Source: Jimgerdemannia flammicorona (taxonomy: Eukaryota). Taken from it: a stretch of DNA of 64,000 bases. The position numbers were made by a program, and so were the translations under genes. The DNA lies in assembly GCA_003990765.1 (NCBI GenBank), contig RBNJ01000012.1:1-64000 (forward strand), read 5' to 3'. Shown piece after piece: positions 1 through 64,000 of the stretch (position 1 is its first letter; the number at the start of each line of letters is the position of its first letter). Below the pieces are notes generated by a model. That model ran no database searches and was not told the DNA's origin. It worked only from the letters and a program-made list of their open reading frames with translations.

Positions 1-175
1 CCCCCCACTGCCATTAGGCACTGCATTCCACGGCCTGTTGCAATGATGCACCACTGAAGAATTCTGCAGTGGTTATGTCTTCGCATCTTGGGAGGTCATT
101 AGGGAAATATTTTGCTGTGCATTTTGGTCTTGGGATCATTCTGAAAATATTTTTGGTGGCTAGAAGCCACTTGGT

Positions 176-325
176 TATTGTCATCATTCGTCATTCATCA
201 TTCTGCACTTAGTTGTCATTCATCATTCTGCACTTAGTTGTCATTCATCGTTCTGTGCTTAGTTGTCATTCGTCATTCTGCGCTTAGTCATCGCTCATTG
301 CCGTTCTGCACTTAGCCATTGTCAT
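176..325. repeat. ~25-bp minisatellite (tcattcatcattctgcacttagttg-like), left part
   Basis: About 5 degenerate tandem units read directly; the same array resumes at ~5160 after the DIRS element. Confidence 0.8.
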
Positions 326-394
326 CTCGGATGGATGAGGTGCCATAGGCGCCGAAGTCTGTCCCAGACTTTACGAGCTTTGGGAGGACCGTGA

Positions 395-563
395 AGAGTT
401 GGTTTCTGCCATCCTGAAAGCATTGGCATGCTTTATTTTGTCTTAAACATGGGTTTATATATACATGCGAATTTCCTTCTGTCTAAGACATATATGTATG
501 AGACATTTCATGTAAAACATGGTAATAAAAGAATATCTTGACTCCCATGGAGTCCCTTAGCCT
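395..563. repeat. DIRS1 inverted terminal repeat (3' ITR)
   Basis: agagttggtttctgccatcctgaaagcattggc...ggagtcccttagcc is the reverse complement of ~4972-5135. Confidence 0.92.
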
Positions 564-693
564 AGAAAGCTTGACATGTGAGCCAGGAACACCCGAAGGG
601 AAATATTGGAAAAAATCGGCTGGCAAAACACAGCTGAAAAATAGGAAAATGAAATATACCCAAAGAAAATGAAAAAAGGGTTGGGAATGGGTG

Positions 694-812
694 AGAAACC
701 AACTCTTTATGGTCCTCCCAAAGCTTGTAAAGTTTGGGACAGACTTCAGTGCCTATGGTACCTTGTCCATCTAGGACTAAGCATTGCTTTGTTCTGGACT
801 GTTTCAGAGTTA
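694..812. repeat. DIRS1 internal complementary region (ICR)
   Basis: 694-775 is the reverse complement of ~326-407; 776-812 is the reverse complement of ~5128-5165. Confidence 0.88.
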
Positions 813-1850
813 GTTGTTTATAGATCTGATATGAGTGAAGCATCTGGCCAGGGGTGTACTGATGGCCATGACTTTACTCTTGCATTTGAGGACCATGTAA
901 ATAAGAGAAGTGGCCCAAGTGGATTGTGAAAGAACTGGCATCCAGTGTAGTAGATGATAGTGGCATTCAAACATAGTTTTGGAACTCCAATTGTCACTCT
1001 TGAGGACTTTGTCGATGGGCATACCTCCTTCCAGGGTTTCAGTAGAGGATTTGGCCTAAATGGAGTGAGGGCAATGAACCAGATCGATGCTTGTGGCCAC
1101 TATATATTTGGAAAACCAATTTTGAAGATGGTCAGATATAAGGTTGTGATGGAGAGAGTGCATACTGATGAATAAGTAGTTGCTATCTGTCTATGGGCAG
1201 AGGGGATCTATCTCATGCATCCAGCAGAAAACCCAATATATAGGGCATATATTCTTGTCCTTCAAGAGTACTGGAATGGGATGGGAGATCTTAGTGACAA
1301 TATTGGGGGTGCATTCCTTCATTATATTAACAGTCAGGACCATTTTGGTAGACCAATCACCAATGTCACTACAATAGCTGATAGTTATCCAGAATTTTGC
1401 AAAATTGCTTGTCATCTGCCAGGAGATGCATAGGGTGAGAAGAGTATATGTTTTCTTACCAGAGAGTATACATTACTGGATGGAGTTGTAGGGGCCCAGG
1501 GAAGCTAGCTACTGAATAAGAGTGGCAATGTCCCATCAGGTGGCCTTATTTTTTGAGGAAGGAGGTCAAAGATTCACAGCACTCCAGATCAGATAGGAAA
1601 CAGTCAGAAGGTTGGAGAAATGAATACTATTTGTCATGGGGGTCCACTGGCCAATGGTGGTATAGATGCTCTGAAGCTAATGTATACTCATTCCTTTCTT
1701 AAAAAGCTGAGCTAAGCAGTTAGTATATTGCTTAGTAGAAGCTCATAAGGGATTGATATGTTGTTGATGGCACCAATGGACAAAGTGTTGGTACACTGAC
1801 TTGTAGTTCTTGTGTGAGGATATCTGTATGCTGGCCTGGATGAGTTTGTG
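810..1850 (-). pseudogene. DIRS1 tyrosine recombinase, disrupted
   Basis: C-terminal 'PIDKVLKSDNWSSKTMFECHY' fits the YR W-S-x4-F-x2-H-Y end; N-terminal FVHWC motif near 1780; many stops; 5' limit approximate. Confidence 0.7.
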
Positions 1851-1989
1851 AGCCTATGGTGCCAGTACTGTGGTATTAGGGGATTACTGCTGATTCACCA
1901 TATCAGGGCATCCCAGTGCATCATTTGTATCATTGTCATCATCATCATTGTTGTCAGAAGATAATAAGGAAGGAGAATGGGGAGAGTAG

Positions 1990-2300
1990 TTACCATTTCT
2001 AGGAGTTCGGACCACCAGCTCTGTTATTGCCAAAACAGTATAATGAGGACTAGATAAGCACACCTGTTCTCCTTGATCTTGCATAGTGTATAGTTGAGGA
2101 GGATCTATAGCAGATTTGCATAAGCACTGGAGGTTGGCCATTGATGTTGGAAAGCATCAGTGCCCAGGGTCTTGGGGTCTGTCCACCAGCTATAAAAGAG
2201 AGGGGTCTGGGTCATTGTCTATGATGTGAAGAGGTCCAGGTGTATGGGACCCCAATGGAGGAGATGATGGAATATCATCAGATTGAGTTGCCATTCATCT
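1990..2300 (-). pseudogene. DIRS1 DAM-like N6-adenine methyltransferase domain, disrupted
   Basis: Minus frame reads EWQL..WGPIHLDLFTS..DPKTLGTDAF.HQW..AYAN(LL*)..KI..W..QSWW. 'aat ctg cta tag' reverts by transitions to the NPPW motif. Confidence 0.78.
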
Positions 2301-3740
2301 GAACTGGGGCAGATGTGGCTCAGAAAATCAACATATATGTTTTTGATCTCAGGGATATATTTGGCAAAGAGGCATATCCTCCTCATTATGCAGATATGGT
2401 GTATCTTGACAGTGATCTCATTCAGGTGGAGGAGAGAGCCCTCTTACTTATTGATAAAAGTCCTTATAGTTATGTTGTCCATCTGAATGAGGACCATGAA
2501 GCCCTCTCAATGACAGTTGTTGATCTGGAGTATGAACAGAACTGTCTTAAGTTTGTGGTAGTTGATGGAGTGATATCATTTTGCAGGGGTCCAAGTATCT
2601 GTTGCTTGCTATGTCACTTAGCTGGCAGACATAGAAGCAGTGATTTTGAAGTCCCAACTTAGATTACTGGCATCTGTATTGACTATAACCTTGGGGTATT
2701 CGGTAAGTAGAGACCAGCCATTCCAGCTGAAGAGCTCAAGGGACCACTAATAGAGGTCCTCCTAAGATGTTGGAGAGATAAACATAAGACTATTCCAGTT
2801 GTAGTTATTGGTATTAAAAGAGTCCTGAATGTCCCAAATGAGAGACCATACTCAAAACCAAGTCAGAAAGATCATCTGTATCATAGAGTTGCAAAACCCA
2901 ACCAGCAATACCACCTTGCATATAGGGATTATGGTCATCAGATAGAGGAGGGATGCAGTTTTCTTACAGATCTTGCATATTTTATCCTTGGGTAAGCAGA
3001 GTTTCATATTGATGATATTGACTAGGAACCCCAGGAATATCTGTTGCTGTATGAGTTCTCATATACATTTTATTGAGTATAGAAGAAACCCCAATATCTC
3101 TAAATGTTTGCAAATGATCCTTCTATATCAGAGCACTTTGTCCCTCATAGAGGTCAGGAGATATATATCATTGATATAATAGGTGAGCTGGATGCCCTTT
3201 GCTTGGAGAGGCTCCAGAACTGCCACCATCATCTTTGTCCAGATGTGTGGGACAGATGACAGGCCAAATGGCATGGCATGGAATTTCCAGTTGATATTTT
3301 GCCACTGAAAGGTGAGGAACTGTTGATTGGCTGGATGTAAGAGAATGTATAGGTAGGCATCCTTTATGTTGATCTGACAAGGTGGTCACTGGGCTGGACC
3401 ATATGGCATAGGGTCTGGATACCTTCTACCTTAAAGTACAATTACCTTATGAACTCATTCAGTGAATAGGCATTAAGGCAGATTTGGTTCTTGTCAATCT
3501 GGGAGATTGTAAAGATATTGAAGAAGAAGAGCAGCTCCCTATTCTGGGTAGAGTAGATGGCCTCCTTGTCCTGAAACTTAGTGATGGTGACATCTACCAG
3601 AGTCTTCTCCATCACTGATATATCCTTCTTGTAGAAGAACCTGGGTTTGGTCCAGAGTGGGGTCAGGAGTTGTAACCATTTGATGTGGTTCTTGCTATGG
3701 ACTATATCAATGGTCCAGTGGTCAATACCCAGAGTCATCC
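2300..3740 (-). pseudogene. DIRS1 reverse transcriptase / RNase H, disrupted
   Basis: ORF 3442-3738 (GIDHWTIDIV...LNEFI) followed by FKVEGI; YIND (YxDD) near 3170; RNase H end YIP..KN.YVDFLS near 2330. Confidence 0.8.
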
Positions 3741-3749
3741 AAATAGTCT

Positions 3750-4900
3750 CAGGGACCTAGGCTAACTATGCCCCCATCTTTGAGATAATATTTGAGGTCT
3801 TGGGGGCAATAGTATGGTAGATCAATTGGTTCTTCAGAGTTTAGCAGCAGATATCAACACACTGTTGCCTGGATTTAGAGCTTGGTACTGAGAACCTCCT
3901 CAGCTATATGTACTCAGAGTGCAGTTCTGGAAGCTCTGTTATTGAGAATTTCAGTAGTCAGTATAATGGTCACCCTGGGACTCATTTTCTTGGCCATGAC
4001 CATTGGGGCCATGAGACAGAGTTGGATTACCTCTTGGTTTGGAGATTGTCTTAACCATGAGGAGGTGCTTGCAGTATTTGGCATCATTGTAAAAATGGCA
4101 GGTGAATTTTATGCTGAACAGATCACCATCACCATCATTCTCAGAGCCAGAAGCCACTATGTGGCAGGTGGAGATGAGAGCAGATGACCATTCTGCAGAT
4201 TTGGCAAGTTCAATGCAGTGGTAGATACAGATATATTCTGCTTCATGAAATTTGATCTAGAGAGAGTCTTGCAGTTTTTCCACCAAAGAAGAAATGACAG
4301 CATTATGGACCAGCCCATGGTAGTGGAGATTGGCTCCATTGGAGTGAGGTTCAAGGGCCTGAAGGGTGATGGTGATGGGCTAGAGGGTGTTGTAGATTGC
4401 TCATTGAGTGTCAGCAAGAACCTTATTTGCTTCTTTGGTGGATTTTCTGAAATCATCCATAAATACTTCATTAAAGAAGGGGGTGCAAAGAACACTCCAT
4501 TTGGGTTCAGGGTTTTGATGGAGGAGTTTCTTGAAACTTGTAGAGGAGAGGTGTGCTTTGATGCATTCTGGTGGAATGGTGTCAGTGAATGTGAGAGATA
4601 TATGATATCTCCCAATAGCCCAAGACTTGGCTGCTGTGAGAAATTCATTGTCACTACTGTTGGCATCATTGTGGAGGTCCATACCATCAGAATTCCCATT
4701 GAGTTCAAGGACTGCAGGGTCAGGACATTGGGAACACTGAAGGAAAAGGATATTAATGAGGCATTATTGGTCATGCTGGTTTGTGACCTCTGGATCTGAC
4801 AGAGGAGAGTAGAGGCTGACCATGACAGCCTTGGTGACCTGGTGAAGGAACTTGGTATGCTCAGTCAGAGTGGCCTATTGTTGTTGAAGGAGTTATTTAT
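3750..4900 (-). pseudogene. DIRS1 gag-like ORF1, disrupted
   Basis: Position next to the 5' ITR, upstream of RT; fragmented minus-strand ORFs. No diagnostic motif recognised. Confidence 0.5.
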
Positions 4901-4971
4901 TACTCATAGTAATATAATAAGAAAGTATTCTATGGGTCATGAGAAAAGGTGAACTGCCAAGCTTTCAAAAT

Positions 4972-5135
4972 GGCTAAGGGACTCCATGGGAGTTGAGATG
5001 TTCTTTTATTACCATGTTTTATATGAAATGTCTCATACATATATGTCTTAGATAGAAGGAAATTCGCATGTATAAACCCATATTTAAGACAAAATAAAGT
5101 ATGCCAATGCTTTCAGGATGGCAGAAACCAACTCT
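4972..5135. repeat. DIRS1 inverted terminal repeat (5' ITR)
   Basis: Reverse complement of ~395-563. Confidence 0.92.
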
Positions 5136-5159
5136 GAAATGGTCCGGAACAAAGCAATG

Positions 5160-5400
5160 CTTAGTCATTCTGTGCTTAGTCAGCACCATCACTTTGTGCT
5201 TAGTCACTATTATTTATAATTTCTCTGGGCTTAGTCATTCATCACTGTTCAGTGCTTAGTCATTTATCACCATTTGGTGCTTAGTTGTTCATTACTGTTC
5301 GGTACTTAGTTATTCACCACCATTTAGTACTTCTTTATTCATCACCATTCAGTGCTTAGTTGTTGTTCATTGCCATTCTATGCTTGGTCATGCTATTCTG
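5160..5400. repeat. Minisatellite, right part (gtgcttagtcatt-core units)
   Basis: About 9 degenerate units with the same cttagt core as 176-325. Confidence 0.8.
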
Positions 5401-6087
5401 GATCTACAGATGGTGTTATACATCATACCGCCACCTGAACAAATAATGTTCCACGATTTTGTTAAAAATTTATATTTGATAAATTATGTAAAACATTCAT
5501 ATATGTATCAAGTATATAAAAATGATTCTAGATATGACTATGAAAAATGAACCTCTGGCTTCCTTCTGGCTTCTGGCTACTTCTGACATTTAACTTCTGG
5601 GTACATACTTCTAGCTTTTGACTTTGGGATCTGCTTCTCACAACTTTTGTCCTGGCTCCTGAAAAACTTCTAGCAATGTTCCGGAACTCGCCAGAATCTC
5701 TCAGAGACCACTCAGGGCCTCCAAAAAAAAAATCCTGATGTTAGCTAGTGGTATAATTAGAAAAAACATTATGAACAACATGCACTACTTTCATTTTCAT
5801 GCCTATTCTTATACCCAACAGTCTGACCATCCTGTGCGGATATCCCTATGTACAACGAATCCGATGGGTTAGTTTACCATTTAGAACATACATAGTATAT
5901 CATAATGTCAAAAATTTCTATGTTCTCATGAGGCTCACACTATAAGCACCATATGTCCAGAATATGTGAACCTAGAATATTTTGAATGATTAATATCATT
6001 CAAATATGCATATTTTTAACATTAAACTATGCAACTATTGCTGTTAATAAATATTCAGCATTTTTTTGAGATAGTGCGAACAGTTGG

Positions 6088-6480
6088 CCGTCGTCGTCGT
6101 TTTGCAGTCCGTCATCATCGTTCCATCGTTCGCAGTCCATCGTCGTCGTTTTACAGTTTGGCATTGTTTTCGCAGTCTTTCCCAGTTATTTTTCAGTCTG
6201 TCCTCATCGTTTTGCAGTCTATCGTCATCGTTTAGAAGTTCCTCATTGTTTTGAAATCAGTTATTTCGCAGTTCGTCGTTGTTTTGCAATCCGTCATTTT
6301 GCAGATCGTCGTTGTTTTGTGGTTCGTCAGTCCGTTGACTTCATTTTTCAGGCCGTCGTCAGTTTGCAATCCATGGCCGTCGTTATTCTGCAGCCCGTCG
6401 CCATCGTTTTGCAGTCCGTCATCATCGTTTTGCAGTCCGTCCATCGTTTTTCAGTCTATTCGTCGTTTTGCAGTCCAGGC
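6088..6480. repeat. Degenerate 18-21-bp tandem repeat (cgtcatcgttttgcagtc); reads DDDGLQN on the minus strand
   Basis: Direct reading; ORF 6232-6444 (-); related short copies at ~11320 and ~15110-15250. Confidence 0.75.
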
Positions 6481-7289
6481 GTCGGTGTTTTACCATCATC
6501 ACGTTCCTTGGCAATGCCTGTCGCTTGCGTCACGTTGGTCATTATTTCCCCACGCTGCGGAGTATAGATATGCTGCGGGGTTGCTTGTCGAATTATGGTT
6601 AGGAGCTGCAACAGGATTAAATCATCAACTAGATATCTAAACGATAGAAAAGGAAGTAATTAATTATATGGTGTTGATTTCGTTTCATGGCTACGGATTC
6701 GGACGATAAAAGAAGACGATGAAAGGGTGACAGAGCAAAATGACGACAACAGTTTGTGACTTGTTCCATGTTGCTTTGCATCTGTAACTAAAATCTGATC
6801 TTATATAAATTCTCAGGTGCAGGAGCTCTTATACGAATATTCCGATACAAATGGCCCGGCATTTTGGGTTCCGCTCCAGTCAAATCGTCCAATCGTCAAA
6901 TCGGGTCAGACCGGAGAATCAAACCTGATTTGATCTGAATTGAGATATATAGTTACGCGTACTCACTCCCTGAGCAATTTCACTCGCATGGCAAGTCGGA
7001 ACACTACTACATAATTACTTATACTAGTTCTCCAAGTGTACGTCAAAGTGAACTCAGTTCCCCCATAGTGTCTCCATAGCGATTAAAGGAGGAAGCTGCA
7101 CTATAGAACATCATGAGCTCATTCTCTTTGAAGTTGCAAACTCTCGGCCCACCACCGTTCAGAGGAGTAGAATACCAACCGCTGTGCTGTTTGAATTTAA
7201 ACGATACATCATAGGGGTTTGAGAGCCCCGATCCAATTACTATACAAGCCCTCACTGCTCTGTAATAAAAAAACTTAGATTCTACATTT

Positions 7290-7670
7290 TCACCATATCA
7301 CAAATTCTCCTGTGGTCATGACGCAAAACGTCGGTGAGGTATCGCGCCTCAGCCCTTTGATGGCAGTATATGATGTGCAAATAGCACGCTTCATTTAAGC
7401 GACCCACGACAACGTCCTAGTGAAGAAAACCGCCGGGACAGCTTTCTACTGGAGAGGCTGGTGGCGGACAGTAGGAACCGAAAGGAGATGTTGCACATGT
7501 GGCGAAAGTACCTATTTGGATTGGTACCTTTTTTGTCTGAACTGGGAAATTTTCTGACTTCGTTGAACGTTTTCAAGTTGAATTGACTGGTTCAGTGTCG
7601 ACGACATCATTATAAAGGCGGAGGACCCAGATATGCAATTCATTCCAATTTTAGGACTTTGGAATAGACA
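7290..7670 (+). pseudogene. Deleted copy of the MG-N small-protein gene family
   Basis: Colinear fragments of 12120-12674 (gcaaaacgtcgg, cacgacaacgtcctagtgaagaa, gacatcattataaaggcggaggacc) with internal deletions. Confidence 0.8.
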
Positions 7671-8004
7671 TTTAATTAGTTGGTGGCATGATTCGTTTAA
7701 AAGTAGAAAGAACAGCTGGAAAATGCGCAGTATATGATCGAGTCAGAGCATCATGCCAAGAATCTCTATGTTGCTATGAGGCTCACACTGGAAGCACAAT
7801 ATCTCAAGAATACATAAATCCAGAATCGTTTTCACAATTTGTGTCATTAATAAACTCGTTCGTTTTATTTTCCCTTTGAAGTTGTAAACGGTCGGCCCAA
7901 TACCGTTTAGACGAATGAAACCCCCTCCGCTGCGCTGTTTGAAATTCAATTTAATACTGGCTTAAACCTAAACGTTTTGGAATACGTAGGAATTTCACAG
8001 TCCG

Positions 8005-8250
8005 ATATGAGGTATCCCAACTATGGAGTGTATGGTGTGCACATAGCGCGCTTCGTTCAAGCGATCCACGACAACGTCCTAGTAAATAAAAAATACTGGG
8101 GTAGCTTCGTGGTTTCCCACACTCGGAACCAGGAAGGCTGGAGGCAGCTATGGCAAAGTGTCCCGCAGACAGTAGGAATCGAAAGGAGATGTTGAATATC
8201 AGATCAGTGGGGCGCAGCCTGGACTCTGGGTAACCTTCTGGGACCTCAAC
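8005..8250 (+). pseudogene. Partial copy of the MG-N family gene
   Basis: YGVHIARFVQAIHDNVLVNKKYWGSFVV in ORF 7977-8195. Confidence 0.8.
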
Positions 8251-8846
8251 TGCCGCCCTCCGTTTCAATTGAACCTTAGATTACGCAATCCGAGCTAACT
8301 GACTTGGGCGCAGGGGAAACGATTGAAACTAAACTAAACTAAACTGAATTGACTCGGACCGATTGCTGTTAAGCGGCTTTAGCCACTTTGCCGAAATTCC
8401 AATCGTCCAATCGGGCTAGACCGGAGAATCAAACCTGCATTTACACCTTAGAAAGTTCGAGCAATTTCACACACGGGGCAAGTCGGAACACTATACTTAT
8501 ACTGGTTCTCCGAAAGTAAACTTAGTTCTCTTCTATTTTCCAATTTTTGGCTCCTGTTTTTCATAGGGGCGCCATAGCGATTAAAGGAAGAAGCTGCACT
8601 ACAGAACATCGTGCATGAACTCATTCGCTTTATTTTCTCTTTGAAGTAGCAAACTCTTGACCCACTACCATTCAGAGGAGTAGAATACCCCGCTGTGCTG
8701 TTTGAAGTTTAATTTAATATAGCTTAAGCCTCAACGATCCAGAATACCTACATCATAGGAGTTTGAGAGCCCCAATCCAATTCTATATAAGCCCTCACTG
8801 CTCGATAATGAAAAAATTTAGATCCCACATTTTCACAATATCCAAT

Positions 8847-9210
8847 ATGGGTGACAAATTCTCCTGTCGTGATGCAAAATTGTCGGTGAGGTATCCCGCC
8901 TCAGCCCTGATGGCGGTGTACGGTGTGCACATAGCGCGCTTCATTCAAGCGATCCACGACAACGTCCTAGTGAAGAAAAACGCTGGGGCAGCTTTCCCGA
9001 ACTTCGGAGGAAAAGGGTCCCGTGGACAGTGGGAACCGTTGTTGAAGATTAAATCAGTGGACCGCAGCACATGTGAGGCGAAGTTTATTAAAAAGAACCT
9101 TATGATCTATCTGGATTGGTACCTTTTTGAAAAATTTCAAGTTGAGTTGGCCGGACGACGACATCAAAAGGCGATATGCAATTGATTCCTATTTTAAGAC
9201 TTTGGAATAG
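8847..9210 (+). pseudogene. Deleted copy of the MG-N family gene
   Basis: MGDKFS...AVYGVHIARFIQAIHDNVLVKK...KIKSVDRSTC in ORF 8763-9185. Confidence 0.8.
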
Positions 9211-9489
9211 ACATTTTAACTAACTGATGGCATGATTTGTTTAAAAGTAGAAAGAACATTACGAACATGCACAGTATATGATGAGTCAAACATCATGCCA
9301 AGAGTCTCTATGTTACTATGATGCTCACACTGAAATCAAGAATAGAATCATTTTCACAATTTGTGTCATTCCAATTTGCTCATAAACTCGTTCGTTTTAT
9401 TTTCTCTTTGAAGTTGCAAACGGTCGGCTCAATACCGTTCAGAGGAACGAAACCCCCACCGTTGTGCTGTTTGAATTTAACTAAACCCT

Positions 9490-9655
9490 ATGATGGAGGT
9501 GTATGGCATGCACATAGCCAGCTTCATTCAAGCGATCCACGACAACGTCCTAGTAGACAAAAATCGCTGGGGCATTTTCGTGGTGCTTTTGCGGTTCCCA
9601 CACTCGGAACCAGGAAGGTTGATGGCAGCTACGGTAAAGCGTCCCGCGGGCCGAC
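9490..9655 (+). pseudogene. Partial copy of the MG-N family gene
   Basis: MMEVYGMHIASFIQAIHDNVLVDKNRWG...RFPHSEPGRLMAAT. Confidence 0.8.
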
Positions 9656-9731
9656 TTCTTTGTGGAACCTTAGGTTTCACATTTCCACATTTTATACCTT
9701 AGCCCAGCAGCCTCCTTTCCTTTCCCCAAAC

Positions 9732-10265
9732 ATGGGCAACATATCCTCTCGCCGCCGTGCCGCAAAACGACGGTCCCGTTCACCTCCTGAGGATGAGGTA
9801 TCCCGCCTTAGCCCTATGATGAATGTGTATGGTGTGTTCATAGTGCGCTTCATCCAGATAATCCACGACCGCGTCCTGGTGAAGAACCGAAAACGCTGGG
9901 GCAGCTCCGTGGTGCTTGATTTGCGGTTCCCGAACTCGAAACCGGAGAGATTGGTGGCGGCCACGGCAAAAGGTCCCGCGGACAGTAGAAATCGAGAGGA
10001 AATGCTGAAAAAGCTTAAATCTGTGGAGCGCAGCGCCTGCGACCATCTGGATTGGGCAACCTTCTGGGATTTTATCGAAAACCGGTTTGACCAGACACAG
10101 GCGGAGTTCGAAAGATTCAAGTTGGAGCTGGTAACAACGGTTAATAGGGGCCGGCTCAGTATGGACCACATCATTACAAAGGCGAATCCCACGGTGTACT
10201 GGTCTTCGAAGGACCCTGACATGCGCTTAATTCGCTTTCAGCTTCAATTCCACGATTTCGAATAG
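9732..10265 (+). CDS. Hypothetical 177-aa protein with N-terminal MGNISS (putative N-myristoylation); intact MG-N family member
   Basis: Uninterrupted ORF. The ATG at 9732 aligns with paralog starts (12120, 8847, 14788, 16677); full-length homology to 12120-12674. Confidence 0.7.
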   Translation: MGNISSRRRAAKRRSRSPPEDEVSRLSPMMNVYGVFIVRFIQIIHDRVLVKNRKRWGSSVVLDLRFPNSKPERLVAATAKGPADSRNREEMLKKLKSVERSACDHLDWATFWDFIENRFDQTQAEFERFKLELVTTVNRGRLSMDHIITKANPTVYWSSKDPDMRLIRFQLQFHDFE

Positions 10266-10639
10266 ACATTTTGCATTATAAGCAAGTATGGTAGGTAACC
10301 CAAACAGCATCATGATCAATTCACATTATGTCCATATGCCTATGCTTGTATATATTCGTATTGTTCGACGATCCCGCGCTAATACATTGCAAAAACCACA
10401 GGGTCATTGATAGCTATGTCTATGGGCTTCGCACTAAGCACCATATGTTAATAATATGTAAATTGTCTTTAAATTACCAATTTTGTGTTATTTTAGTCAT
10501 TCTAATATGCTTATGGCTCGTGTTGGAATGCACGAGTCAATCAATTAATATGTAATATGTAATTATAATATGTATCCGCCATTCTCCGAAACAACGTGAC
10601 CAAGAACGGTTAAGCTTTTACCGTCTAAGTTCATGCTAA

Positions 10640-11210
10640 AGCACTGGTCGTAAACGTCCATTAGGAATGCACCGGCACCCGAGGAATTTCGTTGTGAGTA
10701 TAGGCTACATGACGTCTATTTTCATGAAAGAATATGGAGAACAACGAGAAATAAAAGTTAACGCGGTTTACCTTTTGTTCTCTTTCCATTGTTTAGGTAT
10801 CTTGATGTCTGTATTGAGATGATTTAGTTCTGTTGCAAAAGCAAGGATATATCGACACGCAACTCCAGAAGCGTTCGAACTCTGGTAGGCAGCTTATACA
10901 ACCTTAACCAGCACCGATGTGTAGGGAATGCTAGATGACCACGGGGCTGGCGACATTAAATTGCTTATTAATCACTATATGGAGGTCAGCCACACCTCGT
11001 GCTTCGGCAACCTCGGTGTCTTGGTAGCAGGAATTACCCACCACCTCAAGCTCCAGTTCCCGGAGATCCGCGCCAAAACCTTCACGCTCATCTCTCACAT
11101 TTCGTACTTAAACTCTCTCGCATTTCGTACTTAAAAGTTGAAAGTGTTTCATACATACAGCTTGTCCTCAACATCCGTCTGACAACTATAAGCACCATAT
11201 GTCAAGAATA
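10640..11210 (-). pseudogene. Duplicated coding remnant, possibly a SWIM-zinc-finger (MULE transposase-like) fragment
   Basis: Paralogous to ~13220-13730; minus frames give C-I-S-C...GVACRYILAFA, resembling SWIM C-x-C-xn-G-x-x-C-R-H-I-L-A across a frameshift. Confidence 0.3.
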
Positions 11211-12119
11211 TGAGAACCTAGAATAATTTTAACAATTAATATCATTCCCATATGCTTATGGTTAATATTAAACTATGCCGCTATTGCTGTGAATAAATAT
11301 TTGGCGGTAGTACGAGTCCGTCGTCATCGTTATGCAGTCCGTCATATCGTTTTCAAGTCATCGTCGTCATTCCTCACCCGAAGCTCGCTCACCCAGTGCA
11401 ACTCCCTACCCGAACTTCAAGCCCGCTGACACACGACCAGCTCGTTACCCTCTACCAGGCTCAGGATTTGACAGTGAAGGGCGTAGGGCCGATCTCATCG
11501 TCCGTGACAGAGCAAGTCATGTTTCTTTTTCGATTGCATCTGTAACTAAAATCGCAGTGTTGTACAAGGTCTTATATAAACTAGCTAGTGCAGGACTCTT
11601 TTATGAATATTCCGTTGCAAACGAAGTACAATTCCGGCATTTGGGTTGACGCGCCTCCTGTCAAAACGTCGGGAATCAAATCTCGACTATTTATTTTCTT
11701 TAGGAGGTCGAGCCATTTCACTCACGGGACAAGTCGGAGCTAATATATATACTTGTTTTCCGAGTATACATCTAAGTGGACTCAGTTCTCCCAACTTTTC
11801 CTTGACCTATAGTTCTATTTTTTTTGTGTTATCTCTTTTGGCTCCTATTTTTCAAAGGGTCACCATAGCGATTAAAGGAGCAAACTGCACTATAGATCAT
11901 GCATAAACTCATTCGGTTTATTTTCTCTTTGGAGTTGCAAACAGTCGGCCAACTATCGTTTAGAGGAATGAAATACCCTCCGCTGTGCTGTTTGAATTTT
12001 AATTTATATGGCTAAAACATCAACCATCTAAATTTTGACAGCGCCGACCAATTACTATACAAGCCTTCACCACCCTGTTATGAAAAAAACTTAGATTCCA
12101 CATTTTTGCCGATTCTAAT

Positions 12120-12674
12120 ATGGGTAACACATTCTCCGACCATGGAGCTGCAAAACGTCGGTCCCGCACATCTCCTGAAAATGAGGCATCCCGCCTCAGC
12201 TCAATGATGTCGGTGTACGGTGTGCACATAGCGCGCTTCATTCAAGCGATACACGACAACGTCCTAGTGAAGAACCGAAAACGCTGGGGCAGCTTCGTGG
12301 TGCTTGAGTTGCGGTTCCCGAATTTGGAGCCGGAGCGGCTGGCGTCTGCCACGGCAAAGGGTCCCGCGGACAGCAAGAACCGAAAGGAAATGTTGAATAA
12401 ACTCAACTCCGCGGAGCGTAGCGCCTGCGATCGCCTGAACTGGGAAATTTTTTGGGACTTCGTCGAGGAGCGATCTCAAGTTGAGGTGGTTTTAGAAAGA
12501 TTCAAGCTAGAGCTGGTGGCAATGGTTAATAGGGGCCGGCTCACTGTGGAAGACATCATTATAAATGCGGAGGACTCCGATATGCACTTTATTCAATTTC
12601 ACCTCCAGTTCTACGACGTCAGAGGGCGATTCGTTTTCCAGCGACCGGGCTACCTTCTGGGACTTCGTCGGTGA
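12120..12674 (+). CDS. Hypothetical 184-aa protein with N-terminal MGNTFS (putative N-myristoylation); intact MG-N family member
   Basis: Uninterrupted ORF, roughly two-thirds identical by eye to 9732-10265. Confidence 0.7.
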   Translation: MGNTFSDHGAAKRRSRTSPENEASRLSSMMSVYGVHIARFIQAIHDNVLVKNRKRWGSFVVLELRFPNLEPERLASATAKGPADSKNRKEMLNKLNSAERSACDRLNWEIFWDFVEERSQVEVVLERFKLELVAMVNRGRLTVEDIIINAEDSDMHFIQFHLQFYDVRGRFVFQRPGYLLGLRR

Positions 12675-13219
12675 GGCTTTGAAGGCAAAGTTCCAAAATT
12701 TCAAGCTGGAGCTCATGGACCACGTCATTACAAAGGCGAATCCCTCGGTGTACTGGCCCCAACATGCGCTTGATTCGGATTCAGTTTCCTCAAATAGACA
12801 ATTTATTTATCGTTAGCTAGTAGTATGATTCGTTTAAAGTAGAAAGAACACTATGAACAATATGAACAATATGCACTACTTTCATTCATTTTCATGCCTA
12901 TGCATATGTCCATACTGTTCGACCTTCCCGCGCTAATATCTTCCACTTAAATTTTCTGGTATTTTTTATATATATACAACAAACGCAGGGTGGCGCATTA
13001 TGTCTATGGGCTTCGCACTGGCAGCACGGTATGCTAATAATATGCAAAACATAAATTTACCAATTTTATATTAATTCAGTCATTCCAATATGCTTATGAC
13101 GCAGAGATGGACGAGCAATTTGCGAAGTCTATCTCGCGATTTAGCGACGTGTGTTGGGATGTGTAATCACTGCAAGAATTAATTATATATATTCGGTATT
13201 CCCCAAGACAACGGGAACC

Positions 13220-13994
13220 GTCTGAGTTCATGCTAAAGTATATATATACTGGTCGTAAACTTTCCTGTTATGTGCATTCTGATACTTTATGCAATTCAAG
13301 TGGGCGCCGGTTTTCGTCCGTTAGGAATGCATCGGCACTCAAGGAATTTCATTGTGATCTGTGATCATAGGCTGCGTGACGTGAAAGAATTTGGAGGACA
13401 AGAAGATATAAAAGCTAGCATGGTATGCCTTTTTATCTCTCTTTCTATCTTGATGTCTGTATTGGGAAGATTTAGCTCTGTTGCGAAAATAAGGATATAT
13501 CGACACGCAACTCCAGAAGCATTCGAACTCTGGTAGACAGCTTATACAACCCGAGGTGAAAGGTCATTCGTGATGACCACGGGGCTGGTGACATTAAATT
13601 GCTTGTTTATCAGTCACACCTCGCGGATCGACACCCATGACCCCCGTTTCGGCCGAGATCCGCGCCAAAACCTTCGTGAAAGTGTTTCACACACATAGCT
13701 TGTACTCAACATCAGTCTGACAACTATTGACCAATGTATCCCCACCTTCGGCATTTCTCGACATACCAAAACCCTCGCATACCAATAGTCTTTGCCTTCG
13801 CGCACCACGGCACCCTCGAAACTCCTCCTGCGTACCAAATAGCCGAATGGTCCTGGGTCGCACTCCCCGCCCAACGTCTCTTCGACCTCCAACACTTTCG
13901 CTACAGTCAACATGACCTCCACCTCGGCAAGGTGATATTCATCAAGACACGTCCGTTCTAATCGACGTAGGAATCGCCGATCCTTCGATGACAC
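13220..13994 (-). pseudogene. Second copy of the 10640-11210 remnant plus upstream unknown coding-like sequence
   Basis: Shared blocks ggatatatcgacacgcaactccagaagc and gagatccgcgccaaaaccttc; ORF 13614-13994 of unknown identity. Confidence 0.35.
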
Positions 13995-14589
13995 CAGTCT
14001 CTCTACGGAATTTTATGGCCGGCTCTAGTTCCTCCCTCGGGATATCACGTCCGCCGCTACCGCGAGGGACTCAGATCGATTGCGTGAAAGCATAATCCAC
14101 AAAGCGCCAACGGAGTTTGAGGCAGTGCTGAGAGAGTGCTGACCTGCCGAGGTTGTCATGTTGGCGTCGTTGCAGCCGGTCCGTTTTCGGCGCGGACGAC
14201 ATTGTTCATTAAGGGACTTCAGCCAGGAAACCGGAAGGAGTTAGCATCTGGTCAAGCGCGTCATTTGGAGAATTTGCCGTCCGAAACTATTAGTCGGTTC
14301 TATTCCCACCACCTCCGGCAACTGTAACAAATAAAACTAGGTGAGAATGAAGTTGGTCATGGCGAATCTACTTAATCGGCATTTTTTGAGGTAGAGCGAA
14401 AAGTCGGAGCTTTACCGTCTGAGTCCATGAAAAATACTGATCGTATCTGTGGACATGTTGTGTTGTAAACTCTGCTTTCGAAAACATTTTCCTCTCAATA
14501 AAAACAATAGCCAGACGCCTATTTTGTCCACCTTTTTTCATTCGGGAATGCATCGTCACAGACCCAAGGACTATGATATGAAAGCACGG

Positions 14590-14788
14590 TCGTGGGACCC
14601 TTTACCATGATTGCCGCCAGCCTCTCCGGTTCCGAGGCCCTAGCGTTTTTTCTTCACTAGGACATTGTCGGATTGCTTAAAATCGCGCTATGTGCACACC
14701 GTACACGGCTGAAGCGAGATACCTCATTTTCCGGAGATATGCGAAACCGACGTTTTGCGGCACCACGGCAGGAGAATGTGTTACCCAT
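14590..14788 (-). pseudogene. Inverted partial MG-N family copy (5' half)
   Basis: Minus strand reads MGNTFSCRGAAKRRFRISPENEVSRFS; upstream block follows at ~14800-15040. Confidence 0.8.
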
Positions 14789-16074
14789 ATTGGATATTGG
14801 ATTTGGTAAAAATGTGGAATCTAGTTTTTTTTTTTTTTTCTTTGTTTTTTTTACAGACCGATAGTTATTGGATCGGGCTGTAACCTCTATGATGTATACA
14901 TGTATTCTGAATATTAAAGTATTAAATTAAAATTCAAAAAGCACAGTGGAGGATATTCTACTCCGAACGGTAGTGGGCTGACAGTTGCAAATAAATTCAT
15001 GTACGATGTTCTAGAGTGCAACTTCCTACTTTAGTCGCTCCCAATTTGTGATTTGACGGCAACCAAAATGCATATGAACTCCTCACCAGAAAATTTATCA
15101 TCTTACCTTCCGTCGTCGTTAAGCATTGTTTTGCAGTCCGCCATCATTGTCATTTCAGCCCATCTCGTCATTTCAGTCCGTCGTCATTACAATCTGTCAT
15201 CATCGTTTTTCAGCCCGTTATCATCACCATGCAATCCGGCATCAATTTCCGTCATTTGCATACGCCATGTAGCTTTTCCCTTCATATTTTCCATAATTCC
15301 TCGACTTCCTTTGGTAAGTATTTCCCCATGTTGCAGAGCATAGAAATGCCTGCAGTTGCATGTCGACACATCCGTAATTTTTTTTAGGATCTGCAACCAA
15401 ACAAGGGAAATATATATATAATATATGGTGTTGATTTATTTCTCGTCATGATTTCACAATTTTCGTGGCTCTTCGTATCTCTTCTTGAAATCCCAACTGA
15501 TATGCCACGTAGCGTATGAATGTACACCGTGATCCCATACCATGATCCTTGAATCCGTACCGATGTATTCCAAAACGGGTAGACGAAACCAGAATCTGCT
15601 TAAATTGTTTTATTAAGATAAAAATGTATTAGAAAGTACAAAAGTAAAGTTTACAATACAACATATCAGCGGATACGACCAACTCTTCAGGCTAACTCAA
15701 AAAAATGGCGAATATTAATTCACAGTAATAGTTGCATAGTTGAATATTAGTTATAAGTATATTGGAATGACAACAATTTGTGGGGGTATATATCCTTGAT
15801 ATATGGTGCTTCCAGTATACGCCTCATAGGAACATAGAGACTATTAGCACAATGCTTTTTCTCGATCATATACTGCGCATGTTCATTCGTTGCACATAGG
15901 GAGCACCTGAAGACCTAAGTGGAAGATATTCGCGCGGGAATGTCGAGCGGAGCATAGGCATGAAATAAATGAAAGTAATTCATATCGTTTGTAATGTTTA
16001 TTAAACTTTTAAACGAATCGTGTCACTAGCTAATTAACTTATTAGAGCGTATGTGTTTCATAATCGAACGCCTA

Positions 16075-16677
16075 TTAAATGTCGTGCGGTCCTTCGAAGG
16101 CCAGTATATACACCGAGGGATTCGTCTTTGTAATGACGGGGTCCATCGGTCTCGTCAAAGTGCTCATCGACTAAGTCCCAGAAGGTTTCCTAGTCCAGAC
16201 GTTCACAGGCGCTGCGCTCCACTGCTATTTGTACCTTAAACGAACCATCCTCTGAAGTCCTGGAATTTGAGCTGGAAGCCAATCAAACGCATGTCGGGAT
16301 CCTTCGCCTTTGTAATGATGTGGTCCACACTGAACTCGCCGCAATGAACCGTTGTCATGAGCTTCAGAAGGTTGCCCAGTTGAAATGGTCGCAGGCGCTG
16401 CGCCCCACGGAGATGAGCTTGTTCAACATCTCCATTCGTTTTTGCCCTGGCCATCACCAGCCTCTTCAGCTCCGAGTTCGAGAACCGCAAAATCGAGCAC
16501 CACGAAGCTAGCCCAACATTCACTATTCACTGGGACGCGGTTGTGGATGATATAAATGAAGCGCACCTTGAGCACGCCGTACATTACCATCACAGGACTA
16601 AGGCGGGATATCTCATCTTCAGGAGGTGTGCGGTAACGACGTTTTGCGGCACGACGGCGAGAGGATATGTTGCGCAT
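16075..16677 (-). pseudogene. Inverted frameshifted MG-N family copy with two C-terminal modules
   Basis: MRNISSRRRAAKRRYRTPPEDEISRLSP...; DHIITKAKDPDMRLIGFQLKFQDF; second module SVERSACERLD*ETFWD. Confidence 0.82.
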
Positions 16678-16768
16678 ATTGGATTAGGGGAAGCTACTTA
16701 TAGTGTGAGTTTATTGGATCGCCCCAATGTCGGATCTTCGGGTCTTTCGAAGGCCAGTACACTGATTT

Positions 16769-17634
16769 AATGAGTGGGTTCGCTCGAGACCACAAGTCAA
16801 TGATCGCAGGAATGTCTTGGGCGCCGAGGTAGAAGGCGTCAGGTGTAGGGCGTTTCATTCTCGCTGGCTTGAACGCCAATGTCGAAGACGTTATGCGTAC
16901 ATAGTCGTGCGGTCATTTCCACTTATAGCATTAGCGCACTACCACCCATGTAATATTAAATCTCAATGTAGCGTTCTCCGCGCTTCACATCTACGCTCAT
17001 CGCGCTCTCCCGTACATTGTACACGTTTTCATTATCACCCGCCCACCACTTCACATGAACAATATGTTAAAGGGCCGGGCCGGTTTTACCGTTAGTTCTC
17101 TTTTCTACTTTTGTCTCAAACATTTACTGCGCTTATGGGCGTTGTGCGGGGTGAGGTATCCTCTGTCATAGTTGACATTTCAGCAAAGCATTGACGGATT
17201 TTTATGACTTCCAATTCAATGCTTTGCCGAAATGTCAACTATATACGACAAAGGAACCTCGCCCTGCCCGACGCCCACAAACGCAGTAAATGTTCGAGTC
17301 AAAAGTGTGTTTGGGTGAGAAAAGAGAACTAACGGTAAAACCGGCCCGGCCCTTATACATATTGTTCATGTAAAGTGGTGGTCGAGTGGTAATGAAACCG
17401 CGTACAGTGTACGGGAGAGCGCGATGAGCGTAGATGTGAGCGCTACATTGAGATTGAATATTATATGATTGGTAGTGCGCTAATGCTATAAAGGAAATGT
17501 CCATACGCATAACGTCTTAGACGTTGGCGTAAAAGCCAGCGAGCATGTAACGCCCTACACCCGACGCCTTCTACCACGGTGCCCAAGACATTCCTGCAAT
17601 CATTGACTTGTGGTCTCGAACGAACCCACTCATT
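16769..17634. repeat. Long imperfect inverted repeat (foldback): arms ~16769-17194 and ~17216-17634, ~21-nt loop
   Basis: Arms pair end to end, e.g. gttgacatttcagcaaagcattga / tcaatgctttgccgaaatgtcaac and aatgagtgggttcg / cgaacccactcatt. Confidence 0.95.
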
Positions 17635-17679
17635 GGTCATGTGACGATCCAAGCCCTCCAGCGGATGAATTAAAAACCG

Positions 17680-18325
17680 TTGAATAAGCTCAAATCTGTG
17701 GAGCGCAGCGCCTGCGACCACCTTAACTGGTGGGACTTCGCGCTCATCGACGAAGTCTCAGAAGGTTGCCCAGTCCAGGCTGCACTCCATTAATTTAATC
17801 TTCAACACTTTGCCAACCTCTCCGGCTCCGCACTAGGACGCTGTCGTGGATTATTTGAATAAGGCGCACTATATACACACCATACATCTCCTTAGACGGG
17901 GCTGTGAAACTCCTATGATGTAGACGGTATTCCTGAACGTTTACGCTTAAGCGGAGCTGAAATTGAATCAAGTGCATATCGGCGTCCTCCGTCTTTATAT
18001 GATGTCCACTCTGAACCGGCCCCTATTAACCACTGTCACCGGCTCCAACTTGACTCTTTCCACACCACTTCGACTTGAAAGCACTCCTCGACGAAGTTCC
18101 AAAATTCCCAGTTCAGACGATCGCAGGCACTGCGCTCCACGGAGTTGAGTTTATTCAATATTTTCTACTGTCCGCGGGACCCTTTTCCGTGGCCGCTCCA
18201 ACACCAAATTCGGGAACAGCAACTCAAGTACCACGAAGCTGCCCCAGCGATTTCGGTTCTTCACTAGGACGCTGTCATGGATCGCCTGAATGGAGCGCAC
18301 ACCGTACGTCTTCATCATAGGGCTA
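17680..18325 (-). pseudogene. Scrambled MG-N family fragments (17680-17740 plus; 17740-17900 and 17950-18325 minus)
   Basis: Matches to gagcgcagcgcctgcgacc, ctaggacgctgtcgtggat, gaaccggcccctattaacc. Confidence 0.75.
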
Positions 18326-18723
18326 TTGACGACGATGACGTCTTCCTTCGCCTTGACTCTTCAACATCCACAATCTCGGTTTGGCCCGTAGTAACAATTT
18401 CCTCCTTATCATATATAGTTATGAATGCAATTCAAACTTCAGCAAAGTGGCCAAGAGCTGCTTAACATTATGCGGAACAATCATGCAATTTCCCCTTGGC
18501 AGACTTAGTTTAGCTCATTTCATGCAGTTTCTTGTCCCTTTCTATGCCAAAGATAACTTAGCTAGTGGTGTTTTAAAAATACGCCAACCATTAATGCGAG
18601 TTAGTAACAATGTAATCGGTCCAGCAATTGAGTATTTGTCGCATCTCAGCTAGTCAGGCATATACTACGCCAAGTTGCAATTAGTCGCTAGTATTTACAA
18701 TCAGTTCACATACCATATTCACA

Positions 18724-20045
18724 ATGCCCCCAATTCGCACTTGGTCTCATGGTCCTTTGGAACCAGCTATAGCCCCAAGACCAGTTGCCCCCCTAGCCCC
18801 CTTACATGAACCTCACCCCTTCCCCATTTCCAATCTATCTGGCCTATGCGCTTATCATAAAGAACAGCTAGTCGCACTGTGTCGTGAACATCATCTGCCA
18901 GTTGAAGGTCAAAAAGCCGCACTAGTTACACATCTCAACTTGCACCGTCCAAGTCCTGACCCTCCACCTCAGCCAATTATTGGAGAGCAAGCTGAAGATG
19001 CCCTTATTGAATGCTTAATCCCCACTTTAGTTGGGTGCCTTGTAACACATCCGTCCATCATACCAACAGGCCCCAACTTAATTACTCTGCCAGTATCAGG
19101 GCTACCGGTGGGCTTGTCACAGGCAATTCCTCTACTGGCCACTACTCCTCCCTCAGCCATGGCCCCCTTCATGCCACCACCTCCCATGATAAGGTTGACA
19201 TCGCAATCGCTGCCAAATCTGCAAAGTGGTGAGTCTTCCTTATCTCTCATTTTGGATGCCGTGCTTTGATGGAATTGGGTACCACCCGACTTGCTAGCAT
19301 CACTAGATGTGGGCAACTATCAGATTCTATCCAAATGGACTGGCAGTGCTCTTATTTCGTGATCAAGCAGCTGCAAAAAAGCAGATATACACATGCCAGA
19401 CTGCGACCTAGATCTACCACTGTGGCTCGAAGCCATCTTTAACATCCGAGGTACTCTACTGGCTCTGGGTACCACTCGATCGACCTTGCATGCATCCCAT
19501 GCTCCTCAACTTCTTGCCCATGCAATCTTTATTGTTAAAGCGATAAATGATCATTATGACTGGGTGGCACTTTAATACTTCAACTGTCAAGTTCGTACAC
19601 TCAAGGCCTCCTTCTCTGACTTGGACATTGGCAATCCAGACATGGTTCGCCATATATTTGAGACAATCATTGGCCACCTTCCTCAGCACCCTTAGCATAC
19701 CAATGTCACTCTATGTTCTCCTATGCTAGATCTCATATAATGGGAAGTTCATCAACTGCCCACCCAGCTGGTGGCCCAAAACCGGTCTTGTCCACCAACC
19801 TCTTGTACTTTTGATGTGGGGTATGGGGACATGCTGTCAGCTCCTGCACCCAAACCCCACTCCAGCATCCTACTTTTCCATCCAAGCCAGACGATCCTAT
19901 CTACCCAGATGGTGCAGTAAGCTCAGTCTGTCATAACTTTAACAGCTCTGGTTGCTCCTATTGAAACTGCAGTTGAGCGCATGTACATATGCCTCTTCTG
20001 CTATGGACCTCACACAGCCCTGGCTTGCTCTGCTTGCCGCAGCTA
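18724..20045 (+). pseudogene. gag: Ngaro gag-like ORF1 with N-terminal SAP-like domain and C-terminal Cys/His fingers
   Basis: LSGLCAYHKEQLVALCREHHLPVEGQKAALVTHL fits the SAP consensus; CG.WGHAVSSC and VCHNFNSSGC motifs at ~19805-20030; internal stops. Confidence 0.7.
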
Positions 20046-21650
20046 ATCTCTCAATTCCCCCCACTTCTAGTCACCCAACCACCCTGTACCATATTAAGGA
20101 GTGGAAAAGGGTACTGCATTCACATCCAAACCAATCACTCATTCAGTACCACCTAACAGGACTCTACCATGGTTATCAGTACAGAAATCACTCTCACCCT
20201 GAGCTTTGCATCGACCTCATATCTGACAACCTTACCTCCACTTACCAGCACTAAGAAGTTCTCTCCACCAACATTCTCACCAAGCTAGCTGTGGTTCACT
20301 ATCTTGGCCCATTTTCGTCTCTCTCCTCCATACCACCAGAATTCTGCCCCTTTCACAATGTACCTCTCGGTGCCATTCCTAAGAAGCACTCGTCCAAATT
20401 TTGTACTATACAACATCTATCCTTTCCCTATGGGAGTTCAGTCAATGACAGAATTGATCCTGAGGAGTTCTCAATCCAGTATCAGTCCATTCCAGCTGTC
20501 ATTCTCCTTCTCCTCTCAGTTGGCTCTACTGCACTCTTCTGGAAGACCGATGTGGCTGATGCCTTCCACACCATCCCAGTACACTGCTCCAATTGGGCTA
20601 TGCAGGGTATCTGCTGGCTTGGTCTTTTCTTCCTCGACATGTTCCTCCTCTTTGGTCTTTGCTCCACTCTCTTTATCTTCACATCTCTTATAGACCTCTT
20701 TACCTGGATCTGTATTCAACTGTATGATCTTCCTAACTTGGGCCATTTTGTTGATGACTTTATCTACGTTGCACCTCTGTCCAGCATGTTCTCCTCCTAT
20801 AATCAATTTCATGCTACCATATCTCAATTCGGCCTCCCACTCAAACCCTCCAAAGATATTCCTCCTACTCCAACTATAGAGTATGTTGGCTTCATTCTTA
20901 ACACTCCAACAATGACAATTAGTCTCCCAATAGAGGAACGTACACGCATTCTCACCTTACTAGTATCATGGCTTATACCGGCTCAGCAGACTCGATCATA
21001 CTGTCTATGTCTGTGTTCACACCATATAGCTCAATCACTCTCAGGCCATCTTATACACATTATTCAAATACTTCCAGATGGGAAGGTGTTTTGCGACAGC
21101 ATCATTTGCTATGCTTCCTCTTGGAAACTACCCTATGCGGGGCAGTGTTTTCCACCTCCTCGACTAGCCACCGACTTACAGTGGTGATATGATATTCTAC
21201 ACTCATGGCCAGGTCATCACCTGCTCTGCCATTCTGAGTGGCTCGATTGTGATCTGTTTACAGATGCATATGGAACACTTGGTGCCAGCGGCCTGCTGGG
21301 CCAATGCTGGTGGAGTACTCATTGGGCTCCCTCCTTCTTAGATCTGAATGGCTATGACATATTTTGGAAAGAAATGTTTGCCATTTGGGTCTTGTTGGTG
21401 CTCTGGGGTCCCTTGTTTCATTCTCAATGTATTATTCTCTCATGTAATAGCCAGCCCTGTGTTGAATCATTGACCAGTGGTCAGGCACACCATTATCTTC
21501 TTGTCAATGACTTACTTCATTGTATCATTCTCTTACATCTTGAAATCGGATTCGAAATTTAAGCTCATTACATCCCTTCAGCATCTAACCCTGTGGACCC
21601 CTTATCTCGCCATATACTTCCTTTACATCCCCAGGACCCATTGCCTACAT
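20045..21650 (+). pseudogene. pol: Ngaro RT + RNase H, disrupted
   Basis: PLGAIPKK..KF..IQHLSFP.G.SVND.I; KTDVADAF; FGL.S; HFVDDF; RNase H LFTDA, KEMFAI, SNP.DPLSR. Confidence 0.9.
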
Positions 21651-21717
21651 TAATCACATCCCTCTTTGGCTTCGCCATCAATTCGACACCTGCCTCTACC
21701 AATACACCCATACTCGA

Positions 21718-22671
21718 ATGGGTAACTTCTGGTTAGGCACCAATTCTCTACACCGATTTCTCAACTCCTACAATATCATAGAGGCTGCTGCTTTCCCTCT
21801 TCAAGATGAATTACTCAGTTATTGGGCTCTTTGGCTTATCCAAGATGGCAAGCCCTACTCCACTATCAAGAACTACTTCTATGATCTCACAGCCTATCAG
21901 GTCGCTCACTGGCATGGTCCTCCACTCCAGCGCCTTTCTCTACCCCTCTTCAATACCATTATTAAGTCTATTCAGACTCACCCACCACCTTTCAGTTCAC
22001 TCGACCGGCTTCCTATTATGTGCCAACACCTCTGGTCTATCCATCTCTCTCTCCACATAGACACTCCTTTTGGTGCTACTATTTGGGCAGTGGCATGCTC
22101 TGCTTTTTATGGCTTAATGCATGTTGGTGAATTTACTACTCGAGATGGCTCCCTATTCAATCTGAATTGGCAAATTTATCATCGCCATCTTCATCACCGA
22201 CAGGATGACACCCTTTCTCGACCATTCTGGGCTCTACACCTTCCCCGAACAAAAACAGGCGGAGCAGATGATGTCTTCCTTGGCTTCTCTGGCACCTTTG
22301 ATTGCCCATGCACTGCAATTGACAACATGGTCCATATTCTCCCAGTGCAACCTCATGACCCCACCTTCTGCCTTGGCCCGGGCCAACCACTTTCTCAATC
22401 TACATTCATTGAAGCGATTCGATCTCCACTCATGGGCACCTCCCTAGCTGTCAGTATTTATGGTCACTCCTTTCGAATTGGTGGTGCCATGCTTCTGGCA
22501 GCTGGGGGCTATCCTGATCATGTCATTCAACTCACTGATCGATGGAAATCCACCATATTTCTCCACTACATTCGACACCTTGACCACATTCTCTCTAAAA
22601 CCACGGCAACACTAGTAGGACTCCCTCTACCCAATCTTCAGCAGGCCATGGGTTTGGTCAGTAATGGCTGA
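21718..22671 (+). CDS. Ngaro tyrosine recombinase (open frame; first catalytic Arg mutated to His)
   Basis: FYGLMHVGEF, RTKT, GHSFRIGGA, DRWKS, FLHYIR: the R-K-HxxR-W-Y signature. Confidence 0.88.
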   Translation: MGNFWLGTNSLHRFLNSYNIIEAAAFPLQDELLSYWALWLIQDGKPYSTIKNYFYDLTAYQVAHWHGPPLQRLSLPLFNTIIKSIQTHPPPFSSLDRLPIMCQHLWSIHLSLHIDTPFGATIWAVACSAFYGLMHVGEFTTRDGSLFNLNWQIYHRHLHHRQDDTLSRPFWALHLPRTKTGGADDVFLGFSGTFDCPCTAIDNMVHILPVQPHDPTFCLGPGQPLSQSTFIEAIRSPLMGTSLAVSIYGHSFRIGGAMLLAAGGYPDHVIQLTDRWKSTIFLHYIRHLDHILSKTTATLVGLPLPNLQQAMGLVSNG

Positions 22672-23679
22672 ATTTCGCCCATAAGTGGTTTATGGCACCG
22701 TTAGAAGCCTAAAACCACTTCCCAGGCTCGTAGTTTTGGCCCCCTTCACTAATGTGAATGGCAGGCCTTAGAGGCATATACTTCCATATAGCCAAACCTA
22801 CCCTGCTTCATCCTCTATACACATTCTACATTTTATGTTTCATAATCCCCCCTTTTCTACTTTGTTGAATTAGTCACTCGATAGACACTTTGATATAGTT
22901 ATAAATGCAATTCAAACTTCAGCAAAGTGGACAAGAGCCACTTAACATTATACAGAACAATTATGCAATTTCCTCTTGGCAGACTTAGTTTAGCTCATTT
23001 CATGCAGTTTCTTGTCCCTTTCTATGCCAAAGATAACTTAGCTAGTGGTGTTTTAAAAATACGCCAACCATTAATGTGAGTTAGTAACAATGTAATCGGT
23101 CTAGCAACTGAGTATTCATTGCATCTCAGCTAGTCAGGCATATACTACGCCAAGTTACAATTAGTTGCTAGTATTTACAATCAGTTTGTGTAACCCTCCC
23201 ACCCATACCCTTTTAGTAGTATATAATAAAAGAAGGCCCCCTTTGCTAATGCGAATGGTAGGCCTTGGAGGCATATGCTTCCATATAGCCAAACCTACCC
23301 TGCTTCATCCCCTATATATATTCTACATTTTATGCTTCATAATCCCCCCTTTTCTACTTCGTTGAATTGGTCACTCGATAGACACTTTGCTGTTACAAAG
23401 AAAGATGCAATTTTATAATGAGTTATTCATCACTGTAGTTTCAACTGGAGCAACCCCTGGGGTGCGCAATATTAGAAAATAAATCACATACCTGGCAACG
23501 ACATGATCTGATCTGATCTTATTAATCATCTCTGCGACACCCTTGCTGAGAATGACAGCACCGACCAGCAGCAACAGTTATAGTGATAACAGCGTCACCA
23601 ATAAATTCAGTGGTATCCTTGAGGACAGTTCCAGCAAAGATCGCCAGGTGATAATGGCACTTCCAGCATACTCATATAT

Positions 23680-23776
23680 ACTGACGTTTTAAGACACAAT
23701 GGCAAGAGAATATGTTACCGACATTGGATTCTGTGAAAATGCGAAATTTAAGATTACAGACCGAAAGTATTTGTAT
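23680..23776 (-). pseudogene. 5' end remnant of an inverted MG-N family copy
   Basis: gacgtttt...ggcaagagaatatgttacc...attggatt...aaaatg...ttacagaccga matches 14749-14865. Confidence 0.6.
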
Positions 23777-25236
23777 TGTGACAAGCGAACACTATAGTAT
23801 AGCCAGATGATGTACAAAGAATACTTAGCATCATTACTCTATATAGTTATCCACATACATCACCAATTTGTATAAATAATCAGATGTATATACTAAATCA
23901 GAACATACTGTCCCTTGAGAGAATACTTGTCCCCTGAGGGAACACCTGTTTCCTGAAGAAAAACTGGTACTATAAAGTAATGAGAATTCACAGCTTCTCT
24001 AAAATTAACCTACTGTATATTCTATAATTATCTAAATAGCAATCAGATAGCAATCACACTTATATAAAATATTCTAGAGATTTGAGTAAATAAATCTCAG
24101 TCTAAAATCTAAGTTAAAAGTAAAACTCAAGTCTGTTTAATATACTTCAAGGGATATATATCTGTCAAAAGCCACTCAATCTAAAGAAAAAAATTGCAAT
24201 ACTTAAGAGAAATACCTACTCTAAAGCTACTATTAATGTAATAATTTCTTAATCATATCTTAGTCATTGATATTTTTACATGTTTTCTCTAGTCTTTTCT
24301 TATATTTTCTAAATTATTTCACAGTATTTTAATATCTTCTGAATGCTTAGAAATTCTTTCTTGGCACTAAGACTTTATTAGAATATTCTTATCTTTTCTT
24401 AGTACTAAGTATCTTATCTTAGTTTATTATAAAATCTTTATAGAATATTATAGAATTCAATTAGTTATCTTTACTGAGAACTATTTTCTTGACCTTGCTT
24501 TTTATTTCTAAGATCCTTCTAGATCATTCTTTCAGATCTTATATAAATATTCTCAAATAAAACTTAGCTTCTTTTTTCCAAAAATTCTTTGAGACTGAAC
24601 CTATAAATATCTCTTTGAACTACTTTAGACCTACCAGAAATCTTTCAGATTTAGTCACTTTTTCTTAAAGAAACTAAAACTATTATACTAGATAGTAGTA
24701 GGAAAGTTATATCTTACTCTATTAAGAAATTTCACACAATTCAGAAACCAGTCACAACTAGTCACATAAATCCAAAATGAATATCAGAGAACTAGTCAAC
24801 TGTTCAGAACTCTCTATAGTAGAAGATGCAGATCTAGAAATCTAGATTGATCTAAAAGAGATAATTACTATAATAGGATATCAAATTTAAAATCTATAAG
24901 TATAATTAGAATAATAGAAAATAAGAAGTATAGTTATAGCAGCTTACTCAATAATTATAACTATTAGCTTTAAGATATTCAAGTTAGATATTTTTAATAG
25001 TCATTGAGGAAAACTATCTACTAATGCTTAGATCTTCTAATTAGACCAATACTTCAAGCTTATAAGAATAGAACAAGGCATATAAGTCCAATTTACCACT
25101 ACTCTCTTGTAAGAAAATATAGCTATTTAGTAGTATAATTACATTATAACTATATCTACCTATTGAGAAACAAGAGTAAAAGATTGAATAATATTTAAGG
25201 AGACTCTTCACAAGTTGTTCAAGTTTACTAATACTA

Positions 25237-28200
25237 TTTTTTTTTTTTTTTTTTTTTTTTATAAGTCTCTTAGACTGTATCCTTTATTAATATATGTATC
25301 TATCTATCTTATATATAATATACTGAGCCCACCCCTACCCAATCTCCCTAGGGGGCCATCCTCTCACACTCTCTCGATTAAAGACCACTAGGTCATTAAT
25401 CATCTCCACCCTTCCACCACTCTACTCATAGATCTCCTTTACTAAACAGTATCTACACCAATCCTAGAGACCCCATCCAATCCATTACCCTGTCAGTATA
25501 TCTCCCATCAATTCCTCTTATCTTAACAACCTCTTCTGTAAACCCAACTGTCACTCCTCCTCAAAAACAAAAAGCTAATGTCCAGCTATCCCCACTTATA
25601 TAGCTAATATTCACTCTACTATAAGCTACTCATTATCTATACCTCCTATCAACCTAGTGCTCAAATCTTCCCAGCAACCTCTCTCACCATCTGGTCTCCT
25701 CTTAATACTCAGTTGTTCCTCTACAGTTACCCAAAAGTCCCCCAGAACCTCACACTCTCCCAGCTAATGTTCTGGTGTCTGTACTATCTCCCCAATCTGT
25801 CCTACATTATAATACTTCTCATATTCTAGGAGTTCTCCATCTATCAGATGTCTAGAGTGAAAATTTAACATAATATTCCTCTGTAGCATCTGCTACCATA
25901 TTACCCAAAACTTGAGAGGAAGCCACCTCTGCACCTCAGCACTCCATGATCAAACTTCTGCCTAGTTCCACTCTCCAATCTCTACTGCTTGCCAACTGCT
26001 AGGCCAAAGGTTCTGACTAAGTCCCTGCTGATACTCTACTCTATCACCAATATCAAACTCAATAAGTGAAGTGCCCCTCAATAGCAGTCTGTCTCATCAC
26101 TATATAGCTGATCCCCACAGCATCTCTCCTTCATTACTATACCAGCACAAGCTAATATAGTGTGCTCCATCTGCTACTCTCTACTAGAATCCTTTATATC
26201 TTATCCAGTGGCTTCCCCCCAGACCCACCAGGGATAGCAGATCTTCTAAGGACCCTCTTAAAGAGAATCTCATCTCCTACACCTTCTGCAATAGAGGCAC
26301 CCACCCACTACCTTATAGTTCAATAGTACACTTTAACCACCAAGCTCTCAGACAGTACAGCTGCTTAGAAAAATCCACCAGTCCTAGTCCCCCTCAATCT
26401 ACTGATATTAAAAGGGTATCCCAACTAATCTGGGACCACCTCTTAGTTCAAATCTAATTCCTAGTCAGTTTCACCAGTCTCTTCACCACCCAAGCTGGAA
26501 AGTCCAAATAATATATAATATATCATAGCTTAGAGAACCAGTAGACATTCAGAATTAATACCCAGTCTGTCAGAGAGATGTGGTGACCTCCCCAACCTCT
26601 AAGAGCCTCCCCCCAGATGGCCACCCTTCTCTCCTACCATACCCATGACAAGACAGACTTATATACTAAAAGGAAGATGCCCAAATACCTCACAGCCTCT
26701 CCAGTATTCCAATGATGTCCCCTCTCACTAGTCTATTTCCCAGCACCATTGTCTCATACTTATGCCGGTTGAGTTTTGCTCCAGAGTATACCTCATACCA
26801 TTCTACTGTCTTTTTAAGTGCCTCAATATCTGCTACTGATCTAAGTCCAATAACCATATCATCTGCAAAGACCCCCACCTTCCACACTATATGCACTATA
26901 GATAGAGAGTTCTGTCACCTTCTATCAGATTCTATCCATCAAAGGTTCCAATGAAAGGACATATAGTATAGGAGACAGTGGATCTCTCTGAGGGACTCCT
27001 GGGGAAATACCAGGTCCTGGTAACTATTACACATTAGAGCCACCCTACTGCCCTCTAATAGCTTCAGAATAGAGACTTGAAAAGGTGGGAGAATACCAAT
27101 TCAGTCCAATACCTTGCCCAGCCACATCTGCCAAATATGATTATAGGCTTTCTCCTGATCCAAGAAGACCAATCTCTCATCTAATCCACTAGTCTGAGTA
27201 CCTTCAATGACACCATGGACCTAAGCTATCCTATCTCTGATAAGTCTGTCTCTAACAAAACCCTGCTACTCCTCACCCAGCACCTGTTGGGCAATCTTCT
27301 GCAATCTTGCTACAATCATCTTGATAACCATCTTTCTGTCCATATCCAGGAGTATGATCAGCCTCCAGTTCTTCCAGTCCTCCCTCCTACCCTTGTCCTT
27401 ATAGAACAGGGCCACTAGCTCTAGATTCTGTCCTCCAACCCACTTACCATTCAGAAGAACCAGGTCGCAGAGAGCTGTTATCTCTTCCAATACTCCAGGG
27501 ACCCTCACTATCTTCTTCCAAAAGTCCCAAGGTAATCCATCCTCTTCAGGTGCTGTTCTAAGTTTAGTTGTTATAAAGACTCTCTGGATCTCCTCCTCTT
27601 GGACTGGTAGGATTAAGTCCCCCAGGCTCTTCACCTGTGGCAGCTCCCAATTCTCCAGAGTATTCCCAATTGCCTTGGCATCAGCCCCCCCTTCCTCCTC
27701 ACTCCACAGACCTCTCCACTGCTCCTTCAGCAACCCCATGATCTATTGTGTACTATGTACAAGTTCTCCCTCTACATCAAGGACTCCATCTCAACAATAC
27801 TGCACCCTTCTTGCCTGAAGAAGCCTTGATAGATATCTAGTAGGTCTCTCACCCTCCACAAGCCCCTGCTACCTCAGCCTAGCTGCCATACCTTTCATAT
27901 ACATCTCCTTCTTCTCTCTCAGCACTTGTTGTAACTCTACTACCTCAAACTTAGCTTACACCAACCTCCAATCATCCACCTCTCCAGAATTTAACAAGTC
28001 TGCCCATTCCATTTGCAATCTGACTAATCTATTGGAAGCCCACCTCACTCTTCTCCTCCTCTGCCTTCTAGCATCCCTATCAGCTCTACCTCAATAAACC
28101 CTTGCAGCCTCTTTTAGCTTCATCTACTAGACACCTACTGGTGAGCCCTCATGTATCCAACTAGCAATCTTCTCCTAGATGTTCTCCATTCAAGGGTCCC

Positions 28201-31109
28201 ACAATACTTTCTCAGCCAGCAGGGAGGAGTTAAAGCACCAATGTCCAGGTCCATCTCTACTCCCTCCAAAATGCCCCTGCTCTATCAATCCCCAGTAATC
28301 TGACCATGGACACTACTCAACCTCTAAGTTCCTCCTAATATCTATGCCCCAGCATTCAGCTATCAGAATCCAGTCAATTCTTATACCTAGGTCATTCATC
28401 CAGTATGTATAGATCCTCTTTTCTCCCTGCAATATTCTGCCCATATCTCCTAAGGAGCTAAGATTCTCCACCTCCTCCCATGTATCTAATCTCCCACTCC
28501 TTCTACCAGTACTTTTCCCTCCATTGGTTCTATCCAACTGAAGGTCCCATGCCATATTAAAGTCACCCCCCAGAACATCTACTCCATCTTCCAGAAGAGC
28601 ACCCTCCTCTAACAAACACTTGATCTATACAATTCTCTCACCCTAAGCCACAGGACAATAATAAGAGCTGACTCTCACTGGATCCCATCCAGATTGATTC
28701 CATTCTCCCCATACCAGACAGTCTCCCCAGCTCCTGATTTCATCTAGATTCTCTTTACCACTCCTCATCAGAATTACCACCTTGCCAATCTAAACTGCAG
28801 CCTCTCTCCATTCTCTAGTCCACTCTACTTATTCTAAATCATCCTCACAATATACATCCTGCAGCAACAAGAGATCAGCTTCCAATCCCTTAAGCCAAGT
28901 GAAAATTTTCTTATACTGCCTAGAGCCCTGTAACCCATTCACATTCAGAGAAAAAATATTAGTTGTACTGTTCATTGGGAATAATATTTAGAAGAAAGAT
29001 CTTTTACATCTTAGTCCTTCTCTTCTCTCTTGTCTGATCTATTCTCTGCTTTACAGTAGGCTCCACACTTGCTTGCTTATTCACTTCCAATCCTGCCAGA
29101 AGGTCAGCAAGTTCCACATCATTATTCTCTTCCATTATGTCCCTATACTCCTAGCATGCACTCTGCCACAGTTGAAGTCCCCTCCTCTGCTTCCACCAGA
29201 AAGCAGCCTGTTCTCCAGCAGTCACTGCCAACTCTTTCTCTCTTGTCTCATCAATCTCATACCCCTCCTTCTTCATAAAGATTGCCAATATCTCTACCTT
29301 GAGAGCCTCAACCACTCCATCTCCCTACAGTACCCTCTCTCAGTACTCCTTACTGACAACTCTCAAGTCTATCTCTCCCAACTCCTCAGCTGCCAGGTTA
29401 TGTATAATGTGACACATCTACCTCATATTCCCAACATCTTTCTCCATAGGCATATCTGGCCTTCCCTTACCCAACATAGAGATATCAATCCCTATACTAA
29501 CAGATTCTTCCCACTCACTATCTGAGATATCCACCAACTCATCCTCCTTAGATCCTTCAGCCTGTCCTCCTATCTCAGCATCAGGGACCCCAAACCTGAC
29601 TCTCTGTATACCCCTCATCTCAATATCCTCACCACCTTGTCTCTTTCCAGGGCCTGCCAATGCCTTGCTATCCTTATCATCCTCAAAGACCTCCAGTATA
29701 CCATCATCATATAGTGTCTGATCCCAAGCTCTCCTGACTACCTGAATATCTTCCTTTCTTAGCTCCTCTCCTCTACTGGCCTACATACTTGCCTTTGTCC
29801 CCTCCAGCCCCCCTGCTCTACTCAGCACCTTGATAGTACTCTCCTTCATACTAGCCAGCAACTCTCTCTACTGCTTCCTCCCTTGGGCTCTCTCTCACTG
29901 CTCCTTATCTACTCAGATATGTTTTTCCTCCACTATCTCCAAATGTATTGAATCTACATAAGTCTTTCAAGCTTTCACCTGATATTCCACAGCTTCTCCC
30001 AGTTCCTCCAATGCTTCTAGAAGATCCTCCTCCTCCTCCTTACTCCCCTTTACCCTTGATACCTTATAGATGAAAGCCCCCCACAATATTACTAATGGTC
30101 AGTCACTTGTCTTCTCAGTGGCTTCTCTTTCAGCCAGGTAGATCCTGACATTAACAATCAATATCTCCAGTCCTGAAAGTAGTCCCCTCCCACATCTGAA
30201 ACTCAATATTAACTATATTGCTATACTCTACCATTACCTCCTCAATCATCCTCCTAGTCTCAACCATCATCATCATAGACACTCTCTTCACTAGTAGCTG
30301 AACCACTCTGATTTCCTACCTCAAACAGCATACTATAGGGACCACCACCTCCCCTACTACTACTCCAGTCTTCAATGCTTCCTCCAGTAGACCCACCTTC
30401 TCAAAACCCAATTCCACCTCCTCCAGACCCTTCAGGAACTTCAATGAGATAGCTCTAGCTACTTACTTAAAGATAAGCCCCAGGACCATCCTCACTGTCA
30501 CTACTAAGCCCTAGAAGTACAGAGTTACTGCAAACTCCAAGATTGACTTCTTGAGTAATGGTACCACTGCCAGCCCCATCATTCCATCAGCCAGGTCCTC
30601 CTTTCTCTTTGGTTTCATCAGTTCAGTCTCACCATCAGCAGTCACATCTGGATTTTTTTCAGATTCCCAGTTATACTACTATTAGTAGTCCCCTCTCTTC
30701 CCCCAGCTGCTGCTACACCAGTCCTTCTACCTCTCAGCTGAGATGCTGAACTCTCTGCTTCCACTTCTTTTTGCTTTCCCTTTCCTCCTGCCAGATTGAC
30801 ATAAGATCTAACAGACCATCCTCTATCCTTCAGTATATCTACAAAGCTCTTTTCCTTTTACCCTCCTGCTCCTTCTCCAGTGCTGCTACTACTGCCCAAA
30901 CTGCTCTACTCACTCAGACCACTGAAAACCCCCATCTCTAATCCATACTCTCATCCAATATATTGTCAGTTGAAGGCTCCAGATCTATCCAACCTGATAT
31001 ACATGTTGGCTTACTTATTAGTTGCTATGACCTTAGTATTTCTCTCCAATAAACTATTCAAAAGTATGTTTCAAAGTTTGTATTATATGAATAGTAGTGG
31101 AGAAAGATA
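25237..31109 (-). mobile_element. Full-length L1/Tx1-like non-LTR retrotransposon (LINE), mutated
   Basis: Poly(T) 25237-25260. TSD ttactaatacta(tt) at 25225 and 31110. ORF2 from ~28975 (NIFSLNVNGL, GGDFN, RIDWIL, PEEDGLPWDFW, NWR.I.LL, FADD). ORF1 ~29010-30800. Confidence 0.92.
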
Positions 31110-31967
31110 TTACTAATACTATTAAACTAGCCAAGAACAGACTTGCAAATATCAAACAACTTAAGTCTATATGAAGTTATAATATATAATTTCTGTTGAT
31201 TCTTTTAGAACTACCTAATATTACTGAAAATAGAAAGATAGACTACTATATCTAAGGTTTAAAAGGAAATACATAAGTTAAGATTGAGCTAGAAGAACTA
31301 AGCTCTCTTAAAAAAAGTCATAAGTATAACTAATAGATTTGATATCATTACTTATGACTACTGCTTTGAACCAGAATACTATAAGAAAAACAACTTTGAG
31401 AACTATCACAAGAACTAGCTAAGACAGTGGGACTATCTCCAATAGTTGTGGATTCTATAAATTAAAAGAATACTAAACTATTCTAGAAGAGAAAGAATGC
31501 CTAAAGAAGTCAGAAGTATATTTCTTCTATTATCAAATAGAATATATTGCAATCAAATATTCTAAGAAGATAAGTAAACCAGCTAGATTAGTTACAGTAT
31601 TATCCAAAGATATACTTATCAACTCCACTATCAGCCAACTAGAACTAAATATTAAGAAGCTATATCTAAAGATCTAGATCTCTTAATATTAATTAAAAGA
31701 GATCATTAGACTTAATCTATACTCAGTTTCATTTCTGTCAGAGGAAGAGCCCTAGTATCTACTAGAATTATAGTCTAATATATATCTAGAAGACTAGGAC
31801 TCCTTTTGCTCAAACCATTCAGAGCAAGCTAAGCTACATGGACATCTTTTTGTGACAAGCAACATGTTTTCAAGTTTTCCTGTCATCTATTCTGGTGTAC
31901 AAGGTGTGGCAGGAGTCTAGCTACAGTATACAACAAGTCTCATCTGTTTCAGTGGAGTTTTCGTCAG

Positions 31968-33811
31968 ATGGCAACCCAGGGTTCATCAAGCTCTGAGCAT
32001 TTGGAGAGAAGGAGGCCTGGTCTAGGTCTCCCTAAGAGTTTTGCAGTGACAGTTGGAGCTGGTGTAGAGGCAAGAGAAGTAGGTGGTCAGGGGAGACAGG
32101 CTGATATTGAGAGTTGGCACACAGTGATGGGGGGCAGGAGGGTGGCTACCAGGCCCATGGGGGTAGGGCAGGGGAGACATAGTGTTGACAGGGGCGGGAG
32201 TCAGGTGACTGGCCAGGTGACTGGTCAGGTGACAGATCAGGTGCCTGCTAGGGGCCAGGGGTCCAGAAGTGGTGTGGCTGGGACTGGTATTCCTGGGGCT
32301 AGGCCAGTGGCTGGAGTGACTGCTGGAGTGTCGGAGTACAGAAAGAAGGCGATGATGGCAACAGGTTCTGACGAACTGGTGGTGCGTCCCTTCTTCCACA
32401 AGTTGGTGTCAATGTGGGCCATTTCAGCGAATTTTCTGAGACTAGGGATGTCTGCTAGGGAGGTCTTGCAGCTAGTGGGAGAGGAGATTGCAGGGGCAGA
32501 GTCACTGAAGTTCATCTCATCAGCTGAGGTAGTTGAGATAGGATTTGTTGAGGAGGAGGAGATGGTGAAGGCCTTGGAGAAAGGGCTGATCATCAAGAGC
32601 ATCAAGGTTGGCATGGTGAGGTGCCTGAGATGGGACCCATGGGTAGTGCAACTGGTGATTGAAGGGCTGCTGACATTGGGGAGACAGGAAACCAAAGGAA
32701 TGATAGCAGAGGCACTGGGGGTATTTGGTGAGATGGTTGATTTTGGATTCATGTTCTGGGAGGGGACTAAGCTGAGGAATGGCAATTGCAAGGTAATGGT
32801 GAGGCTGGAAGGCAAGGAGGCCACAGGGCAAGGGAGGGATTGGTCAGAAGTAATTTATATCAGAGGGCAGAAGTGCAAAGTATGGAGAAGAAAGGGTTCT
32901 GAATAGGAGGAGGAGGAATTGCTAGTCACCCTAGAGGAGAGAGAGGCTGTGAAGGAACTGCAGAAGTGGAGATGGGAGGAGTTTGCCAAAGACTAGATCT
33001 GGATCCTGACTGATGGGAGGAGCCTGCTTCTGGGCATTCCCAATGAACATTCACCACTTCTGCCATGTGAACATCCTCCAACTGGGTCTCTGGTACCACC
33101 TCGACAACCTCCTCAAAGCCCCCAGTGGTCTCCTCCTCCTTATCAGCCCACTTCCCCTTTACCAGTATATGAGTGGAGTTCTCCACACCCCCTAGTTGCG
33201 AAAAGGACACCTCAGCCATCTCCACCTCTTCCATCTGATTTTTGGCCACCTCTGCTCTTTCCTTTTCCTCCCTTTCCGAGCCCTGGAGGACTGTCTGCAG
33301 GCACTCCCAGTTTGCTCTTTGCCACCTCTTCTGAGGTGGTTCAGCTGGAGAAAGGCACTGAGGAGGACAACCTGGTGGATGTAGCATCTGATATATCAGC
33401 GGATAGAGAGATGCTGCAGGAGCTGAGTAGGACCCCGAGGCCAGCCACTCCAGGCCCATGGTGATGACAGCAGATAACTAGTATCAGGCAGTACTCAAGG
33501 AACTTGTGGAGAAGGATATCAAGGAAGTAGATATATTCAATGGATCGCAGGAGGCCTGGGAAGGATTCCTCAATGTGGCATTGCAGGGGCTGAAGTTGGT
33601 GACAGTGATGGTGGTATCACTTCTGGATGATGAAGGATATGAGGTAGATGAGGACCACATGGCTGATTTCAGGAAGGTGGCATCAGAGCGAGTAGATGCC
33701 TTCGGCAGTGGTGGGAATGGAGCCCATATCTGGAGGGCTATCTGCAAGGAACAGAAGGTAATAATCTGCGATAGGGCTAAAAAGGTGGTAGTGACTCCAG
33801 CTGAATTTTAA
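31968..33811 (+). pseudogene. LINE ORF1 (first 312 codons open, then stops and an internal inversion)
   Basis: ORF 31968-32906 and in-frame fragment 33506-33811, immediately upstream of ORF2. Confidence 0.75.
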
Positions 33812-33823
33812 ACATTTATATCC

Positions 33824-36800
33824 ATGATGATGAACAGTCTATGTATATTATTGCTAAATGTCAATGGTTTGCGTGATAGAGTGAAGCGACAGCGTTTGTT
33901 TCAGTGGCTAAAGATCAGGGGGTATGACATAGTATTTCTGCAGGACATTCAGGCCTATGGGAAGCAAGATTATGAGGAGTGGAGTAAGGAATAGTATGGT
34001 AGTATAGGGTGGAATGAGCAGGTAGGCATCTTGGTTGGCTTGGGGAGAGGAGAGCTGAAGGAGGTTGAGATATATGGTGATCGATTGGTCTGGGGGAGAT
34101 TGAAAGGAGGAGCTAGCGATGGGCTGGTGGTTGGCTCTGTGTATCTGCTGGTAGTTAGCAGAGAGCAAAACCAATGGGTGGAAGGTTGGCTGGATTGGAG
34201 AGGCTGAGATGAGATTGGGCTGGACATTCTGGGAGAGGACTTCAACATGGTGTGTGACAGGACACTAGATAGGTCTGATGGTGGAGTTGGTGTGGCAGTT
34301 TCTACAGGGCTCTCATGATGGCTTCAGGTTGAGAAGGATATGGGATTGGTTGATGGAGTATGACAACATCAAGGTGAGAAGTCAGGGCCATTCACTAGGT
34401 GGCATCCGGTCAGTGAGGATCTGGTTGGCATAAGGATTGACTGGATTCTGGTAGCAGAATGCTGGGGCAATGTTTTGGATTCGACAGAGGTACAGTGGTG
34501 TCCCTGGTCAGATCACTGGGGTGTGGAGGTGTGTGGGAGATTCCAGGCAGCCAGTGGCAGTGGAGGCAGATAGAGACTTAATGTGGCACTACTCAAGAGA
34601 CAGGTGGAGCAGGACCAGTTTGTTAAAATTACAAGAAAGGAAGTGACATGGTGGAAGAACAGTGGCCAGTCAATAGCATAGTGGTGGGGGAAATTTAAAC
34701 ATCTGGCAGGTGCATATTGGCAGAATGTAGAAGAGGTAGCTGGGAGGGAGCAGAAGGATAGAGAAAGGAGAGTGGAGCAGGGGCTTTGCTGGCAGCTGAG
34801 ACTTCTGGAAGGAGAGAACTCCTCAGGGGTACGACACTCTCTGTTGCTTAAGGAGGTGGCTGAGTTGTGGTTGGAATTGAAGGCAGCAGAAGATAGGGTG
34901 GTGGATGGGTTGCTGGCAAGATTGCAAGCAAAGTAGTTGGAAAAAGGCAAGTGACCCACCAAATACTTGTCCAGAATCCTGAAGTCTAGGAGGGTGTGGC
35001 ACAGCTGGGCCTCAGTGTTGCGAGAGGATGGAACTGAGGTGACTGATATCACAGATATGCTTGGGGAGATCTCTGGTCAATGGTGCACCCTATGGTAGGA
35101 TGATGGAGGGCTGGTGGAGGGAGAGACAGTGCTGGAGGCTAATAACAATTTGGTCAGTGGCTGGCCAGTGGTGGCAGAGCCTGCAATTGGTGGGGTGGTA
35201 ATGGGTAGAGTGACCCTTGAAGAGGTGTTGGAGGTTCTGAGGAAAGTGCAGACTGGTTCATCACCAGGGGAGGATAGACTGCCTTGGGAGTTCTGGAAGG
35301 AGTTTCGAGTGGAGTTTGGGGCATGGCTCGTGGAAATGGCAAACTTTACACTGGGGGAAGGCTGCTGGATTGGCAATGGCTCCTTAGGGCTAGTCTCTCT
35401 GCTCTATAAGGAGAAAGGGAACAGATGTGTGTAGAGGAACTGGAGGCCCATCATATTACTGAATGTAGATAGGAAGTTGGTCTTCAAGATTCTGGCAGAG
35501 AGAATGTAACAATAGATTGACCGATTGGTGGGTGATAAACAGTGAGGGTTTGTGAAGGAGAGACAGATTCGAGACAGCACAGCCTGGGTGCAAAATGTTT
35601 TGGAGGGTTGTAGAAGCTGGCAGATAGATGGAAGAATGGTGTTCTTGGATCAGGAAAAGGCATATGACAGGGTGCAGTGGACCTACTTGGAGGTGGTTCT
35701 ACAGAAGACTGGGTTTGGCATGGGGGAGGCTTGAAAACTGATGGGTCTGGTGCAAGGTTACCAGGCAGCAGTGTTGATGAATGGGTGGAGTGGCCTGGAG
35801 TTTTTCTTAGGGTGAGGTGTGCCACAGGGGGATCCTCTTTTGCCCCTGCTTTATATTTTATCTTTGGAGCCCTTGTTGGCATGGCTGAAGAGAAGGCTTA
35901 CCAGGTTGAAGATGGAGAATGTGGTCTGGAAGCTGGGGGCCTTTGTGGATGATATAGTGGTAGAGTTAGGCAGTGTGAAAGATGTGGTAAGCTTGTAGGA
36001 AGAGATAGGACAGTATGAGATATTAGCAGGGGCAAAGCTGAACTGGGGCAAGTATGAGACCATGGAGCTTGGAGCTGGCTTGGGGGAGCATGGACACTTT
36101 GGACAATTAGTTGGTTCTGAGGAGGCAGTTCGATATTTGGGTATCTGGTTCTTGGTATATGGGACAGTGCTGCTGAAAGAGTGGTGGTGTGGATTGGTAC
36201 AGAAGTGGGAGAGTGCCTTGGTGGGCTGGTCTGGGAGGGGCTTCTCTTTGGTTGGGAGGATTGTAGTCCTGAATGTATATTGGTTACTGAAGCTGTGATA
36301 CCTGGGGTACCACCTGGACTTTCCAGGATAGGTGGTGCAGAAACTGAAGAAGGTGGTCAAAGGATGGATATGGCAGGGAAGGAGACTACAGATTAGTTGA
36401 GAGGTAATGGTGATGCTGAGGGCAGATGGAGGTCTGGGGCTGGTGGACTTTAGAAGGCGTCTGAAGGTACTTCAGAGCTGGTAGGGTTATTGAATGGCAG
36501 AATTAGGAGGAGAGGGTTGGAGCAAACTGGCTATGGATAACTGAGAAGTTAGGTTCTGCCCCCGGAGTGAGGTTTGGAAGGATATGCGAGATTTGCTCCA
36601 GGTTGGAAGAGTTGGCAGGTTGTGCTATCAGGAATTCTGGTGGAGTATTGTGGAGGCTTGGCTAGTGATGGAACTTATGGGCCCAGAGCCTGGTGAAGAA
36701 GAGGAGGACCCAGAATAGCAATGGTGGCAATTTGGTGTGATTCGTATTTGTGGCTGCCTGTTGGTTGAATACTCTCTAACTGGGGTGATAGAGTGGATCC

Positions 36801-37459
36801 AGACAGGTCCACTTAAGAGGTGGCCAGTTGGTTGGCAGAAGGCTGGGTTTGGAGAAGAGTGAGAGTGGGGTCAGGTTTGGGGCTGGGGGACCTCACTACT
36901 TAAGATTGCCCCACCTAAGTTCTGGGTGGAGTGGTGGCAATTTTTGTAGAGGAATGTCATACTGGGGTATAGGATGGGGAGGATGGTGGATGAAGGTATA
37001 AAGAAATGTAAGTGGTGCTGTAAGCTGGATGGGAGAGTGGTGCAGATGCCAGAGCATGTTCTGGTGGCCTGTCCAGGGGTTGAAGGATTTTGGCAGACAT
37101 TAGAAGATTATTGGGGGGAAGAGAGTGAGCAGGCAGAGGGCCCAACTTGCCAGGTAATCAAGCATCAACTGGTGGGAGACATTGGGGATGTCTGGGGTGG
37201 CCTGGGTCGGATTATTGGCATCTGAATACTGATGGCAGTGCACTGGTGATGGGTGTTCAAGAGAGATCCTTGGATGGGAATTGGAGAATTGGTGGATCAG
37301 TGGAAGGGGTTACTTTTGGAAGTAGTGCAAGGGTGATGGTATCAGGGGAAGAGGCACCAGTTGGGGGCCATGAAGAAGGTGTTAGACATTGTCCAGAGGA
37401 GTCAGGGGTACCTTGTACTTGGTGAGAAGGAGGTGAGGTGGAAAGAAGATATAGGCTGA
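33824..37459 (+). pseudogene. LINE ORF2: APE endonuclease, RT, C-terminal CCHC finger; disrupted
   Basis: LLNVNGL, DIVFLQD, EDFN, RIDWIL, SDH; SPGEDRLPWEF, NWRPI.LLN, FLDQEKAYDRV, QGDP, FVDD; CKWC...PEHVLVAC. Confidence 0.92.
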
Positions 37460-37582
37460 AGAGCTCTTCCTTGAACTATGATTTAATAGTCGAGGGTTGG
37501 ATTCATTGTTGTTCTAAGGTAGTCAATGGGATACATGGATAGTGTAATTCTATAGACTAGTGGAATAAAGGAGTCCAAGTGA

Positions 37583-37667
<85 letters not shown>

Positions 37668-40600
37668 CTAGAAGACTATTATATAAGAATTATAGCTAGA
37701 TCAGAACTCAGTATTAACTATTACTTATATATTAGTACTGATATCATTGATCCTGATTATTATAGATAAGTTCAAGTCTTATCAATCAGAAGAATTAAGA
37801 TTATTCTATTAAAGAAGGAGAGTGAGTTGTGCAAATAATTCTAGAAGAAGTAAGCCAACTTAAGGATACAAAAGTTCAAGAATTATCATCAAGTAAGATC
37901 AGAAAGGCTTTAAAAGTACAGACCAAGTAGTAAATATATCTGAGAACTAAGCTCAAGCTATACTTATCTTCAAAGATCTAGTTAAGAAAAAGAAAGTTCA
38001 AGTACTCATTAATAGCAAAGTAGCTAGTAACTTTATCAATTAGAATTTTATTAAAAATCTCAAGATTCTCACTAAGCCTGTACCTAAAAATAATAGAGTA
38101 ATTATAACAAATAGTATACTATATTCTATTGAATCAATTGTAGCCAAACTACTCATTAAGATTCAGAAATATTAAGAATGAGTTAACTTTAAGATCACAT
38201 CTTTTGAAGATCATAACTAGATCTTAGAAAAATCTTAGCTTATGAAATATAATTCAAATATTAATTTGAATAAGAATAAAGTCACCCTATTATAAGATAG
38301 AGTCAATATTACTATTAAGATAGATAAGCCTATATATAAGATATAGATTGTAACTCTATCTGTAATATAATATAAAAAAGTACTCAGAAAGGAATATATA
38401 CTTTTATTGCTATTGTCTGATTTAAGAAGAAAGACAAGAAGCTATTAATCAATGAAAGTATTAAACTACTACTAGATAAATTCAAGGATATCTTTTCAGA
38501 TAAGCTATCTGACCTACTATCTGTATAAGAAGTAGATTATGAAATTGAACTGGTACTATATAAGTAATATATATACTATATATTATCTCTTAAAATAGAA
38601 GCAGTTAAGAAAGAATTAGAAAAACAACTTATCTAAAAGTCATTTAACTTATCAAGTTATCCTTTAGCTCACCAGTCCTTTTTGTCAAGAAAAAAAATAG
38701 AACTCTATAGACTATCATATACTCAACAAGATCATAGTCAAGAACTAATATCCATTATCTCTCATCAACTAAATATTTGATATTCTCAAGAATATCAAGT
38801 ACTTTACTAAGCTAAACCTTATGTCTAGATATCACTAAATATAAATCAAGTTAGAAAATATCTCCAAGACTACTTTTATGATCCTCTTTGGACTCTATGA
38901 ATTTCTGGTCTTAATATTTGATACTTGTAGTATTCCAGATATTTATAAATAAGATATTCAAGAATTAACTTTTTATTTTTCTATTAGTATATCTTGATAA
39001 TATCCTGATCTTCAGTATAACTAAAGAAGAATATCTCAAGTACATCAGCCTTATTTTGAAAATCCTATAAAAAATAAGTTATATATTAAACTCAAGAAGT
39101 AAGTTAAATATCTTGATTATATTGTCTTTACATAAGAAATTCAACTAGACTTATACAAGATATATATAGGTAATCTAAGAATTGTCTGAACTGATATATC
39201 TTACAGAACTTGGATCTTTTCTTAGCTTAGCTAACTACTATTACTATATTATTAGAAACTTTTTTAGGATTGCTAAGTCTCTCACAAATCTAATAAAGAA
39301 GATATTATATATAAAATACTATATATCTTATCTTTTATATCAATAAATATTTCAAAAACTTAAGAACAATATGATCAATACTTTGCTATTGTAAAATTCT
39401 GATTTAAATCTGAAATTTACCATAATTATGAGAGCTTTCTTTAGGGTGTAATTCCTTAGCATATCCTTTTTTTAGTTTATTGAGATTGGTAGAAAAGTAC
39501 ATTAATATTGTTGTGAGCTTTTCCTGCTTTGTGAATGATAGTGATTTTATAATCTTGTAGGATTAGGATCTAGCAGGCTAAGATACCAGTAGATTTCTTA
39601 TAGTTGAATAGTCATTTAAGGACAATATGATTAGTTATCAGAGTGAACCTTTTTCTGATTAGATAGTATTTGAACAGAGTGATTGCCTATATAACTATAA
39701 GGTATTCCAGTTTATTACTATAATAATTAGTTTGCTGCTAATTAGTATCTCAGCTTATATAAGCTAATATAGTAATGTTGATTTCTTAGATTAGGACTGC
39801 TCTAAGACCATCTTTAGAGATATTTATATATAAGATAATTGGTATCTATAGATTGAATTATATAAGGATTGATACTATAGTTATATAGTTCTTGAGTTTT
39901 CTGAAGACTAGTTCTTATAGTTCTATCTATTTATATAGTACTTCTTTCCTGAGAAAGATTCAAATTAGAATAGCAATTTGAGCAAAGTTCTTGATAAATC
40001 TTCTATAATAAGATACTAGTATTAGGAATAATAGTGTTTTCTTCAGAGTCTTAGGTACTGGCCAGTTATTGATCTTCTCAGTTTTCTTTAGATCTGTATA
40101 GATTCCTTCTTTAGAGACTACAAATATAAAAAATTCAAGTTTCTGTTTTTCAAAGTAGTATTTCTTATCTTTGAGTCTCAGGTAGTTCTTATAGATAAGC
40201 TCAAAGATTTCTTCTAGATAGTGCAGATATTCTTCAAAATTTACTGAATAAATGTTAGAATTGTTTATATATATAATTAAGTAATAGTGATTCAGCAGGC
40301 TGTAGACTGAGTTCATTATTCTTTAGAAGGTGGGAGTATATTGCAGAGTCTAAAGAGTATTTGAAGGTATTCAAAAAAAATTTCTAAAGTAAGAAAAGTT
40401 GTTTTTTATATGTTCTCAGAGTCTATAGAGATTTTGTGGAGTTCTATAAAGAGGTCTATACTGCTGAAGTATCTGGTATCTTGTAATTGGTTTAAGAGGT
40501 CATTAATTCTAAGCAAGGGATAGAAATCTTTTTCTGTAACTCAGTTGAGCTTTCTATAATCTATGCAGAGTCTCTATCCTCCTTTCTTAGATATAATAAA

Positions 40601-42394
40601 TATAGAACTAGTCCAGAGACTGATAGAGGGCCAGATAACTCTATTGTCTAAGAGTTTCTAAATGTATTCTTTCTTGAATATCTTTAGATGATGGGGTATT
40701 CTATAAGGCTTCTGCCAGATAGGTGTTGTATTTTCTGTATTTATACTATAGTGATATAATAAGTTATATGGTAAATTACCATAGTCTATAGTAAAGATAT
40801 CTTGATAATTATAAAGGTGTTCTACTAGTTACTGTTATTACTGAGATATTAATTCTTCTTCACTATTAGTAGAAGGCTTTACCTTTTTCTAAGTTACAGA
40901 GAGATCTTTCTTTTCTTCTAGGATCTTTTACTATTTTCTGATAAGTTTAGTTTATAAACTTCTCTGTATATTCAATTGAGATAGGGCACCAGATGGTCTA
41001 TAATAATTTCTTTTGGTGAAATGAGGCTTTCCTAGCTTTGGTTGATTGTCTGAGAGTATATAGGGTTCATTTTGTCAGAAAATATATATCCTTCTATATC
41101 CAGGTTCTTGATATCCTCATTGAGTTTAAAAAAAGATTTCAAGAATAGTCTGCTCTCTGGATTCTAGAATGAGATTTTTATATAGCTTGACTAGTAGGTA
41201 ATATACTTAGTGAGGAGTATTTTTTTAAAAATAGTTAATATAGAGAAGGTATGCTTCTTTCTTATCTAAGCTTCCAAATTCCTTAGTTTGTCTTATATCT
41301 TGAGTCAGTTTGGAGATCTCTTGTAGTTGGAGAGTCTTATCTTCATGAAGATTGCTTGTTCAATCTTTTTTTCTTTATAGATTCAATACTATTTTATACT
41401 ACTATTATTTAGGATGATCTTGATTTTGCCTATATATCTAGATTCTATTGTTCTATCTTTTATAGTTATTTCTTATCTAATAAGTCCAGATATTGAGGTC
41501 AGTTGGATGTAAGTTTCTTTAGGCAAATATATAGCTAGTTCTATACTAAGTACTATTATTCTTTAAAACTTAATAGATTCATCTCTGAAAATATAAAGAT
41601 CATATCTTTGGTGAGCTTTTGTTAGAGGTTTGGCCATTGGATGTAGAAAGACATACTGAGTGATATCATTACTAAGTATGGATTATTCTTGAGCTGAGAC
41701 TCTTATAGAAATAAGCCCCCAGACTTTAAGGTTAATATGTGACCATCTGACTCTAGTAGAGGGATCTCAGAGTTAATTGATCCTCTTTTTTTCATAGGAT
41801 CTAAGGCTTTCATGAAGTTGATGATATCTTCTATCCATCTTGATAGATTGCATATCCAGAATATCATCTCTCAGATTATAGATCTTGAGAGCCTTCTTCT
41901 TTGGTTTTTAGTCTGATTTCTTCAGATCTGAGCTCTGTCATCTCCTTTCTTCAGTATATATTAGTAAAATTTTGGCTGAGGTGAATCTTTAGATATAGAT
42001 AGTATTGGTAGTTTGTATATTTTCTATAATTATAATATCTCATTACTTGAAAATATAGTTCTCAGCTATTGACTTCTTACTCTCTTAGAAATCAGTATCC
42101 ATCTCTATTATAAGTTGGGAGAAGAGTGGCTAAAGGCTATACTTCTATTTGGGTGAAGTGATCTTATCTATTGGCTCATCTTTTCAATATTGTGGTGATT
42201 TCTTAAAAGATAGTTATTTGTACAATTGTGATTGAGGATCCTGGTCTACAATGCCTTTATCTTTCTTATTAGTCTAATAGGTGGCACTGATAGTAGTAGT
42301 CTCAGAGAGAGCAGAAGACTTTTTGATACTAGTATCTTCCTAGCCAAAAGGCTCTTTCCTGGTATATTTCTTGTCTTTAGACAATAGTGACTAT

Positions 42395-42950
42395 TAGTGC
42401 TCCTAATGAGTCAATTTAATCTGGATTGAATTCAGATTGTTTCGGATTGAATCCCATCTGGATCAACTTTGATGGGATTCGAATCTCATCTGGATGGATT
42501 CAAATAACCATTATTTTGATTTCCAAATTAGATAATTAAATGTTTACATCAATAACTTGATGAATAATCATCTAAATTTGATGATCTTGGTGTCATTTGA
42601 AAGCCCTTAATAAGACCTATCTAATGATGCTGAGAACATTGAAATCAGATCATATATTGTTGAGGTATAAAGGAAAATGTCTGAATAGCCAATTTTGGAA
42701 ATTTCATCAAATAGAATGTTTTCCTTAATATCTCGGGAATGCATAATCCTATTTTAATGTTTTTGATATCATTGGAAAGGTCTTATTAAGGGCTTTCAAA
42801 TGTCACCAAGATCATCAAATTTAGATAATTATTCATCAAGTTATTGATGTAAACATTTAATTGTCTAATTTGGAAATCAAAACAATAGTTGATTCAAATC
42901 CATCCAGATGGGATTCAAATCCCATCCAGATTGACTCGTTTGGAGCACTA
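42395..42950. mobile_element. hAT-like MITE, nearly fully palindromic
   Basis: TIR tagtgctcctaatgagtcaat / attgactcgtttggagcacta; 8-bp TSD gtgactat / gtaactat; long internal inverted arms. Confidence 0.88.
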
Positions 42951-45900
42951 GTAACTATACTTGATCCTTCTTCCATATTTTAGAGATCATTATCTTCTGG
43001 TAGTATCCAGTGAGAGTCATCTCAGAAGATGAGTTCAGAGAGTTCCTCCTATTCAGAATCTTCTTGTTCAGAGGTTTCTTCTTCAGATATATCTTGACTC
43101 TAGATTGCTTATACTTCTGCAGCTTTAGTTGTCATTATCTTTAGAGAGTAGTTGCACTTTTTCTTTTCTTTACTCAGAGTAGGCTATACTAGATAAATTT
43201 CTTTTTCCAAAAATCTTAGAGGAATGTTCAGAATATGTATGTCTTTTGAGACAGATGGAATATCCTATAACTTATTCTGCAATAGCTCTAATTATGACAG
43301 AGATAGTATACTTGTCTCATATATTATCTTCTGGTCTATCAACTACTAGGTTGATTTATGGGTTGAGTCTGAGATCATTTTTATCTTTAGATTCTTCTTT
43401 TTTCTCTATAGTAGATTTTTTACTATTAATATATTCTTTCTGAATAGTGATCTTCTTCTCTTCTTTGATTACTTATAACTACTCACCTTGATTCTATATT
43501 TCTTTCCTCTATAGTCAAATTTGAGCTCTTATTGATCAATCTCAATAACTATATTTATTTCCTTCATCTAGTTGATACTAAGGATCATATAATAAATAAT
43601 AGCTTTAGTAATAATAGCTTTTGAAATAGAGAACTGAATGGGTCTGAGAGAGATAGTGATATTTTATACTTCTCCAAGGGGTTAGGTTTGGCCTCTATTT
43701 GCTACTATAATACTGAGATTAGATAGTCTATTAATAGACTCCTAGAGAGTTTCTAGAAATGATTAGGCAATAATACAGATAGCTATACTTATATAAATAA
43801 GGATTTTCACCTTTTGTCCTCTAATATCTCTATACAGATATGTGCTGACATGTCTTTCTATAGTTTGAATAATAGTTAATACTAGTTCTTATTATGGAAT
43901 TGAAACTTGACCAGTACTGGACCTAGTGGTTCTCAATAGTTAGTTTTGAACTCCAGCAGATATCAGTTATAGAAATTGCAGGACAGAAACTTCCATCTTA
44001 GCTTCTTAAATCTTTTGTCAGACTTAATTATAGATATCTCTGGGTATAGTCTTTGGGGTATACTTCATCTTAGGCTTCAGAATAGTAGACTCTTATTTAT
44101 CTTACTTTATTTCTTTATTCTCTAATAGTAGTTCATTTGTTTCAAAGACAAAATATGAGAGAGACCTATGAGGTATCTCAACTTGTTTCTCTTTGTCTCC
44201 TTTATCTTCTTTTTGGATGATTCTTCTACTGATATTTTGGAATGGTCTTCTTACTGGTATTTTCTTTTTTTTAGCTAGGTATACTGTTTTTCTAGTAATA
44301 ATCTTAGTTAGATATAAGTCTTAATCACTGTAGTCTTCACTATTACTTTCTTCTTCAAAGTCTCCAATAGAGTGAGCTTTAGTCTTCTTGTACTAGATTT
44401 CATACTTATAATTTGATAGCTCTAAGTTCCTTCAATTACTTCTTCTATTATCACATTCTATAGCTTAGTATCTAAATTATCTACTGTAAAAACATTGAAC
44501 CTGGGCTCTGTCTCAGACTGGGTATCTTCTTTCTTCTTATGGCTGATAGTTTCTATTATCTCTGAGTAGATAGTCTTGATTTTTTCATAATATATACCCT
44601 CTGTTGTCCTGTGAGTAGCTCTAATTTTTATGTGAGTAAGTTTTTGTTTTTCTCAACCAATCAGTCCAATTAGGAATTGAGGTCTTGGATTTCATTTCTC
44701 TCTTTCTTCCACTTCTTGGCTGGCTTTCCTTCTTCTGGTTTTCCACATTCTTAAAGGAGTCCTTACAGGGTTTTGACCAGAGGTCTTTTTTATTATCTCT
44801 CTTATTATGATCATTCTAGGTAGTTTCTTATCTGATATCAAAAAATCCTTGAGCTGTATCTACTTGTTCTTTAGACTTTCTAATATTTAGAGTATAAACA
44901 TACTGGATACTGTTTGGAGAAATCTTATTCATAAATATTATTAGACCTATGATGCCTTAGTTAGTGGTATTGAACCTAGCTACAGATATTCTTTTTAGGA
45001 TTATTATAAAGAATGCTCTGGGTTATTTTTTGAAATTCATCTTCATTTCCATGATAAATTCTTAGACCTTATGGTAGGTTTCATTTCCTGTATATTTCTC
45101 AATAAGTTAGTGGATTATGGCTTCATATTCTACTTCCCAGGAGGATGCTATATGAATGGCTGTTCTAAGATCTGAATGTACATTATTTGCTACTTAGTTA
45201 AAAATCCCCTTAGCTGGTTCTCTGAGTTGGATCTTGTAGATAGTAATATTTTACTATGCAGAGAGATTCTTTAGAGCTATAATTTCTTCAATTCTATTAA
45301 AGTATTCTCTTGAGTCTTCTTTAGAGTATTTTGCAAAGATTTGCATTGAGGTGGTTATTTTGTCATCACTGTTTTCTAGTTCTAATTCTGATTCTGATTC
45401 TAGTTCTGAATCACTTTTGAAGTTATTGCTAGAGCTTAGAATACTTGAGTATTTTAAAGATAGTATTATTAATCTTGGACAAGGTACAGTAGGTCTGGGA
45501 ATTCTTAAAGAGGGTATTTCTAGTCCTTCTGATTCTGTGGTTGCTAGTCATGATAGTGGTTTGAAGGAAGAAACTTAGAGCTTTTGTGGAAAACCAGGAT
45601 TGTATAATAAGGTCTTCTAATTTTTATATAAGCTTATTGAAGTTTCTGATAGAGCTGTCTGTATTGTCTGATTGATCTGGTGGTAGGTCTGTTAGTACTG
45701 GTTGAGATTCTTCTAATACTGGGTAATTGGTAAGTCTTGAGGTAATTATTTCTCTTTTTGTTTAAATGCTGATGATGACTTGTTCTCCTATGGTAGCAGA
45801 GATTAGTATTGTATCAAATATATCCAGTTTGGCTGTTGGGTTCTTGTGAGCTGAAAAGTCATATAGATTTAAAGAAATCTATTCAGTTGAGCTTTTAAAT

Positions 45901-46033
45901 ATAACATACTAGCTCAATGAAAGTAAATTACAAGATCAGGATTACTATGTGGTTTAGCTTAAGCCCTTAGTTTTTTTGTCAAAAAGCAACAAAATGTTCA
46001 ATAGTTTCTGGTATCCTTATTGGTGTTTAGTAG

Positions 46034-47541
46034 TGTAATGTGCCTGGCTCAATGGAGGCAAATTACAAGGTTGGGGGTTGATGTAGTTTGGCTTGAGCCC
46101 TCAGTTACTTTGTTAAAAAGCAATAAAATGTTCTAAGATTCCTGAGGTCCTTGGTATTTAGTGGTATAATAGTCAAGATCTGGATATCTGTGAGTGGTTT
46201 CCTTATTGGGATGGTTCTCTGAGTGTAGTGGCAATTTGTGTCTTTCCTTCTTGGGTCAACTGGGAATGGTAGAATTTGTGTGTAGTATGAGCAGTTTCCT
46301 TCTTGAGTAGTGGGTGATTTCTGTATAGCATGACAATCTTATACATGATGGTCTGGCAATTTAGCAGTTCTCCTTATGTGATTTCTGTATGATGATCTCT
46401 GTGTAGCATGGGCTTCCTTATACAGGACATTCTGATAATTTGGCAGATAACTCAATTTGGCTTACTGGGAATAGTATGGCATAGATTCTTTGAATTGAGC
46501 TCACTAGGAACAAACTGATAACTCAGATGTTGCAGGTTTTCTGGGAATGCAGATGACGTGTAAATGGCAGATAACATGGATTCTCCTGAATTGGTAGACT
46601 TCTTGAAAAAAAGGTAGCTTCAACTGGGAGTAACTTGGATAGCATAAGTTCTTCCAGATCGGGCTCTTCTGGGAATGTGAACAACTGGTGGCATTCTTCA
46701 GGAAAGAGTTTCTTGGCAAAGTTATGTCAAAGACTGGCTTCATTTGCATGGGGTTACATCATAGACTGGCTCCACTGCGAAGTTGCATCAGAAAGACTGG
46801 CTTGTGGCAAGAAAGGCAGGTTCTCTGAGAATGCAGTGAATAACTTGAAAATGATAGATGACACGGATTCTTCCTGAATCAGTGAAGTTCTTGAAAATGG
46901 TGGCTTATTCCTTAAGCAGCAGATTACTCAAAAGGCAGCAAAGTTCTTCTTTGAACTTGGCAGAAAATCGGCTTTGTATCGAAAAGTGGACCAGAGTGGA
47001 AAGGAGACCAATGCTCAATCTTTAGAGGCTTCTTTGGTGTTTGTATTTCAGACTCATTCTTTATATCAGAAAGTGGACTGGAGTGGGGAAATAAGCTCAC
47101 AATCTCCTAGCAGTGGCTGTAGAGTTCCTCTTGAAGTGTAGCAGGCAGACTTGTCTTTTGCTTCAATTTCAGACTCATTCTTTGTATTGAAAAGTGAACT
47201 GGAGTTGAAATGTATTCTGAATTTCAGACTGAGGTTTATTCACTCTTGTCTCTGGGGTAATTTATACATTGTGGTTGCTATCTGGTTGCTATCTGACTAA
47301 CTATAGAGTGCTATTTATGGGGTGATATTCACTGTCAGAGTGACAGCTACTGTCAGGGTGACAGCCACTGTCAGGGTGACAGCTACTGTCAGGGTGACAA
47401 CCACTGTTCACATTATTTCCTTCTTTGGCTATCTGGTTATTTATACATCTTCTGCAGCAATGGTTGCTGATTACTATGCTGTACTAATGTTCACATCACC
47501 TGATCAGGTTTCAAGATTGCTACATCTTGTAGTTTGTCACA
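46034..47541 (-). repeat. 3' LTR (1508 bp)
   Basis: Direct repeat of 55105-56550. Confidence 0.95.
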
Positions 47542-47580
47542 TCAGCCGCCACTAAAGGGTAGTCTGTCTCAGACTATTCT

Positions 47581-48087
47581 TTAGTCATCATTCCAATAAG
47601 CATAGGCATCTTCTGCATCTATACCTGTTCCATCATCTTTATTGTCTGTACTGGGGTCACTCCATTCTAGCTCTGGATCTTCCTCTTGTTCTTCAAGAAA
47701 CAGGATGTCTACTTGTTGAAGGATACTCTGAAAGGTGGTCTCATTCATCTGATAGATGTCATTGAGGTGGAAGTGAGACTGCACCAGGGCTCCAATGTTT
47801 CATTTATACAGGGTGTAGATTCATTTGGCAGTTCTTACTTCTCTGAGAGTAATTCTGGCTGGGCTTCTTATATAAGGTTGTTCTGTCAATAACTGCCCAA
47901 TGTTGTAGAAGGCTTATAGATAGTGGATCCGAAGCAACCTTTGGGAAATGGCAAGGTTCTCTTGATGCTTCTGGATCAATTGTATGGAGGTTCCTTCAAG
48001 TTGACGAAACTGGGGCAGGGGAATTGGCAGGGCTTAGAAGAAGCTGAGAATGAGGGTCTGGAGGCATTGATCTATCCTCTGAGTCAT
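47581..48087 (-). pseudogene. Accessory ORF downstream of integrase (~168 aa, 4 transition-type stops)
   Basis: MTQRIDQCLQ...AFYNIGQLL...VRTAK*IYTLYK*...acidic tail; a single frame from ATG to TAA. Confidence 0.75.
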
Positions 48088-48094
48088 GGTTTGT

Positions 48095-49050
48095 GCAGGT
48101 ATATCTTGAGGTGATTGATGTGGACTGGTGTTCTCAGGGTTCGTCCATCCATGCTTCTTAAATAGATTCTGGTTCCTCTGATGTTGTGTACAAGATAAGG
48201 TCCTTCCCATTTTAGTTCCAGTTTGGTGGCAAAGTTTATTTCTATCATACTTCTCCAAACTAGTACTTGGTCTCCAATCTTGATCTCCTGATCTTTCTGT
48301 TTCTAGTTATAATACTTCTTTTGTCTTTCTTGGGCTTTGATAATCTGACCTCAGGCTTGATTTCATAACTATTCTGCCTTTTTGAGGAGGTCTCTGAGGT
48401 TCTCATGGTCAGCAGTTCTAGTTTTCTTAGCAAACATCATTTCGAATGGCTTTTATTTGGTGGAGGCAGCAGGGGTGTTCTGAATTTCCCATAGAATTTC
48501 AGGTAAGCAGAGGTCCCAATTGGTAGGATTGACTCAGGCAAGTCCTCTCTTGATGGTCTGGTTCATCCTTTCTGTCATACCATTGGTCTGAGGGTAGTAT
48601 TATGTAGTCTGTTTGAGGTGGATCTTGTGAATTTGGGCATAACTTGTGATTATGTTGTTGATGAATTCTGTACCTCGGTCAGAGATGAGTTCTTCTGAGG
48701 GTCCATATCTGAGTGTGAGTCCATGGAGGAGGCCTACAATGGTTAAGGCATCTGTGATTTCCATTGGAAAAGCCTCAGGCCACTTGGTCAGATGTTCTAC
48801 AAATACAAGGATATATTTGCGTCTTCTTGGTGTAACTGGTAGAGGTCCAATTATGTCTACTCTCCATCTCTGAAAGATGTTGTTTGGTGGTATGATTGGT
48901 TGCAGTGGTGCTTGATAGTTCTTTTTTCCTTGGTATTTCTGGCAGGTGTCACATTTCTTGAGTGTGTCCCAGACTTGTGTTCTGAGGTTGGACCAATGTT
49001 GGTATGTTGTTCGCAGCTTCTCTTCTATATTCACCTGTCCCTAATGGGCT
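48095..49050 (-). pseudogene. Gypsy integrase (zinc finger, DDE core, GPY/F)
   Basis: KKCDTCQ, VDIIGPLP, LISDRGTEF, KWEGPYLV. Confidence 0.92.
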
Positions 49051-49144
49051 TTCTGATGTTCTTTTCGGATGAGATATTCTTGTGCCTTGATGGTCTGAGG
49101 AGCTTCCTTTAGGGTATAGTTCCTCAGGACACCCTTCTTCTGGT

Positions 49145-50420
49145 TCATTGGGGCTGGCGGGAAAGTACATCAATATTGTTGTGGGCTTTTCCTGCTTTGT
49201 GAATAATTGTGATTTTGTAATCCTGAAGGATAAGGATCCAGTGGGCTAGGATTCCAGTAGATTTCTTGTAGTTGAATAGCCATTTGAGGGCTGCATGGTC
49301 TGTGATCAGGGTGATCCTTTTTCCAATGAGGTAATGCTTGAACAGGGTGACTGTCCATATGACTGCAAGACATTCCAGTTTAGTGCTATCATAGTTCATC
49401 TGCTGCTGATTAGTACCTCTGCTTACATAAGCTATCACATAGTGCTGTTGGTCAGGTCTTTCTTGAGCTAGAACTGCTTCTAGGCCATCTTTGGAAGCAT
49501 CTGTATATAAGATGAATGGCTTCTGTAGATTGGGGCACATAAGGATTGGTGCTGTAGTCATGTGGTTCTTGAGTTCTCTGAAGACTTTTTCCTGTGGTTC
49601 TGTCCATTTGAATGGCATTCCTTTCTTGAGAAGGATTCGGATTGGGGCAGCAATTTGGACAAAATCCTTGATGAACCTTCTGTAGTAAGATACCAGTATC
49701 AGGAATGATAGTGTTTCTTTCAGAGTCTTGGGTACTGGCCAATTGTAGATCTTCTCAGTTTTCTTTGGGTCTGCATGAGTTCCTTCTTTTGAAACCATGA
49801 ATCCCAGGAATTCAAGTTTCTGTTTTCCAAAATAGTATTTCTTTGCATTCAATCTCAAGTGATTCCTGTGGGTGAGCTTGAAGAATTCCTCTAGGTGGTG
49901 CAGGTGTTCTTTGAAATTTGCTAAATAGATATTGGAATTGTCCATATATATAATTAGGCAGTGGTGGATCAAGGGGGCATAGACTGAATTCATCATTCTC
50001 TGAAAGGTGGGGGGTGTATTGCAGAGTCCAAAGGGCATTTGGAGATATTCAAACAGTTTTCCTAGAGTAAGGAAGGCTGTCTTTTGAATGTCCTTGGGGT
50101 CCATGGGGATCTCATGGAATCCTGCAAAGAGGTCCATGCTGCTGAAGTATCTGGCATCCTGTAACTGATCCAAAAGGTCATCAATTCTGGGCAAAGAATA
50201 AGCATTCTTCTCAGTGACTGAGTTGAGTTTCCTGTAATCCACACAGAGTCTCCATCCTCCTTTCTTTGGTACAATAAGTATAGAGCTGGCCCAGGGGCTA
50301 GTAGAGGGTCAGATGACTCCATTGTCTAAGAGTTCTTGAATGTACTCTTTTTCGAATGTTTTTAAGTAATGGGGTATTCTATAGGATTTCTGCTAGATGG
50401 GTGTTGCACTTTCTGTATTT
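49145..50420 (-). pseudogene. pol: Gypsy RT-RNase H (365-codon stretch open; YMDN at the YxDD site)
   Basis: DYRKLN, LPRIDDLL, KTAF, MPFGLCN, FILYTDAS, LECLAV, TDHAAL. Confidence 0.95.
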
Positions 50421-50964
50421 ATGCTGTGGTGATATGATGGATTGTATGGTAGATTGCCATAATCGGTGGTGAAGATATCTTGATATTTGTTGAGAAGTTC
50501 TACTAGTTGTTGCTGTTGTTGAGGTCTCAATTCTTCTCCAATGTTGGTGGAAGGTTTCACTGTCTCCTGGGTCGCAGAGGGGCCTTTCCTTTCTTCTGGG
50601 ACCTTTTGCCATTTCCCAATAGGTTTAGTTCATAAACTTCCCTATGAGTTCAGTTGAGAAAAGGCACCAGATGTCCTATGATGGTTCCTTTTGACAGGAT
50701 GATGGTCTCCCAACTTTGGTTGGTTGCTCAGGAGTGTACTGGGTTCATCTTGTCAGGGAATGTGTGTCCCTCTATGTCCAGGTATGGGATATCTTCCTTA
50801 GGTTCAAAGAAAAGGTTTCTGGGGTCGGGTGGTGCAAAGATTTCGAAGGTAGTTTGTTCTCCAGGCTCCAGGATGAGATTCTTGTGCAGTCTGACTGGTT
50901 GCCAGTACACTTGCTGGGGAATATTCCTCTTAAGGTAATTGACTTGAAGGAGATGTACCTCCTT

Positions 50965-51380
50965 CCTGTCTGAACTTCCAAATCCCTTGGCTTGTCTTGT
51001 TCCTTCAGTTAGTTCAGAGACTTCCTGTAACTGTGGAGTCTTGACCTTTATGAAGACTGCTTGGGCAATCTTCTGTCCTCTAATGATTCAGTGCTATTCT
51101 GCACTGCTGTTGTATAAGATAACCTTGATTTTGCCTATATATCCTGAGTCAATAGTTCCTCTTTCCACTATTATTCCTTGTCTGGCAAGTCCAGACCTTG
51201 AGGTCAGTTGGATATAAATTCCTTGGGGTGACTGTATGGCTAGTCCAGTTTGGACCATGAAGGTTTTCCCAGGCTTGATAGATTCATCCTCCAGGCTGTG
51301 AAGATCATATCCTACATCCTTGAGGTGGACTTTGGTCGGGGGTTTGGCCTTGGAGTGCAGCAGAGCATACAGGGCAATAT
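50965..51380 (-). pseudogene. dut: dUTPase domain within pol (one internal stop)
   Basis: All five trimeric-dUTPase motifs: VGYDL, SRSGLA, GTIDSGYIG, KIAQ, RQAKGFGSS. Confidence 0.93.
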
Positions 51381-52699
51381 TCTTACTAAGTTCGGGCTCT
51401 CCTAAGGCTGAAGCTCCACTAGCAGAAAGCCTCCAAGCTCTAAGGTTGAGGTGTGGCCATCTGGCTCCAGTAGAGGGGTCTTGAAGGTAGTTAATTCCCC
51501 TTCTTCCTATAGGGTCAAGGGCTTCCATGAAGTTGGTGGCATCTTCTGCCCATTCTTGGTGGGTTGAATGTCTGATAAGAGCTGGGATGTCTTCTCCCAA
51601 ATCGTAGATCTTGAGGATTCTTTTTCCGGGCTTCTTGGTCGGGCTTTTTCGAATCTGGCTTTTTTGGATCTGGTTTCGGTTATCTCCTTTCTTCAAAGTA
51701 TGCACTGCAACATCATAACTGAGGTGAATCTTCTGGTGTCTGCAGTCTCGGCAGTCAGGGTGTCTTCCATGGTTACAATATCCCATTGCTCAGAAATGGT
51801 ATTCCTGGCTGTTGATCTCTTGTTGTCTTGGAAATCAGTACCCATCTTGGTCATAGGTGGGTGGAAGAGTAGACAAGGGATATATTTCTATCTGGGTGAA
51901 GAAGCCTTATTCTCTAAATTGACTTTGTAACCTTGTGGTAACTTCTTGAAAAGTGGTTGACTGTACAAGTGTAGTTGGAGGTTCTGGTCTCTGGGGTCTC
52001 TGTCTTTCTTGTTGGTCCAACAGATGACATTGATAGCAGTAGTCTTAAGGAGAGTGGAAGATCATTTGGTGTGGACATCTTCTTAGCTAAAAAGCTTTCT
52101 CTTGGTGAGTTTCTTTCTTGGGAATAATGGTGATTGTACTGGGTCCTTCTTCTGTATTCCAAGGGTCATTGTCTTCAGGTGGTGTTCAATGAGGATCATC
52201 CCAAGGAATGAGTTCAGGGACTTCTTCTTCTTCTCCATATGCTTCTTGTTCAGAGACTTCTTGATCAGAAGTTTCTTCTTTCTTAGATGATTCTTGACCC
52301 CAAATTGCTTGTACTTCTGCAGCTTTGGTTGCAGGTGTTTCTGGAATATGTCTATATTTCTTCTTCTTCCTTCTGCATTCTGGGCAGGCTGTACCAGGCA
52401 ATTTCCTTATTCCCATAATCTTGGAGGAGTGCTCAGGACATTTGTGTCTCTTGAGGCAGGTAGAGCATCCTTTGGCTTTTCCTGTAATAGCTCCAATAGT
52501 GATAGAGATGGTGTTCTTGGCCCACACATTATCTTCTGGTCTGTTATCCACCAGATTGATTCGGGGATTGAGTCTGGGATCAGTTCCATCTTCAGATTCT
52601 TCTTCTTCTTCTATAGTGGACTCTTCGCTACTGGCATATTCTTCCTGAATAGTGATCTTTTTCTTCTTCTTTGATTGCTTATAGCTAGTCACCTTAACT

Positions 52700-53060
52700 C
52701 TGTACTTCTTGCCTCAGTAGTCAAACTTGAGTACTTGTTGGCCAATGTAAACAACTGCATTCATTTCCTTCATCCAGTGCCAAGAATCATATCATAGGTG
52801 ACAGCTTTGGTGATAACAGCTTTGGAGATAGAGAACTGAATGTGTCTAAGGGAGATGGTGATATTTCATACTTCTCCAAGGGGTTGAGTTCGGGCTCTAT
52901 CTGCTACTATGATGCTGAGATTGGATGGTCCATCAATGGGCCATTGGAGGGTGTCCAATAATCGTTTGGCAATGACACAGACAGCTGCTCTTGTGTCTTT
53001 GAGGATTTTCACTTTTTGTCCTCCAATATCTCCATGCAGGTAGGTGCTGACATGTCTTTT
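52700..53060 (-). pseudogene. Retropepsin aspartic protease
   Basis: IGGQKVKILKDTRAAVCVI (DTGA mutated); ADR...PLGEV; ILGTG-like C-terminal motif. Confidence 0.85.
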
Positions 53061-53199
53061 AGCTGCTTGAACAGGGATAGGAGCTGATTCTCGCTGTGGG
53101 ATTGAAACTTGGCCAGTGCTAGACCTAGTGGTTCTCAGCAATTTGTTTTGGACCCCAGCTGGTATTAGTTGCAAGAACTACAGGAGAGGGACTTCCATC

Positions 53200-55000
53200 T
53201 TGGCTTCTTGAATCTTCTGCCAGACTTCATTGTAAATGTCTCTAGGCATAGTCTTCAGAGTGTACTTCTTCTTAGGCTTTGGAGCAGCAGGTTCCTGTTC
53301 TTCTTATTCCATTTCTTCATCTTCTGGTGGCAGTTCATTTGTCTCGGGAAGGGGGTTCAGGGAGGTGTTTCAACTTGTTCCTCCTCATGTTCTTCATCCT
53401 CTTTTTGGATAATTCTTCTGCTGATGTTTCTGGATGGTCTTCCTACAGGTCTCTTTCTTTTCTCTGCTGGATAAACTGTTTTCTGGGTTGTAACCTTAGT
53501 GGGGTACAAGTTTAGGTCACTGTAGTCTTCACTATTGCTTGTTTCTTCGAAATCTTCAACAGGATGGGCTTCAGTCTTCTTGTACTGAGTGTCATTCCTT
53601 CAGTTTGCTGGTTCTGAGTCCCTTCAGTCACTTCTTTTGTTGTCACATTCAGTGGCATAGTGTCTGAATTGTTCACAGTGGAAGCATTGGACTTGGGCTC
53701 TGTCTCAGACAGAGTACCTTCTTTCTTCTTGCTGGTAATTCCTGTTATCTCTTGGTGAATATCCTTGGCTCCTCTGTGGTGGGTACCCTCTGTTGTTTTG
53801 GTAGTCCCAATTTTCACATGTAGTGAGTTTTTCAAACTGTCTAACCAATCGGTCTAACTTGGAGCTGAGGTCTTGGATTTCACTTCTGTTCTTCTTTCCT
53901 TCCTTGACTGGCCTTCTTTCTTCTGATCTTTCTTGTCCTTGAAGGAGTCCTTGTAGGGCTTTGACCAGGATATCTTCTTTATCTTCCTTCTTATCATGAT
54001 CACTCCAGGTAGTTCCTTGTCTGATATCAAAGAATTCTTGGGCTGCATCTACTTGCTCTTCAGACCTTCTGATGTCTAGGGTGCAGACATGCTGGGCAAT
54101 ATTTGGAGGAATTCCATTCATGAAGGTCATTGGACCTATGATGTCTTAGTTGGTGGCATTGAACCTAGCAGAATGCATTCTCTTCTGGATTCTTATAAAG
54201 AAGGCTCTGGGTGATTCTCCAAGATTCATCTTCATTCCCATGATGGATTCCTGGGCCTTGTAGTGAGTTTCATTTCCTGCATATTTTTCAATGAGCCAGT
54301 GGACCATGGCTTCATATTCTAGCTCATCAGATATTGCTGCTTGTATTTGTCTTGCTAGTTCGGAATCTTGGTTGTTTGCTGTTTGATGGAAAATTCCTCT
54401 GGCTGGTTCTCTGAGCTGAGCTTTATAGATGGTGATTTTTCTTTCATCTGAGAGATTTCTCAAGGCTGCAATTCCTTCAATTCCATCAAGGAATTCTCTG
54501 AGATCTTCCTCCAGGTATCCTGCAAATGTTGGCAATAAGGTAGCCATTTCATTGTCACTTTCTTCTAATTCTGGTTCAAGTTCGGATTCTGATTCTGATT
54601 CACTTTCTGAACTGTCACTAGAGATGGAGATGCTTGGGTATCCTGAGGATGGTGTTCTGGATCTTGGACAAAGTGGAATAGGCCTAGGTATTCTTGTAGG
54701 AGCTACTTCTGGTTCTGCAAGGGGTTGTGGTAGGGGTTCAGTTGGTGAGATTGGTGAGACTGGTGTAGGGTGTCTGGCTGTAAGGTATTGAGTCCATATA
54801 ATAAGATCTTCTAGTTCTTGTGTGAGTTCTCCAAAATCTCTAGCAGGGCTGCCTGTATTGTCTGGTTAATCTGGTTGGGGATTTTGGGCAGTACTGCCTT
54901 CTGGTTCTGGTTGGGATCCTTCTGATGCTGGGTAATTGGTAAGTCTTGAAGTGATTACTTCTCTTCCTGTCCAGATGCTGGTGATAACTGGTTCTCCTGT
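53200..55000 (-). pseudogene. gag: Gypsy gag with CCHC zinc knuckle
   Basis: LPTFAG..EEDLREFL capsid-like start at 54547; QCFHCEQFRHYATEC at ~53645-53690; 5' limit approximate. Confidence 0.85.
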
Positions 55001-55085
55001 AGTAGCAGAGATTGGTATTATATCAAATGTATCCAGTTTGACTGTGGGTTCTTGTGAGCTGAAAAGTTACATCAATTTGAAATCT

Positions 55086-55102
55086 TCCCAGTTGAGCCCC
55101 CA
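55086..55102 (-). promoter_or_regulatory. Primer-binding site, tRNA-Pro type
   Basis: Minus strand TGGGGGCTCAACTGGGA, 2 nt from the 5' LTR; resembles the canonical tRNA-Pro PBS TGGGGGCTCGTCCGGGAT. Confidence 0.75.
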
Positions 55103-55104
55103 AA

Positions 55105-56550
55105 TGTAATGTGCCCAGCTCAATGGAGGTAAATTACAAGGTTGGGGGTTGATGTAGTTTGGCTTGAGCCCCCAGTTACTTTGTCAAAAAGTAACAAAAT
55201 GTTCTAAGATTCCTGAGGTTCTTGGTGTTTAGTAATATAATAGTCAAGATCTGAATATCTGCAAGTAGTTTCCTTATTGGGACGGTTCACTGGGTGTAGC
55301 AGTGATTCATGTCTTTCCTTCTTGGGTCAACTGGGAATGGCAGAATTTGTATATAGCATGAGCAGTTTCCTTCTTGAGTAGCGGGTGATTTCTGTATAGT
55401 GCGACAATCTCATGCATGATAGTCTGGCAATTTAGCAGTTCTCCTTATGTGGGATGTTCTGATAATTTGGTGGATAACTTGATTTGGCTCACTGGGAATA
55501 TTATGGTGTGGATTCTTTGAATCGAGCTCACTGGGAACAAACTGATAACTCAGATATTGCAGGTTTTCTGGGAATGTAGATGACTTGAAAACAGTGGATG
55601 ATGCAGATTCTCCTGAATCGGCAGACTTCTTGAAAAAAAGGCAGCTTCAACTGGGAGTAACTCAGATGGCATGAGTTCTTCCGGTTTGGACTCTTCTGGG
55701 AATGCAAACAACTGGCGGTGTTCTTTAGGAAAGAGTTTCTTGGCAAAGTTATATCAAAGACTGACTTCATTTGTATGGGGTTACATCATAGACTAGCTCC
55801 ACTGTGAAGTTGTATCAGAAAGACTGGCTTGTGGTAAGAAAGGTAGGTTCTCTGAGAATGTGGTGAATAACTTGAAAATGATGGATAATGCAGATTCTTC
55901 CTGAATCAGCAAAGTTCTTGAAAACAGTGGCTTATTCCTTAAGTGGCAGATTACTCAAAAGGCAGCGAAGTTCTTCCTTGAACTTGGTGGCAAATTGGCT
56001 TTATATCAGAAAGTAGACCAGAGTGGAAAGAGGACCAATGCTCAATCTTTAGAGGCTTCTTTGGTGTTTGTATTTCGGACTCATTTTTTGTATTGGAAAG
56101 TGGACCAGAGTGGGGAAATAAGCTCACAATCTCCTAGCAGTGGCTATAGAGTTCCTCTCAAAGTATGGTAGGCAGACTTGTCTTTTGCTTCAATTTTGGA
56201 CTCATTCTTTGTATTGGAAAGTGAACTGGAGTTGAAATGTGTTCTGAATTTCAGACTGAGGTTTATTCACTCTTGTCTCTGGGGTAATTTATACATTGTA
56301 GTTGCTATCTGGTTGCTACCTGACTAACTATAGAGTGCTATTTATAGAGTGACATTCACTATCAGGGTGACAGCCACTGTCAGAGTGACAGCCACTGTCA
56401 GGGTGACAGCCACTGTTCACATTATTTCCTTCTTTGGCTATCTGGTTATTTATATATCTTTCACAGCAATGGTTACTGGTTACTATGCTGTACTAATGTT
56501 CATATCACCTGATCAGGTTTCAAGATTGCTACATCTTATGATTTGTCACA
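55105..56550 (-). repeat. 5' LTR (1446 bp)
   Basis: Direct repeat of 46034-47541, shorter by one 18-bp unit and a 44-bp indel. Confidence 0.95.
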
Positions 56551-57819
56551 GTAGTATAATTGTTAAATCTAGATATCTATAAGTAATTCAGACAGATTTC
56601 GTAATTGAGACAGTTCTTTGATATATAGATAATTTATATATAGTATGAATAGATTTTTTTATGTAATTTTATAGTAATTTCTATATAGCATGAGCTGGTT
56701 TCCTTATACAATTTCTATATAATGATCTCTGTATAGCATAACAATCTCAATTTTTGTATGATGATATTGGTGATCTGAAATAATATGGCAAATTTGTCAT
56801 TTTTCTTAGTAAGTGATAGGTTGATAATTAGTAGACTATTTGGAAAATATGGATTTTTCAAAAATAGTAGATAACTTAATTAGTGAATAACTCAGATAAC
56901 TCAGATAGTGTGGAATCTTCTAAATTAGCAGACTTCTTAAATAATAATTCAGATGATACAGATTCTTCTAAATTGGCAGGCTTCTTTTCTTAATAAAGTT
57001 ATATCAAAGACTACTTTATTTGGACAAGATTATATTGAGAAACTGGCTTTACTATAAAGGTGTATCTTATATTAAACTGGCTTTGTGGTAAGATATAGAC
57101 AGACTTATTAAATAGCAGCTCTTTCTTAAGTAGCAAAGTTCTTCACTTAAACTTTTGGTAGTAAATCTCAGACTTTATATTGAAAAGTAGACTGGAGTAG
57201 AAATAGAGCAAAGCTTGCAACTTCTCAGCAGTAGCTCATTGGTAGGTTTTTTCTCTAAAGTATATTAGATAATTGGCTTTTATTTTGATTTTGGACTGAG
57301 GTTTTATTTACTCTTATCTCTGAGATATTTATATAAGTTGATTGCTATATAGTTACTATATATATAGCTAACTATAGGTTTGCTAATTAGGGGCAGATAT
57401 TTACTATCCAGTAGATATTTACTATCTAGTAGATATTTATTGTCTGGCAGACATTTACTATCTAGTAGACATCTACTGTCTAGTAGATATTTACAATCTG
57501 GTAGATATTTACTATCTCTTTCTCTTTTTGACTATCTGGTTATTTATATAATTTTCATAGTAATAAGATAACTATGGTATTTATATTATCTAGTTATACT
57601 ATACTGTTTCATACTTCACAATATCTATCTCTTACTTTAAATTGATAATCTTTTGAACTAATTACAAAATATATACTAGATACTTTAATAGTATAGACCT
57701 TTTTGCAGAATTCTATAAGATATCTATAGACTCTAAGAATATTCAAAAGACAGTCTTTCTCACTTTAAGAAACTATTTGAATATCTCTAAATACTCTTTA
57801 AACTCTATAATATACTGCT

Positions 57820-58171
57820 TAGTCCTCCTAAATAAATCAAATCAATTCAAATCAAATTGAATTGGAGATTTTTCAATTCAAATCAAGTTTAAATCAAATC
57901 AAATTCAAATCAAATCGAGGGTCTGATTTAAACCTTATTTTTAGAAATATAATAACTTAACTAAAATACATCCAAATATAACAATCTTTAGCTTGTTAGA
58001 TTTTTCTTATAAGGAGAAATCTAACAAGCTAAAGATCATTAAATTTGAACATGTTTTTGTCAAGTTATTATATTTTCAAAAATAGAGTTTGAATTGAATC
58101 TCAAATCAAATTATACCTTTGATTTGATTTGAATTGAATTAAATTGGACCTTTGATTCATTGAGAGTACTA
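57820..58171. mobile_element. hAT-like MITE related to 42395-42950
   Basis: TIR tagtcctcc..aatcaa / ttgattcattgagagtacta; degenerate 8-bp TSD atactgct / atactacc; subterminal aatca/aattc repeats; interrupts RT. Confidence 0.75.
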
Positions 58172-58681
58172 ATACTACCAATATCTAGAGGATAATGAAC
58201 TCAGTCTATGTTATATTGATTTACTACTATCTAATTATCTATATAGATGATTTTAATATCTATCAGCAAATTTTGAGAAATACTTGTTAAATCTAAAAGA
58301 GTTTTTTTGACTTATCAGAAAGAACCACCTGAGACTCAATATCAAGAAATACTATTTTGAAAATCTGAAACTCAAATTTCTCAGATTTATAATTTCTAAA
58401 AAAGGAACTTATATAGACTTAAAAAAAAAACAAAAGAGATCAACAACTGGCCAATATTTAAGATCTCTAAGAAACTACTATTTTTTTTAATACTAATATT
58501 TTACCATAGAGGATTTATTAGAAATTTTTCCAAAACCTCTACACTGATCTGAATCCTACTTAAAAAAGAAGTACTATATAAATAAAAGAAATTATAAGAG
58601 TAAGTCTTTAAGAAACTTATATACTATATAACTATAGTACTAGTTCTTATATAATCTAATTTTCAAAAGTCATTCATATAT

Positions 58682-60176
58682 TGTAATGGTGACCTCAGAA
58701 TGATGACATCAGTACAGAAGACAGCCTTTCCTTATAAGTCACCAGATCAGAGCATGAGAAGATCATACAGTATATGAGATGAGTAATGATGACCAACTGT
58801 GAGTCATTGTAACCACAGTTCAGATATCTTGAGAAATATAAAAGAAGGCTCAAGGAATCACAGTAGCAGTAACCAATAAGACCCATCAATCCCAAAATAG
58901 CTCAAAGACTTACCACAAACAAAATGCCTGCTGCTTACCAAACCTCAAGGTCAAGGAACTACTGAGGCATCTCAGTTGAAGAAAGGATGTTCCAAGACAT
59001 CAGAAGAGCCATGAGGACCTGCTCAAGAAGGACTCCTAGTGTCAACCTGGATACTACAGATCCTTATTATTATATTCTCTACTATCATAAAATAGAAACA
59101 AGAATCACCATTGCTACTGAATGCCTCCAAATGTGGTAGGAGTATGAAATAGGAAATCTCCTCTACTGAGAGTTCCCACAGGCCAGCTCTCAAGAGCTAC
59201 AAGATGTCACTCCCATAGATATATATGAGGCAAGGATGGCTAAGAAGATCCATCAGATCTTCAGGCATGCACCATAGTCTATCCCCAACTTGGAGTATAT
59301 TAGAGTCTCAGACTTCAGAGACCTGTCATCCCACTATATCAATGCACTAGAAATCAGGGTGGCTATAGAAGCCCAATCCACTATCACCCTCAATAGTGAT
59401 GAAGTAGAAAACTTCTAGCATCTCATCTTTCAAGACAACTCAGATCAATTCCTGTAAGGATTGATCTCAGTATTTCAAGGCCCAAGCATCCAGGTTAGAT
59501 CTCCCCAAGACCTCATATTTGTTTCCTATTTTGTAGAAGAGAATCTCATAGATTGGAGAGCCCCTGATTTCCCTGCCACTAAACATGATGATGTCATTGG
59601 TAATGACATCATTCCACATGACATACATGAGATATGCAACATATATGAAGTATGCAAAACATGAGACCTATGCAACAATAATGAATTCACAGACCTCATC
59701 TCCTTCGAAGACATTCTGACCTCTGATGATGAAGCCTCTATAGTCTTGAACATTCTGCTCTAAGTCCCTTGGTTATACTGAATAATGCCAGCATTCTGAA
59801 CCTGTACAACCATCAGTGCCAACTCTGGAACTTAGCAGTTTTTCCTATCCTGGCATTTTATTTTAGTTATTGAAATTTATATTTAGCTTTATATCTAAGC
59901 AACCATTGAATTATATTTTGTATAAATACCCCTCTTATTTCCTTTGAAATAAAGTCAGTCCATTCAGTCCATTTAGTTCTGGTTCACTTATACACACTTC
60001 CTTGCAAGCAATCTAAGAGATAATAAGACAGTTTAAAGATAAGAAGTTTGAGAACTATAAGATCTTAGGAAGGCACTCAAATAAGAACTTGCTTATAATA
60101 AACTTGAGTTAGTCTAAGAGATACACCTTGAAGAGAATCTGGTGTATTTGAAGAACTCAGCAACCACTACATGACA
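58682..60176 (+). mobile_element. Solo LTR (1495 bp) containing a long degenerate ORF
   Basis: TGTAAT...ATGACA termini; 4-bp TSD ATAT; TATAAA ~59922 and AATAAA ~59948; inserted in the FILYTDAS codons of the host RNase H. Confidence 0.85.
58924..59763 (+). pseudogene. ~279-aa ORF inside the solo LTR, homologous to the Gypsy accessory ORFs
   Basis: A single frame with only transition-type stops; W*EYEIGNLLY...ARMAKKIHQIFRH...acidic C-terminus. Confidence 0.72.
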
Positions 60177-62419
60177 ATATATAGATATCTTTAAGAATAG
60201 TCTCAGAGCTGTCCTAGCTCAAGAAGAACCTGACTGATAATACTATATGATAACTTATCTAAACTGAGCTACTAATAAGTAGTAAGTCAATTATAGTAAT
60301 ACTAAATTAGAATATCTTATAGTTATATAGACAGTTATCTTATTTAAGTACTATCTTATCAGAAAAATATTCACTCTAATAACTGGTCATACTAATTATA
60401 AATAGTTATTTCACTATTAGGACTTTATTGAATTTTTTGCTCACTGGATCCTAATTCTGTAAGATTATAAAATTACTATTATTTATAATGCAAAAAAGGC
60501 TCACAACAATATTGATATATTTTTTTATATAACTTAATAAATCAGAAGAAAAATATACTCAGAAACTATACTCTAAAGAAAGTTCTTATAACTATTAAAG
60601 AGCAGGAAGATCTCATCTGATAAAAATATTATAAAGTCTATTAAGGACAGATAAGTATAAAAGAAAAGCTACAAAAAATATACCAATACTAATCTCATCT
60701 TAGAATATATATAAATTAGAAATATTCTTAAGAGATATAATATCTATTAGAAGTATTAGAGAAAAAGAGTTACCAAATAGTCTGAGGCTTTTTCAATAGA
60801 AATTACAGATAACTCAACTTCTCCATAACCTCACTCTTAGATATAAATCTTCCAAAAAACTTATTTAAGATTATAGTATAGAATTTATTAATAAGTTGAT
60901 CATAACTTCTATATAATTTATAAGATCTATCTGAAAAGAACTATATTATACTATTTCCAAACCAATGATATAATAGAATGAATGATCCAAACCATTAAGA
61001 AAGAACTTACTTAAGTCAATCCTATCAACTGAAACCTCTTGAAATCTTATAGAAAATATAGAATATTTCTATTATCTTTATTAAATAAAAATATTTTAAG
61101 ATAATATTTGCTAAGAAAACTAGAACAACTGATTATAAGAATCTTAAAGAACTCTTAGAAAAGACTGAATAATTATAAAATAAAATCCAACCATAGATAA
61201 TTAAGATATAGAAATAATGAAAGAAGTTCTATAACTAGAAATAAAAAAATTATATAGAAAATCAAAATTAGAGATCAGAGGATCTCAGTATATATTAATT
61301 ATCTCAAGTTATACTTACTACTCATACAATAATTCAGAGGATTGATCAGTATCTCCAGACTCTTATTCTTAGCTCTCTTTAGACTTTATCAGTTTTCTTA
61401 TTCTAGTTCTGTAAAACTAATAGAAGCTATCTTCAATAGATTTAAATATATTAAAAAAACCTTACTCTGATATAATAGCTACTGCAAATTTACTAGCTAC
61501 AGGCTTATTATACTATTGGTGAACAACTATAATATCTCTCAGCTCTAGAATAGATCTATATTAAGAACATCACTAGCCTGATAAGAAAAAATACCACTGC
61601 TGCAGACAGACTCTATATAATTTATAAATAAAATATCATAGTACTAATGCTGATCTAGTTCTCTTTAAATAATATATAAAGAATAAACCTAGCTATCTAC
61701 CAGAGTATCATTAGCTATATTGAAGTCTAATTTCTAGAAGAAGAAGAACTTTTAGAATTAAGTAATCTAGATTAAAAGAAGATAATCATATAGATAATTA
61801 TATAGAAGATATCTATAGATATTAAAATGATAACTAAAGAATAGTTTAGGATAGACTATCCTTTAGTAAGGACTGATATGACAAACAAACACTATAGTAT
61901 AGCTAGTGTAACGTAGCGGACACTTACTCTTGAAAGTATGTCGGATTTCTGTATTTTGAAAACTTGACCGTTCTGACTCTCGCAGAGTCTCTTGAAGTTG
62001 CAGGGAAGGGTGGGTGAGTTCAAAGTGTATCTGCCCGCAGGCTTACTAGTTCCTTTGCTATCTCTTTGCTTTGAACTATTTCGATCTGAGGTTTATTCAC
62101 TCGAAGATACTGGGTTATTTATACAAGTTTGCTAGCTATGAGAGGGTGGCTAAGTAATAAATGAGTTATTTGGACTTTGTTGAAACATTTGGACAATGTC
62201 TAAATGCTATACTAAATCGGGGTATTCGATTTGGATAATGTCTAAAATTTAGACAATGTCTAAGAAATTAGACAATATTGAAATCGAGGACTGCTAACTA
62301 TAATGCTATACTACTTTGGGAATGGGTGTGATCAAGTGTCTGTTCCCTATTTCCTTCTTCCAAATCCGGCTGTACCATCACAACTTCCTCCTGAATGGAT
62401 GGTCTTGTCCCTGAGGCAT

Positions 62420-62881
62420 CTATTCAAACTCCCAGGCTTCAACGGTCTGTATGGTCTTGTACTGTGCGATTTGCTGCATAACTATTTCCCAATGATGTCT
62501 TCTCACTTTCTCGAAGTTGGTGGAGGTTACTCCTCTCAGGTGGTCTATCGCTGCTTCATCTTCTCAGAATAACTTGTGGATCCTTTTGGCAACAGTGATC
62601 TGTGAGTAGGAGAGTTGACACTCAGCAATCCAGTCCTCCTTGGTCTTTGCTGGATCCTGATTGAGCACCTGTCCAAGCTTGAAGTACTCTTGGAATTCTG
62701 CCCGATATTGATAGGCTCTAAAGTGTGAGATCCTTGAAAGATGAGTCTGCACAATACTCTGAATATTCTCATAGAATGGCTCTATGGTCGGAGGCTCGGT
62801 GGTGTGCCATTGTCTTTCGATGGCTCTTTGAGCAGCACTAGTGATCTTGAGTGTCATCGTGGTACTTTTGTTACTGGCCAT
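62420..62881 (-). CDS. Accessory ORF downstream of integrase (~153 aa if the single TGA at 62564-62566 was CGA)
   Basis: ORF 62564-62881 EYFKLGQVL...VAKRIHKLF continues in frame EDEAAIDHLRGVTSTNFEKV...EFE*. Confidence 0.7.
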
Positions 62882-62894
62882 GATATTTCTTGAG

Positions 62895-64000
62895 TCAGTT
62901 TCGGTGAATGGTGGTGGGGATTATTGTGCCTAAGGGTTTTCGTAGCCAAAAGGTAGTCCCTTTTATATCTTGCACAAGGTAAGGTCCTTCCCACTTGGGC
63001 TCTAGTTTTCGTGACCATGAAGCTTCAACCATATTCTGATACACCAGGACTTTGTCTCCTATCTTGATGATCTCCAAGGGTTTGTGGGTCTTTTCTGCAT
63101 TCCTCCATTGTAGTGTCTGCGCCTTCGTTATGTAATCCTCAGCCTTCTTCCTGATTTGGTGTAGTCTCCGTATTTCCATGTCCACATGTTTCCATACAGT
63201 ATCTCCATTAGATGACAAGGTTCCCTGAGAACATTCTTCTCTGAACAGTATTTCTCGAGGGGTAAAGTGGGTGCTTTGTGATCGGATATCCCGGAGAGCA
63301 GATAATGCTATTGGCAGATAGTGATCCCAGTTCTCGTAGTTATCGCAGATCTTAGCAATAACATTCTTGAGGGTCTTGTTGGTCCTTTCTACTTGTCCAT
63401 TTCCTTGAGGGTGATAGGCTGTGGTCCGAATGTGCTGGATCTTGTACTTCTTGTAGAGAACTTCAAAGAACTGGTTCACGAATTCGGTTCCTCTATCTGT
63501 AGTTACTTGTGTTGGGGTCTTGAACCAGCAGATGATTTCCTTGTGAAAGAAATCGGCGATTGACTGTGCATTAGCTTCCATAAGGGGTCCTGCTTCTATC
63601 CACTTTGTAAAAAGGTCTACGATGACAATGATGTATCGGTTGCCAGTCAAAGTCAATGGTAGGGGGCCGATTACATCCATTGCAATGTGGGCGAATGGTA
63701 CTGGTTCTATGTGTGCTGATCCTGAGGCTTGATTTCGTTGGTCTTGTTTCTGTTTCTGGTATTTGTCACAGGTCTTGACGAATTGTCTGATATCTTCCTC
63801 CATCCCTGGCCACCATATTGTTCTTCTTGCCTTGTCGTATGTATTTGTTCCTCCTAGATGGCCAAGTTCGTGTACTGATTTCATTGCTTGCTCCTTCTTG
63901 TGTTCTGGTATGACTAGTAGTTTTTCTTTCTTCAGTGTTTCTCCGTCAGTTTCGAATTGTTTCCATGTTCTGTTTATAATCATTTGTGTCCATTCTTCCA
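62895..64000 (-). CDS. pol: Gypsy integrase (C-terminal part of pol; open frame)
   Basis: HELGH..WWPGM..TCDKYQ; MDVIGPLP; TDRGTEF; GNGQVERTN; KWEGPY. Confidence 0.95.
   Translation of the reverse strand, partial: EEWTQMIINRTWKQFETDGETLKKEKLLVIPEHKKEQAMKSVHELGHLGGTNTYDKARRTIWWPGMEEDIRQFVKTCDKYQKQKQDQRNQASGSAHIEPVPFAHIAMDVIGPLPLTLTGNRYIIVIVDLFTKWIEAGPLMEANAQSIADFFHKEIICWFKTPTQVTTDRGTEFVNQFFEVLYKKYKIQHIRTTAYHPQGNGQVERTNKTLKNVIAKICDNYENWDHYLPIALSALRDIRSQSTHFTPREILFREECSQGTLSSNGDTVWKHVDMEIRRLHQIRKKAEDYITKAQTLQWRNAEKTHKPLEIIKIGDKVLVYQNMVEASWSRKLEPKWEGPYLVQDIKGTTFWLRKPLGTIIPTTIHRN

Follow-up and report, generated by a model that had tools for sequence, protein, structure and literature searches.

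Extra open reading frames (ORFs) are familiar in LTR retrotransposons as a kind, and include env-like, antisense and function-unknown frames; to our knowledge, few of them have been assigned to a defined family, and for very few outside animals and plants has a role been proposed. Among retroviruses, foamy-virus Tas/Bel1 and HTLV Tax are small non-structural 3′ accessory transactivators encoded after pol/env, Tas being an LTR DNA-binding protein with an acidic activation domain. ORFs inside the U3 of the LTR occur in MMTV (sag) and partly in HIV (nef). For fungal Gypsy elements, passages of one survey (Novikova, Smyshlyaev and Blinov 2010, PMC2864245) draw some with an 'add. ORF' of unknown function, report dUTPase domains in such elements from Postia, Phanerochaete and Tuber, and place the chromodomain of chromoviruses at the integrase C-terminus. 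In bdelloid rotifer retroelements, ORF3 types are described as shared between element lineages in parts of a further study (Rodriguez, Kenefick and Arkhipova 2017, PMC5408684).

The 64-kb stretch of DNA analysed here (the window) holds what are, with high confidence, inactivated copies of a conserved accessory gene of a clade of dUTPase-bearing Ty3/Gypsy-type LTR retrotransposons. The clade is probably fungal, and the small helical protein family that the gene encodes is previously undescribed. The copies are as follows.

47581..48087, minus strand: accessory ORF, family-1 copy, in element A; 168 codons, 4 in-frame stops
58924..59763, plus strand: accessory ORF, family-3 copy; 279 codons, 7 in-frame stops
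61338..61772, plus strand: accessory ORF, fourth copy, family 1, heavily C-to-T decayed, at the 3′ end of element D
62420..62881, minus strand: accessory ORF, family-2 copy, in element B; 153 codons, 1 in-frame TGA at codon 106

The two-motif core that the initial annotation had read from three ORFs is visible in their translations, as AFYNIGQLL..TAK*IYTLY at 47581-48087(-), EYFKLGQVL..VAKRIHKLF at 62420-62881(-) and EYEIGNLLY..MAKKIHQIF at 58924-59763(+), and a regular expression for the second motif found no sites beyond these ORFs in all six frames of the 64 kb. Given their in-frame stops, the three ORFs are pseudogenes, knocked out by C-to-T and G-to-A changes; the relevance that had been attached to C-to-T damage is confined to the inactivation of the window copies themselves. 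The family-2 copy is 80% identical to an intact database protein of 153 aa (P0005), and in the family-3 copy the common domain covers about codons 1-152, beyond which comes a C-terminal extension specific to this family. A decayed fourth copy had also been proposed at about 61330-61835; it is real, but a minus-strand reading shows nothing there, and the copy lies on the plus strand, where the full profile matches 61338-61772 (E 1.4e-13) and a profile lacking the window families matches 61416-61754 (E 5.4e-7).

Direct comparison of the three ORFs yields little: pairwise BLASTP is weak and not significant (E 0.057 and 0.003, the third pair giving no alignment in the motif region), and an HMM built from family-2 relatives alone reaches the other two sites with E of only 0.13 and 2.7. 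Profile-profile similarity among the three families is significant, with hhalign E-values of 8.8e-5, 2.2e-4 and 6e-3 at probabilities of only 60, 45 and 6%; no column shuffle out of 55 matched the observed score for any family pair, and one reversed-profile control scored 25.0 versus an observed 33.0. In a leave-out test that is transitive and not fully independent, because its sequences were recruited with a profile containing the three families, an outgroup-only profile of 31 relatives with all three window families left out matched 62420-62881(-) at E 4.7e-21, 47581-48087(-) at E 9.5e-16 and the family-3 copy over 58924-59379(+) at E 5.8e-15. Apart from these and the fourth copy, nothing in the 64-kb window scored below E 1 with this profile. 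Judged by these sequence comparisons, the ORFs are homologous and belong to a single protein family, which is non-env and uncharacterised.

Each window family has intact database relatives (9, 7 and 4 proteins, E 6e-76 to 2e-23), at 52-81% identity. These intact relatives show that the accessory gene is real and conserved. A profile search of 1.84 billion proteins at E<=1e-3 returned 45 representative matches, two of them tandem-repeat artefacts; the 43 credible matches are 65-342 aa long, mostly 105-342 aa, and correspond to about 43 clusters at 50% identity, every one that was looked up being of metagenome origin. Comparison of the family-2 window copy with an independent metagenome locus (L001) gave pN 0.20 and pS 0.80, the latter saturated. 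The resulting pN/pS of 0.25, not near 1, shows at the level of codon changes that the accessory gene is under purifying selection.

The helical domain has the consensus YYxIGxxL ... LxxxxxxxAxRIYxLF ... PxAL..L.GV...DF. Across 46 members, 17 begin with MP, 29 have a final 25-aa stretch with net charge -4 or below, which bears out the acidic tails noted earlier, and 27 have a C-terminal acidic plus hydrophobic motif; a K/R cluster resembling a nuclear localisation signal occurs in only 3. The absence of a transmembrane segment was likewise borne out, the top Kyte-Doolittle mean of any 19-aa window being 1.37 among the 46 members. The description as an uncharacterised, non-env family also agrees with the database searches, in which no confident match to a described env or extra-ORF family was found. 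Env families in Pfam matched none of the 46 members and no HTH family matched at E<=0.1; the 19 weak Pfam rows each came from a single member, no PHROG matched the family, and a profile search of PDB sequences returned no match (best E 0.18, HES-1).

AlphaFold2 predicts an all-helical structure both for the whole protein (pLDDT 93.2, pTM 0.84) and for the C-terminal domain (pLDDT 94.2, pTM 0.83). The models suggest two long N-terminal helices followed by a compact helical domain with an HTH-like three-helix core, and the tail is usually an acidic C-terminus that ends in bulky hydrophobic residues. For the C-terminal domain, many of the top-ranked VIA matches listed are HTH DNA-binding domains, which are more frequent than any other kind among these weak matches; they include the VirB core (Z 4.7), P1 ParB (4.4), KorB (3.8 and 3.7) and SopB (3.7), as well as sigma region 4, DeoR and the CENP-B DNA-binding domain. 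Nothing in the fold search was significant, all VIA Z-scores lying below 5, a value that helical models commonly exceed by chance, and the best Foldseek E-values were 0.72, 0.52 and 3.9. Among 50 BFVD matches listed, a DUF3102 phage protein has the top query-normalised TM-score (TMq 0.41), a weak match with probability 0.54, E 2.4 and an rmsd of 5.2 over 105 columns. The CA-like domain of MOAP1 is one further weak VIA match (Z 3.5).

The host elements in the window are the following.

46034..56550, minus strand: element A, a complete LTR retrotransposon with LTRs at ~46034-47541 and 55105-56550
57640..61886, plus strand: element D, a 5′-truncated decayed copy of the element-A family
58682..60176, plus strand: LTR-like insertion of 1495 bp, TGTAATG...CATGACA, with ATAT at both flanks
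62375..62392, minus strand: purine run AGGAGGAAG of element B (62392-62384), then LTR start TGTGATGG (62382-62375)
62895..63998, minus strand: integrase of element B (Integrase_H2C2 and rve), the remainder of the element lying past the window end

Element A contains, in this order, a gag region, dUTPase, RT, RNase H, integrase and the accessory ORF (Pfam: dUTPase 6.6e-17, RVT_1 1.1e-25, RT_RNaseH 9.5e-35, rve 5.5e-9); the LTR pair and the succession of RVT_1, RT_RNaseH and rve are those of Ty3/Gypsy (Metaviridae). L001, a locus of the family-2 type, encodes a pol of the order gag-PR-dUTPase-RT-RNaseH-IN, and its RT/RNase H shares 44% identity with the RT/RNase H of element A. With integrase (IN) cores sharing 32% identity, elements A and B are, by sequence divergence, different Gypsy families. 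The claim that all three ORFs come from different Gypsy elements thus holds for A and B; the third ORF has no adjoining integrase. The family-3 copy has no pol next to it within the window and stands alone in the 1495-bp TG..CA insertion, which interrupts the RNase H of element D; the latter is collinear with element A over 57640-58677 and 60207-61886. Downstream of the family-3 ORF, the insertion carries TATAAATA at 59921-59928.

Linkage to Gypsy pol is seen in two window families (elements A and B) and one outside locus (L001). As had been proposed, the ORFs of elements A and B lie between integrase and the PPT/LTR. In element A, the ATG of the ORF (48087-48085) overlaps the integrase stop TGA (48086-48084) as ATGA. 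In element B, a TGA (CGA in L001) precedes the ATG by 13 nt, and the ATG itself has A at -3 and G at +4; the IN frame runs on for seven more codons after this TGA and then meets TAA. In L001, the ATG sits within ACCATGG, 44 nt before the IN stop. At each of these three loci the ORF thus begins at the integrase stop or no more than 44 nt from it, in a frame that differs from IN, and ends ~40 nt before the 3′ LTR, with a PPT-like run and the LTR start following; the purine run and LTR start of element B, ~40 nt past the ORF stop, are arranged as in L001.

The protein is best read as a non-env DNA-binding accessory protein that would act as a transactivator or integration cofactor. The accessory gene forms the last cistron of the element RNA, and, since its ATG is out of frame with integrase and overlaps the integrase stop or lies <=44 nt from it, expression is probably either from a subgenomic RNA or by termination-reinitiation following pol. 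The HTH-like core may bind nucleic acid, most likely the LTR DNA of the element itself, and the acidic tail could recruit host factors. Nucleic-acid binding combined with host-factor recruitment would make the protein a transactivator-like regulator that works like foamy-virus Tas, and a DNA-binding, transactivator-like accessory protein is the mechanism that we tentatively propose. An extended version, which we consider improbable as a whole, envisages a Gypsy-type clade (probably fungal) with its own sequence-specific DNA-binding regulator, which would have a fold new to the PDB and be a simple-eukaryote counterpart of Tas and other complex-retrovirus transactivators. Its gene would be translationally coupled to integrase by the stop/start overlap and would have moved into the LTR U3 in one lineage; with the gene in U3, solo LTRs could keep encoding the regulator.

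Rather doubtful, in our estimate, is an integrase-linked targeting or tethering cofactor, which would contact DNA or chromatin with its HTH-like core and acidic tail and guide the pre-integration complex, the protein being produced alongside Pol by termination-reinitiation or fused to IN by frameshifting. The predicted HTH-like core would suit this role, as would the ORF start that overlaps or abuts the IN stop in 3/3 pol-linked loci examined. Moreover, the integrases end at a GPY/F-type C-terminus without a chromodomain, Pfam giving only Integrase_H2C2 and rve, and the ORF occupies the place where chromoviruses have the chromodomain. However, at the same three loci the ORF has a frame other than IN and its own ATG in a favourable context for initiation, none of the 43 credible database matches is fused to integrase, though most source contigs are short, and the family-3 copy is alone within an LTR-like insertion. 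An accessory role other than DNA binding, such as binding or exporting the element RNA, suppressing host silencing (the anti-silencing factor of the initial annotation) or assisting Gag assembly, is unlikely: a conserved, soluble, helical protein with no known-family match, encoded at the 3′-terminal cistron position usual for retroviral accessory genes, would be compatible with such roles, and the MOAP1 match is to a CA-like fold, but there is no specific pointer to any of them, and HTH domains prevail among the weak fold matches listed. That the common motifs reflect chance or compositional similarity of unrelated ORFs, or functionless open frames, is very improbable, since the BLASTP values, low hhalign probabilities and reversed-profile score that would allow it are contradicted by the outgroup-only profile (E 5e-21 to 6e-15 at exactly the sites of the three ORFs), pN versus pS and the AlphaFold confidence (pLDDT 93), and are opposed by the shuffles and the intact relatives.

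Beyond the favoured DNA-binding reading, the finding provides one family, with no Pfam model or significant solved-structure match, that is tied to a fixed element position. With a profile of this family the gene can be annotated in fungal genomes, whose repeats are commonly masked, and the small size of the protein suits it to binding, reporter and structural studies. The ATGA overlap with integrase may exemplify termination-reinitiation in a eukaryotic retroelement. Were the protein to regulate LTR transcription or integration, complex retroviruses would not be alone in having accessory regulators.

Compared with known systems, the best but weak structural neighbours of the C-terminal domain among the matches listed, the ParB/KorB/VirB/SopB HTH domains and DUF3102, fall below significance and are bacterial and phage families, and sequence profiles of ParB/KorB-type HTH and DUF3102 matched 0/46 members (Pfam, E<=0.1). 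The chromovirus chromodomain, as described in those survey passages, is likewise an accessory module at the 3′ end of pol, at the integrase C-terminus, whereas the accessory gene here is an ORF apart from integrase, which starts at its own ATG in a different frame and whose product has an all-helical model; Pfam found no chromodomain in the three window ORFs (E<=1) or the 46 members (E<=0.1). The bdelloid elements, in the parts of PMC5408684 concerned, resemble ours as dUTPase-bearing LTR elements with diverse third ORFs common to different lineages, but their ORF3s are env-like, GDSL esterase or DEDDy exonuclease, Pfam families that matched none of the 46 members. The 'add. ORF' of PMC2864245 is similarly an extra ORF in fungal Gypsy LTR retrotransposons; the passages on it give no sequence, position or family, so that the two are compared by description only. 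As with MMTV sag and HIV nef, to which there is no relationship, the family-3 copy is contained completely in an LTR-like unit and is followed by a TATA-like motif, as a U3 ORF would be, an assignment that rests on one solo insertion and AT-rich motifs. Tas/Bel1 and Tax gave no Pfam match among the 46 members and no significant fold match in BFVD or the PDB, and the host element here is without env; what is common to them and the accessory gene is a small protein gene at the 3′ end of the RNA, and it is from Tas that our working model is taken.

Translation of the three accessory ORFs bore out the motifs and coordinates quoted for them in the initial annotation:

47581-48087 (-): family-1 ORF, four in-frame stops
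62420-62881 (-): family-2 ORF, one in-frame stop
58924-59763 (+): family-3 ORF, seven in-frame stops

All three are pseudogenes, and a regular expression for the second motif, applied to the six frames of the window, matched just these three ORF sites. By BLASTP the direct similarity is weak: families 1 and 2 align at E 0.057 and families 2 and 3 at E 0.003; between families 1 and 3 the motif region gave no alignment. Pfam returned no match for any of the window ORFs or for the 46 members of the family alignment described below, and PHROGs none for the family.

Relatives of each ORF were sought by a word-indexed search of 5.8 billion proteins. The search retrieved nine relatives for family 2 (E 6e-76 to 9e-32; full length 153 aa, from M to VEAWEFE), seven for family 1 (E 1e-75 to 2e-23) and four for family 3 (E 1e-111 to 5e-52). 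Relatives of all three families are intact metagenome-assembly proteins, either unnamed or called 'hypothetical protein', and the 13 clusters looked up have metagenome sources only (13/13). In the ESM Atlas we found unnamed or unrelated clusters only, with leads to fungal hypothetical proteins that all scored below 0.9. Each ORF represents a real gene family.

That the three ORFs are related, as had been claimed from their shared motifs, is upheld by profile comparison. With an HMM built from the family-2 relatives alone, the family-3 site was the top non-self match (E 0.13) and the family-1 site scored E 2.7. Profile-profile alignment gave E 8.8e-5 (probability 60%) for families 1 and 2, E 2.2e-4 (45%) for families 3 and 2 and E 6e-3 (6%) for families 1 and 3, with an identical register in all three alignments. 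For each pair, none of 55 column shuffles scored as high as the real alignment, and for families 3 and 2 a control with a reversed profile scored 25.0 versus the observed 33.0. A joint profile built from 15 sequences (A5) matched 45 of 1.84 billion representative proteins at E<=1e-3, nine of them at E<=1e-10; two long matches, P0048 and P0062, were discarded as tandem-repeat translations, and the remainder span 65-342 aa. The family alignment (A6, 46 sequences) has one common layout: YYxIGxxL, a variable linker, LxxxxxxxAxRIYxLFxxxPxAL..L.GV...DF..L and a variable tail. An outgroup profile, built from the 31 members outside all three families, was then compared with the six-frame translation of the window and matched four sites:

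62435-62851 (-): family-2 ORF site, E 4.7e-21
47632-48087 (-): family-1 ORF site, E 9.5e-16
58924-59379 (+): family-3 ORF site, E 5.8e-15
61416-61754 (+): fourth copy, E 5.4e-7

There was no further window match below E 1. This evidence is transitive, because the 31 members were recruited by a profile containing the three families. In a FastTree phylogeny of the 46 members and the three window copies (143 columns, without support values), the latter fall into three clades that are well apart.

The family-1 ORF lies in element A, a complete LTR retrotransposon encoding dUTPase, RT, RNase H and integrase:

~46034-47541 and 55105-56550 (-): element A LTRs
51097-51786 (-): dUTPase domain, between protease and RT, Pfam E 6.6e-17
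48086-48084 (-): TGA at the integrase end, after ..HLKIYLHKP

Its integrase C-terminus is 37% identical over 208-217 aa to those of element B, the partial element with the family-2 ORF, and of L001, an outside metagenome locus with an intact family-2 ORF (E 7e-37 and 2e-40). An in-frame continuation of the integrase tail into the family-1 ORF, suggested partly by the N-terminal extensions of the database relatives P0022, P0024 and P0034, was rejected, since tblastn places the integrase in another frame than the accessory ORF; the extensions are the integrase 3' end translated in the alternative frame. Instead of continuing the integrase, the accessory ATG (48087-48085) overlaps its TGA as ATGA, and the ORF stop at 47581-47583 stands ~40 nt ahead of the LTR start TGATGTGAC. 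In seven family-1 sequences (the window copy, P0023, P0025, P0026, P0027, P0028 and P0033) residue 2 after the start-aligned Met is T or N, so that codon 2 starts with A. Judged from these protein residues alone, the ATGA overlap may be conserved among family-1 relatives. The nucleotides coding for the integrase motif HLK(I/R)Y read ..SPQD.. in a shifted frame, at L001 5795-5840 and window 48088-48126, and a similar string occurs again downstream in L001.

Comparable junctions are seen in element B and L001:

62895-63998: element B integrase
L001, 6479-bp metagenome contig: gag(zf-CCHC)-PR-dUTPase-RT-RNaseH-IN
L001 837-4619: dUTPase domain, between protease and RT, Pfam E 2.9e-28

In element B, the ORF starts with an ATG at 62881 (A at -3, G at +4), 13 nt after a TGA that is CGA in L001; because the integrase frame runs on for seven more codons past this TGA, to a TAA at 62873-62871, the ATG would lie ~11 nt inside the uninterrupted integrase frame. 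L001 carries an intact 153-aa family-2 ORF after pol, whose ATG (context ACCATGG) precedes the integrase stop by 44 nt and is in another frame. Past the stop of the window family-2 ORF (62420-62422), a purine run, AGGAGGAAG, precedes the LTR start TGTGATGG at 62382, and L001 conserves both. The two family-2 copies differ with pN 0.20 versus pS 0.80 (saturated), which argues for purifying selection on this ORF. L001 was the only outside locus found and came from family 2; related-locus searches of viral and metagenome contigs yielded none for family 3, and those of viral contigs none for family 1 or P0037. Within L001 6400-6479, inside the LTR region, an 18-nt unit is present in at least four tandem copies, and periodic ORF translations (VRVTAT..., RYLLSS...) in the window LTRs at 47322-47555, 56349-56582 and 57380-57571 point to similar arrays.

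The IN cores of A and B are 32% identical over 132 aa, and A and L001 share 44% identity over 365 aa of RT/RNase H; A and B are distinct element families. Identity of the accessory proteins across families is ~15-20%, compared with these 32% and 44% for pol, and the accessory gene thus evolves faster than pol. In dUTPase-bearing Gypsy-type elements the accessory ORF forms the last cistron, with a start that overlaps or abuts the integrase stop, and its distribution is compatible with an origin in one common ancestral element.

Around element A and the remaining copies lie the following:

39432-56550: A-family tandem pair; LTR 46034-47541 common to both copies
56693-57564: decayed A-family LTR, oriented as A's LTRs; directly adjoins A's 5' LTR and separates A from element D's truncated start
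57640-58677 and 60207-61886: element D, a 5'-truncated, decayed A-family copy, collinear with A over these segments
58682-60176: 1495-bp insertion splitting the RNase H of element D

The fourth copy, previously placed at ~61330-61835, does exist in decayed form, on the + strand; it represents element D's copy of the family-1 ORF. In the upstream tandem copy, A', which is truncated at 39432, the integrase C-terminus and the accessory ORF are missing. The family-3 ORF has no pol alongside and sits in the 1495-bp insertion, whose first bases, TGTAATGG, resemble those of the B and L001 LTRs; the insertion ends in CATGACA and has ATAT on both flanks. Neither an internal LTR pair within the insertion nor a second copy of it in the window was found; 3' of the ORF are TATAAATA at 59921-59928 and AATAAA at 59948-53. 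As a tentative reading of one copy in AT-rich DNA, the insertion might be a solo LTR with the ORF in U3. In that case the family-3 ORF would still be the last cistron of the RNA, with the PPT upstream of the ORF.

Decay was assessed by comparing window 38000-45900 and 57600-61900 with 47542-55104. C-to-T plus G-to-A changes account for 911 of 1506 substitutions between A and A', with a CpA preference (428/911), and for 332 of 486 between A and D. The pattern is RIP-like and explains the AT-rich blocks (GC 25-32%). Taken with the dUTPase-bearing Gypsy elements known from fungi (PMC2864245), it suggests that the host is fungal. Elsewhere, GC skew is block-wise and very strong at normal GC content (-0.2 to -0.5 over 18-32 kb, +0.29 to +0.46 over 32-38 kb); the large ORFs in 18000-38000 matched no Pfam families, and 14 large ORFs in 1-40 kb had no useful Pfam match.

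The accessory protein is conserved, soluble, helical and non-env. No 19-aa window in the 46 members has transmembrane-like hydrophobicity (maximum 1.37). Seventeen of the 46 begin with MP, only three have an N-terminal K/R cluster, 29 have a final 25-aa segment with net charge <= -4 and 27 an acidic plus bulky-hydrophobic C-terminal motif such as VEAWEFE or LELFLDV. AlphaFold2 with the family alignment predicts seven helices (pLDDT 93.2, pTM 0.84), and the C-terminal 96 residues modelled alone reach pLDDT 94.2. Neither model has a significant fold match: Foldseek against PDB and BFVD gave none at E<=0.001 (whole model, best E 0.72 and 0.52, respectively; domain, best E 3.9), and the best VIA Z values were 4.8 and 4.7. 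A sequence-profile search of PDB found nothing below E 0.18. Among the top-ranked matches of the domain are many HTH DNA-binding domains (VirB, P1 ParB, KorB, SopB, sigma region 4, DeoR, CENP-B, XRE), in several of which the first ~48 residues align at 1.7-2.7 Å, and a DUF3102 phage protein has the highest query-normalised TM-score (TMq 0.41) among the 50 BFVD matches listed. We regard these predicted likenesses as hints, not proof.

We propose that the accessory protein could bind DNA through its modelled HTH-like core, and that the acidic tail might recruit host factors in a transactivator-like manner. Alternatively, the protein may steer integration. In either role, the protein would be expressed through termination-reinitiation or from a subgenomic RNA. 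A search of sequencing runs returned three soil-metagenome DNA runs from one study, at small shares, and none of RNA.

Our literature search found no published description of the family, although the 'add. ORF' of PMC2864245, compared by text alone, may overlap with it. In that paper, some fungal elements are drawn with such an 'add. ORF' of unknown function and dUTPase-bearing Gypsy elements are reported in fungi; bdelloid rotifers, according to PMC5408684, have dUTPase-bearing LTR elements too.
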